Assembly (NCBI RefSeq): GCF_003018255.1
Contig: NZ_CP027440.1
DNA: 64,000 bases
Reading direction: 5' to 3' (one strand)
Source: Escherichia coli
Lineage (GTDB): Bacteria > Pseudomonadota > Gammaproteobacteria > Enterobacterales > Enterobacteriaceae
Shown: positions 1 through 64,000 of the stretch, one piece after another
Layout: the number at the start of each line of letters is the position of its first letter
Position numbering within the stretch: the stretch's first letter is position 1
Translations under genes and position numbers: made by a program
Notes under the pieces: generated by a model
What the model was told of the DNA's origin: nothing
What the model saw: the letters and a program-made list of their open reading frames with translations, nothing else
The model's database searches: none

Positions 1-454
1 GAAAACAGAGCAATATGCGGTGCGTCCGCAGCAAATTAAATTTGAAGTGACTGAACATGCATTTCTTGATGTCGACAAAATGACGCCGATTATTCTGGCT
101 TTCCGCCAGGCTGGTTACGAAGTGGCAATTGATGATTTTGGTATTGGCTACTCTAACTTGCATAACCTTAAATCATTGAATGTCGATATTTTGAAAATCG
201 ACAAATCGTTTGTTGAGACGCTGACCACCCATAAAACCAGTCATTTGATTGCGGAACATATCATCGAGCTGGCGCACAGTCTGGGGTTAAAAACGATCGC
301 TGAAGGCGTCGAAACTGAGGAGCAGGTTAACTGGCTGCGCAAACGCGGCGTGCGCTATTGTCAGGGATGGTTCTTTGCGAAGGCGATGCCGCCGCAGGTG
401 TTTATGCAATGGATGGAGCAATTACCCGCGCGGGAGTTAACGCGCGGGCAATAA
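1..454 (+). CDS. pdeC: c-di-GMP phosphodiesterase, C-terminal EAL-domain fragment (5' end outside window)
   Basis: Open frame from window edge to stop at 454; translation has EAL-domain signatures (DDFGIGYSNL, KIDKSFV). Position upstream of soxS fits yjcC/pdeC. Confidence 0.8.
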   Translation, partial: KTEQYAVRPQQIKFEVTEHAFLDVDKMTPIILAFRQAGYEVAIDDFGIGYSNLHNLKSLNVDILKIDKSFVETLTTHKTSHLIAEHIIELAHSLGLKTIAEGVETEEQVNWLRKRGVRYCQGWFFAKAMPPQVFMQWMEQLPARELTRGQ

Positions 455-456
455 AA

Positions 457-780
457 CTACAGGCGGTGGCGATAATCGCTGGGAGTGCGATCAAACTGCC
501 GACGGAAAACGCGGGAGAAGGTCTGCTGAGAGACATAACCCAGGTCCATTGCGATATCAAAAATCGGACGCTCGGTGGTGCGCAACTCAACGGCGGCCAG
601 TAACAGGCGGCGTTGGCGAATGTAATCACCTAGTGTCTGATGCGTCACAGTACGGAACATCCGCTGTAAGTACCACTTTGAATAGCCTGATTTTTTTGCG
701 ACGACATCAATGTTAAGCGGCTGGTCAATATGCTCGTCAATCCATGCGATAAGATCCTGAATAATTTTCTGATGGGACAT
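457..780 (-). CDS. soxS: SoxS superoxide-response transcriptional activator (AraC/XylS family)
   Basis: 107-aa ORF recognised as SoxS; divergent from soxR with the SoxR operator between them. Confidence 0.95.
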   Translation of the reverse strand: MSHQKIIQDLIAWIDEHIDQPLNIDVVAKKSGYSKWYLQRMFRTVTHQTLGDYIRQRRLLLAAVELRTTERPIFDIAMDLGYVSQQTFSRVFRRQFDRTPSDYRHRL

Positions 781-836
781 AAATCTGCCTCTTTTCAGTG
801 TTCAGTTCGTTAATTCATCTGTTGGGGAGTATAATT

Positions 837-854
837 CCTCAAGTTAACTTGAGG
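837..854. promoter_or_regulatory. SoxR operator within the soxS promoter spacer
   Basis: Perfect 18-bp palindrome CCTCAAGTTAACTTGAGG between divergent soxS and soxR; matches the SoxR site as I recall it. Confidence 0.75.
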
Positions 855-865
855 TAAAGCGATTT

Positions 866-1330
866 ATGGAAAAGAAATTACCCCGCATTAAAGCGCTGCT
901 AACCCCCGGCGAAGTGGCAAAACGCAGCGGTGTGGCGGTATCGGCGCTGCATTTCTATGAAAGCAAAGGGTTGATTAGCAGTATCCGTAATAGTGGCAAT
1001 CAGCGGCGATATAAACGTGATGTGTTGCGATATGTCGCAATCATCAAAATTGCTCAGCGTATTGGCATTCCGCTGGCGACCATTCGTGAAGCATTTGGCG
1101 TGTTGCCCGAAGGGCATACATTAAGTGCGAAAGAGTGGAAACAGCTTTCGTCCCAATGGCGAGAAGAGTTGGATCGGCGCATTCATACCTTAGTGGCGCT
1201 GCGTGACGAGCTGGACGGATGTATTGGTTGTGGCTGCCTTTCGCGCAGTGATTGCCCATTGCGTAACCCGGGCGACCGCTTAGGAGAAGAAGGCACAGGC
1301 GCACGCTTGCTGGAAGATGAACAAAACTAA
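866..1330 (+). CDS. soxR: SoxR redox-sensing MerR-family regulator ([2Fe-2S])
   Basis: 154-aa ORF; N-terminal MerR-type HTH and C-terminal [12 protein letters not shown] cysteine cluster. Confidence 0.95.
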
Positions 1331-1355
1331 AGCGCCACAAGGGCGCTTTAGTTTG
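1323..1355. terminator. Bidirectional rho-independent terminator at soxR 3' end
   Basis: Inverted repeat AAACTAAAGCGCC..GGCGCTTTAGTTT straddling the soxR stop, with T-runs on both strands. Confidence 0.6.
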
Positions 1356-1465
1356 TTTTCCGGTCTTTGTCTTTCTCTCTATCCCGCTGGTACACAGGAG
1401 GGTTTCCCCCGACGTCAACACACCTCATTCGAGCACGTGGTGGAGGTTCCGGTTGGTGTTGATGC
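1325..1465 (-). ncRNA. ryjA: Candidate small RNA RyjA (convergent with soxR)
   Basis: Positional inference only: K-12 has a ~140-nt sRNA on the opposite strand ending at the soxR terminator. No sequence-intrinsic proof; boundaries approximate. Confidence 0.3.
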
Positions 1466-1875
1466 TTTAATTGTATGTCACCGGCGTTTCTTCGCCAGTG
1501 TAAAAGTACACTTTTTAGCCGCAATATTTTTGTCATCTCAGACGATTTTTTATCGCAATCCTGAACGGTATACGGCTCGATAACGCTGCAATCTTGCGCA
1601 TCGACGATAACGTTTGCGCATCAATTGCCTGGTTTTTCATCGTCAAGACAATAAAAGAGAAAAAAGCAGCAAACTTCGGTTGAAAAAGCCGCTATGATCG
1701 CCGGATAATCGTTTGCTTTTTTTACCACCCGTTTTGTATGCGCGGAGCTAAACGTTTGCTTTTTTGCGACGCACCAATTTGTCGCAAACCTGGAGCAGGA
1801 AGATAACGTTTCGCTGGCAGGGGATTGTCCGCCACGCATCTTGACGAAAATTAAACTCTCAGGGGATGTTTTCTT

Positions 1876-3225
1876 ATGTCTACGCCATCAGCGCGTACCG
1901 GCGGTTCACTCGACGCCTGGTTTAAAATTTCACAACGTGGAAGCACTGTCCGTCAGGAAGTGGTTGCCGGGTTAACAACATTTCTGGCGATGGTCTACTC
2001 GGTTATCGTCGTTCCAGGCATGTTGGGTAAAGCAGGCTTCCCGCCTGCGGCAGTTTTCGTTGCGACCTGTCTGGTTGCCGGACTCGGTTCTATCGTGATG
2101 GGTCTGTGGGCTAATCTGCCGTTGGCGATTGGTTGCGCCATCTCCCTGACGGCGTTTACCGCATTCAGTCTGGTGCTGGGGCAACATATTAGCGTACCTG
2201 TCGCGCTGGGTGCCGTGTTCCTGATGGGTGTGCTGTTTACGGTCATTTCTGCCACGGGTATCCGTAGCTGGATTTTGCGCAACTTGCCGCACGGTGTGGC
2301 GCACGGCACGGGGATTGGTATCGGTCTGTTCCTGCTGCTGATTGCTGCTAATGGTGTCGGTCTGGTGATTAAAAACCCACTTGATGGTCTGCCCGTCGCG
2401 CTGGGGGATTTCACGACCTTTCCGGTGATGATGTCGTTGGTGGGGCTGGCAGTGATTATCGGCCTGGAAAAACTGAAAGTCCCTGGTGGCATTCTGCTGA
2501 CCATTATCGGTATCTCAATTGTCGGTTTGATCTTCGATCCTAACGTCCATTTCTCCGGCGTTTTCGCCATGCCTTCATTGAGCGATGAAAACGGCAATTC
2601 ACTAATTGGCAGCCTGGACATTATGGGCGCGCTGAATCCTGTAGTCCTGCCAAGCGTTCTGGCGCTGGTGATGACGGCAGTATTTGATGCCACCGGAACT
2701 ATCCGTGCCGTCGCCGGCCAGGCGAACCTGCTGGATAAAGATGGGCAGATCATCGACGGCGGGAAAGCACTGACCACTGACTCCATGAGCAGCGTTTTCT
2801 CTGGCCTGGTGGGTGCAGCTCCGGCAGCGGTATACATCGAGTCTGCGGCGGGTACGGCGGCGGGCGGTAAAACCGGTTTGACGGCTATCACCGTTGGCGT
2901 GCTGTTCCTGCTGATTCTGTTCCTCTCTCCGCTCTCTTACCTCGTTCCGGGGTATGCAACGGCTCCGGCGCTGATGTACGTTGGCCTGCTGATGCTGAGT
3001 AACGTGGCGAAAATCGACTTTGCTGATTTTGTTGATGCGATGGCGGGTCTGGTTACGGCGGTATTCATCGTGCTGACCTGTAACATCGTAACAGGCATCA
3101 TGATCGGCTTCGCGACTCTGGTGATTGGTCGTCTGGTTTCCGGCGAATGGCGCAAGTTGAACATCGGTACGGTCGTTATCGCTGTGGCGCTGGTGACCTT
3201 CTATGCGGGTGGCTGGGCTATCTAA
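1876..3225 (+). CDS. ghxP: Guanine/hypoxanthine permease (NCS2/AzgA family)
   Basis: 449-aa polytopic membrane ORF; position after soxR matches yjcD/ghxP. Confidence 0.9.
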
Positions 3226-3375
3226 TCTTTCATATGATTCTGAAAACGGGTGGCAATGGCTGCCCGTTTTTATTTTCTCCGCACATTGTGTGAGCTTTTG
3301 CGATATTCTGAAAAAATGAGAATTCAGGCATAACGCCTTTCTCAGATCATAAAAAACATCGCAAACAGGGAACGC

Positions 3376-5025
3376 ATGGAAATCTTCTTCACCATACTGA
3401 TAATGACCCTCGTGGTCTCGCTGTCCGGGGTGGTCACTCGTGTCATGCCCTTTCAGATCCCGCTTCCGCTTATGCAAATCGCCATCGGTGCGCTACTGGC
3501 GTGGCCGACGTTTGGTTTGCATGTGGAGTTTGATCCTGAACTCTTTTTAGTCTTGTTTATCCCGCCGTTGCTGTTCGCTGATGGCTGGAAAACGCCGACC
3601 CGTGAATTTCTCGAACATGGTCGAGAGATTTTCGGCCTCGCGCTGGCGCTGGTGGTGGTCACCGTGGTCGGCATTGGCTTTCTTATTTACTGGGTGGTGC
3701 CGGGCATTCCGCTGATCCCCGCCTTTGCGCTGGCGGCGGTGCTTTCTCCGACCGATGCTGTGGCGCTCTCGGGGATTGTTGGCGAAGGGCGCATCCCGAA
3801 AAAAATCATGGGCATTTTGCAGGGCGAAGCGTTGATGAATGACGCCTCCGGTCTGGTGTCGTTGAAGTTTGCCGTGGCAGTGGCGATGGGGACGATGATC
3901 TTCACCGTCGGTGGTGCGACGGTCGAATTTATGAAAGTGGCCATTGGCGGTATTCTCGCCGGTTTTGTGGTGAGCTGGCTGTACGGTCGCTCGCTGCGAT
4001 TCCTCAGCCGCTGGGGCGGTGATGAACCCGCGACGCAGATCGTCCTGCTGTTCCTGCTGCCATTCGCTTCTTATCTGATTGCCGAACATATTGGCGTTTC
4101 CGGTATCCTCGCTGCGGTTGCCGCCGGGATGACCATCACCCGTTCCGGTGTGATGCGCCGTGCGCCGCTGGCAATGCGCCTGCGCGCAAACAGTACCTGG
4201 GCGATGCTGGAATTTGTCTTTAACGGCATGGTATTCCTGCTGTTAGGTCTGCAGCTGCCGGGTATTCTGGAGACGTCGCTGATGGCGGCAGAAATCGACC
4301 CTAACGTCGAAATCTGGATGCTGTTTACCGATATCATTCTGATTTATGCGGCGCTGATGCTGGTCCGTTTCGGCTGGCTGTGGACGATGAAAAAGTTCAG
4401 CAACCGCTTCCTGAAGAAGAAGCCGATGGAGTTTGGTTCGTGGACCACACGAGAAATCCTGATCGCGTCTTTCGCCGGGGTGCGTGGGGCGATCACTCTG
4501 GCTGGTGTGCTCTCAATCCCGCTGCTCTTGCCGGATGGTAACGTCTTCCCGGCGCGCTATGAGCTGGTGTTCCTGGCGGCTGGTGTCATTCTCTTCTCGC
4601 TGTTTGTCGGCGTGGTGATGTTGCCTATTCTGCTACAACACATTGAAGTCGCGGACCATTCGCAACAATTGAAAGAGGAACGTATTGCGCGAGCGGCAAC
4701 GGCAGAAGTGGCGATTGTGGCGATCCAGAAAATGGAGGAGCGTCTGGCGGCGGATACCGAAGAGAATATCGATAACCAGCTGCTCACAGAGGTTAGTTCT
4801 CGCGTCATTGGTAACCTGCGTCGTCGCGCCGATGGACGTAACGACGTTGAAAGTTCCGTGCAGGAAGAGAACCTTGAGCGTCGCTTCCGTCTGGCGGCAT
4901 TGCGTTCTGAACGTGCTGAACTGTACCACCTGCGCGCCACGCGGGAGATCAGTAACGAAACGCTGCAAAAATTACTGCACGATCTCGATTTGCTTGAAGC
5001 GTTGCTGATTGAAGAGAACCAATAA
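3376..5025 (+). CDS. yjcE: Putative Na+/H+ exchanger (CPA1 family)
   Basis: 549-aa ORF with N-terminal multi-TM domain and charged C-terminal tail. Confidence 0.85.
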   Translation: MEIFFTILIMTLVVSLSGVVTRVMPFQIPLPLMQIAIGALLAWPTFGLHVEFDPELFLVLFIPPLLFADGWKTPTREFLEHGREIFGLALALVVVTVVGIGFLIYWVVPGIPLIPAFALAAVLSPTDAVALSGIVGEGRIPKKIMGILQGEALMNDASGLVSLKFAVAVAMGTMIFTVGGATVEFMKVAIGGILAGFVVSWLYGRSLRFLSRWGGDEPATQIVLLFLLPFASYLIAEHIGVSGILAAVAAGMTITRSGVMRRAPLAMRLRANSTWAMLEFVFNGMVFLLLGLQLPGILETSLMAAEIDPNVEIWMLFTDIILIYAALMLVRFGWLWTMKKFSNRFLKKKPMEFGSWTTREILIASFAGVRGAITLAGVLSIPLLLPDGNVFPARYELVFLAAGVILFSLFVGVVMLPILLQHIEVADHSQQLKEERIARAATAEVAIVAIQKMEERLAADTEENIDNQLLTEVSSRVIGNLRRRADGRNDVESSVQEENLERRFRLAALRSERAELYHLRATREISNETLQKLLHDLDLLEALLIEENQ

Positions 5026-5043
5026 CGCTTTGGCGGTGTAATC

Positions 5044-5076
5044 GGTAAAAAGGTGCAGTACATCGCACCTTTTTAC
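5044..5076. terminator. Bidirectional hairpin terminator between convergent yjcE and actP
   Basis: GGTAAAAAGGTGC-AGTACATC-GCACCTTTTTACC: stem flanked by A-run and T-run. Confidence 0.65.
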
Positions 5077-5107
5077 CGTTGGTCAGGTGACCAGAGGCTA
5101 GTGGAGA

Positions 5108-7068
<1,961 letters not shown>

Positions 7069-7149
7069 CACAGATTCTCCAGAGGTAATGTAGGGATTGT
7101 TTTAATTCCCGCTCCCTTATGGGAGAAGGTTAACGCTTGGGTAACCCTT

Positions 7150-7416
<267 letters not shown>

Positions 7417-7449
7417 AACCGTTACCGACTCGCATCGGGCAATTGTGGG

Positions 7450-9408
<1,959 letters not shown>

Positions 9409-9659
9409 GCTTTTGTTCTCCTTGTAGGATGTTAATAATATGTGGCATAAGCGTTAAATGTAGGGGTATTGGCAGTTTTGTTTAGTATTTGGGCGACAGA
9501 TCACGCAAAAGTAGAATTGTGCAAATAAACGGCAGGGTAATTTTTGAAGGTCAGCAACAAAAGTTGATTAATTCTTTGAGGAACATGCAGTTATGCATGC
9601 TGTTGAAAAAGAGGAAGATACTGACTAACTCTAAAGTGGTATTTTACATGCACTTACAA

Positions 9660-9673
9660 TTGATTAAAGACAA
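9660..9673. promoter_or_regulatory. Candidate FNR half-palindrome in the nrfA promoter region
   Basis: TTGATTAAAGACAA resembles TTGAT-N4-ATCAA; lies ~140 bp upstream of the nrfA start. Site assignment is inference. Confidence 0.3.
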
Positions 9674-9758
9674 CATTCACAGTGTGGTTATTTGTTACAC
9701 ATAGGGGCGAGCAATGTCATGACAGTGTAGGTGCGGTTACTGTCGTGAAAAACAATAA

Positions 9759-11237
<1,479 letters not shown>

Positions 11238-11281
11238 CCCCGTTCCGCCTCGCAAGGGGCGGAAAACACAATGGAGTGAAT

Positions 11282-11848
11282 ATGAGCGTATTACGTTCGT
11301 TATTAACTGCCGGGGTGCTGGCGTCGGGCCTGTTGTGGAGCCTGAACGGAATTACCGCTACCCCTGCGGCGCAGGCATCTGGTGATCGCTACGAAGTTAC
11401 CCAGCAGCGTAACCCGGATGCCGCCTGTCTGGACTGTCATAAGCCAGATACCGAAGGTATGCATGGCAAACATGCTTCCGTTATCAACCCGAATAACAAA
11501 CTGCCGGTCACCTGCACCAACTGCCACGGTCAGCCATCACCGCAACACCGCGAAGGGGTGAAAGATGTGATGCGCTTTAACGAGCCGATGTACAAGGTTG
11601 GAGAGCAGAACAGCGTCTGTATGTCCTGCCATCTGCCGGAACAGTTGCAAAAAGCGTTCTGGCCACACGATGTCCACGTAACCAAAGTGGCGTGCGCCAG
11701 CTGCCATTCCCTGCATCCACAGCAAGATACGATGCAGACGTTAAGTGACAAAGGACGGATTAAGATTTGCGTCGATTGCCACAGCGATCAGCGCACCAAT
11801 CCGAACTTTAACCCGGCGTCTGTTCCGTTGCTTAAGGAGCAGCCATGA
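11282..11848 (+). CDS. nrfB: Pentaheme cytochrome c NrfB
   Basis: 188-aa ORF with five CXXCH motifs (CLDCH, CTNCH, CMSCH, CASCH, CVDCH). Confidence 0.9.
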
Positions 11849-12516
11849 CCTGGTCTCGTCGCCAGTTTCTCACCGGCGTCGGCGTGCTGGCAGCCGTCAG
11901 CGGCACCGCAGGGCGCGTGGTGGCGAAAACGTTGAATATCAATGGGGTGCGTTACGGCATGGTGCATGACGAGTCGTTATGCATCGGCTGTACCGCCTGT
12001 ATGGATGCTTGTCGGGAAGTGAACAAGGTGCCGGAAGGCGTCTCGCGCCTGACGATTATTCGTAGCGAGCCGCAGGGCGAATTTCCTGATGTGAAATATC
12101 GCTTCTTCCGTAAGTCTTGCCAGCACTGCGATCATGCGCCGTGCGTTGACGTCTGCCCGACCGGTGCGTCTTTTCGTGATGCCGCTAGCGGGATTGTCGA
12201 TGTTAATCCTGATCTCTGCGTCGGTTGTCAGTACTGCATCGCCGCCTGTCCGTACCGCGTGCGCTTTATCCATCCGGTCACGAAGACGGCGGACAAATGC
12301 GATTTCTGCCGTAAGACCAATTTGCAGGCCGGTAAGCTGCCCGCGTGCGTTGAAGCTTGCCCGACCAAGGCACTGACGTTTGGCAATCTGGACGATCCCA
12401 ACAGTGAGATTTCGCAACTGCTGCGCCAGAAGCCCACTTACCGCTACAAGCTGGCGCTGGGAACCAAACCGAAGCTGTACCGCGTACCGTTTAAATACGG
12501 GGAGGTGAGCCAATGA
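11845..12516 (+). CDS. nrfC: NrfC 4Fe-4S ferredoxin-type subunit (Tat signal)
   Basis: 223-aa ORF; N-terminal RRQFLTG twin-arginine motif and multiple CxxCxxCxxxCP clusters; start overlaps nrfB stop. Confidence 0.9.
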
Positions 12517-13469
12517 TGCAGACTTCCGCATTTCATTTTGAATCGCTGGTGTGGGACTGGCCGATTGCCATCTACCTGTTTTTGATTGGTATTTCTGCCG
12601 GTCTGGTGACGCTGGCCGTGCTGTTACGTCGCTTCTACCCGCAGGCGGGCGGTGCAGACAGTACGTTGCTGCGCACCACGCTAATTGTCGGGCCTGGCGC
12701 GGTGATCCTCGGTCTGTTGATCCTCGTCTTCCACCTGACAAAGCCGTGGACCTTCTGGAAGCTGATGTTCCACTACAGTTTTACCTCGGTGATGTCGATG
12801 GGGGTGATGTTGTTTCAGCTCTACATGGTGGTGCTGGTGCTGTGGCTGGCGAAAATCTTTGAACATGATTTGCTTGCCCTGCAACAACGCTGGTTGCCGA
12901 AGCTGGGGATCGTGCAAAAGGTTCTGAGCCTGCTGACGCCCGTTCATCGCGGACTGGAAACATTGATGCTGGTGCTGGCGGTGCTGCTGGGGGCTTATAC
13001 CGGCTTTCTGCTGTCGGCGCTGAAATCGTATCCGTTCCTCAATAACCAGATCCTGCCGGTGCTGTTCCTCTTCTCCGGCATCTCGTCCGGTGCGGCGGTA
13101 GCGCTGATCGCCATGGCGATACGCCAACGCAAAAATCCGCATTCCACGGAAGCGCACTTTGTTCACCGTATGGAAATCCCTGTGGTATGGGGTGAAATCT
13201 TCCTGCTGGTGGCGTTTTTTGTCGGTCTGGCGCTGGGCGATGACGGTAAAGTGCGTGCGCTGGTGGCGGCATTAGGTGGCGGTTTCTGGACGTGGTGGTT
13301 CTGGCTTGGTGTCGCCGGGCTGGGGCTGATTGTGCCAATGTTGCTCAAACCGTGGGTCAATCGCAGTTCCGGCATTCCTACCGTGCTGGCGGCGTGTGGG
13401 GCCAGTCTGGTCGGCGTGTTGATGCTGCGCTTTTTCATTCTCTACGCCGGACAGTTGACGGTGGCGTAA
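12513..13469 (+). CDS. nrfD: NrfD integral membrane quinol-interacting subunit
   Basis: 318-aa polytopic ORF overlapping the nrfC stop. Confidence 0.9.
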   Translation: MMQTSAFHFESLVWDWPIAIYLFLIGISAGLVTLAVLLRRFYPQAGGADSTLLRTTLIVGPGAVILGLLILVFHLTKPWTFWKLMFHYSFTSVMSMGVMLFQLYMVVLVLWLAKIFEHDLLALQQRWLPKLGIVQKVLSLLTPVHRGLETLMLVLAVLLGAYTGFLLSALKSYPFLNNQILPVLFLFSGISSGAAVALIAMAIRQRKNPHSTEAHFVHRMEIPVVWGEIFLLVAFFVGLALGDDGKVRALVAALGGGFWTWWFWLGVAGLGLIVPMLLKPWVNRSSGIPTVLAACGASLVGVLMLRFFILYAGQLTVA

Positions 13470-13524
13470 GCCAGAAAAGAGGTGGTTTCTGGACGTATTC
13501 CTTCCTGAAGTCGGTTTTCTGGCG

Positions 13525-15207
13525 TTGTTGTTAAGTCTCGGGGTCAACGTGTTGACCCCGTTGACGGCCTTCGCGGGAGTGCGGTTGCGCTGGCCTGCCA
13601 TGATGCGACTCACTTGCATCGGCATTCTGGCGCAGTTCGCGCTCCTGCTGCTCGCCTTTGGCGTACTGACGTATTGTTTTCTCATCAGCGATTTCTCGGT
13701 CATTTATGTCGCCCAACATAGCTACAGCCTGCTGTCGTGGGAACTCAAACTGGCGGCGGTGTGGGGCGGTCATGAAGGTTCGCTGCTGCTTTGGGTGCTG
13801 CTGCTTTCCGCCTGGAGCGCGCTGTTTGCCTGGCATTATCGGCAGCAAACCGATCCGCTATTTCCGCTAACGCTAGCCGTTTTATCTCTCATGCTCGCCG
13901 CACTGCTACTGTTTGTAGTGCTGTGGTCCGATCCCTTCGTGCGGATATTTCCACCAGCAATCGAAGGCCGCGATCTCAATCCGATGCTGCAACATCCCGG
14001 TCTTATCTTTCATCCACCGCTGCTTTACCTTGGCTATGGCGGTTTGATGGTGGCGGCGAGCGTGGCGCTGGCGAGTTTACTGCGCGGCGAGTTTGATGGT
14101 GCCTGCGCCCGAATTTGCTGGCGCTGGGCGTTACCTGGCTGGAGTGCATTAACGGCTGGGATCATCCTCGGTTCCTGGTGGGCCTATTGCGAACTGGGCT
14201 GGGGCGGCTGGTGGTTCTGGGATCCGGTGGAAAACGCCTCTTTATTACCCTGGCTTTCTGCCACTGCGCTGCTGCACAGTTTGTCCCTGACACGCCAGCG
14301 GGGGATTTTCCGCCACTGGTCGCTGCTGCTGGCGATAGTTACTCTGATGCTGTCGCTGCTGGGCACCTTAATTGTCCGTTCTGGCATTCTGGTTTCGGTT
14401 CATGCGTTCGCACTGGATAACGTCCGCGCCGTGCCGTTGTTCAGCCTGTTTGCACTGATTAGCCTTGCGTCTCTGGCTCTGTATGGCTGGCGAGCGCGGG
14501 ACGGTGGCCCGGCGGTGCGTTTTTCGGGGTTATCGCGGGAAATGTTAATCCTCGCTACGCTGTTGCTGTTTTGCGCAGTGCTACTGATCGTGCTGGTGGG
14601 AACGCTTTATCCGATGATTTACGGTCTGCTGGGCTGGGGACGCCTCTCCGTTGGCGCGCCGTATTTTAACCGCGCGACGTTACCGTTTGGTCTGTTGATG
14701 CTGGTGGTGATTGTGCTGGCGACGTTTGTCTCTGGCAAACGCGTGCAGCTTCCGGCGCTGGTAGCTCATGCTGGCGTGCTGTTATTTGCCGCGGGGATCG
14801 TGGTTTCCAGCGTCAGTCGTCAGGAGATCAGCCTGAATTTACAGCCGGGTCAGCAGGTGACGCTGGCAGGATACACCTTCCGTTTTGAGCGACTCGATCT
14901 GCAAGCCAGAGGCAATTACACCAGCGAAAAAGCGATAGTGGCGCTGTTTGACCATCAGCAACGCATTGGTGAACTGACGCCGGAGCGGCGTTTTTATGAA
15001 GCACGCCGTCAGCAAATGATGGAACCGTCAATTCGCTGGAACGGCATCCATGACTGGTATGCGGTCATGGGCGAGAAAACCGGAGCGGATCGTTACGCTT
15101 TTCGTTTGTATGTACAAAGCGGTGTGCGCTGGATCTGGGGGGGAGGATTGTTGATGATTGCGGGCGCATTGTTAAGCGGATGGCGGGGGAGGAAGCGCGA
15201 TGAATAA
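13525..15207 (+). CDS. nrfE: NrfE heme lyase (CcmF-like)
   Basis: ~552-560-aa polytopic ORF with Trp-rich segment (WGGWWFWDPVEN); exact start uncertain. Confidence 0.85.
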   Translation: MLLSLGVNVLTPLTAFAGVRLRWPAMMRLTCIGILAQFALLLLAFGVLTYCFLISDFSVIYVAQHSYSLLSWELKLAAVWGGHEGSLLLWVLLLSAWSALFAWHYRQQTDPLFPLTLAVLSLMLAALLLFVVLWSDPFVRIFPPAIEGRDLNPMLQHPGLIFHPPLLYLGYGGLMVAASVALASLLRGEFDGACARICWRWALPGWSALTAGIILGSWWAYCELGWGGWWFWDPVENASLLPWLSATALLHSLSLTRQRGIFRHWSLLLAIVTLMLSLLGTLIVRSGILVSVHAFALDNVRAVPLFSLFALISLASLALYGWRARDGGPAVRFSGLSREMLILATLLLFCAVLLIVLVGTLYPMIYGLLGWGRLSVGAPYFNRATLPFGLLMLVVIVLATFVSGKRVQLPALVAHAGVLLFAAGIVVSSVSRQEISLNLQPGQQVTLAGYTFRFERLDLQARGNYTSEKAIVALFDHQQRIGELTPERRFYEARRQQMMEPSIRWNGIHDWYAVMGEKTGADRYAFRLYVQSGVRWIWGGGLLMIAGALLSGWRGRKRDE

Positions 15208-15583
15208 AGGACTTCTCACGCTACTGCTGTTATTTACCTGTTTTGCGCGCGCTCAGGTCGTAGACACCTGGCAATTCGCCAATCCGCAACAACAGCAACA
15301 GGCGTTAAATATTGCCAGCCAGTTACGTTGTCCGCAGTGCCAGAATCAAAACTTACTGGAATCCAACGCGCCGGTGGCGGTCAGTATGCGCCATCAGGTT
15401 TACAGCATGGTGGCGGAGGGGAAGAACGAAGCTGAAATCATCGGCTGGATGACCGAACGCTACGGAGATTTTGTTCGCTATAACCCACCGTTAACGGGCC
15501 AGACGCTGGTGTTGTGGGCGCTGCCAGTGGTGTTGTTACTGCTGATGGCACTGATCCTCTGGCGAGTGAGGGCGAAGCGATGA
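15200..15583 (+). CDS. nrfF: NrfF (CcmH-like thiol-disulfide protein)
   Basis: 127-aa ORF with signal peptide and CPQC motif. Confidence 0.88.
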
Positions 15584-16176
15584 AACAGTCACAAATACCG
15601 GTGAAAATGCTGACAACACTCACGATTTTGATGGCATTTCTCTGTATCGGCAGTTATCTGTTAAGCCCAAAATGGCAGGCGGTACGTGCGGAGTATCAGC
15701 GTCAGCGCGATCCGCTGCATCAGTTTGCCAGCCAGCAAACCCCAGAAGCGCAGCTTCAGGCATTGCAGGATAAAATCCGCGCTAATCCACAAAACAGCGA
15801 ACAGTGGGCGTTACTGGGCGAGTACTATCTGTGGCAAAATGATTACAGCAATTCGCTGCTGGCGTACCGTCAGGCGTTGCAACTACGTGGTGAGAACGCT
15901 GAACTGTATGCGGCGCTGGCGACGGTGCTTTATTACCAGGCCAGCCAGCATATGACCGCCCAGACACGCGCAATGATCGATAAAGCCCTCGCGCTGGACT
16001 CTAACGAAATCACCGCTCTGATGCTGCTGGCTTCCGATGCGTTTATGCAGGCGAATTACGCGCAGGCCATCGAACTATGGCAAAAAGTGATGGATCTCAA
16101 CTCACCCCGGATCAACCGGACACAGCTGGTCGAGTCGATTAATATGGCGAAATTGTTGCAGCGGAGATCAGATTAA
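15580..16176 (+). CDS. nrfG: NrfG TPR-repeat heme lyase accessory protein
   Basis: 198-aa ORF from [14 protein letters not shown] overlaps nrfF TGA; TPR-like repeats. Confidence 0.85.
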
Positions 16177-16517
16177 TCATCTGGTGATGAAGATTATGTT
16201 ATTGAGCTGCATAAAAAATAATCGAATGAACATATGCCAAAAATAATCACCAATCAGTATTATTGCAGATTAAACAAATAAAAATCTTTCCATAACAAAT
16301 GGTTATTCATTAATCCTGCCATAAACTCGCGTTATTATGCATTAATGCAGCGAAAAGCTCTGTTGTTAAAGGGTTGCGCAACATACCGCGCAAATGATAC
16401 TGATCATAAGCGTTAAAAAAATCTACAAACCAACGCAACACAATTCATGCCCTGGCAGTATGTCACGTTCTCGCGTTTCTGAACGGGGAACGGCGCTCCA
16501 TTGAGGAAGTTATTCTG

Positions 16518-17831
16518 ATGAAAAATATAAAATTCAGCCTGGCCTGGCAGATTCTGTTTGCTATGGTGCTGGGCATTCTCCTGGGAAGCTACCTGCACTA
16601 CCATAGCGACAGCCGCGACTGGCTGGTCGTCAATTTGCTCTCTCCGGCGGGTGATATCTTCATCCATCTGATCAAAATGATTGTTGTGCCGATTGTGATC
16701 TCCACGCTGGTGGTGGGTATCGCGGGTGTTGGTGATGCCAAACAGCTCGGGCGTATTGGCGCGAAAACCATTATTTACTTCGAGGTGATCACCACCGTCG
16801 CCATCATTTTGGGGATCACTCTGGCGAACGTCTTCCAGCCCGGTGCCGGGGTGGATATGTCGCAGCTGGCGACCGTCGATATCTCGAAATATCAGAGCAC
16901 TACGGAAGCGGTACAAAGCAGTTCCCACGGCATTATGGGCACGATTTTGTCGCTGGTGCCGACGAACATTGTGGCGTCGATGGCGAAAGGCGAAATGCTG
17001 CCGATCATCTTCTTCTCGGTGCTGTTTGGTCTGGGGCTTTCATCCCTGCCCGCGACGCATCGTGAACCGCTGGTGACCGTTTTCCGCTCCATCTCTGAAA
17101 CCATGTTTAAAGTGACTCACATGGTGATGCGTTATGCGCCGGTGGGTGTGTTTGCGCTGATTGCGGTGACGGTGGCTAACTTTGGTTTCTCGTCTCTGTG
17201 GCCACTGGCGAAACTGGTGCTGCTGGTGCATTTCGCCATTCTGTTCTTCGCGCTGGTAGTGCTGGGAATTGTGGCGCGCCTGTGCGGGTTAAGCGTCTGG
17301 ATCCTGATTCGTATTCTGAAAGATGAGCTGATTCTGGCGTACTCCACTGCCAGCTCTGAAAGCGTGCTGCCGCGAATTATTGAGAAGATGGAAGCCTACG
17401 GAGCACCGGCGTCGATCACCAGTTTCGTGGTGCCGACCGGTTACTCTTTTAACCTTGATGGTTCGACGCTGTATCAAAGTATTGCCGCTATTTTCATCGC
17501 GCAGTTGTATGGCATTGACCTGTCCATCTGGCAGGAAATCATTCTGGTGCTGACGCTGATGGTGACCTCGAAAGGGATTGCTGGCGTGCCGGGCGTGTCG
17601 TTTGTGGTGTTGCTGGCAACGCTGGGTAGCGTAGGTATTCCGCTGGAAGGTCTGGCGTTTATTGCCGGTGTTGACCGTATCCTCGACATGGCGCGTACTG
17701 CGCTGAACGTGGTGGGTAATGCGCTGGCGGTGCTGGTGATTGCCAAGTGGGAACACAAATTTGACCGTAAGAAAGCGCTGGCTTATGAGCGCGAAGTGCT
17801 GGGCAAATTTGATAAAACTGCGGATCAATAA
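16518..17831 (+). CDS. gltP: Glutamate/aspartate:proton symporter (DAACS family)
   Basis: 437-aa polytopic ORF recognised as GltP. Confidence 0.92.
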   Translation: MKNIKFSLAWQILFAMVLGILLGSYLHYHSDSRDWLVVNLLSPAGDIFIHLIKMIVVPIVISTLVVGIAGVGDAKQLGRIGAKTIIYFEVITTVAIILGITLANVFQPGAGVDMSQLATVDISKYQSTTEAVQSSSHGIMGTILSLVPTNIVASMAKGEMLPIIFFSVLFGLGLSSLPATHREPLVTVFRSISETMFKVTHMVMRYAPVGVFALIAVTVANFGFSSLWPLAKLVLLVHFAILFFALVVLGIVARLCGLSVWILIRILKDELILAYSTASSESVLPRIIEKMEAYGAPASITSFVVPTGYSFNLDGSTLYQSIAAIFIAQLYGIDLSIWQEIILVLTLMVTSKGIAGVPGVSFVVLLATLGSVGIPLEGLAFIAGVDRILDMARTALNVVGNALAVLVIAKWEHKFDRKKALAYEREVLGKFDKTADQ

Positions 17832-17871
17832 TTGAAGATTGCCGGGGATATCCACCCGGCAATATGTGGAT

Positions 17872-18247
17872 GCCTGATGCGACGCTTACCGCGTCTTATC
17901 AGGCCTACGCCAGACTGCGCAATAGCTTGATTTAGGGTGATTTTGTAGGTCGGATAAGGCGTTTACGCCGCATCCGACATCAATATCTGATGCGACGCTT
18001 GCCGCGTCTTATCAGGCCTACGCCAGACTGCGCAATAGCTTGATTTAGGGTGATTTTGTAGGTCGGATAAGGCGTTTACGCCGCATCCGACATCAATATC
18101 TGATGCGACGCTTACCGCGTCTTATCAGGCCTACGCCAGACTGCGCAATAGCCTGATTTAGCGTGATTTTGTAGGTCGGATAAGGCGTTTACGCCGCATC
18201 CGACATCAATGCCTGATGCGACGCTTACCGCGTCTTATCAGGCCTAC
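17872..18247. repeat. BIME/REP array, three full units plus one partial, 113-bp period
   Basis: CTGATGCG motif recurs at 17874, 17987, 18100, 18213 (exact 113-bp spacing); units contain REP palindromes; fills the gltP-yjcO spacer. Confidence 0.85.
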
Positions 18248-18248
18248 C

Positions 18249-18938
18249 TTAACCGTTAGTTAATTTTTCAAACTCTTCACACCCGGTATCAAACCCTTCC
18301 ATACAGCTCAGATTTAACCAGTGCAGCGCCTTTTGTTTGTTCTTCTCGATAAAACCTTCTTCACCGTTTAAGAACATCATTCCCGCCCAGTACTCGGAAT
18401 AACCGGTTCGGGAAATCGCAGAGCTGCGTTTGAAATACCAGGTTGCCTTGTCATCGTCGGCCTTAATGCCCACGCCGTTGGCGTAAATCAAACCAAGCAG
18501 CATTTGGGCATCGACGGCAGAGTCGTTCTCCAGATCTTCCGAGGCGTTTTCTAACAGCGAAATTGCCTTTGGATAATCCGGTTTACCCGCTTGCGTATTT
18601 ACCAGAATATGCGCCAGCGTTACTTCACCTTCTTTACTGCCCGCTTGCGCCGCTTTCTCTGCAAGAACTTTTGCTTGTGGATAGTCCAGACTGACCGGAT
18701 TGGTGATTTTGATCTGCGCTAACAGCGCGCAGGCATCAGCATCACCGCTGTCGGCGGCTTTCTGTGCCCAATATTCGGCTTTGCTCAAATCGCCGGAGCT
18801 AAACCAGCTGTCGGCAAGAAAATATTGTGCGCGTCGGTCCCCTGCCTCTGCTGCCTTTAAATACTGGCTGCCAGGCTCGGAGTCGTTCGCGTGGGCAAAG
18901 AATGTCAAAAACAACATCAATGCGATAATTTTTTTCAT
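18249..18938 (-). CDS. yjcO: Sel1-repeat periplasmic protein
   Basis: 229-aa ORF with signal peptide and Sel1-like repeats. Confidence 0.8.
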   Translation of the reverse strand: MKKIIALMLFLTFFAHANDSEPGSQYLKAAEAGDRRAQYFLADSWFSSGDLSKAEYWAQKAADSGDADACALLAQIKITNPVSLDYPQAKVLAEKAAQAGSKEGEVTLAHILVNTQAGKPDYPKAISLLENASEDLENDSAVDAQMLLGLIYANGVGIKADDDKATWYFKRSSAISRTGYSEYWAGMMFLNGEEGFIEKNKQKALHWLNLSCMEGFDTGCEEFEKLTNG

Positions 18939-18989
18939 TTTGATAATACGATTGGGTAGGGAGTAACCAGTATAAAGAGTTCGAATGGA

Positions 18990-19018
18990 TAAAAAAACAG
19001 CCTCCGAAAGGAGGCTGT
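18990..19018 (-). terminator. Rho-independent terminator downstream of fdhF
   Basis: Hairpin CAGCCTCC-GAAA-GGAGGCTG followed by a T-run on the minus strand. Confidence 0.6.
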
Positions 19019-19031
19019 AGAAAGGACTGTA

Positions 19032-21179
19032 TTACGCCAGTGCCGCTTCGCGCAGGCGAGTTTTCAACTTGTTGTACTCGTCAATCACGTACTGCTCGGC
19101 GGCGCGCTGATCGGCGATCGGCTCGACGCGCACGGCGCAGTATTTGTATTCCGGCGTTTTCGTAATCGGGCTTAAGTTTTCGGTCACCAGCTCGTTACAG
19201 GCACCAATCCACCACTGGTAGGTCATGTAAATCGCCCCTTTGTTCGGACGATCGCTGACCTGCGCACGGGTGATAATTTTGCCTTTACGCGAGTGCACCC
19301 AAACCAATGCCTCATCTTCAATACCCAGACGTTTGGCGTCTTCGGTATTGATTTGTGCGTAGCCAGGTTCATCAGCCAGCGCCGCCAGTGCCGCACAGTT
19401 ACCGGTCATCGAACGGCAAGAGTAGTGACCAACTTCACGCACCGTTGACAGTACCATCGGGTATTCGTCGGTGAGTTTGTCGATTGGCGCTACCCAGTCG
19501 CAGGTGAAGAACTGCGCCAGACCGTTCGGGGTATCAAACTTCTCTTTAAACAGATAAGAAGTCCCCTGATCGGCATCTGAAGTATCGCGGCAAGGCCACT
19601 GAATGAAGCCCAGTTCGCCCATTTTCTCGTAAGTCGCACCGTAGAAATCCGGGCACAGATGACGCAACTCGTCCCAGATCTCCTGGGTGTTGTTGTAGTG
19701 CATCGGATAACCCATACGAGTGGCAATTTCACTGATGATTTGCCAGTCCGTTTTCAGATCCCACTTCGGCTCAACCGCCTTGAAGAAACGCTGGAAGCCA
19801 CGGTCAGCCGCAGTAAACACGCCTTCATGCTCGCCCCACGACGTTGACGGTAAAATGACATCCGCCGCCGACGCGGTTTTGGTCATAAAGATGTCCTGAA
19901 CGATAACCAGTTCCAGATCTTCAAAGGCTTTACGTACTGCCGACAGTTCCGCGTCAGTTTGCAGCGGATCTTCGCCCATAATGTACGCCGCTCTCACTTC
20001 ACCATGCGCCACGCGGTGCGGCAGCTCGCTGATGCGATAGCCGGTATGAGCAGGCAGGCTTTCCACGCCCCAGGCTTTGGCGAATTTCTCGCGGTTAGCC
20101 GGATCTTTCACGTACTGATAGCCCGGATACGTATCCGGCAGCGCGCCCATATCGCAGGCACCCTGCACGTTGTTCTGACCACGAACCGGGTTTACACCCG
20201 CATGTGGCTTACCGAGGTTACCGGTCAGCATCGCGAGGCTGGTCAGAGAACGCACGGTTTCCACGCCCTGATAGAACTGGGTTACCCCCATGCCCCACAG
20301 GATGGCGGCGCTTTCTGCCTGGGCATACATCCGCGCCGCCTGACGAATCTCACTGGCGCTGACGCCGGTGATATCTTCAACCGACTCCGGCGTGTAGCCT
20401 TCAACGATTTTACGATACTCTTCAAAGCCTTCTGTACGGGAAGCGACGAACGCTTTGTCGTACAGATTTTCTTCAATAATGACATGGCCCATCGCATTCA
20501 ACAGCGCGATGTTCGAGCCGTTTTTCAATGCAATGTGCATGTCAGCAATGCGCGCGGTTTCAATTTTACGCGGATCGCAGACGATAATTTTCGCCCCGTT
20601 ACGTTTAGCGTTAATTACGTGATTCGCCACGATTGGGTGGGAATCCGCCGGGTTATACCCGAAAACGAACACTAAATCGGTATTATCAATTTCGTTAATA
20701 GCATTGCTCATTGCGCCATTACCGACCGATTGGTGCAGACCTGCAACCGATGGGCCGTGTCAGACACGAGCGCAGCAGTCAACGTTATTGGTACCAATAA
20801 CGGCGCGCGCAAATTTTTGCATTACATAGTTGGTTTCGTTACCCGTACCGCGCGAGGAGCCGGTCGTCTGGATGGCATCCGGACCGTACTTCTCTTTGAT
20901 GGCGCTCAGGCGCTCGGCAACGTAATTCAGTGCCTCATCCCAGGAAACAGGTTCGAGTTTGCCGCCACGCTGGCGACGGATCATGGGGGTTTTCAGGCGC
21001 GGGGTCAGGATCTGGGTATCGTTAATGAAGTCCCAGCCATAATAACCCTTCAGACACAGGGTACCCTGGTTGGTTTTCCCCTGCGCTGCCTCCGCCCGGA
21101 CGATTTTGCCGTTATCGACGACCAGGTTGATTTTGCAACCTGATGCGCAATAGGGGCAAACCGTGACGACTTTTTTCAT
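19032..21179 (-). CDS. fdhF: Formate dehydrogenase H, selenocysteine-containing (UGA recoded)
   Basis: 139-aa and 559-aa track ORFs are in frame across a single TGA at 20757..20759 (..CCARV-U-HGPSVAG..); total 715 codons; N-terminal CPYCASGC cluster. Confidence 0.92.
20715..20756 (-). other. SECIS hairpin immediately 3' of the fdhF UGA codon
   Basis: Sequence CACGGCCCATCGGTTGCAGGTCTGCACCAATCGGTCGG directly after the in-frame UGA can form the stem-loop expected for bacterial Sec insertion. Confidence 0.7.
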
Positions 21180-21230
21180 CGGTCTCGCTCCAGTTAATCA
21201 AATCACGCATACGCGCTCTCGACTACAGTA

Positions 21231-21246
21231 TGCATCTTTTATGCCA
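21231..21246 (-). promoter_or_regulatory. Sigma-54 (-24/-12) promoter of fdhF
   Basis: Minus-strand TGGCATAAAAGATGCA matches the TGGCAC-N5-TTGCA spacing (GG and GC 10 nt apart), ~50 bp upstream of the fdhF ATG. Confidence 0.6.
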
Positions 21247-21376
21247 CATTTTATTTGGGGTCATTCCCTGATATTACGGGCACTATTTATTCAAAACTCT
21301 GACGAAAAACAGGCTGTCGTCAGTTTTGACGTGACGAAACGAAATACCGCGTGACAGCCATCACGCGGTAGACATT

Positions 21377-22843
21377 TTATTTTTTCTCGACGATGGGAGC
21401 TGCCTGATACCCGCCGCCCAGCGATTTCATCAACTGAATGCTTTGGATCACCCGGCGGCTGTCCAGCATCAGTAATGACATCTCTTCGGCAAGCACTGGC
21501 AACCGGGCTTCGGTGGCCTGTAAGCGGCTGGTTAAGCCGCGCTGATAGGCGGCCTCGGCTGCGCGCTGGGCGAAGCGCGTTGCTTCCACGCGTTCCGCCT
21601 GCATCTCTCGCTCGTCGTTGAGGGTTTGCAGACGTGTGCCGTTGACGGCAATGTCACGCACCGCGTTCAATACTGACTGGTTGTAACGTTCAATCATCAT
21701 GTTGCTGGCGGTGCGAGTGCCTTCGAGATTGGCATTCAACCGTCCACCGTCAAACAGCGGCAATTTCAGACCCGGGATGAAGTTGAACTGGCGACTGGTT
21801 TTTTTGAATAAGGTATCCAGGTGGATGGAGTCCAGACCGAAAAACGCTTTGATATCAAAGCTCGGGTAGAACAGCGCCCGCGCGGAATCCACCTGATCTA
21901 ATGACGCCTGAACATACCAGCGCATGGCTTGCAGATCCGGGCGTCTGGCGAGCAACTCATAAGAGAGCGTTGCCGGAATGCCGGTCTGTACTCGTGGTAA
22001 TGCCACCGGTTTGATCTCCGGCATATCGCTGGCTCCCGCGCCAATCAATGCACGCAGAGATTCTCGCGTTTCAGTGATTTGCCCTTTGACGGCAGCAATT
22101 TGTTTATCGACCGCCAGAATCTGTGCCCGCGCGCCGTGGAAAGGCACTTGCGCTTCCAGACCGTGCGCCACTTTACTCTGGTGCGCTTTCACCGCGTAAT
22201 CAATCACATCGCGAGTTTGTTCTAACAGATCGAGCATCTGATAGCTGGCCTGCATACTGTAATAAAGCTGCGCTACGCCCGTGGTCAGCGATAGCTCTAC
22301 TGCTGCGGTTTCTGCCAGCGCGGCATTATGCGCGCCAATGGCGGCAGCAACCGCTGAGCGATGCACACCCCACAAATCGAGATCCAGTCCGGCAAACAAA
22401 CCGACTGTGGCTTCCGTATAGTACGGCCCGTCCATACCCAGTGCTGGCGCATCCATCGCATAAGGGCTTAAAAAGCCGTTCGCCGAGACGCGTTGGCGGT
22501 TGAGCATCCCTAACGCTGCGACCTGTAATTGTGAACCGGCATCTAACAAATCGGCCTGGGACTGCGCTTTTTCTTCCCGCAGTTTCGCTTCGGCGAGGGT
22601 GTGTGAACCACTTAGCGTCCGTTGGATCAGCGCATCCAGCTGCGGGTCATTGAGTTGTTTCCACCACTGCGCCTGCGGCCAGCCGGAGCTGGCAAGATGA
22701 ATATCATCGGCCAGTTTGATTTGTTCCGGTTTGAGCTGTTGATGAGGCGCAGAATCCTTACGTACCAGGGCACAGCCGGAAATCAGCGTCGTGCTGCCGA
22801 GAATGCTGCACAACAGCAGGCGTGAAAGTTGACGATTGATCAT
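21377..22843 (-). CDS. mdtP: Outer-membrane efflux lipoprotein (TolC-like OMF)
   Basis: 488-aa ORF with lipobox (LISGCA); overlaps the mdtO stop. Confidence 0.88.
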   Translation of the reverse strand: MINRQLSRLLLCSILGSTTLISGCALVRKDSAPHQQLKPEQIKLADDIHLASSGWPQAQWWKQLNDPQLDALIQRTLSGSHTLAEAKLREEKAQSQADLLDAGSQLQVAALGMLNRQRVSANGFLSPYAMDAPALGMDGPYYTEATVGLFAGLDLDLWGVHRSAVAAAIGAHNAALAETAAVELSLTTGVAQLYYSMQASYQMLDLLEQTRDVIDYAVKAHQSKVAHGLEAQVPFHGARAQILAVDKQIAAVKGQITETRESLRALIGAGASDMPEIKPVALPRVQTGIPATLSYELLARRPDLQAMRWYVQASLDQVDSARALFYPSFDIKAFFGLDSIHLDTLFKKTSRQFNFIPGLKLPLFDGGRLNANLEGTRTASNMMIERYNQSVLNAVRDIAVNGTRLQTLNDEREMQAERVEATRFAQRAAEAAYQRGLTSRLQATEARLPVLAEEMSLLMLDSRRVIQSIQLMKSLGGGYQAAPIVEKK

Positions 22844-24891
22844 TGCGTGGCTCCTTGTGCCTGTTCCGTGGCGGGCGTTAATGCCGGGGCTGTCCAGTCT
22901 GGCAAGCGGGCGAAAAGCTGGCAGACGTGTTGCTCCTGTTTTAATAAGGTCGGCAGGATGGCCTGCGAGGCGGGTGTTTCTTCAAGCGTTATTTGAGGAG
23001 AATGACTGAGTGCGGTAGCTACACCGGCGGCGTATTTCTCCAGGGCGTCGGCAAACTGACCTGCTCTGTCCGGCTGTAGTGCGTTATCCAGCGCCTGCGC
23101 CGAGTTCCAGGTAACATCCCAGGCGTGAAGAATATCGCGGCCCTGACGAATAACCGTTTGCGAACGTTCAATCAGTAATGCGCGTTCTTCGCTGTCCAGT
23201 TGACGCTCCAGCACCACGCGTTGGCACATCTCTTCACAGGCATTAAACGCCGCATGCAGACCTATGCGAATTTGCAGATAAGTGCGCAGAGCCGTGACTT
23301 CCTGCTGGCGTGGGATCCGCATTACTTTACTCAACATACCCAGCGCGCCAGCCAGTTTTTGCGGCAGCGTGCGCGCTTCGCTTTCAGGCCAGACAAAGGT
23401 GTAAATCACCGCCGACACCACGGTACCAATGATGATACCCAGAGCGCGATCGCGAATTTCCACCAGGTCGTACACCGGGCCAAAAACGTTTTCGAGCGTG
23501 GCGAGCGCGAAGGTGACCACCATCTGTGTGCCGATATAAGAAGAGCGTTCAGAGCTGGTGGCAATCCATGCGCCCAACAGGAAAATCGGTGCCAGCACAA
23601 ACAGCAATTCGACAATATTGTCCAGCCAGGGCATGACCAATAACGTGAATAACAGCGCCAGAATCGCGCCGCAAAAGGCCCCGCCAAAACGCAGCACCAT
23701 CTTCTGGTACGACGAACCGACATTGGGATTAGCGACGATCACGCAGGTCAGCATACAGGTGTGAATGCCTTCCCAGTCCACGCCGCTGTAGAAGGTGTAA
23801 CAGATCAAACAGGCGAGCAGCGTTTTTACCGCGTAGCGCATATAGTCTGGATTGGTAAAAGCGTCGGCGACCATTGATGGCGGTTTGGTGGCGGGCGTTG
23901 GCGGCGTATTCGGGTCCATCTGACCCAGTTGCAATAACGTCTGGCAGATATTCTCCAGGTTACATTCCCGTGCCGCCATCGCTTCACTTTCAGTGATCCG
24001 CCAGTCGCTTTGCCAGCACTGACCTTCGGCAATGGCATGCTGCAGCTTGTTGATTTCTGAGGCTAATTTTTGCCGAAATTCAATAATTGCCTGAGAATCA
24101 GCAAAAGAGGTGGGATCGTAGCGATTCAGCGTCGAGTAAATGTAGGTTACCGTTGCCACGCAGCTTTGCCACCATGCGCTCTGAGTTCGCCAGTTGGCAT
24201 CGTCCGCGAGGCAAAAGACATTGAGTTTTTGCAGCGCCAGCGCCTCTCTTTCAATCCGCGTTTCGGGTAGCGGTGCGAGGCTGTCCGTCAGGTGGCTAAT
24301 GGCATCATCAAGCCGATCATTAAGCGCCTGATGCATCTGCGTGATAGCGCGGCTGGGAAACCACAGCACGCCGATTAACGTCATCAGCAAGGTTGGATAG
24401 AGGCCGACAACGATACACCACAGGGTTAAGCGCACGACCACTTCCGGATAGTCGAGCATGGCGGGGAAGGTTTGCCCGTAAATAGCGACTATGGCGACGG
24501 CGAAAAAGACCAGCCCCAACCGATGGGTGCGCATCAAAAACATACAGCCCATCAGGATCGGTCCGGCGATGATCAATCGGATCAACGGTTCGCCGTATGA
24601 CCATTTGTAGATCAAAAACAGGCTGCCGATCTCCAGCACCGTGGCAACCACAAACAAGATCGCGACAAATTTGGTGTAAAACGCGTTCGACTGAATACCG
24701 TAAAACAGCACTGCCAGCGATAACGCCACAAAAGGGATCTCAAAGGTCATCGAGATCAGAATTACCAGCAGGCAGCCTACCCAGAGTTGCACGGTCTGCG
24801 GCACGCGACCTGGCCGCCGCTCGCTTAACTCTTCATGAAAGAACGCCAGCAGCCTGACCACCGGTAATGGCAGGGAGTTGAGCGCGCTCAT
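22840..24891 (-). CDS. mdtO: Inner-membrane efflux component (FUSC/PET family)
   Basis: 683-aa ORF with N- and C-terminal hydrophobic blocks; overlaps the mdtN stop. Confidence 0.88.
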   Translation of the reverse strand: MSALNSLPLPVVRLLAFFHEELSERRPGRVPQTVQLWVGCLLVILISMTFEIPFVALSLAVLFYGIQSNAFYTKFVAILFVVATVLEIGSLFLIYKWSYGEPLIRLIIAGPILMGCMFLMRTHRLGLVFFAVAIVAIYGQTFPAMLDYPEVVVRLTLWCIVVGLYPTLLMTLIGVLWFPSRAITQMHQALNDRLDDAISHLTDSLAPLPETRIEREALALQKLNVFCLADDANWRTQSAWWQSCVATVTYIYSTLNRYDPTSFADSQAIIEFRQKLASEINKLQHAIAEGQCWQSDWRITESEAMAARECNLENICQTLLQLGQMDPNTPPTPATKPPSMVADAFTNPDYMRYAVKTLLACLICYTFYSGVDWEGIHTCMLTCVIVANPNVGSSYQKMVLRFGGAFCGAILALLFTLLVMPWLDNIVELLFVLAPIFLLGAWIATSSERSSYIGTQMVVTFALATLENVFGPVYDLVEIRDRALGIIIGTVVSAVIYTFVWPESEARTLPQKLAGALGMLSKVMRIPRQQEVTALRTYLQIRIGLHAAFNACEEMCQRVVLERQLDSEERALLIERSQTVIRQGRDILHAWDVTWNSAQALDNALQPDRAGQFADALEKYAAGVATALSHSPQITLEETPASQAILPTLLKQEQHVCQLFARLPDWTAPALTPATEQAQGATQ

Positions 24892-25922
24892 TATTGCGGC
24901 TCAAGATTAGCGACTGCCGAAGCGCCGATGCGGAACATTTCCGGGTCAGGTTTATCGACCATGATTTTGACCGGAAAACGCTGGGCAACGCGGACCCAGT
25001 TAATAGAACGAGACACTTTCGGCAGGCCGCCCAGCACCAGGCCGCCGTCATCCGGTAGCACGCCGTAGCCAATCGAATCCACTTTACCCTCGAAGGTTTT
25101 GCCGCTGTCGCTCATCAGGCGAATGGTTGCGGGTGTACCTGAGCGAATATTTTTCAGATCGGTTTCGCGGAAGTTGGCGATCACGTACCAGTGACGAGTG
25201 TCGATTAGGGTAAAAATAGGGCGCATGGCAGAAGCAAATTGCCCGACGGAGGTTTTGAGGGAAATGACCCGGCCATCAAACGGCGCGCGAACGGTCGCCA
25301 TTTCCAGATGCAGTTTGGTCAGGGCAATATCCGCTTCGACCGCCGCACGTTGCGCCACCAGCGCATCGATGCCGCTGACGGCGCTGGCGGCTGACTGCGC
25401 CTGTAACAATACGGCATTAAGATCCGCTTCTGCGGCGCGCTGCGCAGTTCTTGCACGGTCAACGTCTTCCGCTGAGACAAAACCTTCTTTCAGTAATGGC
25501 TCGGTGCGGCGTAATGTATCTGTGGCCTGTTTCGCGGCGGCACGGGCTTTTTCTACCGTGGCATTAACCGAGTCGGCACCAAACTGTTGCGCGTCAACGC
25601 TACGCTGGGTGAGCATAATTTGCTTATCCAGCGCCGCGAGGGAGGCTTCGGCTTTCGCCAGATTGGCTTCGTATGGGCGTGGGTCGATGCGGAATAGCAA
25701 ATCACCCTGTTTCACCGCCTGGTTGTCGGTGACCGCCAGTTCTACAATGCGACCGCTGACTTCCGGCACCACATCAATGGTATCTGCTGACGCGTAAGCG
25801 TCATTAGTTGATGGCGCACTGTCTACGCGCCAGATAACGAAAACAAGGGCAACCAGCGCCAACGCAACCACTAACAGAGCAGGGAATTTACTGCGAGGAG
25901 CTTTTTTCGGCGTACTTTCCAT
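24891..25922 (-). CDS. mdtN: Membrane fusion protein (HlyD family)
   Basis: 343-aa ORF with N-terminal anchor and coiled-coil region. Confidence 0.88.
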   Translation of the reverse strand: MESTPKKAPRSKFPALLVVALALVALVFVIWRVDSAPSTNDAYASADTIDVVPEVSGRIVELAVTDNQAVKQGDLLFRIDPRPYEANLAKAEASLAALDKQIMLTQRSVDAQQFGADSVNATVEKARAAAKQATDTLRRTEPLLKEGFVSAEDVDRARTAQRAAEADLNAVLLQAQSAASAVSGIDALVAQRAAVEADIALTKLHLEMATVRAPFDGRVISLKTSVGQFASAMRPIFTLIDTRHWYVIANFRETDLKNIRSGTPATIRLMSDSGKTFEGKVDSIGYGVLPDDGGLVLGGLPKVSRSINWVRVAQRFPVKIMVDKPDPEMFRIGASAVANLEPQ

Positions 25923-25940
25923 GAGCGCGTCTCAAATAGA

Positions 25941-26216
25941 TTAGAAAAATGCCAGCCAGAACAGCATGGCGTAGAGAGCAAAAAGGGCGGTATAAATAAT
26001 TCCGACAAATGCCAGATTGATATTTGCCCGCTGAATAATTCGCCTCGTGATGAGCGTCAAAATAAGGCTGGCAATGGCGCAGAAAAACCAGCCGGGATAA
26101 TAAGCGCCGATCACCGGGATTGCCGGAGATAATGAGCATCCCGAAACCATGAAGACGGGAATTATCCAGGCTGTTTTTTTGAGTTGCATCGCCATGCGAG
26201 AGAGAACTGTTGGCAT
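25941..26216 (-). CDS. ytcA: Small lipoprotein/membrane protein upstream of mdtN
   Basis: 91 codons from MPTVLSRMAMQ; lipobox-like VSGCS and hydrophobic C-terminus. Confidence 0.7.
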   Translation of the reverse strand: MPTVLSRMAMQLKKTAWIIPVFMVSGCSLSPAIPVIGAYYPGWFFCAIASLILTLITRRIIQRANINLAFVGIIYTALFALYAMLFWLAFF

Positions 26217-26387
26217 ATTAAATACATCCTGTCTGCTGCGAACAATATCTGTAGTGAATATCAATATCCATTGAAGGCGTCAGTATGGCTATTTTCTCGA
26301 TGAATAAAAATAGATTTATTCAGCCACCGCATTCATAACTTATATGTTTTATGTATTAATTTGTTGTATATATTTTTAAAATAAATG

Positions 26388-26418
26388 CTTTTGGGGGCTT
26401 AAGCGCCCCCAAAAGTGA
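26388..26418. terminator. Hairpin terminator downstream of yjcS
   Basis: TTTTGGGGGC-TTAA-GCGCCCCCAAAAG perfect stem with flanking T/A runs. Confidence 0.6.
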
Positions 26419-26424
26419 GTAGCA

Positions 26425-28410
26425 TTAATTTGGGGTTACGATATTCACCCACAAATCGAAATTATCCAGACAGGCAATAATTTCTTCCAGTTTCGCGCCA
26501 TTGCCAATAATTTTGGCTTTCTTCGCTTTTACCAGATCCACCATTTTGACTTGTCCGGTCAGCACGGCATGCAGGTCTTCACGGCTGATGTAGAAAGAGG
26601 CGTTGGCTTCAGGTTGCAGCGTTTTACGGTAGTTAAGCACGCTATCGTTCAGCGTCAGGTTGAGGTTATCGCCGTTGCTCATATTGAAGTTCAGGCTGAT
26701 ATTTTTACCCGCGGCTTTCGCACTATCGAGGCGAACGGACATAAAGTCGAACAGCATTTCGACCGACATTCCGCGAATGGTGTCCGGGGAACCGGTGGTG
26801 CCGTGGCTGAACTTATGTACCCCTTCGCGCAGCTCTTTCGCGCCGGTCAGGTAGAAACCGCGCCATGTGGCGGACTCGGCCTGATAGCCCAGCTGTTCAA
26901 AGTTATCCGCTTGCAGATTCTTCGCGACCTGGTCACCAGGGTTGGCGGCAATCACCTGTTTCAGCAGTTCTGCCGACCAGCGGTAATCACCTTGCTTGTT
27001 CGCTTCTTTCGCCAGGTTGATGACGCGGGCAGAACCGCCCAGAGCTTGCACGTAACGTTTACCCATCTCCACCTGACCATACGGATGCAGGTTAGCCGGG
27101 TTACCGTCGTAATAGCCAAGATAGAAGTTATACACCGCGCGGGCGTTGTGGCTGACAGAACCGTAATAGCCGCGGCTGGCCCAGTTATTGGCAAGCGCAG
27201 GCGGCAGCTTAATCATGTCGCCGATTTCATTCATGGTGTAGCCCTGGTTCGCCAGGTGCAGGGTCTGGTCGTGAATGTACTTGATGGTATCGCGATATTT
27301 ACCAATATAATCATTGATATGCTTATTGCCCCAGACCGGCCAGGTGTGCGGCATAAACAGTACTTCCGCGTCGTTACCCCACATATCCAGCGTTTCGTTC
27401 AGGTACTCGGTCCACTTGCTGGTATCGCGGGTTTTCGCGCCGCGCAGAGTGTAGAAGTTGTGCAGGGTATGCGTGGCGTTCTCGGCGGTACACAGGGCTT
27501 TCAGGGCCGGAATATAGAAGTGCATTTCGGCTGGCGCTTCGCTACCCGGAGTCATCAGGAAGTCAAATTCCAGGCCGTCGATAATCATCTTCTCGCCAGT
27601 TCTGACGATAGTTTTAGTCGGTGCAATAATGCTCGGGTCGCCCGTTGCCAGCGTCACGCCCAGGCCGTTGCCCACGTTGCCTTGCGCGTTGTGCGGCAGT
27701 AACAGACCGTAAGAGTAGAGCGCACGGCGGCTCATGATGTTACCCGCCAGCACGTTTTCGCTGATGGCTTCGTCCATAAAGCCTGCCGGAGCAATCACCT
27801 GCACTTTGCCGGATTTAACATCGGCTTCAGAGATAATACCTTTCACGCCGCCATAGTGGTCGGCGTGGCTGTGAGTGTAGATAACGGCAACAATCGGTTT
27901 TTGCGGACGATGCTGGAAGTAAAGATCAAGTGCGGCTTTTGCTGCAGGCGGCGTCACCAGCGGGTCGATAACAATAATGCCTTTCTCGCCCTCAACGAAC
28001 GTAATGTTAGAGATATCCTGGCCGCGCACCTGATACATTTTATCGGTGACTTTGAACAGGCCTGAAATGCCGTTGATCTGCGACTGACGCCACAGGCTGG
28101 GGTTTATGGTTTCCGGCGCAGCGGCATTAATATCAAATTTGTAATCATTCGCGCGGTAGTAAATTTTACCGTTCGCATCACGCAGAATACCTTCATCCAG
28201 CAGCGGAGCGATAAATCCACGCTGAGCATCGTCAAAATCCTGACGATCGCTAAACGGTAATGATTTGGCGTAATTCTGATTAACCTGTTGGGTATATTGA
28301 GTGGCGGCTTTCGCTTCATCTGTTGCATTAGCGGTATTTACCATCATGCTGCTGGCGGCAGTTAACGCAATAACAATCCTGCTCAAACGGAATAACCGAG
28401 AGTTATTCAT
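26425..28410 (-). CDS. yjcS: Periplasmic alkyl/aryl-sulfatase (metallo-beta-lactamase fold)
   Basis: ~661-aa ORF with signal peptide and [11 protein letters not shown] motif. Confidence 0.85.
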
Positions 28411-28682
28411 ATAAATCTCCATTTATCATTTATGTCGTAAATATGTAATCCATGCAAAATACGTCATTTAAAGCTGGCGTTATCATAATTGGGAAATTGC
28501 GACTTTAATAAGTAGAAGTGTGAGCGGAACGAGCCATTTTATTAGGCATTTGTGCTGAAGAGGGAAAAGTACAGTAGAACTATCATTGCTGGGAATAATA
28601 TGGGCTGTTTTATGTAATTATTATATATATTGTACCTGTCGTTGGCACAGCGGGACATTGCGCTACTGTGCCAACGCTTTAC

Positions 28683-30291
<1,609 letters not shown>

Positions 30292-30301
30292 GTTCAATTC
30301 C

Positions 30302-31282
30302 TTACTTACTGATAAGACGGTCAAGGGCGACAGCCGCGATAATTAATCCGCCCATCACCACCAGTTGGTAATAGGTTTGTACCTGCAAAATATTCAGACC
30401 GTTGTTGATGGTGCCGATGATCAACCCGCCAATCACCACAGAGAAAATGCGCCCCTTGCCGCCGAAGAAACTGGTGCCGCCAATGATGGCGCTGGCAATG
30501 GCATAGGTTTCAAAACCCATACCGGCAAGCGGTTCTGCGGCACCGAGTCGTGCAGTTGAGACGACGCCTGCCAGACCTGCACAAACACCGGAGATGATAA
30601 ACACCACCAGGATGTGGAATTTCACGTCAATCCCGGAATAGAACGCCGAGTTTTTGTTGCCGCCCAGTGCGTAGATGTTGCGCCCGAGCCGCATACGCGT
30701 TGTCAGAAACCAAAGGATGAGCGCGACAATTAGCGAGAAGATAACGGGGACAGGTATCCCAATTACGCTGGCGGCAAAGAAGTTCACGAAGTCAAATGAG
30801 AAGCCGTATACCGAGTTGGCATCGGAGATCACCAGCGTGATCCCACGGAAAATAGCGTTGGTGCCAAGGGTGATAATGAACGGGTGTAGTCCCGTCCAGT
30901 TGACCAGGCAGCCGTTGATCGCCCCCAGTGCGCCGCCAACCAGTACACCGCCAATTAGCGCCGCGAGAAACGGATCAATACCTGCCAACATCAGTTTAGC
31001 GGTCACCATACCGGAAAGCGCCAGAATCGCGCCAACCGAAAGGTCGATACCGGCGACCAGGATAGCGAAGAATTCCCCCATGCCGATCAGTACCGTCACG
31101 GAGCTTTGCACAAAAATCTGGGTAATATTATTGGTGGTCAGAAAATATTCTGGCGACAGCGAACCAAAAATGGCGACGATGATCGCCAGGATAAAAAAAG
31201 TACCGTATTTATCCCAGAACAGCGCAAAGTTGAACGGTTTCTTCTCGCTCGCTTCGCTTTTTACTCGTGTGGTAAAGCCCAT
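30302..31282 (-). CDS. alsC: Allose ABC transporter permease
   Basis: 326-aa polytopic ORF. Confidence 0.88.
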   Translation of the reverse strand: MGFTTRVKSEASEKKPFNFALFWDKYGTFFILAIIVAIFGSLSPEYFLTTNNITQIFVQSSVTVLIGMGEFFAILVAGIDLSVGAILALSGMVTAKLMLAGIDPFLAALIGGVLVGGALGAINGCLVNWTGLHPFIITLGTNAIFRGITLVISDANSVYGFSFDFVNFFAASVIGIPVPVIFSLIVALILWFLTTRMRLGRNIYALGGNKNSAFYSGIDVKFHILVVFIISGVCAGLAGVVSTARLGAAEPLAGMGFETYAIASAIIGGTSFFGGKGRIFSVVIGGLIIGTINNGLNILQVQTYYQLVVMGGLIIAAVALDRLISK

Positions 31283-32793
31283 GCCATAATCTCCTCTTCG
31301 CTCATGTCATCGCGATTGGTCAGGATTTGCGTCAGTCGTCCTTCGCAGAACACGGCGATGCGGTCGCAGACGGTGATAATTTCAGGTAGTTCAGATGACA
31401 CCATCAGGATGACTTTTCCGTCGTCCGCCAGTTGGCGCATCACTTTGTAAATTTCGGCTTTCGCGCCAACGTCGATGCCACGGGTAGGTTCATCGAAAAT
31501 GATCACTTCCGGGTGACAGCACAGCCATTTGGAGATCAGGACTTTCTGCTGGTTACCGCCGGAGAGTTCAGTGATGTTCTGGTTTACCGAATGACATTTC
31601 AGCGCCAGCAGTTCGCGCTGGGCTTCAGCGGTACGTTGCTCGTCAACTTCATGAAACAACCCCATCGCGCCTTTATAGCCGCCGTCTTTCAGACTGCGGC
31701 TGATAGCTATGTTCTGAGCGATAGAAAAGTTGGGGAAAAAGCCGTTATCCCGGCGGCTTTCAGTGATGTAAGCCATCCCTTTTTTCACGGCATCCAGGGG
31801 AGAACGTGGAGAGATATCTTTGCCATTAAGACGGATTTCTCCGCCAGCGCGTTTATCAACGCCAAACAGGCAGTTCATCAGTTCAGTACGTCCGGAACCG
31901 ACCAGTCCGGCAAAGCCTAATATTTCTCCCCGGCAGACGCTAAATGAGATATCCCGGACCTTTTTTCTGTCACGGCTGGTGACGTTGCGCACCTCAAAAA
32001 CCGTATCGTGCGCAAGGTTGCTGACATTCTCCTTCATCGCGTTAAAACGGTTTTGCAGTTCGCGACCTACCATCAGACGGACGATATCGTCATTTGACAC
32101 ATCGCTCACCATGCCGCTGCAAACGCTGCTGCCGTCTTTCATCACCGTATAGCGGTCGCAAATACGGCGAATTTCCGCCAATTTATGCGAGATATAGACG
32201 ATGGCCGTACCCTCCTTACGCAACTGATTCATGATCAGAAACAAATAGTCCACCTCTTTATTAGTGAGTGAGGAGGTGGGTTCATCCATGATGATGACTT
32301 TGGCGTCGAGCATCAGCGTTTTGGCAATTTCCAGCATCTGCTTGTGGCTGATAGATAAATTCGCCACTTTCTCATCTAAATCAACTTTCAAGCCCACGCG
32401 TAATAACATCATGGCGGCGCGGACACGCATTTCTCGCCAGTCGATAATATTGACGCCACAGATTTTTTTCGTCAGATGACGACCAATATATAAATTTTCC
32501 AGTACGGTTAATTCATCAATAACGCTGAGTTCTTGATAAATAATCCCGATGCCGAGTTGTGCCGCTAATTTATGATCCAGTTTGTTATAGTTAATGTTAT
32601 TAATGGTAATGGTGCCTTTGGTCGGCTCATGTATTCCGGATAAAACTTTCATTAGCGTGGATTTACCCGCGCCATTTTCTCCTAGTAATGCATGTATTTC
32701 ACCAGGATAAACCGTTAAATTAACCGACTTTAATGCGTGAACCGGACCAAAGGACTTGCCGATCCCCGCCATCGATATATATGGCGTGGCCAT
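31261..32793 (-). CDS. alsA: Allose ABC transporter ATPase (duplicated ABC domains)
   Basis: 510-aa ORF with two Walker A motifs (GENGAGKST, GLVGSGRTE). Confidence 0.9.
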   Translation of the reverse strand: MATPYISMAGIGKSFGPVHALKSVNLTVYPGEIHALLGENGAGKSTLMKVLSGIHEPTKGTITINNINYNKLDHKLAAQLGIGIIYQELSVIDELTVLENLYIGRHLTKKICGVNIIDWREMRVRAAMMLLRVGLKVDLDEKVANLSISHKQMLEIAKTLMLDAKVIIMDEPTSSLTNKEVDYLFLIMNQLRKEGTAIVYISHKLAEIRRICDRYTVMKDGSSVCSGMVSDVSNDDIVRLMVGRELQNRFNAMKENVSNLAHDTVFEVRNVTSRDRKKVRDISFSVCRGEILGFAGLVGSGRTELMNCLFGVDKRAGGEIRLNGKDISPRSPLDAVKKGMAYITESRRDNGFFPNFSIAQNIAISRSLKDGGYKGAMGLFHEVDEQRTAEAQRELLALKCHSVNQNITELSGGNQQKVLISKWLCCHPEVIIFDEPTRGIDVGAKAEIYKVMRQLADDGKVILMVSSELPEIITVCDRIAVFCEGRLTQILTNRDDMSEEEIMAWALPHE

Positions 32794-32826
32794 AAATAAC
32801 CTCTCTGCACGAAATATCGTATTATT

Positions 32827-32912
32827 GCCTGATGGGCTACACTTATCAGGTCTACGTTCAGGTTATTTTGTTGGCCGGATAAGACACTTCATTAGCATCA
32901 CCATCCGGCATC
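32827..32912. repeat. REP elements between alsB and alsA
   Basis: GCCTGATGGGCTACACTTATCAGG and GCCGGATAAGAC..CATCCGGC palindromes of the REP type. Confidence 0.7.
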
Positions 32913-32920
32913 ATTTAGTT

Positions 32921-33856
32921 TTATTGAGTGACCAGGATTGAATCGACCAGTTTAAATTCCGGTGCTTTATCCAGCGGGATAACCTTGCCGGATTTTTCAG
33001 CGTCAACCATCAGCTTCAGACCCGTTGCGCCGATATCCGCCGGGTTCTGGGCAACCGTCGCGGTCATTTGTCCGGCTTCCACCATTTTGCGGGCTTCCGG
33101 AATGCCATCTGTACCGACGACCAGCACTTTTCCCGTTTTTCCGGCGTTTGCGACAGCCTGAGCAACACCCATTGCCATCGTGTCATTCGCGCAATAGATC
33201 GCTTTAATATTCGGATTACGTTGCAACACGTTAGTGGCGACATCCAGTGCTTTAATACGGTCCCAGTCGGCAGGCTGGCTGGCGACAAGCTTGATCTGGC
33301 TTGCTTTTTTGAAGGCTTCGGTGGCACCATTACGACGCGCTTCACCGGAGGCGTTACCGGCTTTACCCTCAATGATTGCGACTTCACCCCCTTCGGCACC
33401 CAGCTTGTCAATAATGAATGACGCGCCTTTCGCCCCGACGGCAACATTATCGGTGGTGACAAAACCTTCCACATTACCGCCTGCTTTTTTCAGATTATCC
33501 ATGTCGATTTTTTCATCGAGATTGACCAGATAAATGCCTTTTTTCCATGCGCGGGCGACAGGCATGACCAGGTTCACTGAGGATAATGGTGCGAAGGCGA
33601 TACCTTTGTAATTTTTATTACTGAGATCTTCAAATAACTGCAATTGAGATTGAAAATCGCCTTCTGAAGGAGAGGCAAAAATATCAACGCTGACGCCCAG
33701 CGTTTTTGCTTCATCTTCAATGCCTTTTTTCATATCTACCCAAAATGGATTGGAGAGTGTTTTCAATACGACGGCATATTCGGCGGCAGCAAAAGCGCTG
33801 GTTGACAACATTAAGCCCACGAGTGTGCCGCTGAAATATTTCAGATATTTATTCAT
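32921..33856 (-). CDS. alsB: Periplasmic D-allose-binding protein
   Basis: 311 codons from MNKYLKYF; signal peptide ending AFA. Confidence 0.9.
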   Translation of the reverse strand: MNKYLKYFSGTLVGLMLSTSAFAAAEYAVVLKTLSNPFWVDMKKGIEDEAKTLGVSVDIFASPSEGDFQSQLQLFEDLSNKNYKGIAFAPLSSVNLVMPVARAWKKGIYLVNLDEKIDMDNLKKAGGNVEGFVTTDNVAVGAKGASFIIDKLGAEGGEVAIIEGKAGNASGEARRNGATEAFKKASQIKLVASQPADWDRIKALDVATNVLQRNPNIKAIYCANDTMAMGVAQAVANAGKTGKVLVVGTDGIPEARKMVEAGQMTATVAQNPADIGATGLKLMVDAEKSGKVIPLDKAPEFKLVDSILVTQ

Positions 33857-33914
33857 AATCATGTTCTCACGGTAAGGGGATAGGTAACTCCGCGATGGCG
33901 GAATTACCTTTTTC

Positions 33915-34805
33915 TTATTTCAGCGCGCCTGGTGAGAAGAAATCAACAATTGCGCCGGTTTTTTGCATATTAATATTAGCTTGTTCAATGTTGAGCTGGG
34001 CGACAGAGACAAAAAACGCGTCCAGCAAAGTTAGTTGTAATATTCTTGCCGAGGCATTACGACCTAATAACGGTGTTTCCGGGGCCGGTGAGCAAATAAT
34101 ATAATCGGCCAGCTTCGCTATCGGTGAATGGTAGCTATGCGTTATACAAATAATCTTTGCCCCGTTCTTTTTTGCCAGTTCTACAGCCGCTTTTACATCA
34201 CTGGTTCGCCCGGAATGGGTCACCACCAGCACCACATCTCCTTCCTGTAACAACGAAGCAGACATCATCATGATGTGAGCGTCCGGATAGGCCTGGCAGC
34301 GTACGCCAATGCGCAAAAACTTGTGCTGTACATCAGCACAGATTGCATTTGATCCTCCGGCACCGTACAAATCCCGCTGTCTGGCCTGATAGAAAAAGCG
34401 GGCGGCACGGTGGATCTCATCAACGTTGACGATCGACTGACCTTCCATAATGGTGCGTAAAGTGATGTTAAATACCTTATTCACCACATCCTGCGGCGCT
34501 TCATCAAAAGCCAACTCGGAAGGCAATACTTGTTCTGACTGAGAAAAATAATCTTCCAGCGCACTGCGTAAGTTACGAAAGCCGCTAAACCCCAGCAGCT
34601 TTGATACCTTAACGATCATCGCTTCAGATACCGCCAGAGCTTCTGCGACATCTTTAATTGCGGGTGCACAACTCAGGTTACCGGGTTTGAGTAACCACTC
34701 CACGATGCGGCTTTCGTTTTCTGTCATTCCTTCCTGCTTCATTCGCAGGTAAGGCGCTAACCCGATACCGTTCGGAAGCGCTGAATCAAACTCTGACTGG
34801 CTCAT
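33915..34805 (-). CDS. rpiR: RpiR/AlsR transcriptional repressor (HTH + SIS domain)
   Basis: ~296-aa ORF, divergent from rpiB. Confidence 0.85.
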   Translation of the reverse strand: MSQSEFDSALPNGIGLAPYLRMKQEGMTENESRIVEWLLKPGNLSCAPAIKDVAEALAVSEAMIVKVSKLLGFSGFRNLRSALEDYFSQSEQVLPSELAFDEAPQDVVNKVFNITLRTIMEGQSIVNVDEIHRAARFFYQARQRDLYGAGGSNAICADVQHKFLRIGVRCQAYPDAHIMMMSASLLQEGDVVLVVTHSGRTSDVKAAVELAKKNGAKIICITHSYHSPIAKLADYIICSPAPETPLLGRNASARILQLTLLDAFFVSVAQLNIEQANINMQKTGAIVDFFSPGALK

Positions 34806-35162
34806 CACGTTCTCTTGTCCTTGAATTGAAGACGCCACTATATCACCACAGCAAGAACAGAAAAGATGCTGGCAACTTCACAAAAAAATAAAATTTATAA
34901 AGTTTGTTTTGTTGTGAATAATGGAGAGTGGCTTAAAATTTCATTTCATTTAATCACTTTAAAAACATGATGTTATTGTTTTCCTGGTTTATTAGATGAT
35001 AGATGTTGCTGGATAGTGAGTGTCTTTAACGCTATTGCGCTGCCAGATGTAACTCTGTAAAACAGATCGGGAAGGCGGATTTCATCGATTTTGGGTGTTT
35101 TTAATTCATTTACATCACAAATGTTTTTTGATTGTGAAGTTTTGCGCGGGCGGGGAAGATGA

Positions 35163-35612
35163 ATGAAAAAGATTGCATTTGGCTGTGATCATGTCGGTTT
35201 CATTTTAAAACATGAAATAGTGGCACATTTAGTTGAGCGTGGCGTTGAAGTGATTGATAAAGGAACCTGGTCGTCAGAGCGTACTGATTATCCGCATTAC
35301 GCCAGTCACGTCGCACTGGCCGTTGCTGGCGGAGAGGCTGATGGCGGGATTTTGATTTGTGGCACTGGCGTCGGTATTTCGATAGCGGCGAACAAGTTTG
35401 CCGGAATTCGCGCGGTCGTTTGTAGCGAACCTTATTCCGCGCAACTTTCGCGGCAGCATAACGACACCAACGTGCTGGCTTTTGGTTCACGAGTGGTTGG
35501 CCTCGAACTGGCAAAAATGATTGTCGATGCGTGGCTGGGCGCACAGTACGAAGGCGGTCGTCATCAACAACGCGTGGAGGCGATTACGGCAATAGAGCAG
35601 CGGAGAAATTGA
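35163..35612 (+). CDS. rpiB: Ribose-5-phosphate isomerase B / allose-6-phosphate isomerase
   Basis: 149-aa ORF of the RpiB/LacAB family. Confidence 0.92.
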   Translation: MKKIAFGCDHVGFILKHEIVAHLVERGVEVIDKGTWSSERTDYPHYASHVALAVAGGEADGGILICGTGVGISIAANKFAGIRAVVCSEPYSAQLSRQHNDTNVLAFGSRVVGLELAKMIVDAWLGAQYEGGRHQQRVEAITAIEQRRN

Positions 35613-35680
35613 GATTCGTCCACTACTTGCATGGATGAGTAATGACTAATGTGGATAGAGTTTCTTTTTGAGGTTGGCTA

Positions 35681-36010
35681 ATGAAACGCTTTCCGCTATT
35701 TCTTTTATTCACCCTGCTCACGCTGTCCACCGTTCCGGCCCAGGCCGATATTATCGACGACACCATTGGCAATATTCAGCAGGCGATTAACGACGCTTAT
35801 AACCCTGACCGTGGGCGAGACTATGAAGATTCGCGCGACGACGGCTGGCAGCGTGAAGTGAGCGACGATCGGCGCAGACAATATGATGACCGCCGCCGCC
35901 AGTTTGAAGATCGCCGCAGGCAGCTGGACGATCGCCAGCGCCAGCTTGATCAGGAGCGTCGGCAACTGGAAGATGAAGAGCGGAGAATGGAAGATGAGTA
36001 TGGGCGTTGA
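35681..36010 (+). CDS. yjdP: Small secreted protein with charged DDRRRQ-type repeats
   Basis: 109-aa ORF: signal peptide (..VPAQA) then tandem D/E-R-R-R-Q repeats. Confidence 0.75.
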   Translation: MKRFPLFLLFTLLTLSTVPAQADIIDDTIGNIQQAINDAYNPDRGRDYEDSRDDGWQREVSDDRRRQYDDRRRQFEDRRRQLDDRQRQLDQERRQLEDEERRMEDEYGR

Positions 36011-36037
36011 TATAGGGGCCGGCGCGGGTATTTTCCC

Positions 36038-36796
36038 TCACGCCACCTCAATCTCCATCCCATCAAACCCCGCCTCAAACCCCGATGGTAGCGCGTTTTC
36101 CATCAGCCACGCATCAAACTGATGGCTGATATGGGTCAGAATCACCCGCGGCGAGCGGATAACCTGATTCAGCGCAAGCACGGTATTTAAATCACAGTGA
36201 TTACGCGGTGCATCCTCGCGCGGCGGGTGGCTGCAATCAATCACCATTACCTGCGGCTGATTATTGCGTAAAAATTTCAGCGTTTTTTCCGGCAGGCCTG
36301 CGGTGTCAGATAGCCACGCCACCCGGCTGTGCGCCGTTTCCAGTAAATAGCCGAAAGTGAGTTTTGAGTGGTTGAGCGGTAGCGGCGTGACCTGTAATCC
36401 CTGCAAATCAAACATCACAAATGGCTCCACCGTGTGGCTGAAATCAAGCAGGCCCGAATGTTTGAATAGATCGTCGCAGCCCTGTTCATCCGGCGGGCCG
36501 TAGACCGGGATCTGATCGCCCACGCCCCAGCGCAGCGGAAACAGCCCCTGCACGTGATCCATATGGTAGTGCGTCAGCAAAAACTGCTGGAACGATCCGG
36601 GCGACCAGCGATCGGCGAGATCGTGCCGCCCGGCGTCGATCAGGGTGATCGCGTCGTTAAACTTCACGACGCCGCTGCATGGCTGGCGGCGATACTGCGG
36701 TGAGCGCCGCGCTCTGACGCAGGCCACGCACTCACAGCCCCATGCGGGAACGCCCTGTGCGCCGCCAGTGCCAGTAAGTGTGAGGGTCAGGCTCAT
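36038..36796 (-). CDS. phnP: Phosphoribosyl 1,2-cyclic phosphate phosphodiesterase
   Basis: 252-aa ORF with metallo-beta-lactamase motif HYHMDH; last gene of the phn operon. Confidence 0.9.
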
Positions 36797-36797
36797 G

Positions 36798-37232
36798 TTA
36801 CAGCACCTTGGTGAAGCGGAAGTGGCTCTGCTCGTAGCCTTCGCGCAGGTAAAATCGGTGCGCGTCGTGGCGCTTCACGTTGGTGGAAAGCTCAGTCATT
36901 TCGGCCCCGGCCTGGCGGGCTTCTTCTTCTGCCCATGCCAGTAATTTGCTGCCGACATTCAGACCGCGCGCCTGCGGCATCACCACCAGTTCCTGAATTT
37001 CGCCGATCCAGTTGACATGATGCAGATGAAACTGCAAATGCAGGCCGATCATGCCGACAACTTCGCCATCCAGCAGCGCCAGTTGGTAGCGCATGTTCGG
37101 ATCGCGCAGATTGGCGTTAAACCCCACGCGAAACGCCTGGTGGTCAAACTCCGCCTGTTTTAGCTCACAAATCAGCGCGTAAACTGCGTCGGTGTCGTAC
37201 TGCGTAGCCGGGCGAAGCTCACAAGCAGGCAT
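36798..37232 (-). CDS. phnO: Aminoalkylphosphonate N-acetyltransferase (GNAT)
   Basis: 144-aa GNAT-fold ORF. Confidence 0.9.
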
Positions 37233-37776
37233 GGTGTTTCTCCTTCTGATGAATCAGCGTCAGCAACTTGTCGACCGACTGGCGCAGGCTGCCGTCATTA
37301 TTGAGCGTAAGACAATCCTGAGGAGTATAGCGGGCAGCGCGCGCCAGCCGGGCGTTAATTTCACTGGCATTTTCACGACCACGGTTTTCCAGGCGCTGGC
37401 GCAGGATCTCTGGCGAAACCTGTAAACAAACGGGCAGCAGCGCCGATTGATAGCGCGCCCGCGCCTGCGGCAGATGGGCGCGTGAGCCGTTGACCACCAC
37501 GTCAAATCCAGCGTGCAGCCAGAGGTCAATCTCGACGCCGACGCCATAATACAGACCGTTAGCGTGCCAGCTTAAGGCCAGAAGGTTCTGCCCCGCGCGG
37601 GTAAAAAACTCCTGCTCGCTCAGGGCGATATGGTTTTCACTTCCGGCGCTGGCGGCGCGCGTGATGTAGCGATGCGCTACCAGTAGCTGAGTTTGTTCCC
37701 GCTGGCGGAGTTCCGTCAACAGACTGTCTTTTCCGGAGCCAGAGGCCCCCATTAACCAAATCAGTTTTCCCGTCAT
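37219..37776 (-). CDS. phnN: Ribose 1,5-bisphosphate phosphokinase
   Basis: 185-aa ORF with P-loop GASGSGKDS. Confidence 0.9.
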
Positions 37777-38912
37777 CAGAACACCCTTTTACCCTGACGC
37801 CAGACGTGGTCGATATGAATGTGATTGCCCTTGCGATGCGCCAGCACCAGGTCGGCGCGTTTGCCCTCGCCAATCACCCCGCGATCCTGAAGATTAAGCG
37901 CCTGCGCCGGATTTTTAGTCACCAGCTTCACCGCCTGCGGCAGCGTAAAGCGGTTGCTCTCGTCATCGGCGACGCGAAATGCCGCATCGAGCAGGCTGGC
38001 GGGGTAGTAGTCGGAAGAGAGGATATCCAGCAGGCCAAGCTGCGCCAGTTCACTGGCCGCCACGTTGCCGGAGTGCGAACCGCCGCGCACGATATTCGGT
38101 GCGCCCATCAGCACGTTCATGCCATGCTTGCGCGAGGCTTCTGCCGCTTCGAACGTGGTGGGAAATTCGGCGATTACGCTGCCAAGTTGGTGAGATTCAG
38201 CAACGTGGGCGTGCGTGGCGTCATCGTGGCTGGCGAGCGCAATGTGTCGCGCGCGGCACATTGCGGCGATGGTTTCGCGATTTGGCTGCGACCAGCGTGC
38301 GGCGAGCGCCAGCTGCTCTTCTTCATACTGCTGCATCTGCGCTTCGGTGAGCGAGTATTTGCCCTGATAATATTCGCGATACTTCTCGCGGTTAGCGAAC
38401 TGGCGCTGGCCCGGCGAGTGATCCATCAGCGACACCAGCGTCACCGGTTCGCGCTGCACCAGTTTTTCAAACAGCGGCAGCGTGGTGTGATGCGGCAGTT
38501 CGCAGCGCAGATGCAGACGGTGCTCGGCGCGGTTGACGCCGCGTTTCTGCGTCTCTTCGATGGCGTTGATCATCTTCTCCAGATTCTCCAGCCGATCGCC
38601 GCCGTCGCGCACGTCGCCAATCGCCACCGCGTCCAGCACGGTGGTGATGCCGCTCGCCACCATCAGCGCGTCGTGGCTACTCATTGCCGAGTGGGCGGGC
38701 CAGTCCACTTTTGGACGCGGGGTGAAGAATTTATCCAGATTATCGGTATGCAGCTCAATCAGCCCCGGCAGCAGCCAGCCACCTTCGCCGTCCATCGCTT
38801 CCGGCTGGCGGCTCTGGCTTTCGGCAAAGGCGCGAATTTTGCCATCCTGTACTTCCAGTGAACCGTGCACCACTTCGTTTTCCAGCACCAGTTTGACGTT
38901 ATTGATAATCAT
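37776..38912 (-). CDS. phnM: Amidohydrolase-family triphosphate diphosphatase
   Basis: 378-aa ORF overlapping phnN start and phnL stop. Confidence 0.9.
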
Positions 38913-39589
38913 GAAGAGACTCCCATTGGGTGCAGGCGGTCGGCGACGTCATTGCGTACGGCTTCGTCATGGAAGATACCGACGATGGCCGCGCCACGGG
39001 CTTTGGCTTCGCGAATTAATTCCACCACCGCGGCGCTGTTTTTAGCGTCCAGCGAGGCGGTGGGTTCATCCAGCAGCAGAATCGGATAGTCGACGATAAA
39101 GCCACGGGCGATGTTGACGCGCTGCTGTTCGCCGCCGGAGAAGGTCGATGGTGCCAGGTGCCACAGGCGTTCAGGCACGTTCAGGCGCGTCAGTAATCGG
39201 GCGGCTTTAGCGGCGCAGGCTTCACGCGGTACGCCGGTATCGAGCAGAGGCTGCATCACCACTTCCAGTGCCGAAATACGCGGGATGACGCGCAGAAACT
39301 GGCTCACCCAGCCGATGGTGGTTTTGCGGATCTCCACCACTTTGCGGGCTGGCGCGGTGACCAGGTCTACCCATTCCTCACCGTGTTTGATCTGGATTTG
39401 CCCTTCGTCGGGCAGATAGTTGGCGTACAGCGAGCGCAGCAGGGTTGATTTTCCGCTGCCGGAGTGGCCGTGAAGCACCACGCATTCGCCTGCGTTGACG
39501 GTGAGCGAGGCACGTTGTAAGACGGGCAGGCGCACGCCGTTTTGCTGATGCAGGATGAAGGTTTTACTGACGTTTTGTACGTTAATCAT
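38909..39589 (-). CDS. phnL: C-P lyase ABC-ATPase-like subunit
   Basis: 226 codons from MINVQNVSK; Walker [10 protein letters not shown]. The track ORF extends upstream into the REP spacer. Confidence 0.88.
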
Positions 39590-39610
39590 TTTTCGCCTCG
39601 TGGTTCGGGT

Positions 39611-39697
<87 letters not shown>

Positions 39698-39699
39698 GC

Positions 39700-40458
39700 T
39701 CAATTCTGCAAAACCGATGACACCAGCAGTTGTGTATACGGATGGTGCGGGTCGTCGAGCACGCGGTCGGTTAACCCACTCTCCACCACTTTCCCTTGCT
39801 TCATTACCAGCAAACGGTCCGCCAGCAGACGGGCGACGCCTAAATCGTGGGTGACAATCACTACCGCCAGGTTAAGCTCCATCACCAGACCGCGGAGCAG
39901 GTCCAGCAGGCGCGCCTGTACCGACACATCCAGCCCGCCAGTGGGTTCATCCATAAACACCAGCTTCGGATGCGTCACCAGGTTGCGGGCAATCTGCAAA
40001 CGTTGCTGCATGCCGCCGGAAAAGGTGGTCGGCAGGTCGTCGATCCGGTTGGCGGGAATCTCCACCTCTTCCAGCCATTTCTGCGCGGTGGCGCGAATAT
40101 CGCCGTAATGACGCGCTCCGGTTGCCATCAACCGTTCGCCGATATTGCCGCCTGCCGACACCTGGCGGCGCAGGCCGTCAAGCGGATGCTGATGCACCAC
40201 ACCCCATTCGGTGCGCAGCAGGCGACGGCGGTCGGCCTCGCTCATCGCGTACAGCGAACGGTTCTCGTAGCGAATTTCCCCTTGCTGTGGTGTCAGGCGG
40301 GCGGAAATTGATTTCAGTAGCGTGGTCTTCCCGGAACCGGACTCCCCAACAATGCCCAGAACTTCTCCCGGCCATAAATCAAAAGAGACATCGCTAAAGC
40401 CTTTGCCCGGCGCGTAAAGGTGGGTCAGGTTATTGACCGAAAGTAACGGTTGATTCAT
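39700..40458 (-). CDS. phnK: C-P lyase ABC-ATPase-like subunit
   Basis: 252 codons from [11 protein letters not shown]; Walker [10 protein letters not shown]. Confidence 0.9.
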
Positions 40459-41300
40459 TGGTTTTTTGCCTCGCTCTGTTGGCGGCAATAATCGGTATCG
40501 GAGCAGACAAACATGCGGTTTCCGGCGTCATCCAGCACCACTTCATCAAGATAGCTGTGGGTCGATCCGCAGATGGCGCACGGCTCATTCCACTGCTGAA
40601 CGGTGAACGGGTGATCGTCGAAATCGAGGCTTTCCACGCGGGTAAACGGCGGCACCGCATAGATGCGCTTCTCGCGCCCCGCGCCGAACAGTTGCAGGGC
40701 GGGCATCATGTTCATTTTCGGGTTATCAAATTTCGGGATCGGCGACGGGTCCATTACGTAGCGCCCGTTTACCTTCACCGGATAGGCGTAGGTGGTGGCG
40801 ATATGACCGAAGCGGGCGATATCTTCATACAGCTTCACCTGCATCACGCCGTACTCCTCCAGCGCGTGCATGGTGCGGGTTTCCGTTTCGCGCGGCTCGA
40901 TAAAGCGCAGCGGTTCGGGGATCGGCACCTGGAAAATAATGATCTGATCTTCGGTCAGCGGCGTTTCGGGGATGCGGTGGCGCGTCTGGATAAGCGTCGC
41001 ATCGTCCGTACGTTCAGTGGTGTTTACCCCGGTCACGCGCTTAAAGAAGTTACGGATCGACACCGCGTTGGTGGTGTCGTCCGCGCCCTGGTCAATCACC
41101 TTCAGCACATCGCTTTCGCCAATCACGCTGGCGGTAAGCTGTATGCCGCCGGTTCCCCAGCCGTAGGGCATCGGCATCTCGCGCCCGCCAAACGGCACCT
41201 GATAACCGGGGATCGCCACCGCTTTTAAGATGGCGCGGCGGATCATGCGTTTGGTCTGCTCGTCGAGGTAGGCAAAGTTGTAGCCGCTCAGATTAGCCAT
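40455..41300 (-). CDS. phnJ: C-P lyase catalytic subunit (radical SAM-like)
   Basis: 281 codons from MANLSGYNF; C-terminal cysteine cluster CAICGS..CSDTDYC. Confidence 0.9.
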   Translation of the reverse strand: MANLSGYNFAYLDEQTKRMIRRAILKAVAIPGYQVPFGGREMPMPYGWGTGGIQLTASVIGESDVLKVIDQGADDTTNAVSIRNFFKRVTGVNTTERTDDATLIQTRHRIPETPLTEDQIIIFQVPIPEPLRFIEPRETETRTMHALEEYGVMQVKLYEDIARFGHIATTYAYPVKVNGRYVMDPSPIPKFDNPKMNMMPALQLFGAGREKRIYAVPPFTRVESLDFDDHPFTVQQWNEPCAICGSTHSYLDEVVLDDAGNRMFVCSDTDYCRQQSEAKNQ

Positions 41301-42357
41301 GGTTCTGCTCCTGTTGCAGACGTTTGAGTAGCTCCAGTTCGGCCTGGAAATCGACGTAGTGCGGGAGTTTAAGGTGCGAGACAAAGCCTGCGGCTTCGAC
41401 GTTGTCGGCATGCGCCAGCACGAACTCTTCATCCTGCGCCGGGCCTGTCGCGTGCTCGCCGTACTCCGGGGCTTGTAGAGCGCGGTCAACCAGCGCCATC
41501 GCCATCGCTTTGCGCTCGCTCATGCCGAACACCAGCCCGTAGCCGCGCGTGAAGTGCGGCGGCTCATCCGGCGGGTCGATAAAACCGTTGACCATTTCAC
41601 ATTCGGTCATCAGCAGTTCGCCGACGTTCACCGCAAATCCCAGCTCTTCCGGCACAATCGACACGTCGATATAGCCGCTGCGGATTTCGCCTGCGAACGG
41701 ATGATTGCGTCCGTAACCACGCTGGGTGGAGTAGGCCAGCGCCAGCAAATAGCCTTCGTCGCCGCGCATTAATTGTTGCAGGCGGGAGGAGCGTGAGCAG
41801 GGGTAAACCGGCGGCGTGCGGGTGATGTCGTCCGGCTGTGCGCCGCTATCTTCTTCAAACTTCGCCAGCCCCTGACGCGCCAGCAGGCTGAAAACGTGCG
41901 GCGACGGCTGTTGTTCGCTGTCGGCTGTGGTCAGCGTCGGCGCTTCGCCGTTTGCCAGCAGGGTGAAATCGAGCAGGCGATGGGTGTAGTCGTAGGTTGG
42001 GCCAAGCAGCTGGCCGCCGGGAATGTCTTTATAAACCGCCGAAATACGGCGTTCGAGCCGCATCTCCGTGGTGTCGAGCGGCTCGCTCACCGCCAGCTTT
42101 GCCAGCGTCGTGCGGTAGGCGCGCAACAGGAAAATCGCTTCAACGTTATCGCCGCTGGCCTGTTTCAGCGCCAGTGCCGCCAGCTCACGGTCGGCAATGC
42201 CGCCTTCGGTCATCACGCGATCTACCGCGAGGTTAAGCTGCTGTTCAATCTGGGCGACGCTCAGTTCGGGTAAATCGGTATCGCCCCGGCGTCGGCTCTC
42301 TTGCAGGGCGTGGGCGGCGTCGATCGCCTTCTCGCCCCCTTTCACGGCAACGTACAT
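41293..42357 (-). CDS. phnI: C-P lyase core complex subunit
   Basis: 354 codons from [13 protein letters not shown]. Confidence 0.9.
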   Translation of the reverse strand: MYVAVKGGEKAIDAAHALQESRRRGDTDLPELSVAQIEQQLNLAVDRVMTEGGIADRELAALALKQASGDNVEAIFLLRAYRTTLAKLAVSEPLDTTEMRLERRISAVYKDIPGGQLLGPTYDYTHRLLDFTLLANGEAPTLTTADSEQQPSPHVFSLLARQGLAKFEEDSGAQPDDITRTPPVYPCSRSSRLQQLMRGDEGYLLALAYSTQRGYGRNHPFAGEIRSGYIDVSIVPEELGFAVNVGELLMTECEMVNGFIDPPDEPPHFTRGYGLVFGMSERKAMAMALVDRALQAPEYGEHATGPAQDEEFVLAHADNVEAAGFVSHLKLPHYVDFQAELELLKRLQQEQNHG

Positions 42358-42941
42358 CAGCACACCTCCACATGAGTGGTTCGCGGGATAGCCAGCAGGC
42401 GCTCGCCGCAGGTCAGGATCAGGTCGATGCCGAGCGGGAACGGGTGCGGGCGCTCGGTAAGTTCGTGCAGAATGCACTCTGGCAGCTGCGGGGCGATCAT
42501 TCGTTCTTCGGCAATACCCGCGCCAGTAAGGCGCAGCATGCGCCCGCCGCTCAGGCTGACGACCTGTAAAATCAGCGTCGCGCCCGCTTCTGGCGCAACA
42601 GCGGTGCCGCTGGAAAGGGCGTTAAGCTGTTCGCTGGAAATCGCCTCATCCGTTACCGCGAAGGTCGCCAGTTCCGGCTGATTGACCAGCGGCGCGTTGG
42701 TATGAAAACGCAGGCTCTGGCTGACGATATCGTTACTTAATGGCGCAGAAAGCCACACCGGCGTGTCGTTATCGGCCAGCGTCAGCAGCACGCTGGTGGT
42801 GGCGATATTCAGCGGCTGCCAGCCGCGTTTGAGCTGATGCAGGGCGACAATCACGCCCGGCTCGCTCATGGCTTTTAACAGGCGACGAAAACTGTGCTGG
42901 GCATCCTGCACGGGAAGCATAAAAGCGGTTTCCAGGGTCAT
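42357..42941 (-). CDS. phnH: C-P lyase core complex subunit
   Basis: 194-aa ORF. Confidence 0.9.
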
Positions 42942-43390
42942 GCGTTATCTCCGCGAACCATCGTAAAGAAGTCGACCCGGCTGGCGTTTACTTCGGCCTG
43001 GCGTGCGGCAATGCGTGCCATACGGTCAGCGTTCAGCGGGGCAATAAGAGTTTCTGATAAGTTTTGAAAATGGCGGGTTTGCTGCATCAGCGCGTCAATC
43101 AGCGCGCAGCGTTCGGCGTGCTGTTTGTCGCGCCCCAGCACCCAGCTGTAGCCGAGCGTGCCGTCAGTCAGGCGTACGGCGGCGCGGGTGAGCGTGGCGT
43201 CGCCAGCAAAAAAGCGTTCGCCGGTGCCACCCATCCGCGCCTGAATCTGCACCAGGCCGGTTTCAGCGGCGCGGATTACTTCATAGTCGGCAGTGATGTT
43301 CAGCGCCTTCAGGCGGGCTGCCAGTTCAGCCGGTTGGCTGTGTGCCAGTATGGACATCCAGTGCTGGCGGGTCGCGGTATCTGCGTGCAT
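42938..43390 (-). CDS. phnG: C-P lyase core complex subunit
   Basis: 150-aa ORF. Confidence 0.9.
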
Positions 43391-44116
43391 TCAGTGCTCC
43401 ATAGTGAATTCAATCATGTCGGCGCGCGTCAGGCTGACGGAGTACTCCGCCGGGCTGCTTTCACCGTCACGGTGGTTAAGGGTGCGCACGCACAGCAGCG
43501 GCGACATATTCGGGATTTCAAGACGCTGGCACTCTTTGGCCTGGGCGCGGCGGGCGCTGATCCGCGTCTGGCTGCGGCGCAGCGCAATCCCCGTTTGCTC
43601 GCGCAGAAAATCGTGCAGCGAGCCGCTGTCGAAGCGTTGCAGCGTCGGCCAGAGGGTGAGGTCCGCAAAGTAGTGGTCGATTAAACAGAGCGCGACGCCG
43701 TTGACCCGGCGCAGGGTGCGCAGGTGGATAACGTTCTCGCCCTCGGTTATCCCCAGCGCGTCAGCGACGTGACCGGAGGCCGGGCGCAGCACAGACAGCA
43801 GTTTTTCGCTGGTGGGATGGCTGCCCTGATCCAGCAGGTTCTGGCTAAAACGCGCCTGGGCGTTGAGCGGGTAATCGAACGGGCGCATCAGCACCAGCAC
43901 GCCGACGCCCTGACGGCGCTGTACCCAGCCTTTTTCCACCAGTTGGTCGATGGCGCGGCGCAGGGTGTGGCGGTTCACCTCAAAGCGCGCCGCCAGTTGC
44001 TGCTCGGCGGGAAGATAGTCGCCGCAGCGGTAGTGTTGACGAAGCTCCTGCTCAAGTTTTGCGGCTATCTCCTGATAGCGTGTTGGGTAGCTGGTCGGAT
44101 GTGTAGACAAGTGCAT
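43391..44116 (-). CDS. phnF: GntR-family repressor of the phn operon
   Basis: ~241-aa ORF with N-terminal HTH and UTRA-type C-terminus. Confidence 0.88.
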   Translation of the reverse strand: MHLSTHPTSYPTRYQEIAAKLEQELRQHYRCGDYLPAEQQLAARFEVNRHTLRRAIDQLVEKGWVQRRQGVGVLVLMRPFDYPLNAQARFSQNLLDQGSHPTSEKLLSVLRPASGHVADALGITEGENVIHLRTLRRVNGVALCLIDHYFADLTLWPTLQRFDSGSLHDFLREQTGIALRRSQTRISARRAQAKECQRLEIPNMSPLLCVRTLNHRDGESSPAEYSVSLTRADMIEFTMEH

Positions 44117-44136
44117 AGATATCAATGCCTCGCTTA

Positions 44137-44916
44137 TCAGATAAAGTGCTTACGCAACCGTTGAGAGAGGAAATCCAGCAGGCTGACCGTGACGATAATC
44201 AGCACCATCAGGGCGCAGGTTTGCTGGAACTGGAAACCGCGAATCGCTTCCCACAGGGTGACGCCGATCCCGCCCGCGCCGACCATGCCAACAACGGTGG
44301 CCGAACGGACGTTGGATTCGAAGCGATAGAGGGAGTAGGAGATCAGCAGCGGCATCACCTGCGGCAGCACGCCGTAGAGGATCTCTTCGAGCTTGTTGGC
44401 ACCAGTGGCGCGAATACCTTCCACCGGGCCGGGTTCAATTGCTTCTACCGCTTCGGAAAGCAGTTTGGAGAGCACGCCGGTGGTGTGGATAAACAGCGCC
44501 AGTACGCCAGCGAACGGACCGAGACCGACGGCGACCACGAACAGCATGGCGAAGACCATCTCGTTAATGGCGCGGCAGGCGTCCATCAGGCGGCGAACGG
44601 GCTGATACACCCACCACGGCACCAGGTTTTCAGCGCTCATCAGGCCGAAGGGGATGGAGAGAACGACTGCCAGCGCGGTGCCCCAGACGGCGATTTGCAG
44701 CGTGACGGCCATTTCGGTGAGGTAATCCTGCCATTGGCTGAAATCGGGCGGGAAGAAGTCGGCGGCGAAGGTTGCCATGTTGCCGCCGTCTTTGATCAGC
44801 GTAAGCGGGGCCATTTCCGCGCCCTGCCACGAGACGACCAACACGGCGAGAACAATGGCCCAGCTCAGAAGCGAGAACCAGCTGCGCTTGGGTGGGGCGA
44901 TGGTGATGGTTTGCAT
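44137..44916 (-). CDS. phnE: Phosphonate ABC transporter permease (intact allele)
   Basis: Single continuous ORF (259 aa from MQTITIAPP; 280 aa from an upstream in-frame start), with no frameshift. Confidence 0.85.
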
Positions 44917-44931
44917 GTTTGGCTCCGGTCT

Positions 44932-45018
44932 GTAGGCCGGATAAGGTGCTTGCACCGCATCCGGCATCAACGTCTGCACATTGTCGGATGCGACGCCGGG
45001 GCGTCTTATCCGACCTAC
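44932..45018. repeat. REP pair inside the phn operon (phnD-phnE spacer)
   Basis: GTAGGCCGGATAAGGTGCTTGCACCGCATCCGGCA and GTCGGATGCGACGCCGGGGCGTCTTATCCGACCTAC. Confidence 0.8.
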
Positions 45019-45021
45019 GAT

Positions 45022-46038
45022 TTACTGCACCGCTTTACTCACCGAACTCATCGCGCTTAACGCGTTGTTCAGGCGGTCCAGGTCATCCAGTTGCGCCTGA
45101 ATGGCGCTGGTTTTTGCCAGCTTGTCCTGCTCATTCAGCCCTTTATTGCCTTTCACGCCCTGCATCTCTTTAAACAGCGCGAGCTGGCGAATCGGCACCA
45201 GTTGCAGGTCGCTGGAGGCGCGGAACGGGGCCCAGCCCAGGCGTTCCAGCACCGCTTTCTCTTCCGGCGTTTTGCCGTAGTTCATAAAGAAGTCGTAGAT
45301 CTTGTCTTTGGTGGTTTCGGACAGATTTTTGCGCCAGACGATCGGATCGCCTGGGATCAGCGGCGATTTCCAGATCACCTTCAGTTCTTTGAGCTTCTCC
45401 GGTGCGGAGGTTTTCAGCTTGTCGAGGTTTTCGGTGTTGTTGGTCGCCACATCCACCTGTTTGTTGGCGACGGCCAGCGCGTTGGTTTCATGCCCGGCGT
45501 TGACGGTGCGCTTGAAGTCGCTGGCGGAGATATTGTTTTTGGCGAAGACGTAGTAGCCGGGGACGAGGAAGCCAGAGGTGGAGTTAGGATCGCCATTGCC
45601 AAAGGTGAGATCTTTACGCTTCGCCAGCAGATCGTTCAGGTTGTTGATCGGACTGTCTTTGTTGACGATCAACACGCTCCAGTAACCTGGCGATCCATCC
45701 GCCGCGACCGTCTGGGCGAAGACCTGACCGTTGGCGCGATCCACCGCTTCCATCGCCGACAGATTGCCGTACCAGGCGATATCCACTTTGTTGAAGCGCA
45801 TTCCCTGGATAATGCCCGCGTAGTCCGGGGCAAAGAAGGCGTTGACCTTTACGCCCAGCTTCTTCTCCATATCCTGTAAGAACGGCGTCCATTGCGGTTT
45901 CAGGTTTTGCTGTGATTCCGTTGAAATAATGCCGAAATTCAGCGCCTTTTCCTGCTCTTCGGCGTGCGCCGGGCTTAACAGGGTGCTGAGGCTGAACATG
46001 CTGGTGAAGGCCAGCGAGGCAATTATCTTAGCGTTCAT
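45022..46038 (-). CDS. phnD: Periplasmic phosphonate-binding protein
   Basis: 338-aa ORF with signal peptide. Confidence 0.9.
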   Translation of the reverse strand: MNAKIIASLAFTSMFSLSTLLSPAHAEEQEKALNFGIISTESQQNLKPQWTPFLQDMEKKLGVKVNAFFAPDYAGIIQGMRFNKVDIAWYGNLSAMEAVDRANGQVFAQTVAADGSPGYWSVLIVNKDSPINNLNDLLAKRKDLTFGNGDPNSTSGFLVPGYYVFAKNNISASDFKRTVNAGHETNALAVANKQVDVATNNTENLDKLKTSAPEKLKELKVIWKSPLIPGDPIVWRKNLSETTKDKIYDFFMNYGKTPEEKAVLERLGWAPFRASSDLQLVPIRQLALFKEMQGVKGNKGLNEQDKLAKTSAIQAQLDDLDRLNNALSAMSSVSKAVQ

Positions 46039-46062
46039 TCGTTTTCCTCAATGATGGGGATG

Positions 46063-46851
46063 TCAGGCAGCTTTCGCGTTCTCTTCAATGCGATTAATGC
46101 TGCGGTAGAGATGGTCAAAACGTTCGTTATCAAACAGTTGGCTGCTGCCGTCGTAAAAGACGTGCCCCTGACGCAGGGCGACGATGCGTTCGCAGTAGCG
46201 CAGGGCGTAATCCACCTGATGTAGCGTGACGACCACGGTGATGCCGTCGTTCTGGTTGATGTCGCGCAGGGTGTCCATCACGATGCGCGCCGATTCCGGG
46301 TCCAGCGAGGCGATGGGTTCGTCCGCCAGAATCACCTTCGCCTGCTGCATCAGCGCGCGGGCAATCGCCACACGCTGTTGCTGTCCGCCGGAGAGGGTGG
46401 AAACGCGCTGATGGGCAAAGTGCACCATGCCAACGCGGGTCAGCGCCTGTAACGCGCGCTGTTTCTGCTCGCGGGTGAAGTAGCTAAAACAGGTGCGCCA
46501 GAATGGCGTGCTGCCGAGCGCGCCAATCAGCACGTTCTCCAGTACGCTCAGGCGATTCACCAGGTTGAATTGTTGGAAGATGTAGCCGGTATTGGCGCGG
46601 CTTTTGCGGATATCGCGGGCCAGGCGGCCTTCGCGCTGGACTGTGCGGCCCAGCAGCTCGATATGGCTACCGGCAGATTTATCGCCGGTAATCAAACCGC
46701 TTAAGTGACGTAAAAGGGTGGATTTGCCGGAACCCGACGGCCCAAGCAGAGCCACCATTTCACCGTGATGAATGTTCAGATCAACCGCGTGCAGCGCCTG
46801 ATGCTGATTGAAGGTTTTGGCGAGCTTCTCGACACGGATAATCGTTTGCAT
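46063..46851 (-). CDS. phnC: Phosphonate ABC transporter ATPase
   Basis: 262-aa ORF with Walker [10 protein letters not shown] and LSGGQQQR signature. Confidence 0.92.
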
Positions 46852-46889
46852 GATGCAGCCTCCCTAAAAAAGTGGCTCCATCGTGGCGG

Positions 46890-46930
46890 ATTATTGTGAC
46901 GATTTTGTTAACTAAAAGTGACTAACGGAT
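46890..46930 (-). promoter_or_regulatory. Pho box (PhoB site) of the phnC promoter
   Basis: Minus-strand CGTTAGTCACTTTTAGTTAACAAAATCGTCACAAT, ~45-80 bp upstream of phnC; resembles the CTGTCAT-type pho box. Confidence 0.55.
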
Positions 46931-46983
46931 GAAGAGTTAACGAGATTTCGATGACAGTGCGGGAGGGCGGCCCTCCCGGCGGG

Positions 46984-47427
46984 TTAGTGCGTTGGTTGTT
47001 GTTTGACGACATTAATCATCCACGGTACGCCAAATTTATCGGTGACTTTGCCGAAGCCATGCGCCCAGAAAGTTTCCTGCCAGGCCATTTCGATTTTTCC
47101 GTTAGCTGCAAGGTTATCAAACCAGCGTTTTCCTTCTTCGACCTGTTGCGAATCGAGCACTAGCGTAAAGCCGGAGTAGCTGGCTTTTCCTGACGGTATA
47201 GCATCGCTCATCATGATGTCGCTTCCTGCAATGCGCACGTTGGCATGAGCGATGGCGGTATCGGGAAATTGCATTCCGGAAGGGCAGTTCTCGGCGCTGT
47301 CCTGCGCTGATTTCGGCATTTCGCCGAAGCTGATTTTATAGAGCAGTTCCGCGCCCAACGTACGTTGATAATAGGCAATCGCGTCGGAACAGTTACCGGC
47401 AAAAGAGAGGTAGGGACTTAACGGCAT
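46984..47427 (-). CDS. yjdN: VOC/glyoxalase-like protein
   Basis: 147-aa ORF; position matches yjdN (phnB). Confidence 0.8.
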   Translation of the reverse strand: MPLSPYLSFAGNCSDAIAYYQRTLGAELLYKISFGEMPKSAQDSAENCPSGMQFPDTAIAHANVRIAGSDIMMSDAIPSGKASYSGFTLVLDSQQVEEGKRWFDNLAANGKIEMAWQETFWAHGFGKVTDKFGVPWMINVVKQQPTH

Positions 47428-47471
47428 GATGGTGACCTCAGTTAAGAGAAGCCCGTTAAGTGTAGTTCGAA

Positions 47472-47580
<109 letters not shown>

Positions 47581-47586
47581 ATACAA

Positions 47587-47922
47587 TCAGTTCTTTTTCA
47601 CAAACTCAGACTTCAGTTTCATCGGACCAAAACCGTCGATTTTGCAATCGATGTTATGGTCGCCTTCAACCAGGCGGATGTTTTTCACTTTGGTGCCAAT
47701 TTTCAGCATCGAAGAGCTACCTTTCACTTTCAGATCTTTAATGATGGTAACGCTGTCGCCGTCAGCCAGCAGATTGCCGTTAGCATCTTTAACGATCAGC
47801 TCGTCGCTTTCCTGTGCAGGTTCTGCGTCGTTCCATTCGTAGGCACATTCCGGGCAGATGTACATGCCGTTATCTTCGTAGGTGTATTCGGAGTTGCATT
47901 TTGGGCAGTGTGGTAATGACAT
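47587..47922 (-). CDS. yjdM: Zinc-ribbon protein PhnA/YjdM
   Basis: 111 codons from [21 protein letters not shown] zinc ribbon. Confidence 0.85.
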
Positions 47923-48323
47923 GTGGATTTCCTCAAAAGTCAGCAGGGCAAAAGCGCCAAAAAACGGCAGATTGCCGAAAAAGGCCGCAATTATACACAA
48001 AATCCCTGAGTTTGTCGGGGGTACTGCTGATTTTAGACGACGATCGTTTTCATTTGAAAGGAAACGCAAAAAGAAAATAATCTTTTTGCCTCCATTTATT
48101 ATTTAAGATAAGGTTAATGCTCTACTCGTTCTTTTTTTAATTCACATGATGTTTTTATCTTTCTGACGTTTTAAACGTATTGGAAGATGTTATTTGTTCT
48201 AATAAAAAACAACACGCTAAATATAAAATTATTTCCTGCAGTAATTATAAAAGCCGAAAACAGAACTCAAAAACAATCTGGCTAAATAAAAGTAATAAAA
48301 TTTGCTTTAAGGAAGAATATTCT

Positions 48324-50552
48324 ATGTATACACAGACCCTGTATGAGTTAAGTCAGGAGGCTGAACGCCTGTTACAGCTTTCTCGCCAACAGTTGCAGTT
48401 ACTGGAAAAAATACCTCTCTCTGTACCCGGAGACGATACGCCACAACTGGCTTTACCCTGGAGTCAGCCTAATATCGCCGAACGTCACGCGATGCTGAAT
48501 AATGAGTTGCGTAAAATTTCCCGGCTGGAAATGGTGCTGGCGATTGTCGGTACCATGAAAGCAGGGAAATCAACCACCATTAATGCCATTGTTGGTACGG
48601 AGGTTCTGCCTAATCGTAATCGCCCAATGACTGCGCTGCCAACGCTTATTCGCCATACGCCCGGGCAAAAAGAACCGGTACTGCATTTTTCACATGTCGC
48701 GCCAATCGACCATTTAATTCAACAATTACAACAGCGCCTGCGTGATTGCGATATTAAGCATCTGACCGATGTGCTGGAAATAGATAAAGATATGCGTGCG
48801 CTTATGCAGCGGATTGAAAATGGCATCGCTTTCGAAAAATATTATCTGGGTGCTCAACCTATTTTTCATTGTCTGAAAAGTTTGAATGATTTGGTGCGAC
48901 TGGCGAAGGCGCTGGACGTCGATTTTCCTTTTTCTGCTTACGCCGCCATTGAGCATATTCCCGTGATTGAAGTGGAGTTTGTCCATCTGGCGGGGCTGGA
49001 GAGTTATCCCGGTCAGTTGACGTTACTGGATACCCCCGGGCCAAATGAAGCCGGGCAACCGCATCTGCAAAAAATGCTTAACCAGCAGCTGGCACGCGCC
49101 TCGGCGGTACTGGCGGTGCTGGATTATACGCAACTGAAATCGATCTCCGATGAAGAGGTCCGTGAGGCAATTTTGGCGGTGGGGCAATCGGTGCCGTTGT
49201 ATGTGCTGGTCAATAAGTTCGATCAACAGGATCGTAACAGTGACGACGCCGACCAGGTGCGGGCACTGATTTCCGGGACGCTGATGAAAGGTTGTATTAC
49301 GCCACAGCAGATATTTCCGGTGTCGTCGATGTGGGGCTACCTGGCGAATCGGGTGCGCCATGAGTTAGCCAACAACGGTAAGTTACCACCGCCAGAGCAA
49401 CAACGCTGGGTGGAAGATTTTGCCCATGCCGCGCTCGGCAGGCGCTGGCGTCATGCCGATCTGGCGGACCTCGAACATATTCGTCATGCTGCCGATCAGT
49501 TGTGGGAAGATTCGCTGTTCGCCCAGCCAATTCAGGCGTTGCTTCATGCCGCTTACGCTAACGCCTCGTTGTATGCTCTGCGATCTGCCGCGCATAAACT
49601 GTTGAATTACGCGCAGCAGGCGCGGGAATACCTGGATTTTCGTGCGCACGGGTTAAACGTCGCTTGTGAACAATTGCGGCAAAATATCCATCAGATCGAA
49701 GAAAGTTTGCAGCTATTGCAACTCAATCAGGCGCAGGTGAGCGGCGAGATTAAACATGAAATCGAGCTGGCCCTGACCTCCGCCAACCACTTTCTGCGTC
49801 AACAGCAAGATGCGCTGAATGCGCAGTTAGCCGCCTTGTTTCAGGATGATTCAGGGTCATTAAGCGAGATTCGTACCTGCTGTGAGACACTGTTACAGAT
49901 GGCGCAGAACACCATTAGTCGCGACTTTACGCTGCGTTTTGCCGAGCTGGAATCCACCCTTTGCCGGGTGTTAACCGATGTTATTCGCCCCATTGAGCAA
50001 CAAATCAAAATGGAATTGAGCGAGTCAGGGTTTCGTCCTGGGTTTCATTTTCCTGTTTTTCACGGCGTAGTTCCCCACTTCAACACTCGCCAGCTGTTCA
50101 GTGAAGTCATTTCGCGCCAGGACGCAATGGACGAGCAGAGCACGCGTTTAGGCGTTGTGCGTGAGACTTTTTCGCGCTGGTTGAATCAGCCCGACTGGGG
50201 ACGGGGAAATGAGAAATCCCCGATAGAGACGGTTGATTACAGTGCGTTGCAACGAGCATTAAGCGCAGAAGTCGATCTTTATTGCCAACAAATGGCTAAA
50301 GTTCTGGCAGAGCAGGTCGATGAATCTGTTACGGCAGGCATGAATACTTTTTTCGCTGAGTTCGCTTCATGTTTGACGGAATTACAGACGCGTTTACGCG
50401 AAAGTCTGGCTCTGCGTCAACAAAATGAATCGGTGGTCAGGCTGATGCAGCAGCAATTGCAGCAGACTGTGATGACTCATGGCTGGATTTACACCGACGC
50501 TCAGCTGTTACGCGATGATATTCAAACACTTTTCACGGCAGAACGATATTGA
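48324..50552 (+). CDS. crfC: Dynamin-like large GTPase
   Basis: 742 codons from MYTQTLYELS with RBS AAGGAAG upstream; P-loop GTMKAGKST near N-terminus; long helical C-terminal region. Confidence 0.85.
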   Translation: MYTQTLYELSQEAERLLQLSRQQLQLLEKIPLSVPGDDTPQLALPWSQPNIAERHAMLNNELRKISRLEMVLAIVGTMKAGKSTTINAIVGTEVLPNRNRPMTALPTLIRHTPGQKEPVLHFSHVAPIDHLIQQLQQRLRDCDIKHLTDVLEIDKDMRALMQRIENGIAFEKYYLGAQPIFHCLKSLNDLVRLAKALDVDFPFSAYAAIEHIPVIEVEFVHLAGLESYPGQLTLLDTPGPNEAGQPHLQKMLNQQLARASAVLAVLDYTQLKSISDEEVREAILAVGQSVPLYVLVNKFDQQDRNSDDADQVRALISGTLMKGCITPQQIFPVSSMWGYLANRVRHELANNGKLPPPEQQRWVEDFAHAALGRRWRHADLADLEHIRHAADQLWEDSLFAQPIQALLHAAYANASLYALRSAAHKLLNYAQQAREYLDFRAHGLNVACEQLRQNIHQIEESLQLLQLNQAQVSGEIKHEIELALTSANHFLRQQQDALNAQLAALFQDDSGSLSEIRTCCETLLQMAQNTISRDFTLRFAELESTLCRVLTDVIRPIEQQIKMELSESGFRPGFHFPVFHGVVPHFNTRQLFSEVISRQDAMDEQSTRLGVVRETFSRWLNQPDWGRGNEKSPIETVDYSALQRALSAEVDLYCQQMAKVLAEQVDESVTAGMNTFFAEFASCLTELQTRLRESLALRQQNESVVRLMQQQLQQTVMTHGWIYTDAQLLRDDIQTLFTAERY

Positions 50553-51427
50553 CCAAGACGTTACTGGACGGCCCCGGTCGCGTGCTGGAGTCGATTCATC
50601 CCCGCTTTTTAGTGGATCTGGCGCAGGGCGATGATGCCCGCCATCCACAAGCCCATCAGCAGCAGTTTCGTGAACGACTGATGCAGGAACTTCTTGCGCG
50701 TGTGCAGCTTCAGGCATGGACGAACGGCGGGATGTTAAATGCGCCGCTTAGCCTGCGTCTGACATTGGTGGAAAAACTGGCGTCGATGCTGGATCCCGGT
50801 CATCTGGCGCTGACGCAGATCGCGCAACATCTGGCGCTGCTGCAAAAAATGGATCACCGCCAGCACTCTGCTTTCCCTGAGCTCCCCCAGCAAATTGCCG
50901 CCTTGTATGAGTGGTTTTCAGCCCGTTGTCGCTGGAAGGAAAAGGCGTTAACGCAACGAGGCCTACTGGTGCAGGCGGGTGAACAGAGCGAGCAAATTTT
51001 TACCCGCTGGCGTGCTGGGGCGTACAACGCCTGGTCGTTGCCTGGGCGCTGTTTTATCGTTCTGGAGGAGTTGCGTTGGGGGGCATTTGGCGATGCCTTT
51101 CGTCTGGGAAGCCCGCAAGCGGTGGCGTTGTTGCTGGGTGATTTGCGCGTGAAAGCGACACAACATCTGGCAGAGAGTATCAATGCGGCCCCGACCACGC
51201 GTCACTATTACCATCAGTGGTTTGCCTCTTCGACCATTCCGACGGGCGGGGATCATGCTGATTTTTTAAGTTGGCTGGGAAAGTGGTCCACGGCAGATAA
51301 ACAACCCGTTTGCTGGTCAGTGACCCAACGCTGGCGAACTGTCGCACTGGGGATGCCACGACTCTGTTCAGCGCAGCGTCTGGCGGGGGCAATGGTCGAG
51401 GAAATCTTCTCTGTAAATTTGGTGTAA
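50549..51427 (+). CDS. yjcZ: Protein of unknown function, coupled to crfC
   Basis: 292-aa ORF whose TTG start overlaps the crfC TGA (TTGA); no recognisable motif. Confidence 0.75.
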   Translation: MTKTLLDGPGRVLESIHPRFLVDLAQGDDARHPQAHQQQFRERLMQELLARVQLQAWTNGGMLNAPLSLRLTLVEKLASMLDPGHLALTQIAQHLALLQKMDHRQHSAFPELPQQIAALYEWFSARCRWKEKALTQRGLLVQAGEQSEQIFTRWRAGAYNAWSLPGRCFIVLEELRWGAFGDAFRLGSPQAVALLLGDLRVKATQHLAESINAAPTTRHYYHQWFASSTIPTGGDHADFLSWLGKWSTADKQPVCWSVTQRWRTVALGMPRLCSAQRLAGAMVEEIFSVNLV

Positions 51428-51690
51428 ATAATCAGTTACATCAATGAGTCCTAAACGAAATCCATGTGTGAAGTTGATCACAAATTTAAACGCTGGTAGG
51501 GTAAAAAGGTCATTAACTGCCCAATTCAGGCGTCAACTGGTTTGATTGTACATTCCTTAACCGGAGAGTGTAAGCAAACCCGCTACGCTTGTTACAGAGA
51601 TTGCATCCTGCAATTCCCGCTCCCCTTTTGCGGCCGTCGCGCTGATTTTTCTGGCGTTTGCGGAAATGGGCCAACTCTGCGAGGAAAGCT

Positions 51691-53193
51691 ATGCTGAAAA
51701 GGAAAAAAGTAAAACCAATTACCCTTCGTGATGTCACCATTATTGATGACGGTAAACTGCGTAAAGCCATTACCGCAGCATCACTGGGTAATGCAATGGA
51801 ATGGTTTGATTTTGGTGTTTATGGTTTTGTTGCTTACGCATTAGGTAAAGTTTTTTTCCCGGGGGCTGACCCCAGCGTGCAGATGGTTGCTGCACTTGCC
51901 ACTTTCTCCGTTCCCTTTCTGATTCGACCGCTTGGTGGACTCTTCTTTGGTATGTTGGGCGATAAATATGGTCGCCAGAAGATCCTCGCTATCACTATTG
52001 TGATTATGTCGATCAGTACGTTCTGTATTGGCTTAATACCGTCCTACGACACGATTGGTATTTGGGCACCGATTCTGCTGTTGATCTGTAAGATGGCACA
52101 AGGTTTCTCGGTCGGCGGTGAATATACCGGGGCGTCGATATTTGTTGCGGAATACTCCCCTGACCGTAAACGTGGCTTTATGGGCAGCTGGCTGGACTTC
52201 GGTTCTATTGCCGGGTTTGTGCTGGGTGCGGGCGTGGTGGTGTTAATTTCGACCATTGTCGGCGAAGCGAACTTCCTCGACTGGGGCTGGCGTATTCCGT
52301 TCTTTATTGCTCTGCCGTTAGGGATTATCGGGCTTTACCTGCGCCATGCGCTGGAAGAGACCCCGGCGTTCCAGCAGCATGTTGATAAACTGGAGCAGGG
52401 CGACCGCGAAGGTTTGCAGGATGGCCCGAAAGTCTCGTTTAAAGAGATTGCCACCAAACACTGGCGCAGCCTGTTGACATGTATTGGTCTGGTAATTGCC
52501 ACCAACGTGACTTACTACATGTTGCTGACCTATATGCCGAGTTATTTGTCGCATAACCTGCATTATTCCGAAGACCACGGGGTGCTGATTATTATCGCCA
52601 TTATGATCGGTATGCTGTTTGTCCAGCCGGTGATGGGCTTGCTGAGTGACCGTTTTGGCCGTCGTCCGTTTGTGCTACTTGGTAGTGTTGCACTGTTTGT
52701 GTTGGCGATCCCGGCGTTTATTCTGATTAACAGTAACGTCATCGGCCTGATTTTTGCCGGGTTACTGATGCTGGCGGTGATCCTTAACTGCTTTACGGGC
52801 GTTATGGCTTCTACCTTGCCAGCGATGTTTCCGACGCATATCCGTTACAGCGCGCTGGCGGCGGCATTTAATATTTCGGTGCTGGTTGCCGGTCTGACGC
52901 CAACACTGGCGGCCTGGCTGGTCGAAAGCTCGCAGAATCTGATGATGCCTGCCTATTACCTGATGGTAGTGGCGGTGGTTGGTTTAATCACCGGCGTAAC
53001 CATGAAAGAGACGGCAAATCGTCCGTTGAAAGGTGCGACACCGGCGGCGTCAGATATACAGGAAGCGAAGGAAATTCTCGTCGAGCATTACGATAATATC
53101 GAGCAGAAAATCGATGATATTGACCACGAGATTGCCGATTTGCAGGCGAAACGTACTCGCCTGGTGCAGCAACATCCGCGAATTGATGAATAA
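51691..53193 (+). CDS. proP: Proline/glycine-betaine:proton symporter (MFS, osmosensing)
   Basis: 500 codons from MLKRKKVKPITL; 12-TM MFS core and C-terminal coiled-coil. Confidence 0.92.
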   Translation: MLKRKKVKPITLRDVTIIDDGKLRKAITAASLGNAMEWFDFGVYGFVAYALGKVFFPGADPSVQMVAALATFSVPFLIRPLGGLFFGMLGDKYGRQKILAITIVIMSISTFCIGLIPSYDTIGIWAPILLLICKMAQGFSVGGEYTGASIFVAEYSPDRKRGFMGSWLDFGSIAGFVLGAGVVVLISTIVGEANFLDWGWRIPFFIALPLGIIGLYLRHALEETPAFQQHVDKLEQGDREGLQDGPKVSFKEIATKHWRSLLTCIGLVIATNVTYYMLLTYMPSYLSHNLHYSEDHGVLIIIAIMIGMLFVQPVMGLLSDRFGRRPFVLLGSVALFVLAIPAFILINSNVIGLIFAGLLMLAVILNCFTGVMASTLPAMFPTHIRYSALAAAFNISVLVAGLTPTLAAWLVESSQNLMMPAYYLMVVAVVGLITGVTMKETANRPLKGATPAASDIQEAKEILVEHYDNIEQKIDDIDHEIADLQAKRTRLVQQHPRIDE

Positions 53194-53243
53194 GCTGAAA
53201 CGGATGGCCTGATGTGACGCTGTCTTATCAGGCCAATTGAACT

Positions 53244-53260
53244 CTTAAGGTTCACTTAAT
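53244..53260 (+). promoter_or_regulatory. BasR/PmrA box upstream of pmrR
   Basis: CTTAAG-GTTCA-CTTAAT, ~45 bp upstream of the pmrR ATG. Confidence 0.6.
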
Positions 53261-53304
53261 CTCTGACGCGCATACTCTCCTCCAGGTTAACGGAGGAGAG
53301 TGCA

Positions 53305-53394
53305 ATGAAAAACCGTGTTTATGAAAGTTTAACTACCGTGTTCAGCGTGCTGGTGGTCAGCAGCTTTCTTTATATCTGGTTTGCCACGTTCTGA
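53305..53394 (+). CDS. pmrR: PmrR small membrane peptide (29 aa)
   Basis: ATG preceded by GGAGGAG RBS; encodes MKNRVYESLTTVFSVLVVSSFLYIWFATF. Below the ORF-track length cut-off; overlaps basS 3' end antisense. Confidence 0.7.
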   Translation: MKNRVYESLTTVFSVLVVSSFLYIWFATF

Positions 53395-54470
53395 TCTTTC
53401 TTCAGCCGTACCCAGGCCCGCGTGCCGGAAGTCTCTTGCCGGTTTTGCAGGAAAAACTGCCCGTGATGCAACTGTGTAATGCGGCTGACAATACTTAACC
53501 CCAGACCAATCCCGCCATAACGGCTGTCCATACGTACAAACGCTTTACTCAACTCCCCGCATTTACTCTCATCAATACCCGGTCCTTCATCTTCAACGGC
53601 CATGACCGCTCCGCCATCTTCTTGCAGCTTAATCATAATGTTGCTGCCTTGCGGGCTGTAACGATGGGCGTTTTCTACCAGGTTTCGCAATAACATCCGC
53701 AGCAGGGTTGCATCACCCTGAACGGTGATGTCGGCGGCGCTCTCTGGCAATAGCAGGTTTTGCTGTCGCTGGTCGAGCATGGTACTGAGTTCGTCATACG
53801 AGGGGAGAATGACATCTTCCAGCAGTTTTACATGTTGATAATTACCGGAAGAAAATGACTGTCCGGCACGCGCCAGTTGCAGCAGCTGGGAGACACTCTC
53901 CATCATCTGATCAAGTCGAGCCACTAACGGTGCTACATCAATGTGATGCGTTTTCGCCAGCAGTTCCAGATGCAAACGCACCCCCGCCAGTGGCGTTCGC
54001 AGTTCGTGCGCGACGTCAGCGGTAAACAACCTTTCGTTATCCAGCGTGCTGGTCAGGCGACTGACCAGATCGTTCAACGCCGAAACCACCGCTTCGATTT
54101 CGAGGGTGGCGCTGTGAATGGCAATAGGCGTTAAGTTGTCGGCGGTGCGCGCTTCCAGCTCTTTTTGCAGCTCCGCCAGCGGCCGGGTGATGCGGCGTAC
54201 CGCCTGATAGCAGATAAATAGCGTCAGGCTGACCATAAAGACGCCGGGGACGATCAGGCTGGCGACCGCCTCGCGGATCTCACGCATGATGTGGCGATCG
54301 TTGTTGCGATTGTCGCGTAGCGCCTGCTCAAACAGCTGAATCTGCTCGGTACTTTCATGCCATAGCCAGAAGACGCTGATCAGCTCAAACACCAACAAAA
54401 TGGCCCCAATGGTCAATATCAGCCGTTGGCGCAGCGATATTGGTCGGCGCAGAAAACGCATCAGATTCAA
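53370..54470 (-). CDS. basS: Sensor histidine kinase BasS/PmrB
   Basis: ~363-aa ORF with H-box ADVAHELRTPL; exact start uncertain. Confidence 0.9.
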   Translation of the reverse strand: MNLMRFLRRPISLRQRLILTIGAILLVFELISVFWLWHESTEQIQLFEQALRDNRNNDRHIMREIREAVASLIVPGVFMVSLTLFICYQAVRRITRPLAELQKELEARTADNLTPIAIHSATLEIEAVVSALNDLVSRLTSTLDNERLFTADVAHELRTPLAGVRLHLELLAKTHHIDVAPLVARLDQMMESVSQLLQLARAGQSFSSGNYQHVKLLEDVILPSYDELSTMLDQRQQNLLLPESAADITVQGDATLLRMLLRNLVENAHRYSPQGSNIMIKLQEDGGAVMAVEDEGPGIDESKCGELSKAFVRMDSRYGGIGLGLSIVSRITQLHHGQFFLQNRQETSGTRAWVRLKKDQNVANQI

Positions 54471-55139
54471 TTAGTTTTCCTCATTTGCGACCAGCATATA
54501 GCCAAAGCCGCGCACGGTGCGGATACGGGCTTTGCCCACTTTGTCGCGCAGATTGTGGATATGCACTTCCAGGGTGTTGGTCGAGGGTTCATTGTCCCAG
54601 TTATAGATGTCGTTGTAGAGAATTTCCCGATGCACCGGACTGCCTGCTTTGAGCATTAACCGTGACAGCAGAGCATATTCTTTGGGCGTCAGAATCAACT
54701 CTTCACCGCCCATCCATACCTGACGGCGACCCATATTCAGCGTCAGATTGCCAACAATCAGCTCACTTTCGCCCTGATTATTATGGCGTCGTAGCAGGGC
54801 GCGGATACGGGCGTGTAACTCTTCCAGCGCAAAAGGCTTCACCAGATAGTCATCGGCACCGACATCCAGCCCGGCGATTTTGTCGGTCAGCGTATCGCGA
54901 GCGGTGAGGATCAGTACCGGCAGGGTGTATTTTTTCTGCCGGATACGGGCGAGAAAATGCAGTCCATCTTCGTCGGGTAACCCTAAATCCAGTACCACCA
55001 GGCTGTAATGACCGGCCTCAAGGCTTTGTTCCGCCATCCGCGCGGTTGTCACGCCATCGCACGCGTAGCCTTCGGTTTGCGCCGCCAGAATTAATCCCTG
55101 CAATAACAGCGTATCGTCTTCAACAATCAGAATTTTCAT
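54471..55139 (-). CDS. basR: Response regulator BasR/PmrA (OmpR family)
   Basis: 222-aa ORF; start overlaps eptA stop. Confidence 0.92.
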
Positions 55140-56779
55140 TCACTCACTCTCCTGCAAGTTTGCAGAATATCATCCGCAGCCTGGTAATACTTCGTCTCAA
55201 CGCCAGTTAATCCCAATAGCGTGGAGAATAAATTATCTTGTGAATAGTGTTGCGTTTGCGCCTGTTTTTGCAGGCAGTTCTGGTCAACCTGATACCGTTT
55301 TTGATAATCCTCCGACAGCCACAGCAGCATCGGCACCTGTTTTTGGCTATCCGGGGCGATGGCATAAGGCAGACCGTGCAGATAGATGCCATTTTCACCT
55401 AACGACTCACCGTGGTCAGAAAGATAAACCAGGCTGGTGGTAAATTTATCCTGATGTTCTTTCAGCAGATTAATCGCTTTATCAACAATATAGTCGACGT
55501 AAACCAGCGTGTTGTCGTAAGTGTTCACCAGTTGCTCTTTGGTACAGGTCTGGATCTCGTTAGTGTCACAGGTTGGGGTAAATTTCCTGAACTGCGGCGG
55601 ATAGCGGTTGTAATAGGTCGGACCGTGGCTGCCGATGGTGTGTAAGACAATCACGCCATCACCCTGCAGGTTATTGATGTACTCTTCCAGCCCGTGGAAC
55701 AGCACTTCGTCATAGCATTCGCCGTTGATGCACTGACCTGGCAGATTCAGCGCGGTGACGTTCTGGTGAGGTACGCGATCGCAAACGCCTTTACAGCCGC
55801 CATCGTTGTCATTCCACAGCACGTTGATGCCCGCTCGCTGAATGATATCCAGCACGCCTTCCTGGTGCTGTGCCAGCTCTTCTTTGTAGTGCTCACGCGG
55901 CATATCCGAGAACATGCATGGTACTGAAACTGCCGTTGCCGTGCCGCAAGAGGCGGTATTAGGGAAATAGACCACGTTATCTTTTGCCAGACGAGGATTG
56001 GTTTCGCGTGGATAACCATTCAGCGAGAAATTCTCTGCGCGCGACGTTTCTCCGACGATCAAAATGGTCAGGTTTTTACGTTTCCCATTTTGCATTAATG
56101 GGTTGCGGTGAGCATCTTCACCAATGCGTATCAGTGGCAGGTTGGCTGACCGCTGGTGAGAGTACCACGACCAGCTAGCAACAATGCTGTTGGACGGGCT
56201 TAAGGATTTCACCAGCTCTTTGTTGTTGCGAAACAGCGAGGCATAGTCTTTGTAGAACAGTGCGGCAACCAGCAGAATCAGCAGTACAGAAATCAGGATG
56301 TTGGCCCCGCGGAAAAGAACGCTGCGCAGGCGTGAGGTGGTGGGGGTGATTTTGATCCAGCAGGCAATAATCGCGGCTAACACGCCACTTAACCCCAGCG
56401 TTAATAACATTCGTGGCGTCATCAGGGCATAACTTTCCGCCGGCGTAGTATCAATGATATTGGTGATCATTGAACGGTCGATGACGATGCCATAGGTCAT
56501 GATGAAATATTGTGCAGCCGCACCGACCAGAATAAACAGGCAGGCGAGTGGACGATTAAGCCATAAGAAAGAGCCTAGTGTCAGGACAATATTAATCACG
56601 CTGAATGCGACGACCGGCATCGACAAGAAAACCAGCACGTTATGCAGTGAATCCAGCGGTAACACCTGTAGCACCTGTTTAAAAAAGGCGATATTCAGGC
56701 AGACTGAGATATAAAAAGTAGCAAGTAATAACCAGGAGAATAAATTTAAAGAGGGTCTTTTTAGTAGGCGCTTCAACAT
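55136..56779 (-). CDS. eptA: Lipid A phosphoethanolamine transferase
   Basis: 547 codons from [13 protein letters not shown]-terminal 5-TM domain plus sulfatase-like domain. Confidence 0.9.
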
Positions 56780-56824
56780 CACGGTGTTTCCATCGAACAA
56801 AGTGCGCATATGCTCGCAAAGCAA

Positions 56825-56841
56825 AATTAAGCCAACCTTAA
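56825..56841 (-). promoter_or_regulatory. BasR/PmrA box upstream of eptA
   Basis: Minus-strand CTTAAG-GTTGG-CTTAAT, ~45-60 bp upstream of the eptA ATG. Confidence 0.6.
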
Positions 56842-56857
56842 GTTCTTAAGGTTGGCT
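56829..56857 (-). terminator. Hairpin downstream of adiC (overlaps the PmrA box)
   Basis: AGCCAACCTTAAG-TTCT-TAAGGTTGGCT inverted repeat with T-rich flank. Confidence 0.45.
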
Positions 56858-56882
56858 TTTATGTTTGCTTGATTAAGGGGAA

Positions 56883-58220
56883 TTAATCTTTGCTTATTGG
56901 TGCATCTAAGGGATACGGGTTTTTATGCAGCCGGTTGTAATTCAGCGCATACATGGCGGTGATTACCATCAGAGTGACAAATGACCACATAACCTCTTTC
57001 GCGCCGGACCCTACCACGGCCCAGATGCAGTAGAGGAAGGCAATGGTAGTCACTGCCAGGTATGCCGGGCGTGCTTTACCAAAGTGACCGTGGCCGAGCA
57101 GTAGTAACGCCGCACAGGTGTAAAGATATGGCACCAGTGTAAAGATGACCGACACGGAAGAAACCAGACCGAATTCTTTGGTCGCGTTTGGCGAAATGCT
57201 ACTGAGCTGGAAGATGGTCATCAAAATACCGACGATAATCAGCCCCGCCACTGGCGTGCCCGCTTTATTAACACGGGCAAAAATCGGTGGGAACAGTCCG
57301 TCATCGGCAGCGGCTTTCGCCGTTTGACCCGCCAGCAACGTCCAGCCGCCCAGTGAACCTAAGCAACCCGCAGCTGCGCAGAAGGAAACAATGGCCCCGG
57401 CGGTGTCACCCAACGCCATCCGTGCGGCATCACCGAATGGCGAAGCAGAAACGCGCAGTGCGGCATTAGGGATCATCCCCATAATCGCGGTGGTAGAAAG
57501 TACATAGCAAACGGCAGCAATCAATACCCCGCCAATGGTGGCGATAGGGACGTTGCGTTTCGGGTTTTTCACCACACCTGCGGCAACGGAGGCACTTTCC
57601 ACACCGATGAACGACCACAGCGTAACGTTAAGGGTACTTTGAATCGCACCGAAGGTGCCCAGACCGCTGACGTTCCATGCCGCCATATAGGTTTCACCAC
57701 GGAACCAGAACCAGCCAAATACGGCAATCCCGACGATGGGGATCAGCGCCAGCACGGTAGCAACGGCCTGTACGCGGGTGATCATTTTCGGACCGACAAT
57801 GTTCAGCAGGACGAAGATCCACAGCACCACGACGCAGGTGATGGTTAATACCAATGGGTCTTTCAGAATCGGGAAGAAGTAACTTAAATATCCTACGCCA
57901 ATGACCACCATGGCGATATTGCCGATCCAGCAGGCCAGCCAGTAGAGGACGTTGGTTTGATAACCGAGAAACGGGCCAAAGCAGCGGCGGGCGTAAGCGT
58001 AAGAACCACCAGGACTTGGGTCGAGGAACGACATTTTGGCGTATACCATCGAGAGCCCCAGCGCACCGATAATCGTCACCAACCATCCATAAATGGCAAT
58101 CCCGCCAGTGGAGGCCAGGTTTGCAGGTAACAGAAAAACACCTGACCCCATAATATTCCCCGACACCATCAGGGTGACGGGGATTAAGCCCACTTTGTGA
58201 GCATCAGCATCCGAAGACAT
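56883..58220 (-). CDS. adiC: Arginine:agmatine antiporter (APC family)
   Basis: 445-aa 12-TM ORF. Confidence 0.92.
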
Positions 58221-58356
58221 AATTAAACTCCTGCGAAGGCGAGCTTCGTGACAATAAATTACGTCGTATCATACGCCTGCATTCGATAGTTGAATTATTA
58301 TCGGCCGGGTTATCGCTGATGCCGTTATTAATATAGCTCTTCGTTAAGGTTAAAAA

Positions 58357-59118
58357 TCAGGCGACAGTGCGTTCTCTGTGCTGACTAACATAATGCAGCG
58401 GCGTCATACCGTAGAAGTCTTTAAAGACAGAAATAAAGTACGACGTACTGTTGTAGCCGCAGGACTGTGATACCTGAGAGATATTTTTACCGTCCATCAT
58501 TAATTCATTTACGGCATAGCGCATGCGGCAGGTGGTGATTATTTGGCTATAACTGGTGTTTTCGCTTTTCAGCTTTTTCTTTAACAGACTTGGGCTAAGA
58601 CATAAACAACTGGCTACCATACTAAGATTCCAGTCTTTGTGGATATCGCTTTCAATAATTTGATAAACGCTGTCACTTACACAATTACGTAACATATACA
58701 TCATTAGTGAAAGGAATTTTTTACTGTCGAGAAAACGGGATAGCACAGTGAATAATAATGCACGTGTTCGTTCCTTTTCTGACTCAGTTTCAGCGGGCAT
58801 CATGCTATGTTGCGCGGCAACGCGAAAGACGTCTGGCGTCAGGCATGGAAGGGTGAGGATGGGCGTAGCGCTACGTTGCCATACTGGTATTTGCGAGAGA
58901 TCTTTATTCAGAAACCGGAGGTAATCTTTGATGATGTCGTGACTAATATGAGCAACCAAAGTGTTATTAAGAGAGGAGACGTCGATAATATTATTTTCAC
59001 AATTTAATAACGCCATATGGTTAGCTTTAAGGCTAATAGGTTCTTTCCCATTCACCCTTATCCAGACATCTTTTTCAGTCAATAAAACAATACAAGGTTG
59101 GTCGCTGCAAATCCTCAT
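58357..59118 (-). CDS. adiY: AraC-family regulator AdiY
   Basis: 253-aa ORF with C-terminal AraC-type HTH; AT-rich coding and flanks. Confidence 0.88.
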   Translation of the reverse strand: MRICSDQPCIVLLTEKDVWIRVNGKEPISLKANHMALLNCENNIIDVSSLNNTLVAHISHDIIKDYLRFLNKDLSQIPVWQRSATPILTLPCLTPDVFRVAAQHSMMPAETESEKERTRALLFTVLSRFLDSKKFLSLMMYMLRNCVSDSVYQIIESDIHKDWNLSMVASCLCLSPSLLKKKLKSENTSYSQIITTCRMRYAVNELMMDGKNISQVSQSCGYNSTSYFISVFKDFYGMTPLHYVSQHRERTVA

Positions 59119-59312
59119 ACATGTACTCCTGAGTGCGAATAAAAGACCAGTTCTCGCTAAAGCGAAGCGATACCGGGAAATGGTTATATAATTGTATGAT
59201 GAATATAAACATGCATAAAAATAACGAGTTTTACTAATATTACAAATTTTTATAGTAATTTCTCATGTACATATTTTTTTACAGGCTAAAAAAAGGATAA
59301 ATAACAGGCAAA

Positions 59313-59340
59313 AAAAAAGCGCGGGGTGGGACCGCGCAAA
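59313..59340 (-). terminator. Rho-independent terminator downstream of adiA
   Basis: Minus-strand GCGCGGTCCCACCCCGCGC followed by TTTTTTTTT. Confidence 0.7.
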
Positions 59341-59454
59341 AAGTATGACATTTTTTGTTTGCAGCAATTTTTATGAAAACGTTGCCATACTTAAAAGGCC
59401 TCAAGCCAGGCGGCGTAATGTTATTTAACAATTACGCCTTCAGCGGAATAGTGG

Positions 59455-61722
59455 TTACGCTTTCACACACATAACGTGGTAAATACCGTCAATAATTTCT
59501 GTCCCTTCTGTTTCGTGTTCAAATCCAGGGAAATGATGGTCCCAGGATTGCAGCGAGCGTAAATAACTTACTTGCGGACTGTTTTTATCGCCGAAGTTTT
59601 CACCAGACAGCAGCATCGGGATTCCTGGCGGATACGGGATAACTGAGTTTGCCGCGATACGTCCTGGCAGATTTTCAATGGATACCAGTTCGACATTGTT
59701 GTCGACAATCGCGTTGTACGCTTCACGCGGGGTGATTTCCGCCACCGGCAGGCCGGAATAGGCTTCGTTCAACCGTGCGCCAGGGTTGTTTTCTTTCAGC
59801 CAGGCAAACATGGTGTCACCCAGATCGTGAATCCCCATGTTCGCGTAAGTGTCAGGATATTGTTCAACAAGTTCCGGCATCACCTGCGCCAGCGGTGTGT
59901 TGGCGTCATAGTGGCGTTTGAAGGAGCAAAGGGTGTTAACCAGAGTCCCCCATTTCCCACGGGTTACGCCCATAGAGAACAGGAACATAATTTGGAAGTC
60001 AGTGGTGCGGGTAGGCACAATGCCGTGGCGACCAAGCCAGGCAGTGACCAGCGCCGCCGGAACACCGGTTTCTTCCAGTTCACCATCTTCACCCATTCCC
60101 GGAGCAAGGATGCTGACTTTAATCGGGTCGAGCATACTCCAGTTATCCGGAATATCTTTGAAGCCGTGCCAGCTTTCGCCCGGATGCATTACCCAGCAGT
60201 CCTGAACGGTGGTCAGCAGTTTGGTTGGTGCGTCAGCAAAGTCATAGGTTTTGCCGGTTTGTGGGTCGGTGACGACTTCTTTGTTCCACGGTTTGAAGAA
60301 CCAGCTACCGTCAGCGGTGAACTCTTTATACAGCCGCGCCATCGCCTGACGAAAATCAACCGCTTCGTCGATCACTTCCTGCGTCAGTGACAGGCCGCTG
60401 TTGCCGTCCATCATCGACACCGCCACGTCGTTGGATGCGCAGATGGCATACAGCGGGGAGGTGGTGGCATGCATCATGTAGGCCTGGTTGAAGCGGGAGA
60501 AGTTAATCGCCCCACGACCTTCACGTACATGAATATAAGAGGCCTGTGACAGTGCATTCAGCAGTTTGTGGGTGGAGTGGGTGGCGAAAACGGTAGGACC
60601 GTTGTGATCGCCAGGTTCGCCGCGCATGGCATAGTGATCGGCATAGATCGGGTTGAAACGTGCATAGCCGTACCAGGCTTCGTCAAAGTGCAGACGATCG
60701 GAGGTTTTTTCCAGCAGATCCTGCGCTTCTTTAGCGTTATAACACACGCCGTCATAAGTACAGTTGGTCACCACGCAGTAAGACGGTTTTTGCCCGGCTT
60801 TGTCTTTAGTCAGCGGGCTTTCACTGATTTTCTTCTGCAAGGTTTCAGGTTGCATTTCCTGCGGATAGATTGGCCCGATAATGCCGTAGCGGTTGCGGCT
60901 TGGCACCATGTAGACCGGTTTCGCGCCTGTCAGCATCAAGCCTTGTTCGATGGATTTATGGCAGTTACGGTCAACGACCACGACATCGTTATCGGTCATG
61001 CAAGCCTGCATGATAGTGCGGTTAGAGCCGGAAGTACCGACGACTACCGACCAGGAGCGATCGGCACCAAATACGCGTGCGGCATATTTTTCGCTTTCGC
61101 CAAATGCGCCAGTATGGTCAAGCAAAGAACCGAGGGAAGTGCGTTCGATGCCCATGTCGGTGCGGAACAGATTTTCACCATAGTAGTCATGGTAGAAACG
61201 TCCGGCGGGTGTTTTGGTAAAACCAACGCCACCCTGGTGGCCTGGCGCTGCCTAGGAATATTCATGGATGTCGCTATATTTCATCAGCGCGCTGAACAGT
61301 GGCGGCAACAGTTGCTGGCGGTAGCGGGTCATCGCGGCAACGGCGCGTCCGGCGATAAAGTCGGCGGTATCTTCCAGAATCCAGGCGAATTCATCGACAA
61401 GCTCCAGCAGATCCCGGTCCATTGCGGCGAGGGCTTTTTCCCGATCGCCCAACAGGAAGACCGGCACGTTTTGTTGGCGCTCATGAAGCTTACCGATCAA
61501 TTGTCTGACGTTTTGATGTTCGTCCGGATGTTCCATTTGATAGCTGAACATCAGGCAGTCAATGGCTTCGTTTGAAGAGAGAATGGCAAAACCATCATCA
61601 AAGGAGGTGGATTTAATCACGGTAACATTTTGCTGGCTTAAAGCATCTGCCAGACGCTCAACGGCGTTACCGACCCAGGTGTCTTGATGGAGAAACTCGC
61701 TTTCAACAATTAATACTTTCAT
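59455..61722 (-). pseudogene. adiA: Biodegradative arginine decarboxylase interrupted by an in-frame amber codon (TAG at 61252..61254)
   Basis: Track ORFs of 157 aa and 566 aa are in the same frame, separated by one TAG; translation reads ..KYSDIHEYS-stop-AAPGHQGGVGFTK.., where intact AdiA has Trp (TGG) as I recall it. Everything else is in frame for the 755-codon gene. Confidence 0.8.

Positions 61723-64000: not shown

Follow-up and report, generated by a model that had tools for sequence, protein, structure and literature searches.

Charged single alpha-helices (ER/K, CSAH) are known from proteins such as myosin VI/X, caldesmon and trichohyalin, and in the bacterial envelope Lpp forms a periplasmic trimeric coiled coil. 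YjdP, a small Escherichia coli protein, shares some features with each. Like the charged single helices, it has a seven-residue charge periodicity, charge pairs that are mostly attractive (34 against 2) and a long predicted helix; it differs from them in using Asp/Arg/Gln rather than Glu/Lys, in being bacterial and predicted to be periplasmic, and in carrying a conserved Leu once per seven residues, a feature absent from true single helices. With leucine zippers and Lpp it shares the heptad spacing of Leu and possible attractive R/D-E contacts at g and e', and like Lpp it is a small, predicted helical envelope protein with a signal peptide. However, YjdP has one hydrophobic core position per heptad, has no lipobox Cys and is therefore not a lipoprotein, shows no sequence similarity to these proteins, and gained no support for pairing from a tandem model. 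The stress proteins Spy, CpxP and ZraP (LTXXQ family) are also comparable, in that YjdP is likewise small, predicted helical and signal-peptide-bearing, and spy and cpxP were induced in the same LolCDE-inhibitor experiment as yjdP (PMC5105897). Yet YjdP has no LTXXQ motif, no match to that Pfam family (E<=1) and no PDB sequence relative, and where those proteins form a helical hairpin cradle, YjdP is predicted to form a single long charged helix.

Our analysis gives YjdP, an uncharacterised "y-gene" of E. coli, a concrete profile, that of a predicted periplasmic, length-locked, salt-bridged helix behind a promoter that resembles RcsB-activated ones. Taken together, the evidence below is probably best explained by a small Sec-exported periplasmic protein that carries a helical heptad array of locked length and is expressed from an Rcs-type promoter.

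The yjdP gene and its predicted exported product

The window, a 64,000-nucleotide stretch of E. coli contig NZ_CP027440.1, contains yjdP between rpiB and phnP. The gene and the parts of its product are as follows.

35681..36010, plus strand: yjdP coding sequence, 109 codons and a stop (ORF list)
35681..35746, plus strand: predicted Sec signal peptide, residues 1-22 (MKRFPLFLLFTLLTLSTVPAQA); inspection shows a charged, a hydrophobic and a cleavage region
35747..35800, plus strand: conserved N-terminal amphipathic segment, residues 23-40 (DIIDDTIGNIQQAINDAY), among the best conserved blocks across genera
35801..35863, plus strand: acidic low-complexity linker, residues 41-61, differing in length and sequence between genera
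35864..35989, plus strand: heptad array, residues 62-103, lag-7 z=7.9, inside the AlphaFold2 helix 54-108
35884..35949, plus strand: DNA-level tandem repeat within the array (Tandem Repeats Finder: 21-nt unit, 3.1 copies, 73% matches, score 69)

RefSeq annotates the identical DNA as "yjdP: DDRRRQL repeat protein YjdP", which agrees with the gene name given in a preliminary description of this DNA, and the protein matches the NCBIfam model NF041443 "DDRRRQL repeat protein YjdP" (DDRRRQL_YjdP, equivalog) with a score of 147.9 bits, where the curated threshold is 90 (E=8.9e-44); the alignment pairs its residues 1-103 with the full profile, positions 1-101 of 101. Precomputed annotation places PF28054 (YjdP) on 99-100% identical proteins (P0001-P0004) and on all listed homologues; our local Pfam-A scan of YjdP did not return PF28054, yielding only sub-threshold coiled-coil-like noise. 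YjdP is thus an already named and catalogued family (NF041443, PF28054), and the repeat itself is already in the family name. As a repeat finding, the array accordingly carries little weight, given that the repeat already names the NCBI family and that the tract is not variable.

The E. coli K-12 gene (b4487) belongs to the same family and occupies the same rpiB/phnP position. It is a 109-aa allele with 98.6% DNA identity to the window allele over the repeat segment, and K-12 carries a repeat element between yjdP and phnP that is absent from the window; the window allele is identical to that of strains such as Combat2C1 and Nissle 1917. Nearly all complete E. coli genomes carry the gene (5,404 of 5,426), and it recurs in many other Enterobacteriaceae genera. 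Across genera its upstream gene varies, and in Escherichia, Citrobacter and Buttiauxella it converges on the end of the phn operon, in some cases with toxin-antitoxin genes or one uncharacterised gene in between. Given this variable upstream neighbour and convergent downstream operon, yjdP is an independent unit and a stand-alone gene. We also considered a link to phosphonate metabolism from the synteny with phnP, and rejected it: E. fergusonii keeps yjdP with no phn genes seen within 3 kb downstream, and in Cronobacter the only such genes near yjdP are a PhnH-family gene and yjdM. Neither an RNA element (Rfam scan of 35300-36300, in which the sole match, Mcr7, was at chance level with 14 bits against a gathering score of 380) nor a terminator (scan of 35450-36150) was detected around the gene.

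The N-terminus of YjdP reads MKR-FPLFLLFTLLTLSTVP-AQA followed by D, with a positive N-region, a hydrophobic core, an AxA cleavage motif and no Cys or lipobox. In 75/75 orthologues an A-D junction stands ahead of a conserved Dxx D motif, in agreement with the cut before D23 that is predicted for signal peptidase I. The signal peptide is the fastest-evolving part of the gene (dN/dS 0.27-0.54). By inspection, then, YjdP is predicted to be a Sec-exported periplasmic protein cleaved by signal peptidase I, and the signal peptide had been called correctly in the preliminary description. Its broader picture also holds: YjdP is small, carries charged repeats in tandem and, judged by inspection of the sequence, is exported, and no function has been assigned to it by experiment. 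In 7.7 million full texts we found no functional study of YjdP, the relevant mentions of yjdP being tables or maps only. The mature protein of ~87 residues consists of the conserved amphipathic N-terminal segment, the variable acidic linker and the C-terminal heptad array. Between genera, total length ranges from 101 to 116 aa with a fixed heptad count, and the linker is the segment that varies.

A heptad array of conserved number and register

The DDRRRQ repeats described previously at 35870-35980 fall inside the heptad array at 35864-35989, and the ORF translates exactly as had been quoted (...SDDRRRQYDDRRRQFEDRRRQLDDRQRQLDQERRQLEDEERRMEDEYGR). The array consists of the heptads DDRRRQY, DDRRRQF, EDRRRQL, DDRQRQL, DQERRQL and EDEERRM, the last residues of which form a seam of Y68, F75, L82, L89, L96 and M103. 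Self-identity of the protein at lag 7 was 0.59, compared to 0.17 in shuffled sequences (z=7.9; reached in 0/2000 shuffles), and lags 14 and 21 were likewise significant. Over 74 species the heptad consensus is [D/E][D/E]R[R/Q]R[Q/R]L, with L at the seam position in 87% of heptads and R at position 5 in 92%.

The same period is visible in the DNA, in which self-identity at lag 21 was 0.61 against 0.34 after codon shuffling (z=6.1; 0/2000). The "near-periodic direct repeat" of the preliminary description is therefore real at this lag but weaker than the phrase implies, the copies being degenerate: a repeat search returned three 42-nt copies at 69-71% identity, adjacent DNA units are 43-76% identical, and the longest exact direct repeat is 10 nt. 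Long near-perfect DNA repeats and frequent copy-number polymorphism characterise variable-number repeat loci, and yjdP has neither.

The degree of conservation bears directly on whether the array could be a hypervariable, slippage-prone tract whose copy number differs from strain to strain and provides contingency variation of a surface or periplasmic protein. Length variants of the kind that slippage would generate do occur. They include 102-aa alleles lacking different single units (P0025, P0026, P0029/P0039, P0024), a 123-aa E. albertii form with two extra units (P0038; +14 aa), forms of 107-108 aa that lack one or two CGC codons of a (CGC)3 run, 100-aa forms lacking RQ, and an 85-aa allele with a 72-nt deletion (-24 aa); an allele of the P0039 type was found in 2,561 blocks of a large assembly collection. 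The deletion in the 102-aa allele removes 21 nt at gene positions 208-228 (window 35888-35908), inside the Tandem Repeats Finder tract. Several of the odd lengths, however, rest on single metagenome contigs and may reflect misassembly, and among E. coli records the variants are rare. The 221-nt repeat segment is matched at an identity of at least 95% in 5,375 of the 5,405 records with the gene (99.4%), leaving ~30 below that level; the 21-nt-shorter allele accounts for 22 records at an identity of at least 90%, 16 of these at 99% or more; and 59 of 60 evenly spaced sampled rows showed no net length change.

Conservation extends well beyond E. coli. We compared 74 species representatives of over 20 named Enterobacteriaceae genera: in 71 the seam counts exactly six residues, and the heptads align across genera in register and gapless, each unit with its counterpart. 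Invariant alignment columns include Y68, Q81, Q86, L89 and L96, and the repeat has a dN/dS of 0.033-0.057 relative to Citrobacter, at dS >1. The array is thus ancient, locked in length and register, and under strong purifying selection. Because this selection is accompanied by DNA copies that have diverged by synonymous change, the array does not behave as a slippage tract. The rare in-frame variants indicate that slippage or recombination happens and that its products do not spread. The expansion and contraction raised in the preliminary description was not seen to be frequent, with 99.4% of E. coli records in the same length class, and we regard a hypervariable tract as a very improbable reading of this locus. 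The preliminary description had named an invariant repeat number together with undetected expression as the outcome that would count against it; repeat number is indeed nearly invariant, but expression is documented (see below).

Two antisense ORFs of 84-86 aa cross the repeat on the minus strand (35705..35965 and 35787..36041). We dismissed them as by-products of GC-rich periodic sequence; purifying selection acts on the plus-strand frame.

The predicted fold of the array

AlphaFold2 modelled residues 54-108 as one continuous helix, with 10-residue block mean pLDDT values of 89-97 over residues 61-100. The conserved segment at residues 23-40 was also modelled as helical, though with low confidence (pLDDT 54-68 for the monomer and <50 for the tandem model). 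Within residues 61-108, the 34 attractive and 2 repulsive i+3/i+4 charge pairs compare to 20.2 +/- 3.3 attractive and 19.0 repulsive pairs in shuffles; the observed attractive count was reached in 1/5000 shuffles and the low repulsive count in none. From sequence and model, we infer that the array may form one continuous helix of ~55 residues (~8 nm), which dense Asp/Glu-Arg i+3/i+4 salt bridges would stabilise, leaving the single Leu/aromatic seam free for weak self-association or for docking of a partner.

Neither of the described helix classes fits fully. Charged single alpha-helices are recognised by dense opposite-charge pairs with few like-charge pairs, a pattern that the predicted YjdP helix has, and, besides being stable as monomers in solution, by the lack of a hydrophobic seam, from which YjdP departs with Y/F/L/M at every seventh residue. 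Classical coiled coils have hydrophobic residues at both a and d, but in YjdP the other core position is R/Q/E. A Leu seam is unexpected in a pure single alpha-helix spacer and an R/Q core position is unexpected in a classical coiled coil, and we count both against our preferred explanation. Among the weak matches to YjdP were long proteins of eukaryotic size that match in many stretches (P0156, P0160), as expected for sequence of the charged single-helix kind.

A classical parallel coiled coil of the heptads, as a leucine-zipper dimer or trimer that would make YjdP an oligomeric rod in the periplasm akin in principle to Lpp, is possible but doubtful. The hydrophobic residue at every seventh position (Y-F-L-L-L-M here, L in 87% of heptads family-wide) is what such a structure would use, the seam columns rank with the best conserved of the alignment, and the weak profile matches all fall on coiled-coil proteins (FlbB, RNase Y, tropomyosin). 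Reasoning from the consensus, placing Leu at d would put mostly R at g and D/E at e, the usual attractive g-e' pattern. However, the second core position is R or Q (54% and 24%) in nearly every heptad, which would bring like charges into the core, and intrahelical salt bridges are as dense as in a self-stabilised single helix. Modelling two copies in tandem with AlphaFold2 did not increase confidence (helix block mean pLDDT 77-90, compared to 89-97 for the monomer; pTM 0.45), Foldseek of this tandem model against the PDB returned no two-helix match, and a PDB sequence search with mature YjdP gave nothing below E=1.6. The coiled coil suggested in the preliminary description is therefore plausible as to a long helix with a rod or coiled-coil-like shape, and lacks support from the tandem model as to self-association.

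The opposite reading, in which YjdP is an intrinsically disordered, hydrophilin-like stress protectant whose repeats matter for composition only, appears improbable. Its attractions are that ~55% of residues are charged, that the linker is of low complexity and free to vary, and that yjdP is co-induced with the stress proteins yjbJ, ymdF, osmY and ybgS. Yet constraint on composition alone would require no conservation of heptad register, heptad number or individual units, all of which are conserved across genera; in addition, the Leu and Gln positions are invariant and the helix is predicted at high confidence. For the array, these predictions point to a charged single alpha-helix or weak leucine zipper and not to a disordered low-complexity tail.

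Polyanion binding had also been raised for these repeats, and it was not borne out by the charge balance of mature YjdP, which is net acidic with 28 D+E against 20 R+K. Binding of LPS phosphates, periplasmic glucans, colanic acid or nucleic acid by the Arg triplets would accord with Arg being the most abundant residue (20/87), with the R at heptad position 5 in 92% of heptads, and with the co-induction of yjdP and colanic acid genes. But acidic residues outnumber basic ones in the helix alone as well (17 against 15), nearly every Arg is paired to an Asp or Glu at i+3 or i+4 so that little positive charge is left free, and no binding domain was detected in Pfam or PDB searches; we give this role a low probability.

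The proposed promoter region and envelope stress

Upstream of yjdP, the following elements were identified.

35610..35623, plus strand: RcsB-box-like operator TGAGATTCGTCCAC, overlapping the rpiB stop codon (35610-35612)
35647..35652, plus strand: candidate -10 hexamer TAATGT, with a predicted transcription start near 35659
35670..35673, plus strand: ribosome-binding site GAGG, 7 nt before the ATG, read from sequence

The consensus of the RcsB homodimer box is TN(G/A)GAN4TC(T/C)NA (PMC7913699), and TGAGATTCGTCCAC fits it at every specified position except the last, where it has C rather than A. A single copy of the extended box motif TTGAGAWTNNTCCNCT lies in the 64-kb window, and 0/100 shuffles contain it. 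Of 80 orthologous loci, 79 have the core TNRGAN4TCY ahead of the start codon, by ~70-75 nt in nearly all of them and despite differing upstream genes; 76 distinct upstream sequences, with flanks otherwise unconserved, share the extended consensus AtTTGAGATTCCTCCGCTAC. Within the same 76 sequences, the T, the A and the final T of TAATGT are each conserved in at least 80%, at +37..+42 from the start of the box, and the upstream alignment also conserves AGG/GAG and the following TGG. A strict sigma-70 consensus scan of 35450-36150 called no promoter upstream of yjdP and gave a single hit downstream of the gene; our promoter proposal rests on phylogenetic footprinting.

The arrangement resembles that of rprA, and with it a textbook RcsB-activated promoter. 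In E. coli K-12 rprA the spacing from the RcsB box to the -10 element (TACTAT) is the same +37, and both boxes lie at -49..-36, begin with TGAGA and fit TNRGAN4TCY. Both kinds of gene also respond to envelope and lipoprotein-trafficking stress. The candidate yjdP box differs from those of rprA-type promoters in having C in place of A at the last consensus base. By analogy, transcription of yjdP would proceed from an activator-dependent promoter with a start near 35659 and an RcsB-type box at -49..-36. As a second RcsB-box control we tried the bdm-osmC intergenic region and set it aside, given that it contains one strict-pattern site (TAAGATTAGTCC) and that chance also predicts one in 3.5 kb.

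Published RNA-seq places yjdP among genes that respond to envelope stress. On LolCDE inhibition it rose 9.5- and 10.6-fold, alongside wca, osmB, bdm, ivy, yjbEFGH and rcsA (PMC5105897). The same response takes in Cpx and sigma-S genes (PMC5105897), so the induction does not by itself demonstrate that yjdP depends on RcsB. In combination, the conserved operator and these data suggest that yjdP belongs to the Rcs envelope-stress regulon, which, if true, would add a conserved effector to a well-studied response.

What YjdP might do in this setting is a matter of speculation: its job could be structural or protective in the stressed periplasm, perhaps as a fixed-length rod whose N-terminal helix binds a partner. 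A more specific version, which we consider a long shot, is that YjdP is a molecular rod of the Rcs regulon whose six heptads (~8 nm) measure or bridge a fixed distance in the stressed envelope, with the conserved N-terminal amphipathic helix, on the same slim chance, anchoring it to a partner or to the membrane. Were this so, YjdP would be the first bacterial periplasmic charged single helix of conserved length, and an altered heptad number would change envelope-stress tolerance or Rcs signalling.

In a supplementary table of an iModulon study, yjdP is grouped with rpiB under "Crp-2", a hint that some transcription may continue from rpiB into yjdP.

The YjdP family and its heptad repeat

The repeat lies in a small open reading frame whose neighbors in the window are as follows.

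35163..35612, + strand: rpiB, the gene upstream of yjdP
35681..36010, + strand: yjdP open reading frame, 109 codons
36038..36796, - strand: phnP, convergent with yjdP

The charged repeat string quoted in the preliminary description is present exactly in the translation of 35681..36010. A 451-nt segment around yjdP matched in 5,404 of 5,426 complete E. coli genomes and was 100% identical in strain Combat2C1, where RefSeq names it "yjdP: DDRRRQL repeat protein YjdP." The window protein also belongs to the NCBIfam equivalog NF041443 "DDRRRQL_YjdP" (147.9 bits, E = 8.9e-44; cutoff, 90 bits), and the precomputed Pfam family PF28054 "YjdP" covers its homologues. Given these three annotations, the DDRRRQL repeat is already known, serving as the family name rather than constituting a new observation.

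The family is narrow. Among 1.84 billion proteins we found only 53 representatives at E ≤ 0.001, the weakest being long repetitive proteins that match the charged stretch only, and searches against solved structures and other families returned no sequence relative. Spy, CpxP, and ZraP are unrelated to YjdP. When one genome was scanned for each species, relatives turned up in more than 20 named genera of Enterobacteriaceae, including Escherichia, Citrobacter, Enterobacter, Klebsiella, Raoultella, Kosakonia, Leclercia, Buttiauxella, Atlantibacter, Kluyvera, Cedecea, Trabulsiella, Yokenella, Pluralibacter, and Phytobacter; Cronobacter was added through cluster look-up. A spurious open reading frame was excluded by the conservation, dN/dS, and measured induction of yjdP.

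The protein is organized as follows.

Residues 1-22: predicted, typical Sec signal peptide (MKR, hydrophobic core, AQA|D), without a lipobox
Residues 23-40: highly conserved amphipathic segment, DIIDDxIGNIQQAINDAY
Residues 41-61: variable acidic linker
Residues 62-103 (35864-35989): heptad array, DDRRRQY, DDRRRQF, EDRRRQL, DDRQRQL, DQERRQL, EDEERRM

The array is followed by EDEYGR. All 75 orthologues compared carry an A-D junction before a DxxD motif, which fits the predicted cleavage site. Mature YjdP would be 87 residues long and net acidic (28 D+E versus 20 R+K), with charged residues making up 55% of it. Self-identity of the protein at lag 7 was 0.59, compared to 0.17 in composition-preserving shuffles (z = 7.9; 0 of 2,000 reached the observed value), and was echoed at lags 14 and 21. 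In the DNA, in-frame self-identity at lag 21 was 0.61, compared to 0.34 when codons were shuffled (z = 6.1). The repeat is nonetheless degenerate at the DNA level: Tandem Repeats Finder reported only 3.1 copies with a 73% match, adjacent units of the window allele share 48 to 71% identity, and exact direct repeats get no longer than a 10-mer at lag 21 and the (CGC) run CCGCCGCC.

Copy number and age of the heptad array

The preliminary description had proposed that charged repeats of this kind can expand or contract by slippage. To census copy number, we queried all complete E. coli genomes with a 221-nt repeat-bearing segment of yjdP. At least 95% identity was found in 5,375 of the 5,405 matching records, and 59 of 60 evenly spaced sampled rows had no net length change. 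A second query represented the commonest shorter allele, a 102-aa form that lacks one unit through a clean 21-nt deletion. This query matched 16 records at ≥99% identity, 2 at 95 to 99%, and 4 at 90 to 95%; the remaining 5,382 fell in the 80 to 90% band, where sampled rows spanned 21 nt beyond the query, fitting the predicted 21-nt gap. In the searches with the 451-nt and 221-nt segments, four of the matching places lay on plasmids instead of chromosomes, and two places were present in a few genomes.

Length variants do exist. The 102-aa alleles differ in which single unit is absent, some sequences lack one or two Arg codons in the CGC run, one form of E. albertii has two additional units (123 aa), and an in-frame 72-nt deletion, which takes out about three heptads, yields an 85-aa protein in one blood isolate (strain 2024CK-00535, L012 290-547). 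In E. coli FLI21 (L013 1-502), an IS1 element truncates yjdP at its 5′ end. Slippage or recombination thus happens at yjdP, yet its products stay rare. In the common 102-aa allele (L002 3165-3207, compared with window 35845-35908), about 11 substitutions cluster just upstream of the 21-nt deletion, for example, CAGCGTGAAGTG -> CAACGCCAGGTG. Such a cluster beside the deletion suggests that the segment came in from a diverged lineage by recombination and was not made by simple slippage.

The same constancy extends across genera. The hydrophobic residue at every seventh position of the array, which we call the seam, occurs exactly six times in 71 of 74 full-length orthologues. Orthologues range from 101 to 116 aa, with the variation sitting in the upstream acidic linker rather than in the heptads, which align gap-free and in register between genera. 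Relative to Citrobacter, dN/dS in the repeat region is 0.03 to 0.06 (dS > 1), equally low as in the N-terminal domain, while the signal peptide evolves faster (0.27 to 0.54). The fixed seam count, gap-free register, and low dN/dS argue that the array is old, with individually orthologous units, and that purifying selection acts on both its sequence and its length. The census of E. coli records and the species representatives contradict a slippage-driven variable tract. What the preliminary description observed is correct, though annotation had it already; its reading in terms of slippage is mostly wrong.

Predicted helix and proposed role

AlphaFold2, given a 16-sequence alignment, predicted a continuous helix over residues 54-108, with 10-residue block means of pLDDT of 89 to 97 over residues 61-100 and low confidence in the N-terminal part. 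Within residues 61-108, i+3/i+4 spacings hold 34 opposite-charge and only 2 like-charge pairs, compared to 20.2 ± 3.3 and 19.0, respectively, in shuffles, a pattern that reads as the signature of a helix stabilized by its own salt bridges. The family-wide heptad consensus, [D/E][D/E]R[R/Q]R[Q/R]L, has one conserved hydrophobic position, and Y68, L89, and L96 are invariant alignment columns.

A pure charged single helix has no hydrophobic seam, and a classical coiled coil is hydrophobic at two core positions. YjdP differs from the former by its seam and from the latter in that its second core position would be R/Q, so its sequence pattern appears intermediate between the two. To separate these possibilities, we modeled two linker-joined copies in AlphaFold2 with a paired 30-sequence alignment. 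Helices were again predicted, with no gain in confidence (block means, 77 to 90; pTM, 0.45), and a Foldseek search with this model recovered no matching two-helix fold. A classical coiled-coil oligomer is possible, although its core would be atypical and modeling gave it no support. YjdP would behave much as charged single helices or weak leucine zippers do, without fitting the full definition of either.

Polyanion binding, also raised in the preliminary description on account of the charged repeats, is unlikely given that YjdP is net acidic and its arginines are paired with acidic residues. A disordered, hydrophilin-like protectant is hard to reconcile with heptad conservation at the level of register. 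The best-supported reading is that YjdP, made in response to envelope stress, is a small protein of the periplasm with a salt-bridged helix of fixed length (∼8 nm) as its framework. It would likely interact through the Leu seam and the conserved amphipathic segment near its N terminus, and its role, though speculative, is most likely structural or protective in the stressed periplasm.

Upstream region and flanks of yjdP

Expression of yjdP is documented in published data: RNA-seq showed 9.5- and 10.6-fold induction by two doses of a LolCDE inhibitor (PMC5105897). Also in that table are the Rcs-regulon genes wca, wza, osmB, bdm, ivy, yjbEFGH, and rcsA, together with genes of the Cpx and sigma-S responses (PMC5105897). 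By comparing upstream DNA between loci with differing upstream neighbors (rpiB, a histidine kinase, a transporter, and others), we found a sharply conserved block.

35610-35623: RcsB-box-like operator, TGAGATTCGTCCAC, overlapping the rpiB stop codon in E. coli
35647-35652: -10-like hexamer, TAATGT, upstream of yjdP

The motif TNRGAN4TCY precedes the start codon in 79 of 80 species-representative Enterobacteriaceae loci, ∼70 to 75 nt away in nearly all. Over 76 distinct upstream sequences the box consensus is AtTTGAGATTCCTCCGCTAC (also given as TTGAGATTCCTCCGCTAC), followed by ∼18 unconserved bases and then tTgatTA.cgT; in the -10-like hexamer (TAnnnT), the T, A, and final T are each conserved at ≥80%. 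The 64-kb window has a single occurrence of the extended box motif, and 0 of 100 shuffles have one. The box fits the RcsB homodimer box TN(G/A)GAN4TC(T/C)NA, which was established from structural and gel-shift work (PMC7913699), with the last A as sole mismatch. As a control, the E. coli K-12 rprA promoter (L095 424-466) has its box, TGAGACGAATCTGA, at -49..-36 from the annotated 5′ end and a -10 (TACTAT) beginning 37 nt past the box start, a spacing equal to that at yjdP. From the conserved box, the -10-like hexamer, and the rprA-like spacing, we infer an RcsB-activated promoter with a predicted transcription start near 35659, which would give a leader of ∼22 nt with a GAGG ribosome-binding site. 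A strict sigma-70 scan did not call this promoter, and we did not find it described in the searchable literature; the candidate is a modest, testable addition rather than a surprise. The listing of yjdP with rpiB under "Crp-2" in the supplementary table of an iModulon study hints at some co-transcription of the two genes.

In O157:H7 and related genomes, similarity to the window starts only at ∼35694, within the signal-peptide codons (5′ end of yjdP, 35681-35694), and the signal peptide there is a different one, MKPYSTLFLF... In agreement, the als-rpiB region as far as yjdP is reported to be replaced by the OI167 island (PMC10128022), whose junction thus appears to fall among the first codons of the gene. 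Downstream, the yjdP-phnP spacer is only 27 nt in the window (36011-36037), a short form common to strains such as Nissle 1917 and Combat2C1, and is 146 nt in strain 2024CK-00535 (L012 548-693). Most sampled E. coli alignments, including that of K-12, break at ∼36010-36017; K-12 carries there a repeat element that PMC5100583 describes as a G-quadruplex-hairpin ("HPGQ") element. At two Citrobacter loci (L010 3487-4157 and L011 3327-3862), toxin-antitoxin pairs have entered the yjdP-phnP junction, a HigB-like toxin plus an HTH protein at one and ParE plus Phd/YefM at the other; insertion at this spot seems to be recurrent.

Follow-up and report, generated by a model that had tools for sequence, protein, structure and literature searches.

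An intact phnE with a two-unit octamer tract in a complete phn operon of a non-K-12 Escherichia coli

Does the phnE gene of a given strain of Escherichia coli specify a full-length phosphonate permease, or does it carry the frameshift that makes this gene cryptic in K-12? The extra unit of K-12 phnE is GCTGGCGT, which lies at positions 407-414 of the ORF and can be removed by replication slippage (PMC6469041). Loss of the 8-bp unit restores transport by PhnCDE, and a functional phnE is carried by most E. coli (PMC6469041; PMC4759930). The same question is raised by a 64-kb stretch of E. coli DNA, referred to herein as the window, in which phnE had been predicted to be intact and the phn operon, as a consequence, possibly functional. 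Our analysis indicates that the window very probably holds a complete phnCDEFGHIJKLMNOP operon of the ordinary, Pho-regulated kind, belonging to a natural non-K-12 E. coli, from which a full-length permease would be made; import of phosphonates and their use through C-P lyase are predicted.

The phnE gene is a single continuous permease ORF (Table 1), as had been claimed, while the 5' end first assigned to it, 44979, lies 63 nt too far upstream. That end derives from a mechanical list of ORFs, which contains a GTG-started frame of 280 aa at 44137..44979 on the (-) strand, and the translation of this frame is a continuous membrane-protein sequence. The GTG codon, however, falls within the REP-containing spacer between phnD and phnE, and the extra 63 nt are not phnE sequence. 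Position 44979 was therefore rejected as the start in favor of the ATG at 44916, which has a Shine-Dalgarno sequence (GGAG) six bases upstream and fits every RefSeq annotation compared as well as the family model; the RefSeq phnE genes of E. coli B C2566, strain 104 and DETEC-S792, all annotated as intact, match the gene in the window in both start and length.

Since its product scores 311.3 bits against TIGR01097, the NCBIfam equivalog model for PhnE with a cutoff of 216.7 bits, phnE is an ordinary gene in a conserved context and not a chance ORF. Residues 16-258 align to positions 8-251 of the 252 in that model, and the binding-protein-dependent permease domain (PF00528) is found at residues 88-258 with 91.8 bits. 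The translation also includes a 28-residue stretch that we take to be the EAA motif, the EAA loop of an inner-membrane transport domain. Genes for the ATPase (phnC) and the binding protein (phnD) adjoin phnE on the same strand. The protein is identical to WP_001193496.1 of strain 104, and V21I is its sole difference from PhnE of E. coli B and from the frame-repaired PhnE of K-12. Opposite phnE, an ATG-started ORF of 311 aa runs from 44125 to 45060 on the (+) strand; it most likely results from the GC-rich coding frame of phnE.

Table 1. Features of the phn region, in window coordinates
Feature	Position	Strand	Product or description	Remarks
phnC promoter stretch	46896..46928	(-)	putative Pho box, 33 nt, CCGTTAGTCACTTTTAGTTAACAAAATCGTCAC	homologous to K-12
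phnC	46063..46851	(-)	ATP-binding subunit, 262 aa	NF007438, 604 bits
phnD	45022..46038	(-)	periplasmic binding protein, 338 aa	TIGR03431, 376 bits
phnD-phnE spacer	44917..45021	(-)	105 nt	REP-type palindromes and the phnE Shine-Dalgarno sequence GGAG
phnE	44137..44916	(-)	phosphonate ABC transporter permease, 780 nt, 259 aa	uninterrupted; ATG start, TGA stop
octamer tract of phnE	44496..44511	(-)	GCTGGCGT ACTGGCGC, two units	site of the third unit of K-12
phnF	43391..44116	(-)	GntR-type repressor, 241 aa	protein identical to K-12
phnG	42938..43390	(-)	150 aa	NCBIfam match
phnH	42357..42941	(-)	194 aa	NCBIfam match
phnI	41293..42357	(-)	354 aa	PF05861, 515 bits
phnJ	40455..41300	(-)	C-P lyase catalytic subunit, 281 aa	PF06007, 502 bits
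phnK	39700..40458	(-)	252 aa	NCBIfam match
phnL	38909..39589	(-)	226 aa	NCBIfam match
phnM	37776..38912	(-)	378 aa	NCBIfam match
phnN	37219..37776	(-)	185 aa	NCBIfam match
phnO	36798..37232	(-)	144 aa	NCBIfam match
phnP	36038..36796	(-)	252 aa	NCBIfam match

When phnE of the window was aligned with the genes of K-12 MG1655, E. coli B and strain 104, a single 8-bp gap was the only difference in length in that alignment. The tract of MG1655 consists of three units, GCTGGCGT GCTGGCGT GCTGGCGC, and the gene, annotated as 'frameshifted' by PGAP, meets its first stop at codon 190; the tract of E. coli B consists of two units, GCTGGCGT GCTGGCGC. The window has only two units as well, so that the cryptic K-12 allele (three tandem units with a frameshift) was not found in it, and the expectation that the K-12-type 8-bp duplication would be absent is borne out by the one gap against K-12. 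Because the two-unit tract is in frame, without the extra 8-bp unit of K-12, a full-length permease is predicted. A minor peculiarity of the window tract is the A at 44503, a synonymous change (GTG to GTA, Val) that interrupts the octamer repeat. With ACTGGCGC as the second unit, the unit-to-unit homology amounts to 6 nt, versus the 7-nt core GCTGGCG of the perfect repeat; tandem units with this core, by which a slippage-prone tract may be recognized, were not found in the window tract. The shorter homology could lower the frequency of slippage.

An intact phnE would equally be read in a K-12 derivative whose gene had reverted through loss of one octamer unit, and such reversion is well documented and occurs readily under phosphate limitation (PMC6469041; PMC4759930). 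Nevertheless, phnE of the window differs from that of K-12 at 30 further positions, and at this divergence (~4%) a K-12 phnE+ revertant was rejected. Identity to MG1655 across the 64 kb, taken in 2-kb bins, is about 93-98%, where a revertant would require nearly 100%; in addition, espX5/yjcF is absent, one BIME unit instead of six is present between yjdM and yjdN, and the nearest genomes are those of natural isolates. The probability that the strain is a reverted K-12 derivative is thus close to nil.

That the strain does not derive from K-12, as had been proposed, is confirmed. When the whole window was compared by BLAST with 70 kb of MG1655, identity was 97.5-98% in the flanks and 95.5% in the phn operon. 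The absence of yjcF, part of the original argument, was also verified: between the end of yjcE (5025) and the start of actP (5108) lies a spacer of 82 bp (5026-5107), while the corresponding interval of MG1655 is ~1.6 kb and includes yjcF, annotated in K-12 as espX5, a T3SS-effector-like pentapeptide repeat protein. The intact phnE itself, in contrast, is weak evidence on strain identity, because an intact gene is common throughout the species and many natural isolates, too, carry the three-unit allele; it is the sequence divergence of roughly 3% that settles the matter. The nearest neighbours are a mosaic of natural isolates that differ from segment to segment. JNE23-011 and JNE112863 match the window with 100% identity over positions 1-12000 but with only 99.3% over positions 30000-52000, where DETEC-S792 reaches 99.4%, and the nearest phnE is that of strain 104 (99.9% identical). 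No complete RefSeq genome matched the window throughout.

Several other local differences from K-12 were observed. The phn operon (36000-44000) has the lowest identity to K-12, with 93.8-94.3% in phnP-phnL and dS up to 0.27, and a second dip, to 93.2%, occurs at 56000-58000, around eptA/adiC by coordinate mapping; elsewhere the values are 97.5-98.7%. Both stretches look like divergent alleles, possibly acquired via recombination. The yjdM-yjdN spacer (47428-47586) contains one BIME/REP unit versus six tandem units of ~100 bp in the 657-bp spacer of MG1655, and the phnP-yjdP spacer (36011-36037) is 27 bp long versus 146 bp in MG1655, where it includes a palindromic repeat element of the GGGGAGAGGG type.

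To place the window tract within the species, the alleles were counted in 5,426 complete E. coli genomes using short queries, each of which seeds megablast for one allele only. The three-unit (frameshift) allele was found in 1,012 genomes (18.7%), a perfect two-unit allele with the K-12-type local flank in 2,462, and the interrupted two-unit allele of the window in 408; about 1,500 further genomes have two-unit haplotypes (e.g. the B type) that cannot be seeded by the three short queries, and the counts therefore do not sum to the total. The contrast originally drawn between a cryptic K-12 gene and an intact B-type gene is too narrow, given that ~81% of the genomes are without the three-unit allele and many natural isolates carry it. 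An intact phnE is normal for the species and expected, and the three-unit 'cryptic' allele is not confined to K-12 or the laboratory, being a common natural allele present in ~19% of complete genomes. In a spread sample of 60 of its carriers, about two thirds came from humans, livestock, pets or water.

The number of octamers varies in nature, with two, three and seven units found. Five natural three-unit isolates were fetched, and all five have the K-12 phnE haplotype with 0-2 SNPs, which suggests, on this sample of five, that the three-unit copies are mostly inherited as one allele and not produced by recurrent slippage. The seven-unit allele, found in the bovine isolate OkiPb01713, resides on a different haplotype, 23 SNPs away from K-12 phnE, and is clearly an independent expansion, the sole one of which this can be said. 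Such variation in copy number might be taken to mean that the tract of the window is phase-variable as well, and that its consensus masks heterogeneity, part of the sequenced population having three units (OFF). This is very improbable: the GTA interruption leaves a homology of only 6 nt between the units, forward slippage from two units should be inherently rarer than reversion from three, and expanded forms of the interrupted allele were found in none of its 408 carrier genomes.

The same interruption may be given a more active role, namely that of an anti-slippage 'lock' that would keep phnE permanently ON in this lineage, while lineages with a perfect repeat would drift in nature between ON (two units) and OFF (at least three units). 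What can be cited for it is that none of the 408 interrupted genomes is expanded, whereas the other genomes include 1,012 with three units and one isolate with seven, figures that are not readable as a difference in rate because the three-unit copies mostly look inherited from shared ancestors. With the comparison confounded in this way, we regard the lock as a rather doubtful proposition.

The genes around phnE are complete as well. All 14 genes from phnC to phnP lie in order on the (-) strand between 36038 and 46851, with ATG starts and exactly the lengths of their K-12 counterparts, and, apart from the phnE unit, no hidden frameshifts, truncations, internal stops or indels were found in them relative to K-12. 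The NCBIfam equivalog cutoffs are passed by 12 of the products, while PhnI and PhnJ pass Pfam models with >500 bits, and the matches are full-length. The prediction of a full-length set of 14 genes is therefore upheld. Relative to K-12, the genes are 93-97% identical in nucleotide sequence and their proteins differ at 0-10 amino acids each. Nei-Gojobori dN/dS values are 0-0.12 for all 14 genes, the signature of purifying selection, indicating that the genes are still selected for function. PhnJ retains its radical-SAM and catalytic residues G32, C241, C244, C266 and C272, and PhnP retains its metal ligands H76, H78, D80, H81, H143, D164, H222 and H200.

From these components, a simple route to phosphonate use can be proposed. 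Given the two-unit in-frame tract, a full-length PhnE permease would be available for the uptake of phosphonates by PhnCDE, and phosphate would then be freed from the imported compounds by the C-P lyase pathway, PhnGHIJKLM(NP), under the control of PhoB. From the sequence we predict that phn is expressed in phosphate-starved cells and that the strain can grow on phosphonates.

The operon may nonetheless have intact reading frames and be silent or impaired, the cause being either substitutions in its Pho box or amino-acid replacements in PhnC, PhnI or PhnP. The region upstream of phnC (46852-46983) aligns to K-12 without gaps and is 95% identical, with six substitutions in 132 nt. Three of these, at 46927, 46912 and 46906, distinguish the window from both K-12 and DETEC-S792 within the 33-nt stretch that we take, following Makino et al. 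(1991), to be the phnC Pho box. Non-conservative replacements relative to K-12 are found in PhnC (W124Y, G127R), PhnI (G98E, G264D) and PhnP (L57R, G250E). PhoB sites consist of 11-bp tandem repeats, in each of which a TGTCA tract is flanked by AT-rich sequence; of the targets tested, the phnC promoter is reported to have the lowest affinity for PhoB (PMC4447250), which leaves some room for the possibility of a silent operon. On the other hand, the two best TGTCA-like tracts (AGTCA and CGTCA), their 22-bp spacing and the sequence downstream to the ATG are unchanged from K-12, and about 391 genome records have the same promoter haplotype (identity >=99%), so that it is a common natural variant. 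The low dN/dS values across the operon and the intact catalytic residues of PhnJ and PhnP point in the same direction. A silent or impaired operon is consequently improbable, although less so than either a reverted K-12 gene or a mixed population. The regulatory genes phoB and phoR are located outside the window. A functional phn operon is, in our opinion, a sound prediction, to which the three Pho-box substitutions are the main caveat.

The consequence of these results is mainly one of annotation: phnE of the window is to be annotated as functional, the strain is to be predicted as Phn+, and it is not to be handled as K-12. Because the three-unit allele is common in nature (~19% of complete E. 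coli genomes), no phosphonate or glyphosate-related phenotype should be deduced from a genome sequence until the length of its phnE tract has been checked. Beyond correct annotation the case is of little importance; its wider point is that the 'cryptic' phnE of K-12 is itself a common natural allele.

Three known systems may be compared with the window. One is the phase-variable type of locus: phnE was described by Iqbal et al. (2004; cited in PMC6469041) as a short-repeat contingency locus whose tract is at the same position, but the window differs in having an imperfect repeat, GCTGGCGT ACTGGCGC. The cryptic phnE of K-12 is an orthologous locus with the same operon and neighbours, and without its extra unit it would give the same protein except for V21I. 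K-12, however, has the additional GCTGGCGT that leads to the stop at codon 190, which the window does not, and the two genes are ~4% divergent across phnE. The phnE and functional phn operon of E. coli B (C2566, WP_001193500.1) share with the window a gene of 780 nt, a two-unit tract, the order of the 14 genes and the flanking genes. They differ by 26 synonymous or near-synonymous SNPs outside the tract, by V21I in the protein, and by the first base of the second octamer unit, which is A in the window and G in E. coli B.

What the first reader, a model, noticed from the sequence alone, without database searches (positions are those of the whole stretch)
46890..46930. Pho box upstream of phnC
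Two 7-bp direct-repeat elements with an 11-bp period sit where the -35 would be in the phnC promoter, as expected for a PhoB-activated promoter.
Basis: partly seen in the sequence, partly recalled or inferred. Interest (0 to 1): 0.2.

Follow-up and report, generated by a model that had tools for sequence, protein, structure and literature searches.

The report
Known PhoB box of phnC promoter

Summary
The window is E. coli chromosome. phnC lies on the minus strand (46063..46851), downstream of yjdN. The flagged interval contains the textbook phnC Pho box.

- **Motif match.** I built a PhoB matrix from 58 published ChIP-seq sites, leaving phnC out. Its best match upstream of phnC is GTTAACAAAATCGTCACA (46912..46895, minus strand) at 15.3 bits. 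That ranks 2nd of 127,966 positions in the window, and only 10 of 20,000 shuffles of the intergenic region do as well.
- **Identity with the known site.** It differs at 2 of 18 bases from the K-12 site ATTAACCAAATCGTCACA. That site is bound by PhoB in ChIP-chip, ChIP-seq and EMSA, and phnC RNA falls from 32,470 to 13 in a phoB deletion.
- **Position.** Nine bp after the 18-mer comes CACGAT, the same spacing as the -10 hexamers of pstS, phoA, phoB and phoE. No -35 is present.
- **Conservation.** Box, spacing and a CAnnAT hexamer are kept in 23 other Enterobacterales.

Two refinements apply. There are four in-phase 11-bp units (two tandem boxes, 46934..46895), plus a conserved lone CTGTCAT at 46957..46951. 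As literal repeats the units are weak (4 of 7 identical). The window also carries a minority promoter haplotype.

Verdict: real, correctly interpreted, already known, low interest.

The parts
46895..46912 (-). Promoter-proximal Pho box, GTTAACAAAATCGTCACA (units GTTAACA at 46912..46906 and CGTCACA at 46901..46895). In the classical 7+4+7 frame it is 46913..46896.
   Evidence: PWM 15.3 bits, rank 2 of 127,966 positions. 10 of 20,000 intergenic shuffles reach this score. It is the counterpart of the K-12 ChIP-seq and ChIP-chip site. TTAAC and GTCA are invariant or nearly so in 25 Enterobacterales sequences.
46917..46934 (-). Distal, weaker Pho box, CTTCATCCGTTAGTCACT (units CTTCATC at 46934..46928 and AGTCACT at 46923..46917). 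It sits 22 bp upstream of the proximal box and in phase with it.
   Evidence: PWM 6.2 bits here and 6.8 in K-12. Half-site scores are 3.7 and 5.1. The CTTCA core has a mean majority fraction of 0.98 across 25 sequences, against 0.59 for the adjacent spacer. A PWM hit at -83 recurs in many genera.
46951..46957 (-). Lone perfect consensus unit CTGTCAT, 22 bp upstream of the distal box and in phase. The slot between them (46945..46939) is not motif-like.
   Evidence: Half-site score of 8.9, the highest in the region. Kept in at least 70% of the 25 aligned sequences at fixed spacing, while its flanks vary. As a bare 7-mer it is not rarer than chance: 5 in the window against 6.65 expected. Its function is inferred only.
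46880..46885 (-). Inferred -10 hexamer CACGAT.
   Evidence: It lies 9 bp after the 18-mer, the same spacing as TATTTT (pstS), TATAGT (phoA), CATAAT (phoB) and TAAAAA (phoE) in K-12. CAnnAT is invariant at this spacing in 25 sequences. The better-looking AATAAT at 46895..46890 is not conserved.
46873..46873 (-). Predicted transcription start (A, 7 nt after the -10 hexamer), giving a 22-nt leader.
   Evidence: Inferred from canonical spacing only. The surrounding GCCAC is largely conserved. It was not measured here, and the mapping paper (Makino 1991) is not held in the library.
46859..46864 (-). Shine-Dalgarno sequence GGGAGG of phnC.
   Evidence: Read directly from the sequence. It lies 7 nt before the ATG, and GAGG is largely conserved.
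46063..46851 (-). phnC, the ATP-binding subunit of the phosphonate ABC transporter and first gene of phnCDEFGHIJKLMNOP.
   Evidence: NCBIfam NF007438 at 604 bits and TIGR02315 at 346 bits. RefSeq annotation of matching E. coli genomes.
46960..46978 (-). GC-rich hairpin (8-bp stem, 3-nt loop) just after the yjdN stop codon (46986..46984). It marks the upstream edge of the promoter region.
   Evidence: strand folding gives -16.3 kcal/mol for the 56-nt stretch, with a z-score of only -1.2. No T-run follows it, so it is not a canonical intrinsic terminator.

Best explanation
This is the PhoB-dependent sigma-70 promoter of the E. coli phn (phosphonate uptake and C-P lyase) operon. Under phosphate limitation, PhoR phosphorylates PhoB. 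PhoB~P dimers then bind head-to-tail to 11-bp direct-repeat units.

The main site is the proximal Pho box GTTAACAAAATCGTCACA (46912..46895, minus strand). It occupies roughly -39 to -22 relative to the predicted start, where a -35 hexamer is missing. From there PhoB recruits RNA polymerase through sigma-70 region 4 to the weak -10 hexamer CACGAT (46885..46880). Transcription would start near A46873 and run through phnC to phnP.

A second, weaker box directly upstream (46934..46917) probably adds cooperative binding. A lone CTGTCAT at 46957..46951 may do the same.

Shown here: the motif match, its statistics, the spacing, the missing -35, the identity of the genes and the cross-species conservation. 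Taken from the literature for the K-12 allele: PhoB binding in vivo and in vitro, and PhoB-dependent expression. Inferred: the exact transcription start, the roles of the distal units, and the behaviour of this particular allele.
For: 1. Motif. The site scores 15.3 bits with a matrix of 58 ChIP-seq sites that excludes phnC (training range 6.8-24.3, median 15.9). It ranks 2nd in the window and is rare in shuffles.

2. Phasing. Four units are spaced exactly 11 bp apart.

3. Architecture. The 18-mer is followed by 9 bp and then a -10-like hexamer, as in pstS, phoA, phoB and phoE. The consensus scan finds no sigma-70 promoter on the minus strand of the spacer.

4. Identity with the known site. The alignment with K-12, O157:H7 and ST131 shows the same promoter with a few SNPs. 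The K-12 site is the ChIP-seq and ChIP-chip PhoB site. EMSA gives a KD of 1.7 uM. It has the fastest PhoB~P off-rate (indicating low affinity) and the latest onset among the five promoters tested. phnC RNA is 32,470 in wild type and 13 in a phoB deletion, and sigma-70 occupancy is more than 2-fold lower in the phoB deletion.

5. Conservation. In 23 Enterobacterales with PhnC 75-93% identical, the best PWM hit in the upstream region is the counterpart of this box in all but Hafnia paralvei. It lies at -59 to -63 from the ATG. In Hafnia it lies at -77, because of a longer leader, and scores second by 0.1 bit. Scores range from 10.9 to 17.9, with a median of 14.5. The unit cores are more conserved than the spacers: 0.98, 0.70, 0.92 and 0.90 against 0.59, 0.57 and 0.78. 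Among 56 more distant PhnC loci, 71% have a site of at least 10.9 bits within 150 bp upstream, against 1.1% of shuffles.

6. Downstream genes are phnC, phnD, phnE and phnF through phnP.
Against: - Nothing was measured on this allele. It differs from K-12 at 5 of 89 promoter positions, 3 of them in the box array.
- The upstream unit of the proximal box (AGTTAAC in the classical frame) matches the classical CTGTCAT at only 2 of 7 positions.
- The literal 11-bp repeat is weak.
- The inferred -10 hexamer CACGAT is poor, and the transcription start was not verified here.
- A stronger-looking hexamer, AATAAT, lies 10 bp upstream of CACGAT.
- A PWM score alone is not proof of binding. The only higher-scoring site in the window (15847..15830, inside a coding region) has no reported ChIP-seq peak in K-12.
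Confidence: 0.95

Rival explanations
1. The active PhoB site is the middle register AGTCACTTTTAGTTAACA (46923..46906). It would work with the better-looking -10 hexamer AATAAT (46895..46890), so transcription would start about 10 bp further upstream, near 46883.
For: AATAAT matches TATAAT at 5 of 6 positions. The middle register scores 8.0 bits here. PhoB units are present in every 11-bp slot, so several registers are possible.
Against: - The spacing would be 10 bp after the 18-mer, not the 9 bp seen at pstS, phoA, phoB and phoE.
- AATAAT is not conserved. Other genera have TTGATG, TTTCAT or CTTCCC there, whereas CAnnAT 10 bp downstream is invariant.
- The ChIP-seq and ChIP-chip motif assignment is the proximal box.
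- The proximal register scores 15.3 bits against 8.0.
Confidence: 0.04
2. The match is a chance resemblance in an A/T-rich spacer, and phnC is controlled in some other way, for example only by the PhnF repressor or by read-through from yjdN.
For: Short degenerate motifs are common. An equally good PWM hit exists inside a coding region of the window with no reported binding. CTGTCAT as a 7-mer is not enriched in the window. No T-run follows the hairpin after yjdN, so some read-through is conceivable.
Against: - Only 10 of 20,000 shuffles of the spacer reach the score.
- Position, spacing and unit cores are conserved across genera while the spacers drift.
- Published ChIP, EMSA and phoB-deletion RNA-seq data on the near-identical K-12 promoter show direct PhoB control.
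Confidence: 0.01

Closest known systems
E. coli K-12 phnC promoter (phnCp) Pho box. Its original mapping in Makino et al. 1991, J Bacteriol 173:2665, is cited from memory, because the paper is not held. ChIP-chip is in PMC3465305, ChIP-seq in PMC10294691, and EMSA and reporters in PMC4447250 and PMC6194859.
   Same: Same locus and gene order (yjdN then phnC). The promoter is the same base for base from 46905 to the ATG. The unit positions, the -10 hexamer CACGAT, the leader and the Shine-Dalgarno sequence are all shared.
   Different: There are five linked SNPs in 89 bp, three of them in the box array. CTGTTAG becomes CCGTTAG at 46927, AATTAAC becomes AGTTAAC at 46912, and CCAAAT becomes CAAAAT at 46906. 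The predicted proximal-box score is 15.3 bits against 13.7. This haplotype is exact in 357 of 5,378 E. coli records, while about 4,939 carry the K-12-like one. Unlike in K-12, phnE downstream is intact.
pstS promoter of E. coli, the archetypal PhoB promoter with tandem Pho boxes
   Same: Tandem 22-bp boxes made of 11-bp phased units. The proximal box ends 9 bp (18-mer frame) before the -10 hexamer. No -35 is present.
   Different: The pstS boxes are near-consensus (24.3 and 16.3 bits) and its -10 is TATTTT. The phnC boxes score 15.3 and 6.2 bits with a poor -10. This fits the published low affinity and late onset of phnC.
phoA and phoB promoters of E. coli
   Same: A single strong proximal box with the same 9-bp spacing to the -10 hexamer (TATAGT and CATAAT).
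   Different: Their boxes score higher (20.2 and 22.2 bits, although both were in the training set). The phoB promoter is also auto-repressed at high PhoB, which was not seen for phnC.

Membership tests
Pho box (PhoB~P binding site of a PhoB-activated sigma-70 promoter) | Two 11-bp direct-repeat units (7 conserved bases plus 4 A/T-rich bases) matching CTGTCAT-A(A/T)A(T/A)-CTGT(C/A)A(C/T), or the ChIP-derived PhoB matrix | tested here: met
   The site scores 15.3 bits with the matrix of 58 ChIP-seq sites that excludes phnC. This is near the training median of 15.9 and ranks 2nd of 127,966 positions. Against the classical consensus the match is 11 of 18: upstream unit 2 of 7, spacer AAAA 4 of 4, downstream unit 5 of 7. 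The definition is taken from PMC3465305 and PMC4415409.
Pho box (PhoB~P binding site of a PhoB-activated sigma-70 promoter) | More than chance would give at this place | tested here: met
   Shuffled 64-kb windows contain 0.36 such sites on average. That gives 0.0003 expected in the 132-bp spacer on the sense strand, and 10 of 20,000 shuffles of the spacer itself reach the score.
Pho box (PhoB~P binding site of a PhoB-activated sigma-70 promoter) | The box sits about 10 bp upstream of the -10 hexamer, in place of a -35 hexamer | tested here: met
   The 18-mer is followed by 9 bp and then CACGAT, the same spacing as at pstS, phoA, phoB and phoE in K-12. Hexamers at the -35 position (ACAAAA, CAAAAT, AACAAA) match TTGACA at 1-2 of 6 bases. 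No sigma-70 consensus promoter is found on this strand. The -10 hexamer and the transcription start are inferred, not measured.
Pho box (PhoB~P binding site of a PhoB-activated sigma-70 promoter) | PhoB binds the site in vivo and in vitro | not testable with these tools
   Published for the K-12 allele, which differs at 2 of 18 bases: ChIP-seq peak at 4325211, ChIP-chip, and EMSA with a KD of 1.7 uM. Not measured for this haplotype.
Pho box (PhoB~P binding site of a PhoB-activated sigma-70 promoter) | Transcription depends on PhoB and on phosphate limitation | not testable with these tools
   Published values: 32,470 against 13 in a phoB deletion, a PhoB-dependent yfp reporter, the full-length operon transcript only under phosphate starvation, and 146-fold and 81-fold induction in APEC and O157:H7.
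Pho box (PhoB~P binding site of a PhoB-activated sigma-70 promoter) | The controlled genes act in phosphorus assimilation | tested here: met
   phnC, phnD, phnE and phnF pass the NCBIfam equivalog cut-offs. phnG to phnP are annotated in a matching E. coli genome.
Pho box (PhoB~P binding site of a PhoB-activated sigma-70 promoter) | Site and position are conserved in relatives (phylogenetic footprint) | tested here: met
   Of 23 Enterobacterales, 22 have their best hit at -59 to -63 from the ATG. In Hafnia the counterpart lies at -77. CAnnAT follows 9 bp downstream. TTAAC, GTCA, TTCA and CA..AT are invariant or nearly invariant in the 25-sequence alignment.

The most novel reading that the evidence does not exclude
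The phnC promoter may not be a single two-unit Pho box. It may be a longer in-phase array: a proximal box, a conserved distal box, and a lone perfect CTGTCAT 22 bp further upstream, spanning 46957..46895. Its layout is kept across Enterobacterales. The minority haplotype in this window has an A/T-richer spacer and a proximal box predicted to be 1.6 bits stronger. That could bind PhoB~P more tightly and shift the characteristically late onset of phn induction. In addition, PhoB sites upstream of phnC homologues look more widespread in Gammaproteobacteria (71% of 56 loci) than the 'only a few species' reported in PMC10294691.
Probability: 0.3. Interest if true: 0.2.

Novelty: already known. Interest (0 to 1): 0.07.

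Why it matters
It matters little as a discovery. The phnC Pho box has been a standard member of the E. coli Pho regulon since about 1990, and both the binding and the PhoB dependence have been measured repeatedly.

It also adds some small refinements:
- The register and the -10 hexamer that conservation supports.
- A conserved distal box and an orphan unit.
- A minority promoter haplotype carried by about 7% of complete E. coli genomes. It might modestly change the timing of phosphonate-operon induction.

Tried and rejected
- **Literal repeat analysis.** Self-comparison of 46940..46890 at offsets 5-29 shows no outstanding 11-bp signal: 0.38 at offset 11, against 0.41 at offsets 14 and 22. The evidence is therefore a motif match, not repetition.
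- **AATAAT (46895..46890) as the -10 hexamer with the middle-register box.** Rejected on spacing and lack of conservation.
- **The lone CTGTCAT plus the next slot as a full box.** It scores only 4.3 bits and the second slot is not conserved. It was kept only as a possible orphan unit.
- **A known RNA element in the spacer.** The Rfam E-value scan of 46600..47700 found nothing in the spacer. Its only match is a REP-type naRNA4 element at 47492..47569.
- **The hairpin after yjdN as an intrinsic terminator.** No T-run follows it and the z-score is -1.2.
- **Reading the original mapping and review papers.** Three PMC ids recalled from memory were tried. PMC207835 is Makino et al. 1991. PMC1464414 was expected to be Yuan et al. 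2006, and PMC3957732 to be Hove-Jensen et al. 2014. None of the three is held, so the experimentally mapped transcription start could not be cited. The supplement of PMC4447250 with the drawn Pho boxes is also not held.
- **A palindromic operator for the GntR-type repressor PhnF around GTTAAC.** The flanks are not conserved in other genera, so this was not pursued.

Full report
**What is there.** The window is E. coli chromosome. A 401-bp stretch around the finding matches 5,414 of 5,426 complete E. coli genomes, and in them it is annotated as yjdN followed by phnC. In the window phnC is on the minus strand (46063..46851, ATG A at 46851). Downstream come phnD (45022..46038), an intact phnE (44137..44979) and phnF (43391..44125). 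Upstream is yjdN (46984..47427). The flagged interval 46890..46930 lies in the 132-bp yjdN-phnC spacer. Read on the minus strand, the spacer is ...GGGAGGGCCGCCCTCCCGCACTGTCATCGAAATCTCGTTAACTCTTCATCCGTTAGTCACTTTTAGTTAACAAAATCGTCACAATAATCCGCCACGATGGAGCCACTTTTTTAGGGAGGCTGCATCATG.

**Checking the observation.** I built an 18-bp matrix from the 58 PhoB binding-site sequences in Table 1 of the ChIP-seq study PMC10294691, deliberately leaving out phnC.

- The best match upstream of phnC is GTTAACAAAATCGTCACA at 46912..46895 (minus strand), at 15.3 bits. The training sites range from 6.8 to 24.3 with a median of 15.9.
- It ranks 2nd of 127,966 positions in the window.
- Dinucleotide shuffles of the window give 0.36 such sites per 64 kb. 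That is about 0.0003 expected in the spacer on the sense strand.
- Only 10 of 20,000 shuffles of the spacer itself reach that score.

A 7-bp half-site matrix gives five 7-mers above 3.7 bits between 46990 and 46860. Four are spaced exactly 11 bp apart: 46934 CTTCATC, 46923 AGTCACT, 46912 GTTAACA and 46901 CGTCACA. The fifth, a perfect TGTCATC at 46956, is a further 22 bp upstream and in phase.

- As literal repeats the units are poor. GTTAACA and CGTCACA share 4 of 7 bases, and offset 11 does not stand out in a self-comparison.
- The most similar pair (AGTCAC and CGTCAC) is 22 bp apart.
- There are four phased units, that is two tandem boxes, rather than two.

**Position in the promoter.** In K-12 the promoter-proximal 18-mers of pstS, phoA, phoB and phoE are each followed by 9 bp and then a -10-like hexamer: TATTTT, TATAGT, CATAAT and TAAAAA. 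The phnC 18-mer is followed by 9 bp and then CACGAT (46885..46880), which keeps the critical A2 and T6. Hexamers at the -35 position match TTGACA at only 1-2 of 6 bases, and the consensus scan finds no sigma-70 promoter on this strand of the spacer. Canonical spacing puts the start near A46873, giving a 22-nt leader with the Shine-Dalgarno sequence GGGAGG at 46864..46859. The box therefore covers about -39 to -22, 'where the -35 would be'. The start itself is inferred. The paper that mapped it (Makino et al. 1991) is not in the library.

**Identity with the known site.** Alignment with K-12, O157:H7 and an ST131 strain shows the same promoter. The K-12 sequence ATTAACCAAATCGTCACA is the site assigned by ChIP-seq, with the peak at 4325211. 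Its classical-frame equivalent, AATTAACCAAATCGTCAC, is the site assigned by ChIP-chip.
- phnC RNA is 32,470 in wild type and 13 in a phoB deletion, and sigma-70 occupancy is more than 2-fold lower without PhoB.
- EMSA gives a KD of 1.7 uM, about 7-fold weaker than the phoB promoter.
- It has the fastest PhoB~P off-rate and the latest induction onset of the five Pho promoters tested.
- The 14-gene transcript appears under phosphate starvation.
- Strong induction is also seen in APEC and O157:H7.

**Related sequences.**
- *Sample.* A scan of species-representative genomes with PhnC returned 80 loci.
- *Position.* In 22 of the 23 Enterobacterales with PhnC 75-93% identical, the best matrix hit in the 250 bp upstream lies at -59 to -63 from the ATG. 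It has the form yTTAACnnnnnyGTCAyA and is followed 9 bp later by CACGAT, CAGCAT or CACCAT. These loci include Citrobacter, Kluyvera, Pseudocitrobacter, Enterobacter, Leclercia, Lelliottia, Buttiauxella, Cedecea and Shimwellia.
- *Hafnia exception.* In Hafnia the counterpart lies at -77, because of a longer leader, and scores second by 0.1 bit.
- *Footprint.* In a 25-sequence alignment, TTCA (unit 1), TTAAC (unit 3), GTCA (unit 4) and CA..AT (-10) are invariant or nearly so. The unit cores are better conserved than the spacers between them: 0.98, 0.70, 0.92 and 0.90 against 0.59, 0.57 and 0.78.
- *Rival hexamer.* AATAAT (46895..46890) is not conserved, which argues against the alternative register.
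- *Orphan unit.* The lone CTGTCAT is kept, at fixed spacing, in at least 70% of the sequences although its flanks vary.
- *More distant loci.* Among 56 PhnC loci at 58-66% identity (Vibrio, Pseudomonas, Aeromonas and others), 71% have a site of at least 10.9 bits within 150 bp upstream, against 1.1% of shuffles. [quoted passage not shown] My sample, however, was selected for PhnC similarity and rests on matrix scores only.

**Mechanism.** The following rests on established knowledge of the PhoB family (the Pho box definition and the tandem head-to-tail binding in PMC4415409; the interaction with sigma-70 in Makino 1993 and Blanco 2002, as cited). Low phosphate leads PhoR to phosphorylate PhoB. 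A PhoB~P dimer then binds the two 11-bp units of the proximal box head-to-tail and recruits RNA polymerase through sigma-70 region 4, compensating for the absent -35. The weak upstream unit (TTAAC) and the poor -10 hexamer fit the measured low affinity and late onset. The distal box probably contributes cooperative occupancy, as at pstS and ugpB, which also show phased multi-unit arrays. The orphan unit may do the same. That last step is inference.

**What differs in this window.** The window carries a minority promoter haplotype. The 89 bp from 46872 to 46960 are exact in 357 of 5,378 records. About 4,939 records carry the K-12-like haplotype, which has five linked differences. Three of these fall in the box array, at 46927, 46912 and 46906. 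The matrix predicts a slightly stronger proximal box, 15.3 bits against 13.7, mainly because the spacer becomes AAAA. This is a prediction only.

**Rivals.** The alternative register with AATAAT as the -10 hexamer, and a chance match, are both disfavoured by spacing, statistics, conservation and the published binding data. No Rfam family matches the spacer. The GC hairpin after the yjdN stop codon is not a canonical terminator.

**Verdict.** The feature is the already-known PhoB-dependent phnC promoter, so interest is low. The only mildly new points are the conserved extended array, the conserved CAnnAT -10 hexamer and the haplotype difference.

Noticed in passing
window 46951..46957 (minus strand): A perfect consensus PhoB unit, CTGTCAT, lies 22 bp upstream of the distal box and in phase with the array. 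It is kept at fixed spacing in at least 70% of 25 Enterobacterales sequences while its flanks vary. The slot between it and the distal box is not motif-like.
   Followed up: partly
window 46872..46960: The promoter haplotype of this window is exact in only 357 of 5,378 E. coli records. About 4,939 records carry a K-12-like haplotype with five linked SNPs in 89 bp. There are few intermediates (81 records at 95-99% identity).
   Followed up: partly
window 44137..44979 (minus strand); slippage site at about 44496..44511: phnE is intact (PhnE profile positions 8-251 of 252). The 8-bp slippage site reads GCTGGCGT ACTGGCGC, with no exact tandem copies. This is therefore not the cryptic frameshifted K-12 allele, and the operon is probably functional.
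   Followed up: partly
window 47492..47569: Rfam naRNA4 (a REP-type element) matches at 96 bits in the yjdM-yjdN spacer. K-12 has 657 bp between yjdM and yjdN, against 159 bp here, so the number of REP units differs between strains.
   Followed up: no
window 15830..15847 (minus strand): The only PhoB-matrix hit in the window that scores higher than the phnC box is TGTAATCATTTTGCCACA (15.5 bits). It lies antisense inside the ORF 15514..16176, in the nrf cluster; by its size and position this is probably nrfG. No PhoB ChIP-seq peak is listed near there in K-12.
   Followed up: no
window 46960..46978 (minus strand): An 8-bp GC-rich hairpin lies immediately after the yjdN stop codon, with no T-run after it. 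Similar G+C-rich stems are present at the same place in several other genera. Its role (mRNA end, weak terminator or insulator of phnCp) is unknown.
   Followed up: partly
L004 (E. coli R32_14_1F) 3104..3184: This strain has a deletion joining the end of yjdN to a phnN remnant, which removes the promoter and phnC to phnM. About 50 of the 5,426 complete genomes lack the promoter stretch.
   Followed up: no
window about 28600..34900, compared with L092: Strain CFSAN061763 is 100% identical to the window over the 401-bp stretch around the promoter (46700..47100). Between phnP and yjcS it has only yjdP and one annotated gene, an rpiB-like isomerase. The window has about 6 kb of extra ORFs there, probably the rpiR/als genes. 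The window therefore comes from a different strain background.
   Followed up: no

Follow-up and report, generated by a model that had tools for sequence, protein, structure and literature searches.

The 64,000-nucleotide stretch of Escherichia coli DNA analysed here, referred to below as the window, carries two overlapping plus-strand genes in the order yjdN-yjdM-crfC-rdcB-proP, an order retained relative to RefSeq and K-12. The first, crfC (also named rdcA or yjdA; 48324..50552), begins with an ATG at 48324 and encodes a soluble dynamin-like GTPase of 742 aa. The second, yjcZ (rdcB; 50549..51427), begins with a TTG at 50549, encodes an all-alpha partner protein of RdcA of 292 aa, and is followed directly on its 3' side by proP. 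An ORF scan showed that the crfC stop and the yjcZ start overlap in the tetranucleotide TTGA (50549..50552, plus strand), as they do in K-12. RefSeq assigns exactly these coordinates to both genes in a genome that is 100% identical, where they are called crfC and rdcB; in K-12 the RefSeq names are rdcA (b4109) and rdcB (b4110). The region was found in 5419 of 5426 complete E. coli genomes, and the position yjdM-crfC-yjcZ-proP is fixed across the Enterobacteriaceae.

The window CrfC is 97.7% identical in amino-acid sequence to K-12 RdcA, with 17 substitutions that leave K82, T103, Q41 and the G motifs unchanged, and YjcZ is 94.9% identical to K-12 RdcB, with 15 substitutions that include C184F, at a position at least 90% conserved. 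The K-12 pair shares with the window operon its synteny, its TTGA junction and an intragenic FliA promoter, and the intergenic regions upstream of crfC (47923-48323 in the window) are 96.5% identical.

CrfC was assigned to the NCBIfam equivalog family NF007368 (CrfC) at 1583 bits (cut-off 1146) and to Pfam Dynamin_N at 3e-18 (66.7 bits; cut-off 27). Its translation contains G1, GTMKAGKST (aa 76-84, including K82; 48549-48575), the G2 residue T103 (48630-48632), G3, DTPG (aa 236-239; 49029-49040), and G4, NKFD (aa 297-300; 49212-49223), all on the plus strand. These motifs are near-invariant among 37 homologues, and K82 and T103 are invariant in alignment A5. The preliminary description, which was made from the DNA letters, had therefore read the P-loop and the length of the protein correctly, and its long helical C-terminal region is borne out by an AF2 model (pLDDT 79.7) that predicts helices at residues 414-443, 448-507, 513-567, 639-698 and 702-741 in the C-terminal half. 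The best Foldseek matches of this model in the PDB were IniA, BDLP, SynDLP and MFN1/2, all with a probability of 1.00, so that the early reading of CrfC as a dynamin-like GTPase agrees with both the Pfam match and the predicted fold. E values were about 1e-11 to IniA, BDLP and SynDLP and ranged from 1e-11 to 1e-7 over the solved dynamin-like proteins (DLPs), and the alignments to IniA, BDLP, SynDLP and mitofusin span about 700-850 columns.

Like CrfC, the solved DLPs (Nostoc BDLP, 2j68/2j69; IniA, 6j72; SynDLP, 7zw6; Campylobacter DLP1/2, 5owv) combine a G domain with helical-hairpin stalks, although sequence identity between CrfC and these proteins or mitofusins is only 12-15%. In CrfC the long helical hairpin has a tip (aa 506-515; 49839..49868, plus strand) that joins the predicted helices 448-507 and 513-567 and consists of a loop of residues 508-512, and the highest 19-residue hydropathy of the tip segment is 0.28. 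Neither the sequence nor the AF2 model of the stalk tip contained a membrane-binding paddle, a PH domain or a transmembrane element; CrfC is thus predicted to lack the paddle or transmembrane tip of the solved DLPs and mitofusins. It also differs from bacterial DLPs and mitofusins in being soluble, in having a non-GTPase helical protein as its partner, and in having a signalling enzyme, not a membrane, as its known target. Across the protein family only the tip varies in length: what aligns with E. coli residues 480-520 measures 40 aa in the window protein, 72-76 aa in other DLPs of the Enterobacteriaceae rdcAB type, and 89-113 aa in the DLPs of a patatin-containing gene cassette described below. 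GTP hydrolysis and nucleotide-dependent self-assembly have been reported for CrfC/RdcA, according to the work cited by PMC6510439 and PMC6374313.

YjcZ had been described as a protein with no recognisable motif, but it matches Pfam PF13990 at 8e-142 (472 bits), a family that NCBI names RdcB; the RefSeq product is 'diguanylate cyclase regulator RdcB family protein'. Conservation of the N-terminus from M1 supports the TTG start. Structure prediction and remote-homology search, which had been suggested as checks, were productive insofar as they gave the family and an all-helical AF2 model (pLDDT 71); on the side of fold, no informative relative of YjcZ was found. Among its conserved segments, EELRWGxFG and, near the C-terminus, PRLCSA are candidate interfaces; the C-terminal one is modelled with low pLDDT for YjcZ by itself. 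We infer that RdcB is a family-specific helical adaptor and not an enzyme.

Upstream of crfC lies an intergenic region of 401 bp (47923..48323) that separates it from yjdM (phnA), whose ATG is at 47922 on the minus strand. With a GC content of 0.324, compared to 0.531 for the whole window, this is the most AT-rich stretch of the window, and only 0.2% of 401-bp windows are equally AT-rich. The AT-richness and length were thus as first described, but the region is a divergent intergenic one that contains the promoters of crfC and yjdM rather than an established untranslated leader of crfC. The accompanying guess that it might be bound by H-NS has been anticipated by experiment, as the region is a published H-NS target: H-NS binds and represses at the crfC promoter region, deletion of hns raises crfC mRNA, and SlyA, an antagonist of H-NS, induces crfC 2.6-fold (PMC6374313, PMC5797941). 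A search of 47923-48323 for the high-affinity H-NS motif TCGATAAATT, with up to 2 mismatches allowed, yielded no match, so H-NS targeting rests on AT-richness and the published ChIP. The best candidate promoter upstream of crfC is a sigma-70-like hexamer pair, TTGAAA-16-AATAAT (48054..48081, plus strand), which scored 10/12 in a consensus scan. A sigma-28 promoter predicted in this region by older literature was not recovered, with no match of at least 11/16 in 47923-48323; the prediction was judged incorrect by Fitzgerald 2014. Silencing of the AT-rich promoter region by H-NS, countered by SlyA, is one of three published inputs to expression.

A sigma-28 promoter is instead present inside crfC. 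The sequence TAAAGTTC-N11-GTCGATGA at 50297..50324 (plus strand) matches exactly the motif published from ChIP-seq for the FliA promoter that drives yjcZ (PMC4183435) and is, at 13/16, the best sigma-28 match in 47851-51700. Promoter-fusion activity has been published for this promoter (10.1101/188474), and an RpoF SELEX peak falls within yjdA. The site is kept only in a subclade of Escherichia, Kosakonia and Leclercia. The additional yjcZ transcript from this promoter and control of the operon by the flagellar cascade are the other two published inputs. These data bear on the proposal that yjcZ is translationally coupled to crfC. The overlap itself is real, and of 66 homologous loci 51 have a 4-nt stop/start overlap, in most cases ATGA; we infer that it is an ancestral device for joint production of the two proteins. 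As the sole route of expression, however, coupling does not hold, since yjcZ has its own FliA promoter and on a FliA-initiated transcript cannot be coupled to translation of full-length crfC. The TTG start of yjcZ has no obvious Shine-Dalgarno sequence.

Previous work has already assigned the pair a function, so that its earlier characterization as the least understood module in the window does not stand: it is RdcA/RdcB, the characterised activator of the biofilm diguanylate cyclase DgcE (PMC6510439, PMC13031359), and bears those names in K-12 RefSeq. In two-hybrid assays RdcA, an oligomerising dynamin-like GTPase, binds RdcB as well as MASE1, the domain of DgcE that is embedded in the membrane (PMC6510439); published two-hybrid tests gave no binding between RdcB and DgcE. 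DgcE-dependent c-di-GMP, CsgD and curli have been reported to need both RdcA and RdcB, and the two-hybrid, epistasis and c-di-GMP data come from the same study (PMC6510439), as do the results with two RdcA mutants. RdcA K82A, which alters the Walker A/G1 lysine and serves as a probe of GTP binding, is still functional, whereas T103D, in which GTP is bound and not hydrolysed, is inactive and has lost DgcE binding; GTP hydrolysis was concluded to be required for RdcA function. Because K82A works and T103D does not, GTP-bound RdcA is taken to be the off state, and the drop in GTP on entry into stationary phase has been proposed as the signal. The mechanism derives mainly from the two-hybrid and genetic data of one laboratory, and PDB sequence searches returned no structure or reconstitution of an RdcA-RdcB-DgcE complex. 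Independently, dgcE, rdcA and rdcB were among the low-c-di-GMP mutants obtained in a FRET-To-Sort screen of the whole genome (PMC13031359).

In the window operon, orthology to b4109/b4110, gene order, K82 and T103 are all as in the RdcA/RdcB system, while dgcE itself lies outside the 64 kb. Taking these results together, we consider it very probable that the locus is the E. coli rdcA-rdcB operon and that it provides a GTPase switch in the cytoplasm which turns on DgcE, the main diguanylate cyclase.

A different primary role, in chromosome partition, has been advanced for CrfC. Here CrfC oligomers would bind the beta-clamps left on nascent DNA through the sequence 41-QLALP, keeping sister replication forks together and localising to nucleoid poles, and yjcZ would be incidental. 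The supporting observations, as given in PMC6374313 from Ozaki 2013, are the clamp-binding motif, anucleate cells upon crfC deletion or Q41A substitution, and foci at nucleoid poles; the motif codons (41-QLALPW; 48444..48461, plus strand), also taken from that account, are intact in the window. Yet among the sampled DLPs, with E. coli as the sole Escherichia rdcAB-type DLP aligned, Q41 is found in the E. coli sequence only: other rdcAB-type proteins have xLPLHF, and the motif is missing from cassette-type DLPs. Conservation throughout is seen, by contrast, for the GTPase, its YjcZ partner and the overlapping gene junction. Furthermore, it has been pointed out that there is no growth defect, that clamp binding is GTP-independent and that plasmid expression was relied on (PMC6510439), and partition leaves both the requirement for yjcZ and the flagellar-regulon control of the operon unexplained. 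As the primary role of the operon we therefore consider partition unlikely, though it is the strongest of the alternatives. Clamp binding is most likely a lineage-specific moonlighting function, and probably a later, Escherichia-specific addition to CrfC, a view that bears on the dispute over whether the protein is to be regarded as CrfC or RdcA.

To place the DgcE-activating operon in its family, we compared it with homologous loci. Elsewhere, YjcZ homologues belong to a cassette of coupled genes for a dynamin, YjcZ and a patatin phospholipase, which frequently has WYL regulators and at times JukA as neighbours. We call this cassette type I, a name coined here; its RefSeq products are 'dynamin family protein / RdcB family protein / patatin-like phospholipase'. 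Relative to the window proteins, the cassette DLPs are about 31-43% identical with near-identical G motifs, the YjcZ proteins are about 25-37% identical, and the same stop/start overlap is present. The cassette adds a likewise overlapping patatin gene, with GGGxxG, GxSxG and DGG motifs, which the window locus does not have: no patatin ORF or tblastn remnant was found downstream of yjcZ, and candidate patatin or WYL remnants flanking the E. coli operon were rejected as chance-level tblastn matches. The WYL/WCX regulator that often adjoins the cassette, and the JukA gene that sometimes does, are likewise absent from the window locus, as are the variable, mobile contexts. The long tip of the cassette DLPs includes a run of basic residues and a patch of hydrophobic/aromatic ones. 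Examples of the intact cassette are I3S_RS16200-16210 of E. coli O121 RM8352 and the pAW1.7_2 copy. The genome scan used alignment A3; since its patterns do not detect YjcZ of the E. coli kind, taxa with the rdcAB type are incompletely listed.

The link to Juk, a defence against jumbo phages built on JukA/YaaW, comes from cassette-type relatives only, and the window contains no JukA. In one of these relatives, L006, the YjcZ domain is fused to JukA (PADLOC JukA, 8e-74), and in three others (L019, L033 and L047) a JukA gene lies directly 3' of the patatin gene. The Juk preprint describes fusions of JukA to patatin, GTPase and an unnamed coiled-coil domain; YjcZ is not named there. PADLOC-DB v2 has no entry for the cassette, and the literature searched yielded nothing relevant on an operon or defence system that combines dynamin with patatin, except an O118 STEC genome paper, which lists the genes within an island without analysis.

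Some patatin phospholipases are activated by a GTPase or a cofactor, as in Legionella VipD with Rab5 and CBASS CapV with cGAMP. By analogy, the cassette patatin may be inactive until a partner binds; homology by sequence to VipD and CapV goes no further than the patatin fold, and the analogy is inapplicable to the patatin-less window operon.

Phage defence had been offered as a speculation for the window pair. The cassettes lend it some colour, since these homologues lie on plasmids and islands and have WYL regulators, JukA, restriction-modification genes and toxin-antitoxin genes in their vicinity, and CrfC gives weak PADLOC matches to Eleos LeoBC (8e-7, 26.6 bits) and LeoA (2e-5, 21.9 bits), which are dynamin-superfamily GTPases as CrfC is. 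The matches are partial and low-scoring, however, being limited to part of the G domain; neither CrfC nor YjcZ gave a full-length significant match to a PADLOC defence profile, and YjcZ gave none at all. Eleos pairs two or three DLPs, whereas the partner of the window DLP is YjcZ and its locus lies outside a defence island. The window pair is a core one at a fixed position, not at a variable accessory location among defence or mobile genes, and is without an effector gene or a remnant of one. Control by FliA and H-NS, and an output shown to be c-di-GMP, also speak against defence. Phage genomes contained no homologue of the YjcZ family, and the literature searched contains no report of phage protection by rdcAB. 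That the two-gene module in the window is itself an anti-phage system is thus very unlikely, and the speculation finds no support at this locus; it may apply to the wider gene family. About as improbable is that CrfC is a classical membrane-remodelling dynamin (acting in fusion, fission or repair) with YjcZ as cofactor, since, despite a whole-length fold like that of IniA, BDLP, SynDLP, Campylobacter DLP1/2 and mitofusins, it has a 5-residue loop of the hydropathy given above where BDLP has its paddle, is described in publications as soluble and without a membrane-binding motif (PMC6510439, PMC6374313), and has no reported membrane phenotype.

Among the sampled taxa, the Enterobacteriaceae rdcAB type, which lacks patatin and has a shortened GTPase hairpin tip, nests within the cassette clade. 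This suggests that rdcAB goes back to a mobile cassette of three genes, one of them for a phospholipase, and the operon would then be an effector-less descendant of the dynamin-YjcZ-patatin cassette. More tentatively, rdcAB could have arisen by domestication of a conflict or anti-phage module that targets membranes, has four parts, is widespread and moves horizontally, an idea that we regard as quite possible but somewhat short of probable. The proposed module would comprise a WYL/WCX regulator, a DLP whose hairpin tip binds membranes, YjcZ as adaptor and a patatin phospholipase as effector; at some loci a JukA sensor would act alongside, and in L006 the JukA-YjcZ fusion would replace the GTPase. 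In an ancestor of the Enterobacteriaceae, the module may have settled between yjdM and proP and lost its patatin, with loss of the WYL regulator and shortening of the hairpin tip following later.

The operon itself is already known, and its identification here re-discovers a named, characterised system; the evolutionary link to the cassette is possibly new, and we regard the comparative result as the more important one. An origin in the cassette would explain why a 'dynamin' regulates a membrane-anchored cyclase, and the comparison gives RdcB/YjcZ a candidate job, coupling a GTPase or a JukA sensor to an effector. The cassette, which is common in E. coli, Klebsiella, Enterobacter and Pseudomonas, is itself a candidate defence or abortive-infection system.

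Two minor observations concern the cassette in E. coli. The gene that follows it in L076 was considered as a JukA pseudogene and rejected, as its translation, which has an internal stop, is unlike JukA. About half of the complete E. coli genomes (2606 of 5426) carry an intact cassette as a second copy, on islands or plasmids.

Both reading frames of the preliminary description were borne out: crfC runs for 742 codons from an ATG at 48324 to 50552, with GTMKAGKST at residues 76-84, and yjcZ for 292 codons from a TTG at 50549 to 51427, the TTGA at 50549-50552 being common to both frames. A RefSeq genome of 100% identity carries crfC and rdcB annotated at the same coordinates, and 5419 of the 5426 complete E. 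coli genomes contain the region. CrfC scored 1583 bits against the NCBIfam CrfC equivalog model (cut-off 1146) and matched Pfam Dynamin_N at 3e-18, while YjcZ matched PF13990 at 8e-142. RefSeq names the K-12 MG1655 genes rdcA (b4109) and rdcB (b4110), 'regulator of diguanylate cyclase'. Identity to the K-12 proteins is 97.7% for CrfC and 94.9% for YjcZ, and Q41, K82, T103, the TTGA junction and an internal FliA promoter are unchanged. RdcB residue 184 (51098-51100), a Cys in K-12 that is near-invariant (>=90%) in the alignment, is Phe in the window strain; there are 14 further differences from K-12 RdcB, L200R and E201V among them.

The finding of crfC-yjcZ is real but already known, and ranking it as the window's least understood module was wrong: DgcE activation, clamp binding and regulation have all been published. 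Deletion of rdcA and/or rdcB phenocopies deletion of dgcE, which encodes a diguanylate cyclase with a MASE1 domain, in c-di-GMP level, CsgD, curli and macrocolony matrix, without additivity (Pfiffer et al. 2019, PMC6510439). In two-hybrid assays RdcA bound itself, RdcB and the DgcE MASE1 domain, and no binding was seen between RdcB and DgcE (PMC6510439). Because RdcA K82A complements, while T103D fails to complement and no longer binds DgcE, those authors proposed that GTP-bound RdcA is inactive and that the signal is the fall in GTP at entry into stationary phase (PMC6510439). Both genes first came to light through suppression of the pdeH motility defect (Girgis 2007, cited in PMC6510439). 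Independent evidence came from a genome-wide FRET-To-Sort transposon screen of 2026, in which mutants in dgcE, rdcA and rdcB were among those with low c-di-GMP; ynjH, a FliA-regulon gene outside the window, was strongly associated with the RdcA/RdcB system in that screen (PMC13031359). The GTPase was named CrfC by the Katayama laboratory, and as related in PMC6374313 it binds the beta-clamp via 41-QLALP and forms foci at nucleoid poles, with anucleate cells appearing upon its loss.

The AT-rich stretch of about 400 bp was described as a leader. Its composition holds (47923-48323, 401 bp, GC 0.324 versus 0.531 for the window), and no window stretch of this length is more AT-rich, its GC falling in the lowest 0.2%. 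It is not a demonstrated leader: yjdM (phnA), on the minus strand with its ATG at 47922, flanks it opposite crfC, making it the divergent yjdM/crfC intergenic region. Two more stretches of the window, 34779-35292 and 58858-59590, fall below 36% GC in 401-bp windows.

The guess that H-NS binds here was right. [quoted passage not shown] FliA ChIP-seq placed a sigma-28 promoter driving yjcZ within yjdA (crfC), and an earlier FliA promoter prediction upstream of yjdA was called incorrect (PMC4183435); promoter fusions and RpoF SELEX also back the internal promoter. We located it exactly at 50297-50324, where it is the best sigma-28 match of the region (13/16), and a consensus scan of the intergenic region 47923-48323 returned no match of at least 11/16. 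Outside Escherichia it can be recognised only in Kosakonia, Phytobacter, Leclercia and Silvania and, in part, in Buttiauxella. In RNA-seq of a fliA deletion (PMC4183435, Table 2; K-12 coordinate 4327146), yjdA fell tenfold from 111 to 11 and yjcZ from 52 to 1, although the sole FliA site lies 230 bp short of the yjdA 3' end. About 9 nt past the expected start of the FliA transcript is an in-frame ATG (CrfC M673, 50340-50342) that is not conserved in the family consensus. As a speculation, translation of the last 70 crfC codons from this ATG could provide termination-reinitiation coupling to the SD-less yjcZ TTG on the FliA transcript.

In 2019 the C-terminal half of CrfC was described as unlike any known family. 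In an AlphaFold2 model built with 57 homologues (pLDDT 79.7), the G domain spans about residues 69-350 and is followed by long helices, two of which (448-507 and 513-567) form a hairpin with a five-residue loop between them; residues ~582-635 are of low confidence. The best PDB matches to the model were IniA, Nostoc BDLP, SynDLP, mitofusins, Campylobacter DLP1/2 and LeoA, all with probability 1.00 and aligned over most of the chain. Because of these helices and fold matches, we conclude from the model that the C-terminal half is a predicted dynamin-type stalk.

The comparison of the wider family, with its cassette and two locus types, is new in this analysis. Searching 1.84 billion representative proteins with a profile yielded 263 YjcZ-family clusters, many of them distant and in genomic contexts unlike that of E. 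coli. In the metagenomic loci L002-L005, genes for Dynamin_N (807 aa), YjcZ (304 aa) and patatin (349 aa) proteins overlap in the same orientation, with HicAB and a WYL gene as neighbours. A further locus, L006, lacks a dynamin gene and encodes a 532-aa fusion of JukA, a component of the Juk jumbo-phage defence (PADLOC 8e-74), to YjcZ, followed by patatin.

Scanning one genome per species gave 69 loci, which phmmer labelling separated cleanly into two types. Type I (~33 loci, variable in position) comprises a dynamin-like protein (DLP) of ~810 aa, YjcZ of ~300 aa and patatin of ~358 aa, and occurs in Pseudomonas, Chromatiales, Burkholderiales, Oceanospirillales, Pantoea, Erwinia, Budvicia and Escherichia albertii. 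Type II (rdcAB-like, ~36 loci) pairs a CrfC-like DLP with YjcZ, lacks patatin, is confined to Enterobacteriaceae and always adjoins yjdM, usually with proP downstream; the scan patterns miss E. coli-like YjcZ, and its taxon list is a lower bound. A convergent KdgT-family permease gene lies between yjcZ and proP at many non-Escherichia type II loci (L053, 8313-9311, 332 aa, Pfam 2e-115; equivalents in L045, L046, L049 and L066) and is absent from E. coli.

The surroundings of type I loci hint at a defence role. The patatin keeps its GGGxxG, GxSxG (GASIG) and DGG motifs, and a JukA gene lies directly 3' of it in L019 (1e-31) and L047 (2e-58), with a weaker JukA-like ORF, by phmmer, in L033. WYL/WCX regulators were the commonest family among the 142 flanking ORFs (8-9 ORFs), which also included type I restriction-modification, SNF2/ZacB-like helicases, integrases, transposases, and PIN or HicAB toxins. 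In L022, from a proteobacterial MAG, a GGDEF diguanylate cyclase gene stands on either side of the cassette (2644-3861 and 9267-10406), which is notable given the E. coli link to DgcE and may be chance.

Of the 5426 complete E. coli genomes, 2606 matched the E. albertii type I cassette (L028, 4581-8946) at identity of at least 90%, with a maximum of five sites in a single genome. E. coli often carries a paralogous set of dynamin family, RdcB-family and patatin-like phospholipase genes, as at 12001-16366 of L076 from O121 RM8352, in an island that adjoins tRNA-Ile and contains ter genes, IS elements, a YeeP-like GTPase, an antirestriction gene and YeeU/CbtA. Homologues were also carried by 44 E. 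coli, Klebsiella and Enterobacter plasmids, one of them an IncFIB plasmid with IS5 and IS30 on either side of the homologue; the same cassette occupies 6620-10991 of L077 (plasmid pAW1.7_2). None was found in phage genomes, and no model of it was found in PADLOC-DB v2. The open-access literature searched yielded no description, an O118 STEC genome paper listing the genes in an island without analysis.

Rough neighbour-joining trees on trimmed MAFFT alignments made type II monophyletic, and the DLP tree nested it within type I with a patatin-bearing Budvicia locus as sister. In one type II subclade (Buttiauxella, Cedecea and related Enterobacter isolates) the operon is preceded, at a distance of 72-105 bp, by a homologue of the WYL regulator of type I loci (L038, 3622-4551; L075, 3619-4548; L040-L044, about 3788-4504); E. 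coli has none, and the AT-rich intergenic region occupies that position. The DLP and YjcZ genes overlap by 4 nt in 51 of 66 loci, and YjcZ and patatin by 4 or 8 nt in 27 of 35. The G1-G4 motifs are nearly identical between the types. The sole strongly length-variable DLP segment, aligned to E. coli residues 480-520, measures 89-113 aa in type I, 72-76 aa in other type II proteins and 40 aa in E. coli. In type I it runs from YFKEGK through a Lys/Arg-rich stretch and a short hydrophobic or aromatic patch (GAFFSPFF, GFLGGLIGAM, GFFGVAFASILG) to DFDPxxP. It forms the hairpin tip in the CrfC model, and the paddle of BDLP sits at the corresponding tip. An N-terminal xLxLx[FW] insertion is confined to type II; the clamp-essential Gln was seen only in the E. 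coli sequence, which was the sole Escherichia rdcAB-type DLP aligned. Clamp binding was probably acquired later, in Escherichia.

We accept the published DgcE-activation model for the window locus. RdcA and RdcB would be co-produced, aided by the gene overlap, and their complex, in the GTP-free state, would dock on the MASE1 domain and promote cyclase dimerisation; H-NS on the AT-rich region would keep expression low and FliA would tie it to the flagellar programme. In the ancestral cassette, we infer, YjcZ was an adaptor between a sensor (DLP or JukA) and a latent patatin phospholipase, and the DLP tip bound membrane; with patatin and tip lost, the complex may have retained a membrane-proximal client, the MASE1 domain. 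The phage-defence role once floated is unsupported at the window locus, but it may hold for the module's ancestry and for what the common three-gene paralogue does in E. coli.

Three E. coli proteins of 438-442 aa (P0018, P0020 and P0022) carry Dynamin_N and YjcZ domains in one chain, with 97% identity to YjcZ across 67-72% of its length, and look like crfC fused to yjcZ through internal deletion. Both genes are split into several short ORFs, apparently pseudogenised, in Leclercia adecarboxylata NCTC13032 (L070, 4138-7378) and Enterobacter sp. EA-1 (L074, 4288-7446). The yjdN-yjdM spacer is 159 bp in the window (47428-47586) and ~500 bp longer, at 657 bp, in K-12 (L078, 1743-2399).

Follow-up and report, generated by a model that had tools for sequence, protein, structure and literature searches.

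Genes in this part of the window (the whole stretch of 64,000 nt of Escherichia coli DNA that was analyzed) are arranged in the order proP (51658-53193, plus strand), a short plus-strand ORF, basS (also known as pmrB; 53370-54470, minus strand), basR, eptA, and adiC, and the same order is found in E. coli K-12. The ORF is pmrR, and the short region in front of it contains a binding site of the response regulator BasR (PmrA), a putative -10 hexamer, and a perfect inverted repeat that covers the ribosome-binding site. The features of the locus are listed in Table 1.

Table 1. Features of the pmrR locus, in window coordinates unless stated otherwise
Feature	Position	Strand	Comment
REP-like stem-loop, proP 3' UTR	53201-53239	+	-20 kcal/mol, z = -5.4; just after the proP stop
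Rfam RF02052 'STnc630', full-length match	53236-53401	+	178.5 bits; gathering score 55
BasR/PmrA box CTTAAG-GTTCA-CTTAAT, CTTAAGGTTCACTTAAT	53244-53260	+	Exact; 44 nt to ATG
Putative -10 hexamer CATACT	53271-53276	+	Starts 10 nt after the box; conserved in the alignment
Perfect 10-bp inverted repeat, ACTCTCCTCC-N8-GGAGGAGAGT	53274-53301	both	Arms 53274-53283 and 53292-53301
Predicted BasR-dependent pmrR transcription start	53283-53285	+	3' end of the left hairpin arm or first loop bases
Shine-Dalgarno sequence GGAGGAG	53292-53298	+	6 nt before ATG
pmrR CDS	53305-53394	+	ATG 53305, TGA 53392-53394; 29 aa, MKNRVYESLTTVFSVLVVSSFLYIWFATF
3' end of incoming (proP) RNA	53305-53306	+	Directly after the hairpin; Term-seq and TRS
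Last 25 bp of basS (pmrB), including the stop codon	53370-53394	-	Overlaps the pmrR 3' end
pmrR 3' UTR, antisense to basS codons	53402-53494	+	Ends at the published 'primary' 3' terminus
Rho-dependent termination region, peak	53650-53665	+	Antisense to basS; converted from MG1655, approximate
Second exact BasR/PmrA box, CTTAAGGTTGGCTTAAT	56826-56842	-	Upstream of eptA-basRS
Klebsiella-type module loci L015, L017, L023, L009, L013, L014, L042, L011, and others	~4070-4240 of each locus	-	

The encoded peptide matches the NCBIfam equivalog model NF033224 ("LpxT activity modulator PmrR") over residues 1-29 of 29 with a score of 72.7 bits (cut-off 30, E = 1.5e-20). Its 90% cluster in UniProt includes PMRR_ECOLI, the window peptide being one of several named variants there, and a Pfam search gave nothing meaningful for this peptide. 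The promoter-to-start sequence of MG1655 printed in a Term-seq table (PMC7815308) is identical to that of the window, and in comparison with pmrR of E. coli K-12 we are dealing with the same gene, with a strain-level difference at most. Together with the functional PmrA box (PMC8129183), these matches confirm the name proposed for the ORF in an earlier note on this DNA. The same note called the ORF unannotated, which is true for the raw window but not for the public records: RefSeq uses the label "pmrR: LpxT activity modulator PmrR" in 5408 of 5426 complete E. coli genomes, as surveyed with a 221-nt query across the region and matches of at least 95% identity. The note also referred to PmrR as a peptide described in Salmonella; the identification stands, and the gene has been annotated and studied in E. 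coli as well. Thus, the ORF is the already known pmrR of E. coli, a small membrane peptide gene with published expression, localization, and genetics and with a PmrA box that has already been deleted, and the identification in itself, although correct, adds nothing new. Four of the 5410 E. coli matches are located on plasmid-labelled records; in one 18-kb record (NZ_CP083870.1), pmrR adjoins a gene whose sole annotation is 'ATP-binding protein'; possible explanations are a truncated pmrB and an assembly fragment.

The charged residues of PmrR are confined to the N-terminus (K2, R4, and E7) and are followed by one hydrophobic span, and PmrR-6xHis has been found in the membrane fraction (PMC11429745). 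PmrR is a single-pass membrane peptide of ~29-30 residues, and its gene is convergent with the pmrB/basS 3' end, which it abuts or overlaps. The GGAGGAG sequence reported in the earlier note in front of the ATG codon of a 29-aa hydrophobic peptide is indeed present, and each of the 52 aligned sequences has a comparable purine-rich stretch at the corresponding position. The overlap of the ORF with the basS stop region was likewise borne out and comprises 25 bp. Across genera, however, the overlap between the pmrR and basS coding sequences varies from -8 to +57 nt, and thus the 25-bp overlap is not a conserved feature. The codon-position entropy in a group of 30-aa peptides from relatives is 1.05, 0.66, and 1.41 for positions 1, 2, and 3, respectively, which is a coding signature. 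Translation itself, one of the checks suggested in the note, has been observed, since Ribo-RET detected initiation at pmrR in E. coli in low Mg2+ (PMC11429745). Inside the pmrR coding sequence, 30 nt before the stop codon, we also observed a terminator-like stem, TGCTG-GTGGT-CAGCA, followed by GCTTTCTTTA (53348-53362, plus strand); the Rfam consensus of the region likewise shows this stem as a helix.

The box CTTAAG-N5-CTTAAT, placed by the earlier note about 45 bp upstream of the ORF, was found as an exact match 44 nt before the ATG codon. The motif CTTAAK-N5-CTTAAK occurs exactly twice in 64 kb, in the pmrR promoter and upstream of eptA, compared with a mean of 0.00 and a maximum of 0 in 100 dinucleotide-preserving shuffles. 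The eptA box had also been pointed out previously; the box is real, and its coordinates are corrected here from 56825-56841 to 56826-56842. The presence of a BasR box at both pmrR and eptA shows that the same regulator addresses both convergent transcription units. The eptA promoter (minus strand, 56826-56855) additionally contains a third CTTAAG at 56845-56850 beside the box of two half-sites. This third CTTAAG and the first half-site of the eptA box constitute an 11-bp inverted repeat, CCAACCTTAAG-AA-CTTAAGGTTGG, and a further CTTAAT is located at 56872-56877 (minus strand).

Downstream of the pmrR box, a conserved hexamer begins 10-11 nt after the box in alignment A1, which comprises 52 distinct sequences from the box to the ATG codon. 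Its most conserved positions are A2 (49/52), A4 (51/52), C5 (47/52), and T6 (52/52), and in E. coli the hexamer CATACT is the putative -10 element of the BasR-dependent promoter. The transcription start was placed 7 nt after T6, the last base of the predicted -10 hexamer. In all 52 sequences, this predicted start is offset by -3 to +1 nt from the first loop base of the hairpin described below, and the leader would be 18-24 nt long. Evidence that pmrR expression depends on PmrA comes from published work. After adaptation of E. coli B to iron(III), expression of pmrR increases along with that of eptA, arnABC, ugd, and basR (PMC13405929); the lack of a transcript, which the note had named as evidence against its reading, was thus not observed. 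A single-copy pmrR promoter reporter gave no response to low Mg2+ (PMC11429745), a condition that activates BasRS only indirectly.

Published genetic data link pmrR to LpxT. In the PmrA-constitutive E. coli strain WD101, deletion of the PmrA box in the pmrR promoter resulted in polymyxin B sensitivity and deoxycholate resistance, and cells in which lpxT was deleted as well regained polymyxin B resistance; according to the authors (data not shown), ectopic pmrR complements the box deletion (PMC8129183). Thus, the support from E. coli for binding or inhibition of LpxT by PmrR is genetic and consists in the suppression of the box-deletion phenotype by the lpxT deletion. Direct binding of PmrR to LpxT is attributed to Salmonella work by Kato, Chen, Latifi, and Groisman (2012, Mol Cell 47:897), as cited in PMC8129183, PMC8004244, and PMC11429745. 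As described in these citations, the Salmonella enterica PmrR is also a PmrA-activated membrane peptide of ~30 residues; its gene runs convergently toward the pmrB 3' end, and the peptide inhibits LpxT. One NCBIfam equivalog model comprises both proteins, and, as far as these citations go, no functional difference was detected between them, the link to LpxT in E. coli coming from genetics. Deletion of pmrR also causes a growth defect in low Mg2+, which is complemented by wild-type pmrR but not by an ATG-to-TAA allele, and which is independent of lpxT (PMC11429745); therefore, LpxT may not be the sole target of PmrR. Like MgrB, MgtS, and PmrD of the PhoPQ/PmrAB network, PmrR is a short stress-induced protein that modulates a larger membrane or signalling protein (PMC11429745). 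Those proteins have other targets and no sequence relationship to PmrR, whereas PmrR is directly activated by BasR and targets an LPS-modifying enzyme.

According to the proposed mechanism, phosphorylated BasR would bind the direct repeat that substitutes for a -35 element (53244-53260) and would activate a promoter with the -10 hexamer CATACT. Our grounds for inferring BasR binding and this promoter geometry are the conservation of the layout and the published box-deletion genetics. The resulting mRNA of ~210 nt, extending from a predicted start near 53284 to a reported end near 53494, would expose GGAGGAG and encode the 29-residue single-pass inner-membrane peptide. PmrR would then inhibit LpxT, the enzyme by which the 1-position of lipid A receives its second phosphate, and with LpxT inhibited EptA could put phosphoethanolamine at this position. 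The expected outcome is a less negatively charged surface, increased polymyxin resistance, and loss of deoxycholate resistance.

To describe the distribution of this gene, we compared 80 basS loci, taking one genome per species; 79 of them had enough downstream sequence to be assessed, and no Salmonella locus was among the 80. Fifty-six of the 79 loci have a box (0-1 mismatches) that is located 40-46 nt before the start of an ORF that encodes a hydrophobic peptide of 28-33 aa, is convergent with basS, and has the C-terminal pattern W-x-x-[TS]-[FY]. The box, the -10-like hexamer, the ribosome-binding site, and the PmrR-like ORF occur together in these 56 loci and never apart, and neither an ORF without the box nor a box without the ORF was found among the 79 assessable loci. 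Loss of the box from relatives that retain the ORF, which the earlier note had named as evidence against its reading, was therefore not seen, as all 56 species loci with a PmrR-like ORF keep the box. The module is present in Escherichia, Citrobacter, Yokenella, Klebsiella, Raoultella, Kosakonia, Phytobacter, Pseudocitrobacter, Trabulsiella, Kluyvera, and Pluralibacter, as well as in several "Enterobacter" species and one Pantoea. Among the 79 loci, those of Pectobacterium, Rahnella, Rouxiella, Ewingella, and Chimaeribacter lack this module. Some Enterobacteriaceae with basS convergent with uvrB (L010, L019, L032, L033, L047, and L081) also have neither the box nor a PmrR-like ORF; the basS-uvrB gap is ~20-90 nt in five of them and ~205 nt in L032. 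The short-gap loci without the module suggest either a loss of pmrR or an ancestral state that lacked it.

Escherichia and Citrobacter amalonaticus have proP as the upstream neighbor of pmrR, and most other genera have uvrB; the neighbor is oriented toward pmrR in 51 of 55 cases. The eptA-basRS-pmrR cassette is thus observed in two contexts, beside proP (L001-L007 and L072) or beside uvrB (L008-L062), and in both pmrR stays with basS. The peptides encoded behind basS form one family, as follows from HMM ranking and from the coding-type entropy. When an HMM built only from 44 peptides of non-Escherichia type was used to rank 630 small ORFs of the window, the E. coli PmrR came out on top (E = 4.7e-7), with the runner-up at an E-value of 0.11. 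Of 10 representative peptides compared with the NF033224 model, 6 gave no match, among them those of the Klebsiella, Kosakonia, Kluyvera, Phytobacter, and Yokenella types, and the Klebsiella-type peptides are named "hypothetical" or "uncharacterised" in databases. For instance, in Klebsiella pneumoniae (L015) the region behind pmrB contains the box, the -10-like hexamer, the hairpin over the ribosome-binding site, and an ORF for a hydrophobic peptide of 30 aa, MQKINFREYLAVATALVIIVAFFHQWVLTF. Loci of this type are missed by the NCBI PmrR model and by Rfam STnc630 alike.

The inverted repeat between the promoter and the start codon connects two functional elements: its left arm coincides with the 3' part of the -10 hexamer and the discriminator, and its right arm with the ribosome-binding site. 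The hairpin has a folding energy of -19.9 kcal/mol on the plus strand and -20.3 kcal/mol on the minus strand (z about -4.1). The helix is paired in 88% of cells, as compared with 47-52% in slid controls, and one of its pairs is AU in 17 sequences, CG in 17, GC in 6, and GU in 6. The number of double-change cells is 38 against 12.5 in shuffles, and none of 500 shuffles reaches the observed value; since the sequences are related, this shuffle control overstates the significance, and more weight is due to the slid controls and to the occurrence of four pair types in different genera. In read-through RNA, the ribosome-binding site is ~91% paired, and the leader produced from pmrR's own promoter folds weakly (-2.4 kcal/mol in E. 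coli and about -5 on average). No U-tract follows the stem on either strand, and a scan for terminators did not return this hairpin; it was thus rejected as an intrinsic (Rho-independent) terminator.

Two published data sets place plus-strand RNA ends directly at this structure. In MG1655, where pmrR occupies 4332116-4332205, a Term-seq 3' end was mapped at 4332116 (window 53305; PMC7815308 supplement) and a TRS peak at 4332117 (window 53306; PMC10687069 supplement), i.e., 4-5 nt beyond the hairpin. The authors of the TRS study interpreted the latter as termination of the upstream gene inside the pmrR coding sequence (PMC10687069). The hairpin does form in plus-strand RNA in vivo, as evidenced by the Term-seq and TRS 3' ends just past the stem. 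As indicated by their mapped 3' end at 53305, upstream transcripts evidently pass through the REP-like stem-loop of the proP 3' UTR, and so this stem-loop lies on the transcripts that reach the pmrR hairpin, without being a part of pmrR.

These observations suggest an additional layer of the mechanism, in which the ribosome-binding site constitutes the 3' arm of a conserved hairpin and the 5' arm lies upstream of the predicted transcription start. With this arrangement, RNAs arriving from the upstream gene, proP or uvrB, would fold the hairpin, hide the ribosome-binding site, and end there, producing no PmrR. As the predicted start is at the loop, RNAs initiated by BasR would lack the 5' arm and would be translatable; probably only they are translated. 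Our preferred reading of the hairpin is that it may both mark the end of upstream transcripts and restrict PmrR translation to the BasR-initiated mRNA. The joint proposal that the hairpin is a promoter-selective translation gate and a 3'-end element, and that the same module accompanies PmrR homologs in Klebsiella pneumoniae and many other genera, is tentative, and we give it a little less than an even chance. For the overall explanation, that is, pmrR as a BasR-driven gene of an LpxT-inhibiting peptide with the hairpin layer as a predicted addition, we estimate a probability of about 0.93.

The geometry of the pmrR hairpin resembles that of a known system in insertion sequences. In IS10 and IS50, a transcript that arrives from outside includes upstream sequence that base-pairs with the ribosome-binding site of the transposase gene, and a transcript from the element's own promoter begins within the inverted repeat and remains translatable. 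This protection of IS10/Tn10 and IS50 from outside promoters was reportedly described by Davis, Simons, and Kleckner in Cell in 1985. By analogy, the pmrR hairpin may work in the same way. Unlike the insertion sequences, however, pmrR is a chromosomal regulon member, its hairpin also marks the 3' end of an upstream mRNA, and the effect on translation is a prediction.

Alternatively, the hairpin could act mainly on the minus strand, as a stabilizer or terminator at the 3' end of the eptA-basRS mRNA, with its overlap with the pmrR ribosome-binding site being a by-product. The minus-strand fold is equally stable, with equal mean energies across species, and the module travels with basS in both chromosomal contexts, on the proP or the uvrB side. 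A further argument for this role comes from plasmid-borne pmrB of BL21, which confers colistin resistance only with its 3' flank: the colistin MIC was 0.5 µg/mL with +86 nt, 4 µg/mL with +103 nt, and 16 µg/mL with +126 nt or more (PMC8004244). Projected on the window, the +86 end point falls into the hairpin loop (53283), the +103 end point (53266) lies just upstream of the -10 hexamer and the complete hairpin, and the +126 end point coincides exactly with the box (53244). Extension from +86 to +103 thus completes exactly this hairpin; but it also restores the -10 hexamer, and so the MIC result is confounded. Furthermore, although the +86 construct had 315-fold less pmrB mRNA than the +126 construct, the half-life of this mRNA was equal with and without the longer flank (PMC8004244). 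We therefore rejected the flank series as proof of basS mRNA stabilization, given the equal half-lives and the end points that also remove the -10 hexamer and the box; the series is compatible with a contribution of pmrR expression, of the hairpin, or of both, and was counted for neither. The absence of a U-tract on both strands also argues against a 3'-end role, and the Term-seq table contains no minus-strand basS 3' end, whereas the plus-strand end is documented twice. The asymmetry between G·U and A·C pairs points to the plus strand for the core helix (35 vs 8) and to the minus strand for the outermost pair (18), the energies being equal. On balance, we consider a predominantly minus-strand function unlikely, although it is the strongest competitor of the preferred reading, in which the hairpin acts on plus-strand RNA.

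Another possibility is that the main role of the locus is antisense control of basS, with convergent pmrR transcription lowering the amount of the sensor kinase, through collision at or pairing with the eptA-basRS mRNA 3' end, and the peptide being secondary. The pmrR-basS pair is already included in the ExcludonFinder list of convergent E. coli excludons (PMC12288877), and overlapping convergent transcripts are indeed documented in published data. The primary pmrR terminus mapped by TRS (MG1655 4332305, window ~53494) is ~125 nt inside basS (PMC10687069), and the pmrR 3' UTR contains a long-range stem (53402-53488, -33.6 kcal/mol, z = -2.5). Plus-strand transcription continues antisense into basS up to a Rho-dependent stop near 53657, which corresponds to position 4332468 (+), 'antisense basS', in a DirectRNA-seq comparison of bicyclomycin-treated and untreated samples (Rho score 8.58, p = 2.7e-37; PMC7815308 supplementary file 2). 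Since both units carry the same BasR box, the antisense transcription could act as a feedback brake. However, two observations argue against mutual exclusivity: pmrR and basR are co-induced (PMC13405929), and PmrA-dependent arnT induction was unchanged, still ~50-fold, without the pmrR promoter box (PMC8129183), with the reservation that the PmrA-constitutive strain may mask effects on the kinase. Moreover, pmrR complements the phenotype in trans (PMC8129183), the start-codon mutant fails to complement (PMC11429745), and the overlap of the coding sequences is unconserved. In the plasmid series, the pmrR promoter raised rather than lowered pmrB mRNA (PMC8004244). An antisense device as the main function is thus improbable. 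The earlier note had suggested that transcription of the ORF could interfere with basS; the overlapping transcription is confirmed by the published 3' ends, and functional interference, so far unsupported, is a possibility only.

The region is also covered by the Rfam family STnc630, described as 'Enterobacterial sRNA', whose consensus spans the PmrA box, the hairpin over the ribosome-binding site, with its helix drawn, the AUG codon, and the whole ORF. STnc630 is the same sequence and hairpin as pmrR filed as a non-coding sRNA; unlike this label, the pmrR region is a promoter and a small-protein mRNA, and RF02052 seems to be the mRNA of a small protein that was entered as an sRNA. Among 20 loci tested, the model reaches only Escherichia and Citrobacter. 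A non-coding small RNA with an incidental ORF, for which the full-length RF02052 match speaks, is effectively refuted by the promoter box, ribosome-binding site, AUG codon, and complete ORF within the Rfam consensus itself, by the reading frame, length, and W-x-x-[TS]-[FY] pattern kept across genera that have diverged past the reach of the Rfam model, by the coding pattern of codon positions, and by the published translation, tagged protein, and start-codon-dependent phenotypes (PMC11429745).

Two results of this analysis appear to be new: (i) the module of the box, the -10-like hexamer, the ribosome-binding site, and the ORF behind basS in 56 of 79 species loci, Klebsiella included, and (ii) the covarying hairpin that joins the -10 and discriminator region to the pmrR ribosome-binding site. 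If the proposed function of the hairpin is true, it provides a simple reason why the output of PmrR follows BasR activity alone despite transcription incoming from the neighboring gene. The conserved hairpin may also help to explain the puzzling dependence of plasmid-borne pmrB on its 3' flank. Finally, Klebsiella, Raoultella, Kosakonia, Kluyvera, Phytobacter, and several Enterobacter-like species have a peptide gene that is equivalent in position and architecture and is unrecognized as PmrR, which matters in Klebsiella because pmrB-linked colistin resistance is a clinical problem there.

Follow-up and report, generated by a model that had tools for sequence, protein, structure and literature searches.

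A predicted BasR box at the eptA promoter shares its DNA with a hairpin at the mapped 3' end of adiC in Escherichia coli

We analysed a stretch of 64,000 nucleotides from a chromosomal region of Escherichia coli (contig NZ_CP027440.1), hereafter called the window. Around the junction described here its minus strand carries the genes adiA, adiY, adiC, eptA, basR and basS, in this order. The spacer between adiC and eptA is 103 nt long and reads, on the gene strand, as the TAA of adiC, 24 nt of 3' untranslated region, the palindrome AAGCCAACCTTAAG-aa-CTTAAGGTTGGCTT, then AATTTTGCTTTGC, the hexamer GAGCAT, a further 30 nt and the ATG of eptA (Table 1). Coordinates of strain MG1655 (NC_000913.3; eptA at 4333947-4335590, adiC at 4335694-4337031) were converted to window positions by subtracting 4278811, and the intergenic sequences of MG1655 and the window differ by one base, which lies outside the hairpin. 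The junction was matched in 5412 of 5426 complete genomes. Its 55-nt element was the same in 4929 of 5409 E. coli genomes; the variant seen in O157 falls outside the stem. A 401-bp query (56650-57050) gave at least 99% identity in 981 genomes and 90-95% in 4284, K-12 among them; within this segment the flanking coding sequence of the window represents a minority allele, and the intergenic element is almost invariant. Three matching places for the junction were on plasmid-typed records, and a few genomes held two copies. Further upstream, adiA (59455-61725, minus strand) is interrupted by an in-frame stop at 61252-61254 (…HEYS*AAPGHQGG), which leaves open reading frames of 157 and 566 codons. 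The arginine decarboxylase gene of this strain is therefore probably a pseudogene, with adiC and adiY intact.

Table 1. Features of the adiC-eptA junction, in window coordinates.
Feature	Positions	Strand	Basis and remarks
adiC CDS (arginine:agmatine antiporter)	56883..58220	-	ORF list and RefSeq annotation of identical or near-identical E. coli records; stop TAA 56885-56883
adiC 3' UTR, 61 nt, from stop codon to dominant mapped 3' end	56822..56882	-	Term-seq/TRS row for adiC via MG1655 coordinates
Hairpin 5' arm AAGCCAACCTTAAG	56845..56858	-	Holds conserved third TTAA (56849-56846); conserved from Escherichia to Citrobacter amalonaticus
Central AA dinucleotide	56843..56844	-	With flanking G and C forms 4-nt loop GAAC; AA and TT alternate among lineages
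Hairpin 3' arm CTTAAGGTTGGCTT	56829..56842	-	Repeat search and fold
PmrA/BasR box CTTAAG-GTTGG-CTTAAT (CTTAAGGTTGGCTTAAT); two YTTAAK hexamers, 5-nt spacer	56826..56842	-	Exact pattern match; conserved in 57/57 eptA upstream regions
U-rich tail UUAAUUUUGCUUU	56818..56830	-	Term-seq 3'-end peak over 56830-56822, dominant position 56822
Predicted eptA -10 hexamer GAGCAT	56810..56815	-	10 nt downstream of box; xAxxAT at fixed distance in 35 promoters
eptA (pmrC) CDS, first gene of eptA-basR-basS	55136..56779	-	ORF list and annotation

A first-pass annotation of this DNA had claimed a 13-bp inverted repeat with the sequence CTTAAG-GTTGG-CTTAAT in one of its arms. The repeat search placed the claimed arms inside a longer, perfect inverted repeat (100% complementary) with 14-nt arms that are 2 nt apart. 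The 64-kb window contains no more than three perfect hairpin-type repeats with arms of 13 bp or longer (loop of at most 8), compared to 0.01 per window in first-order Markov shuffles, so that the inverted repeat is confirmed and is no chance feature. As RNA it folds into a hairpin of 13 base pairs that close a 4-nt loop (-18.8 kcal/mol, z = -4.5 against dinucleotide shuffles) that starts 24 nt after the adiC stop codon and is the sole substantial hairpin of the spacer. The stem is AU-rich, with 5 G-C pairs out of 13-14, and is followed by UUAAUUUUG, a U tract that is broken by AA. Upstream of the stem lies GCAAACAUAAA, for which pairing with the U tract is possible; intrinsic terminators often have an A-rich flank on this side. 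The overlap between the box and the stem is extensive: the 3' arm is composed of half-site 1, the 5-nt spacer and the initial three bases of half-site 2, whose other three (AAT) start the tail. An Rfam search of the element returned no family. A match to Qrr was dismissed as chance, being sub-threshold with 22 bits against a gathering score of 50 and E = 0.15.

The box fits the published definition of the pmra-box, two XTTAAY/YTTAAK hexamers that are 5 nt apart (PMC10927774, PMC1525208, PMC10570014), and the pattern YTTAAK-N5-YTTAAK has two matches in the 64-kb window, with 0.10 expected from shuffles. In all 57 eptA upstream regions examined from other species a hexamer xAxxAT follows exactly 10 nt downstream of the box. 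Among 35 distinct eptA promoters its A2 and T6 never vary, and its distance to the ATG is nearly constant. Because of this fixed distance and the two invariant positions we assigned GAGCAT as the putative -10 element. The start site of eptA would then be near 56803 and the box would extend from about -39 to -23, a location near that published for pbgP. At the pbgP, ugd and pmrCAB promoters the pmra-box overlaps the -35 position (PMC10570014), and as judged from sequence the eptA promoter likewise appears to have the known PmrA architecture with the box in place of a -35 element. A generic sigma-70 promoter scan found no promoter in the eptA upstream region, as is expected for an activator-dependent promoter without a -35 element.

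The transcription of eptA in E. coli K-12 is induced by BasS/BasR (PMC8151780, PMC9396075), including induction of eptA-lacZ by basS A20D and basR G53V (PMC8151780). BasR is stated to bind the eptA promoter (PMC9396075), and yjdB/pmrC is a known regulon member (PMC1525208). The earlier proposal of a PmrA box at this promoter thus agrees with the exact pmra-box, with its position 10 nt from the conserved xAxxAT and with the literature on induction, all of which point to a probable BasR site. Our literature search found no published BasR footprint or ChIP data for E. coli and no mapped eptA start site. A PmrA footprint at Salmonella pmrC was reportedly obtained by Wosten and Groisman in 1999, and none is known to us from another genus.

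Two independent IS1 insertions were observed in the 40-bp element, in locus L004 (NZ_CP095520.1, strain GN04171) and locus L066 (NZ_CP059288.1, strain 1506). One lies within the 5' arm after AAAAGCC, and beyond this IS1 a truncated alsA is annotated instead of eptA. The second insertion directly follows CTTAATTTTGC and separates the BasR box from the predicted -10. Either insertion would remove eptA or uncouple it from BasR.

For the 3' end of adiC we made use of the TRS re-analysis (PMC10687069, Supplementary Data 2) of the Term-seq data of Dar & Sorek, which were obtained from E. coli BW25113 in LB in exponential phase and are given in NC_000913.3 coordinates. This lists a 'Primary' adiC 3' terminus on the minus strand at 4335633-4335641, with the dominant position 4335633, a signal of 1 and an adjusted p = 0 in three replicates (PMC10687069). 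Read on MG1655, the peak corresponds to U-UAAUUUUG directly after the hairpin, and the dominant 3'-end position is a G located 7 nt beyond the last stem base. The canonical terminator of adiA served as positive control: in this dataset the 3' end downstream of adiA is found at 4338106-4338114, in and just past the T8 tract that follows the terminator sequence GCGCGG...CCGCGC. As the adiC peak lies in the U tract like that of the adiA control, adiC RNAs end at the hairpin with the geometry of a terminator, and their mapped ends fall between the BasR box and the predicted eptA -10. The stem had previously been read as that of the adiC terminator, and a check of the Term-seq data for adiC 3' ends elsewhere favoured this reading, the primary end being the one in the U tract. 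A loose terminator scan (at least 5 T in 8) flags the site but is no more selective than shuffles, with 14 matches in the window and 8.8 +/- 3.3 in shuffled sequence. With 5 G-C pairs and an interrupted U tract this is no textbook strong terminator, and it would be rated as mediocre on sequence alone. adiC is weakly expressed in LB, and the 3'-end supplements of Adams 2021 contain no rows for adiC or eptA.

The other of the two pattern matches, CTTAAGGTTCACTTAAT, is likewise an exact PmrA box and was found at 53244-53260 on the plus strand, upstream of the pmrR open reading frame (29 codons, 53306-53394). This gene is located downstream of basS on the opposite strand and is activated by PmrA. 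Its leader contains a 10-bp perfect hairpin (53274-53283 / 53292-53301), and the Term-seq table lists a 3' end directly after this hairpin at MG1655 4332112-4332120 (about 53301-53309 in the window).

A scan of the genome collection provided 59 eptA loci from other species. The gene upstream of eptA is adiC in Escherichia, Salmonella and most Citrobacter, a co-oriented yvcK/CofD-like gene in Klebsiella, Raoultella, Kluyvera and relatives, a PRK09867-family gene in Intestinirhabdus and a fumarase gene in C. koseri. In a gap-free anchored alignment of 46 distinct sequences TTAA was invariant at three places, spaced by 8 and 11 bp, as were a GTT and a C. In this set the box and a short palindromic core (TTAA-N4-TTAA) thus occur throughout, unlike the long stem. 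The box and the third TTAA are kept even where the upstream gene is not adiC, and the long palindrome with its T tract is largely confined to the Escherichia/Citrobacter lineage. A strong stem of -17 to -18 kcal/mol was found in six Escherichia genomes, including E. albertii and E. whittamii, and strong stems are also present in the C. amalonaticus group, C. sedlakii, C. youngae and C. werkmanii. The stem is intermediate in several other Citrobacter, -3 to -4 kcal/mol in the C. freundii complex and about 0 kcal/mol in Salmonella. In the Klebsiella clade it is mostly weak and the T tract is absent (CTTAAAATAG), with the box kept. Every adiC-linked genome has a T tract directly after the palindrome. 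Long stems with an upstream gene other than adiC were seen in L025 (12 bp) and in L031 (11 bp, with GAC/GTC replacing GCC/GGC).

Two of the records in this collection carry unexpected titles. The record of L031 (CACSKA010000002.1) is titled Chryseobacterium sp. 18061 and holds a yvcK-eptA locus of the Enterobacteriaceae type, and L063 (NZ_BPQJ01000389.1), a 230-bp contig titled Methylobacterium frigidaeris, encodes an EptA N-terminus with 89% identity to that of E. coli. Both look like mislabelling or contamination.

The arm of the palindrome that lies outside the box is itself conserved. The sequence AGCCAAC(C/A)TTAAG is shared between Escherichia and C. amalonaticus, and the 20-25 nt between the adiC stop and the 5' arm are unalignable; this contrast argues for selection on the non-box arm. 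Several changes in the 5' arm are from C to T and lead to G-U pairs, by which the hairpin in the sense-strand RNA is kept (-15 to -16 kcal/mol). In L014, L015 and L056 a C-G pair has become A-U through a change from CTTAAG to CTTAAT within the box consensus. In the covariation analysis 79.3% of cells were paired compared to 76.7% in shuffles and at most 57% in slid registers, and two-sided changes occurred at only 2 of 13 pairs. Given this weak covariation we make no claim of a covariation-proven RNA structure.

In part of the adiC-linked loci a different structure follows adiC. REP-like GC-rich hairpins of -12 to -29 kcal/mol (e.g. GGCCGGATAGCGCAGGTTATCCGGTC or GCCCGATGA...TCATCGGGC) separate adiC from the box, at about 20-70 nt from the adiC stop, in Salmonella (L010, L011) and Citrobacter (L014-L018, L020, L021, L024, L026, L055-L059), and are absent from this place in E. 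coli. In each of the 11 adiC-linked loci where no further hairpin follows adiC, the palindrome is still strong (-11 to -18 kcal/mol). Where a REP-like hairpin is present the palindrome ranges from 0 (Salmonella) to -17 kcal/mol, and all decayed cases are among these loci. This pattern fits a constraint that is relaxed once another 3'-end-forming structure is present, as seen in few independent lineages.

Taken together, we consider it quite probable that the palindrome is a dual-use element, which serves as the terminator of adiC in the form of RNA and as the BasR box in the form of DNA. Such a double use of the same DNA had been suggested in the first-pass annotation, and it is now supported by the inverted repeat and its fold, by the 3' end mapped in vivo, by the match to the box and by the conservation of the geometry, with BasR presumed to occupy the box. 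A transcript from the adiC promoter would fold into the AU-rich hairpin of 13-14 bp, followed by UUAAUUUUG, and would end in the U tract, most simply via intrinsic (Rho-independent) termination. As double-stranded DNA, the 3' arm and three further bases would constitute the pmra-box, to which phosphorylated BasR (PmrA) would bind in place of a -35 element and recruit sigma-70 RNA polymerase, so that transcription of eptA-basRS would start about 20 bp further downstream of the box. If termination occurs at a hairpin that lies over the BasR site, polymerase coming from adiC has to cross the whole of this site, and would free its RNA at a point of the eptA core promoter that lies between box and -10. 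Termination at this place would insulate eptA-basRS from adiC read-through. For E. coli DNA it is the termination mechanism, the -10 hexamer, the start site and the occupancy by BasR that we infer here.

With respect to its origin, the distribution among species suggests that the box is an older and more widespread constraint than the stem. The extended stem and the T tract look like an elaboration of the Escherichia/Citrobacter lineage, in which the fixed box may have served as the template for the complementary arm. The palindrome is essentially absent in Salmonella, which indicates that activation by PmrA/BasR does not need the stem.

An alternative reading, unlikely in our view and compatible with the dual-use explanation, is that the palindrome is mainly a protein-binding feature of the eptA promoter, with the RNA hairpin as a by-product. 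The 5' arm could provide PmrA/BasR with an additional, inverted contact or be bound by another dimeric factor. The third TTAA, being invariant in 46/46 sequences including clades without adiC, stem or T tract, agrees with this, as does the presence of 9-12 bp palindromes next to other upstream genes. In the PmrA transcription activation complex the DNA-binding domains are shifted 3 bp upstream of the box, on a scaffold that has an upstream AT-rich segment (PMC10570014), and we count this shift in favour of protein binding as well. On the opposite strand, however, the mirrored second half-site is poor, CTTTTA in E. coli and CCAGGC in L025, so that the symmetry stops at the spacer, as would be expected of a stem rather than of a mirrored box. 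The G-U-compatible changes favour pairing in the sense-strand RNA, the E. coli arnB and pmrR boxes have only 3/4 matches at the position of the third TTAA, and the mapped 3' end is left unexplained by protein binding. A full mirrored second PmrA box was ruled out by its degenerate second half-site (CTTTTA), and a palindromic site of the RcsB type was rejected by eye, its half-sites being unlike the RcsAB box.

The third TTAA deserves mention in its own right. It lies 8 bp upstream of half-site 1 and is present throughout the 46 distinct Enterobacteriaceae sequences, even in clades without adiC, long stem or T tract. Together with the stems found next to other upstream genes, this indicates that part of the 5' arm is constrained beyond adiC termination, and the third TTAA falls outside what the terminator model explains. 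It could represent an extra PmrA or RNA polymerase contact that is specific to eptA promoters. As a general trait of pmra-boxes it is not supported, since E. coli arnB has TTAG and pmrR has TTGA at this position.

A second alternative, which we regard as rather improbable, takes the hairpin as a 3'-end stabiliser or processing stop: transcription would read through or stop downstream by means of Rho, and exonucleases would then trim the RNA back to the base of the hairpin. Term-seq reports stable 3' ends only, and termination and 3'-to-5' trimming look alike in such data. The AU-rich stem and interrupted U tract would suit a processing stop, as would the REP-like GC hairpin without a T tract that follows adiC in Salmonella and many Citrobacter; REP hairpins have classically been described as exonuclease barriers. 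Exonuclease trimming, however, usually leaves ends nearer to the stem base. The adiC peak reaches 7 nt 3' of the stem in the U run, which is the geometry of the adiA terminator, and a T tract is maintained directly 3' of the palindrome in every adiC-linked genome. Intrinsic termination therefore remains our preferred reading of the mapped end.

The weakest alternative, that the palindrome is a neutral product of mutation, for instance of template switching that perfected a TTAA-N4-TTAA quasi-palindrome with the box as sole function, has in its favour the seed palindrome that is always present because TTAA and CTTAAG are self-complementary, the highly variable arm length between species and the flips of the central AA/TT among lineages as a signature of hairpin-mediated events, but we consider it highly improbable given that both arms are fully conserved in six Escherichia genomes and into Citrobacter beside unalignable flanks, that the element is near-invariant across 5409 E. 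coli genomes and that the mapped RNA 3' end coincides with it. Within loci L005-L061 close lineages differ in the palindrome centre, which is either AA or TT (the loop GAAC or its reverse complement GTTC), for example between C. youngae and C. gillenii and between Escherichia and C. amalonaticus. On comparison of the sequences this alternation looks as if the inverted repeat had repeatedly given rise to small inversions of the loop.

Both halves of the element resemble known systems. The eptA promoter is the E. coli orthologue of the Salmonella pmrC promoter, and shares with other pmra-box promoters (pbgP/arnB, ugd, pmrCAB) the same two hexamers, the 5-nt gap and the overlap with the -35 position; its own box lies 10 nt from a conserved -10-like hexamer. 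What sets it apart is that its box doubles as the 3' arm of a perfect 14-bp palindrome, which the boxes of E. coli arnB and pmrR and of Salmonella pmrC do not. With intrinsic terminators such as that of adiA (59337-59319, minus strand) the adiC hairpin shares the stem-loop and in vivo 3' ends within the tract that follows it, which in adiC is U-rich by the loose scan. The adiA terminator has a short all-G-C stem and T8-9, in contrast to the long AU-rich stem and the interrupted UUAAUUUUG of adiC. At class II pho-box promoters of PhoB (e.g. pstS) a direct-repeat site of the OmpR/PhoB family likewise replaces the -35 element, about 10 bp from the -10, and to our knowledge no terminator overlap has been described there. 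PhoB sites extend from -25 to -41, which places them 4 bp upstream of the pmra-box (PMC10570014). The PhoB system differs from the BasR box in its regulator and half-site sequence. The palindrome is also distinct from REP elements: the REP-like GGCCGGATAGCGCAGGTTATCCGGTC of Salmonella and many Citrobacter fills the slot in which E. coli has only the palindrome, and the latter is AT-rich, single-copy, dictated in sequence by the BasR box and no REP element.

At compact operon junctions terminators can abut or overlap the next promoter, and DNA-bound regulators can block polymerase, as known from the CcpA and CodY roadblocks of Bacillus. Terminator-promoter overlap at tight junctions is thus a familiar arrangement, and the present case is an ordinary junction made from known parts. 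In comparison to known overlaps, it is here the regulator site itself that encodes one of the two arms of the terminator stem. Public data already contain both the eptA BasR box and the adiC 3' end, and their overlap is undescribed in the literature that we found; our search returned no description of the adiC terminator or of its overlap with the BasR box.

It is doubtful whether the arrangement goes beyond compact packing and acts as a regulatory coupling device that links arginine-dependent acid resistance to lipid A modification. In one form of such coupling, phosphorylated BasR may pose a roadblock where the terminator hairpin forms, which would make adiC termination and read-through into eptA-basRS dependent on BasR. 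Conversely, strong adiC transcription as induced by acid or anaerobiosis may sweep BasR off its site and damp the activation of eptA. If true, coupling would connect two systems that both respond to low pH.

The eptA-basRS operon controls the phosphoethanolamine modification of lipid A and hence tolerance to polymyxin and colistin. Promoter mutations, reporter fusions and IS insertions at this place would alter both the insulation from adiC read-through and the BasR-dependent activation. The junction provides a clean natural example of a single sequence under joint constraint at the levels of DNA and RNA. Salmonella, where the stem was lost and a REP hairpin gained, and the Klebsiella clade, with the box but without the T tract, offer natural contrasts for the origin and decay of such overlaps.
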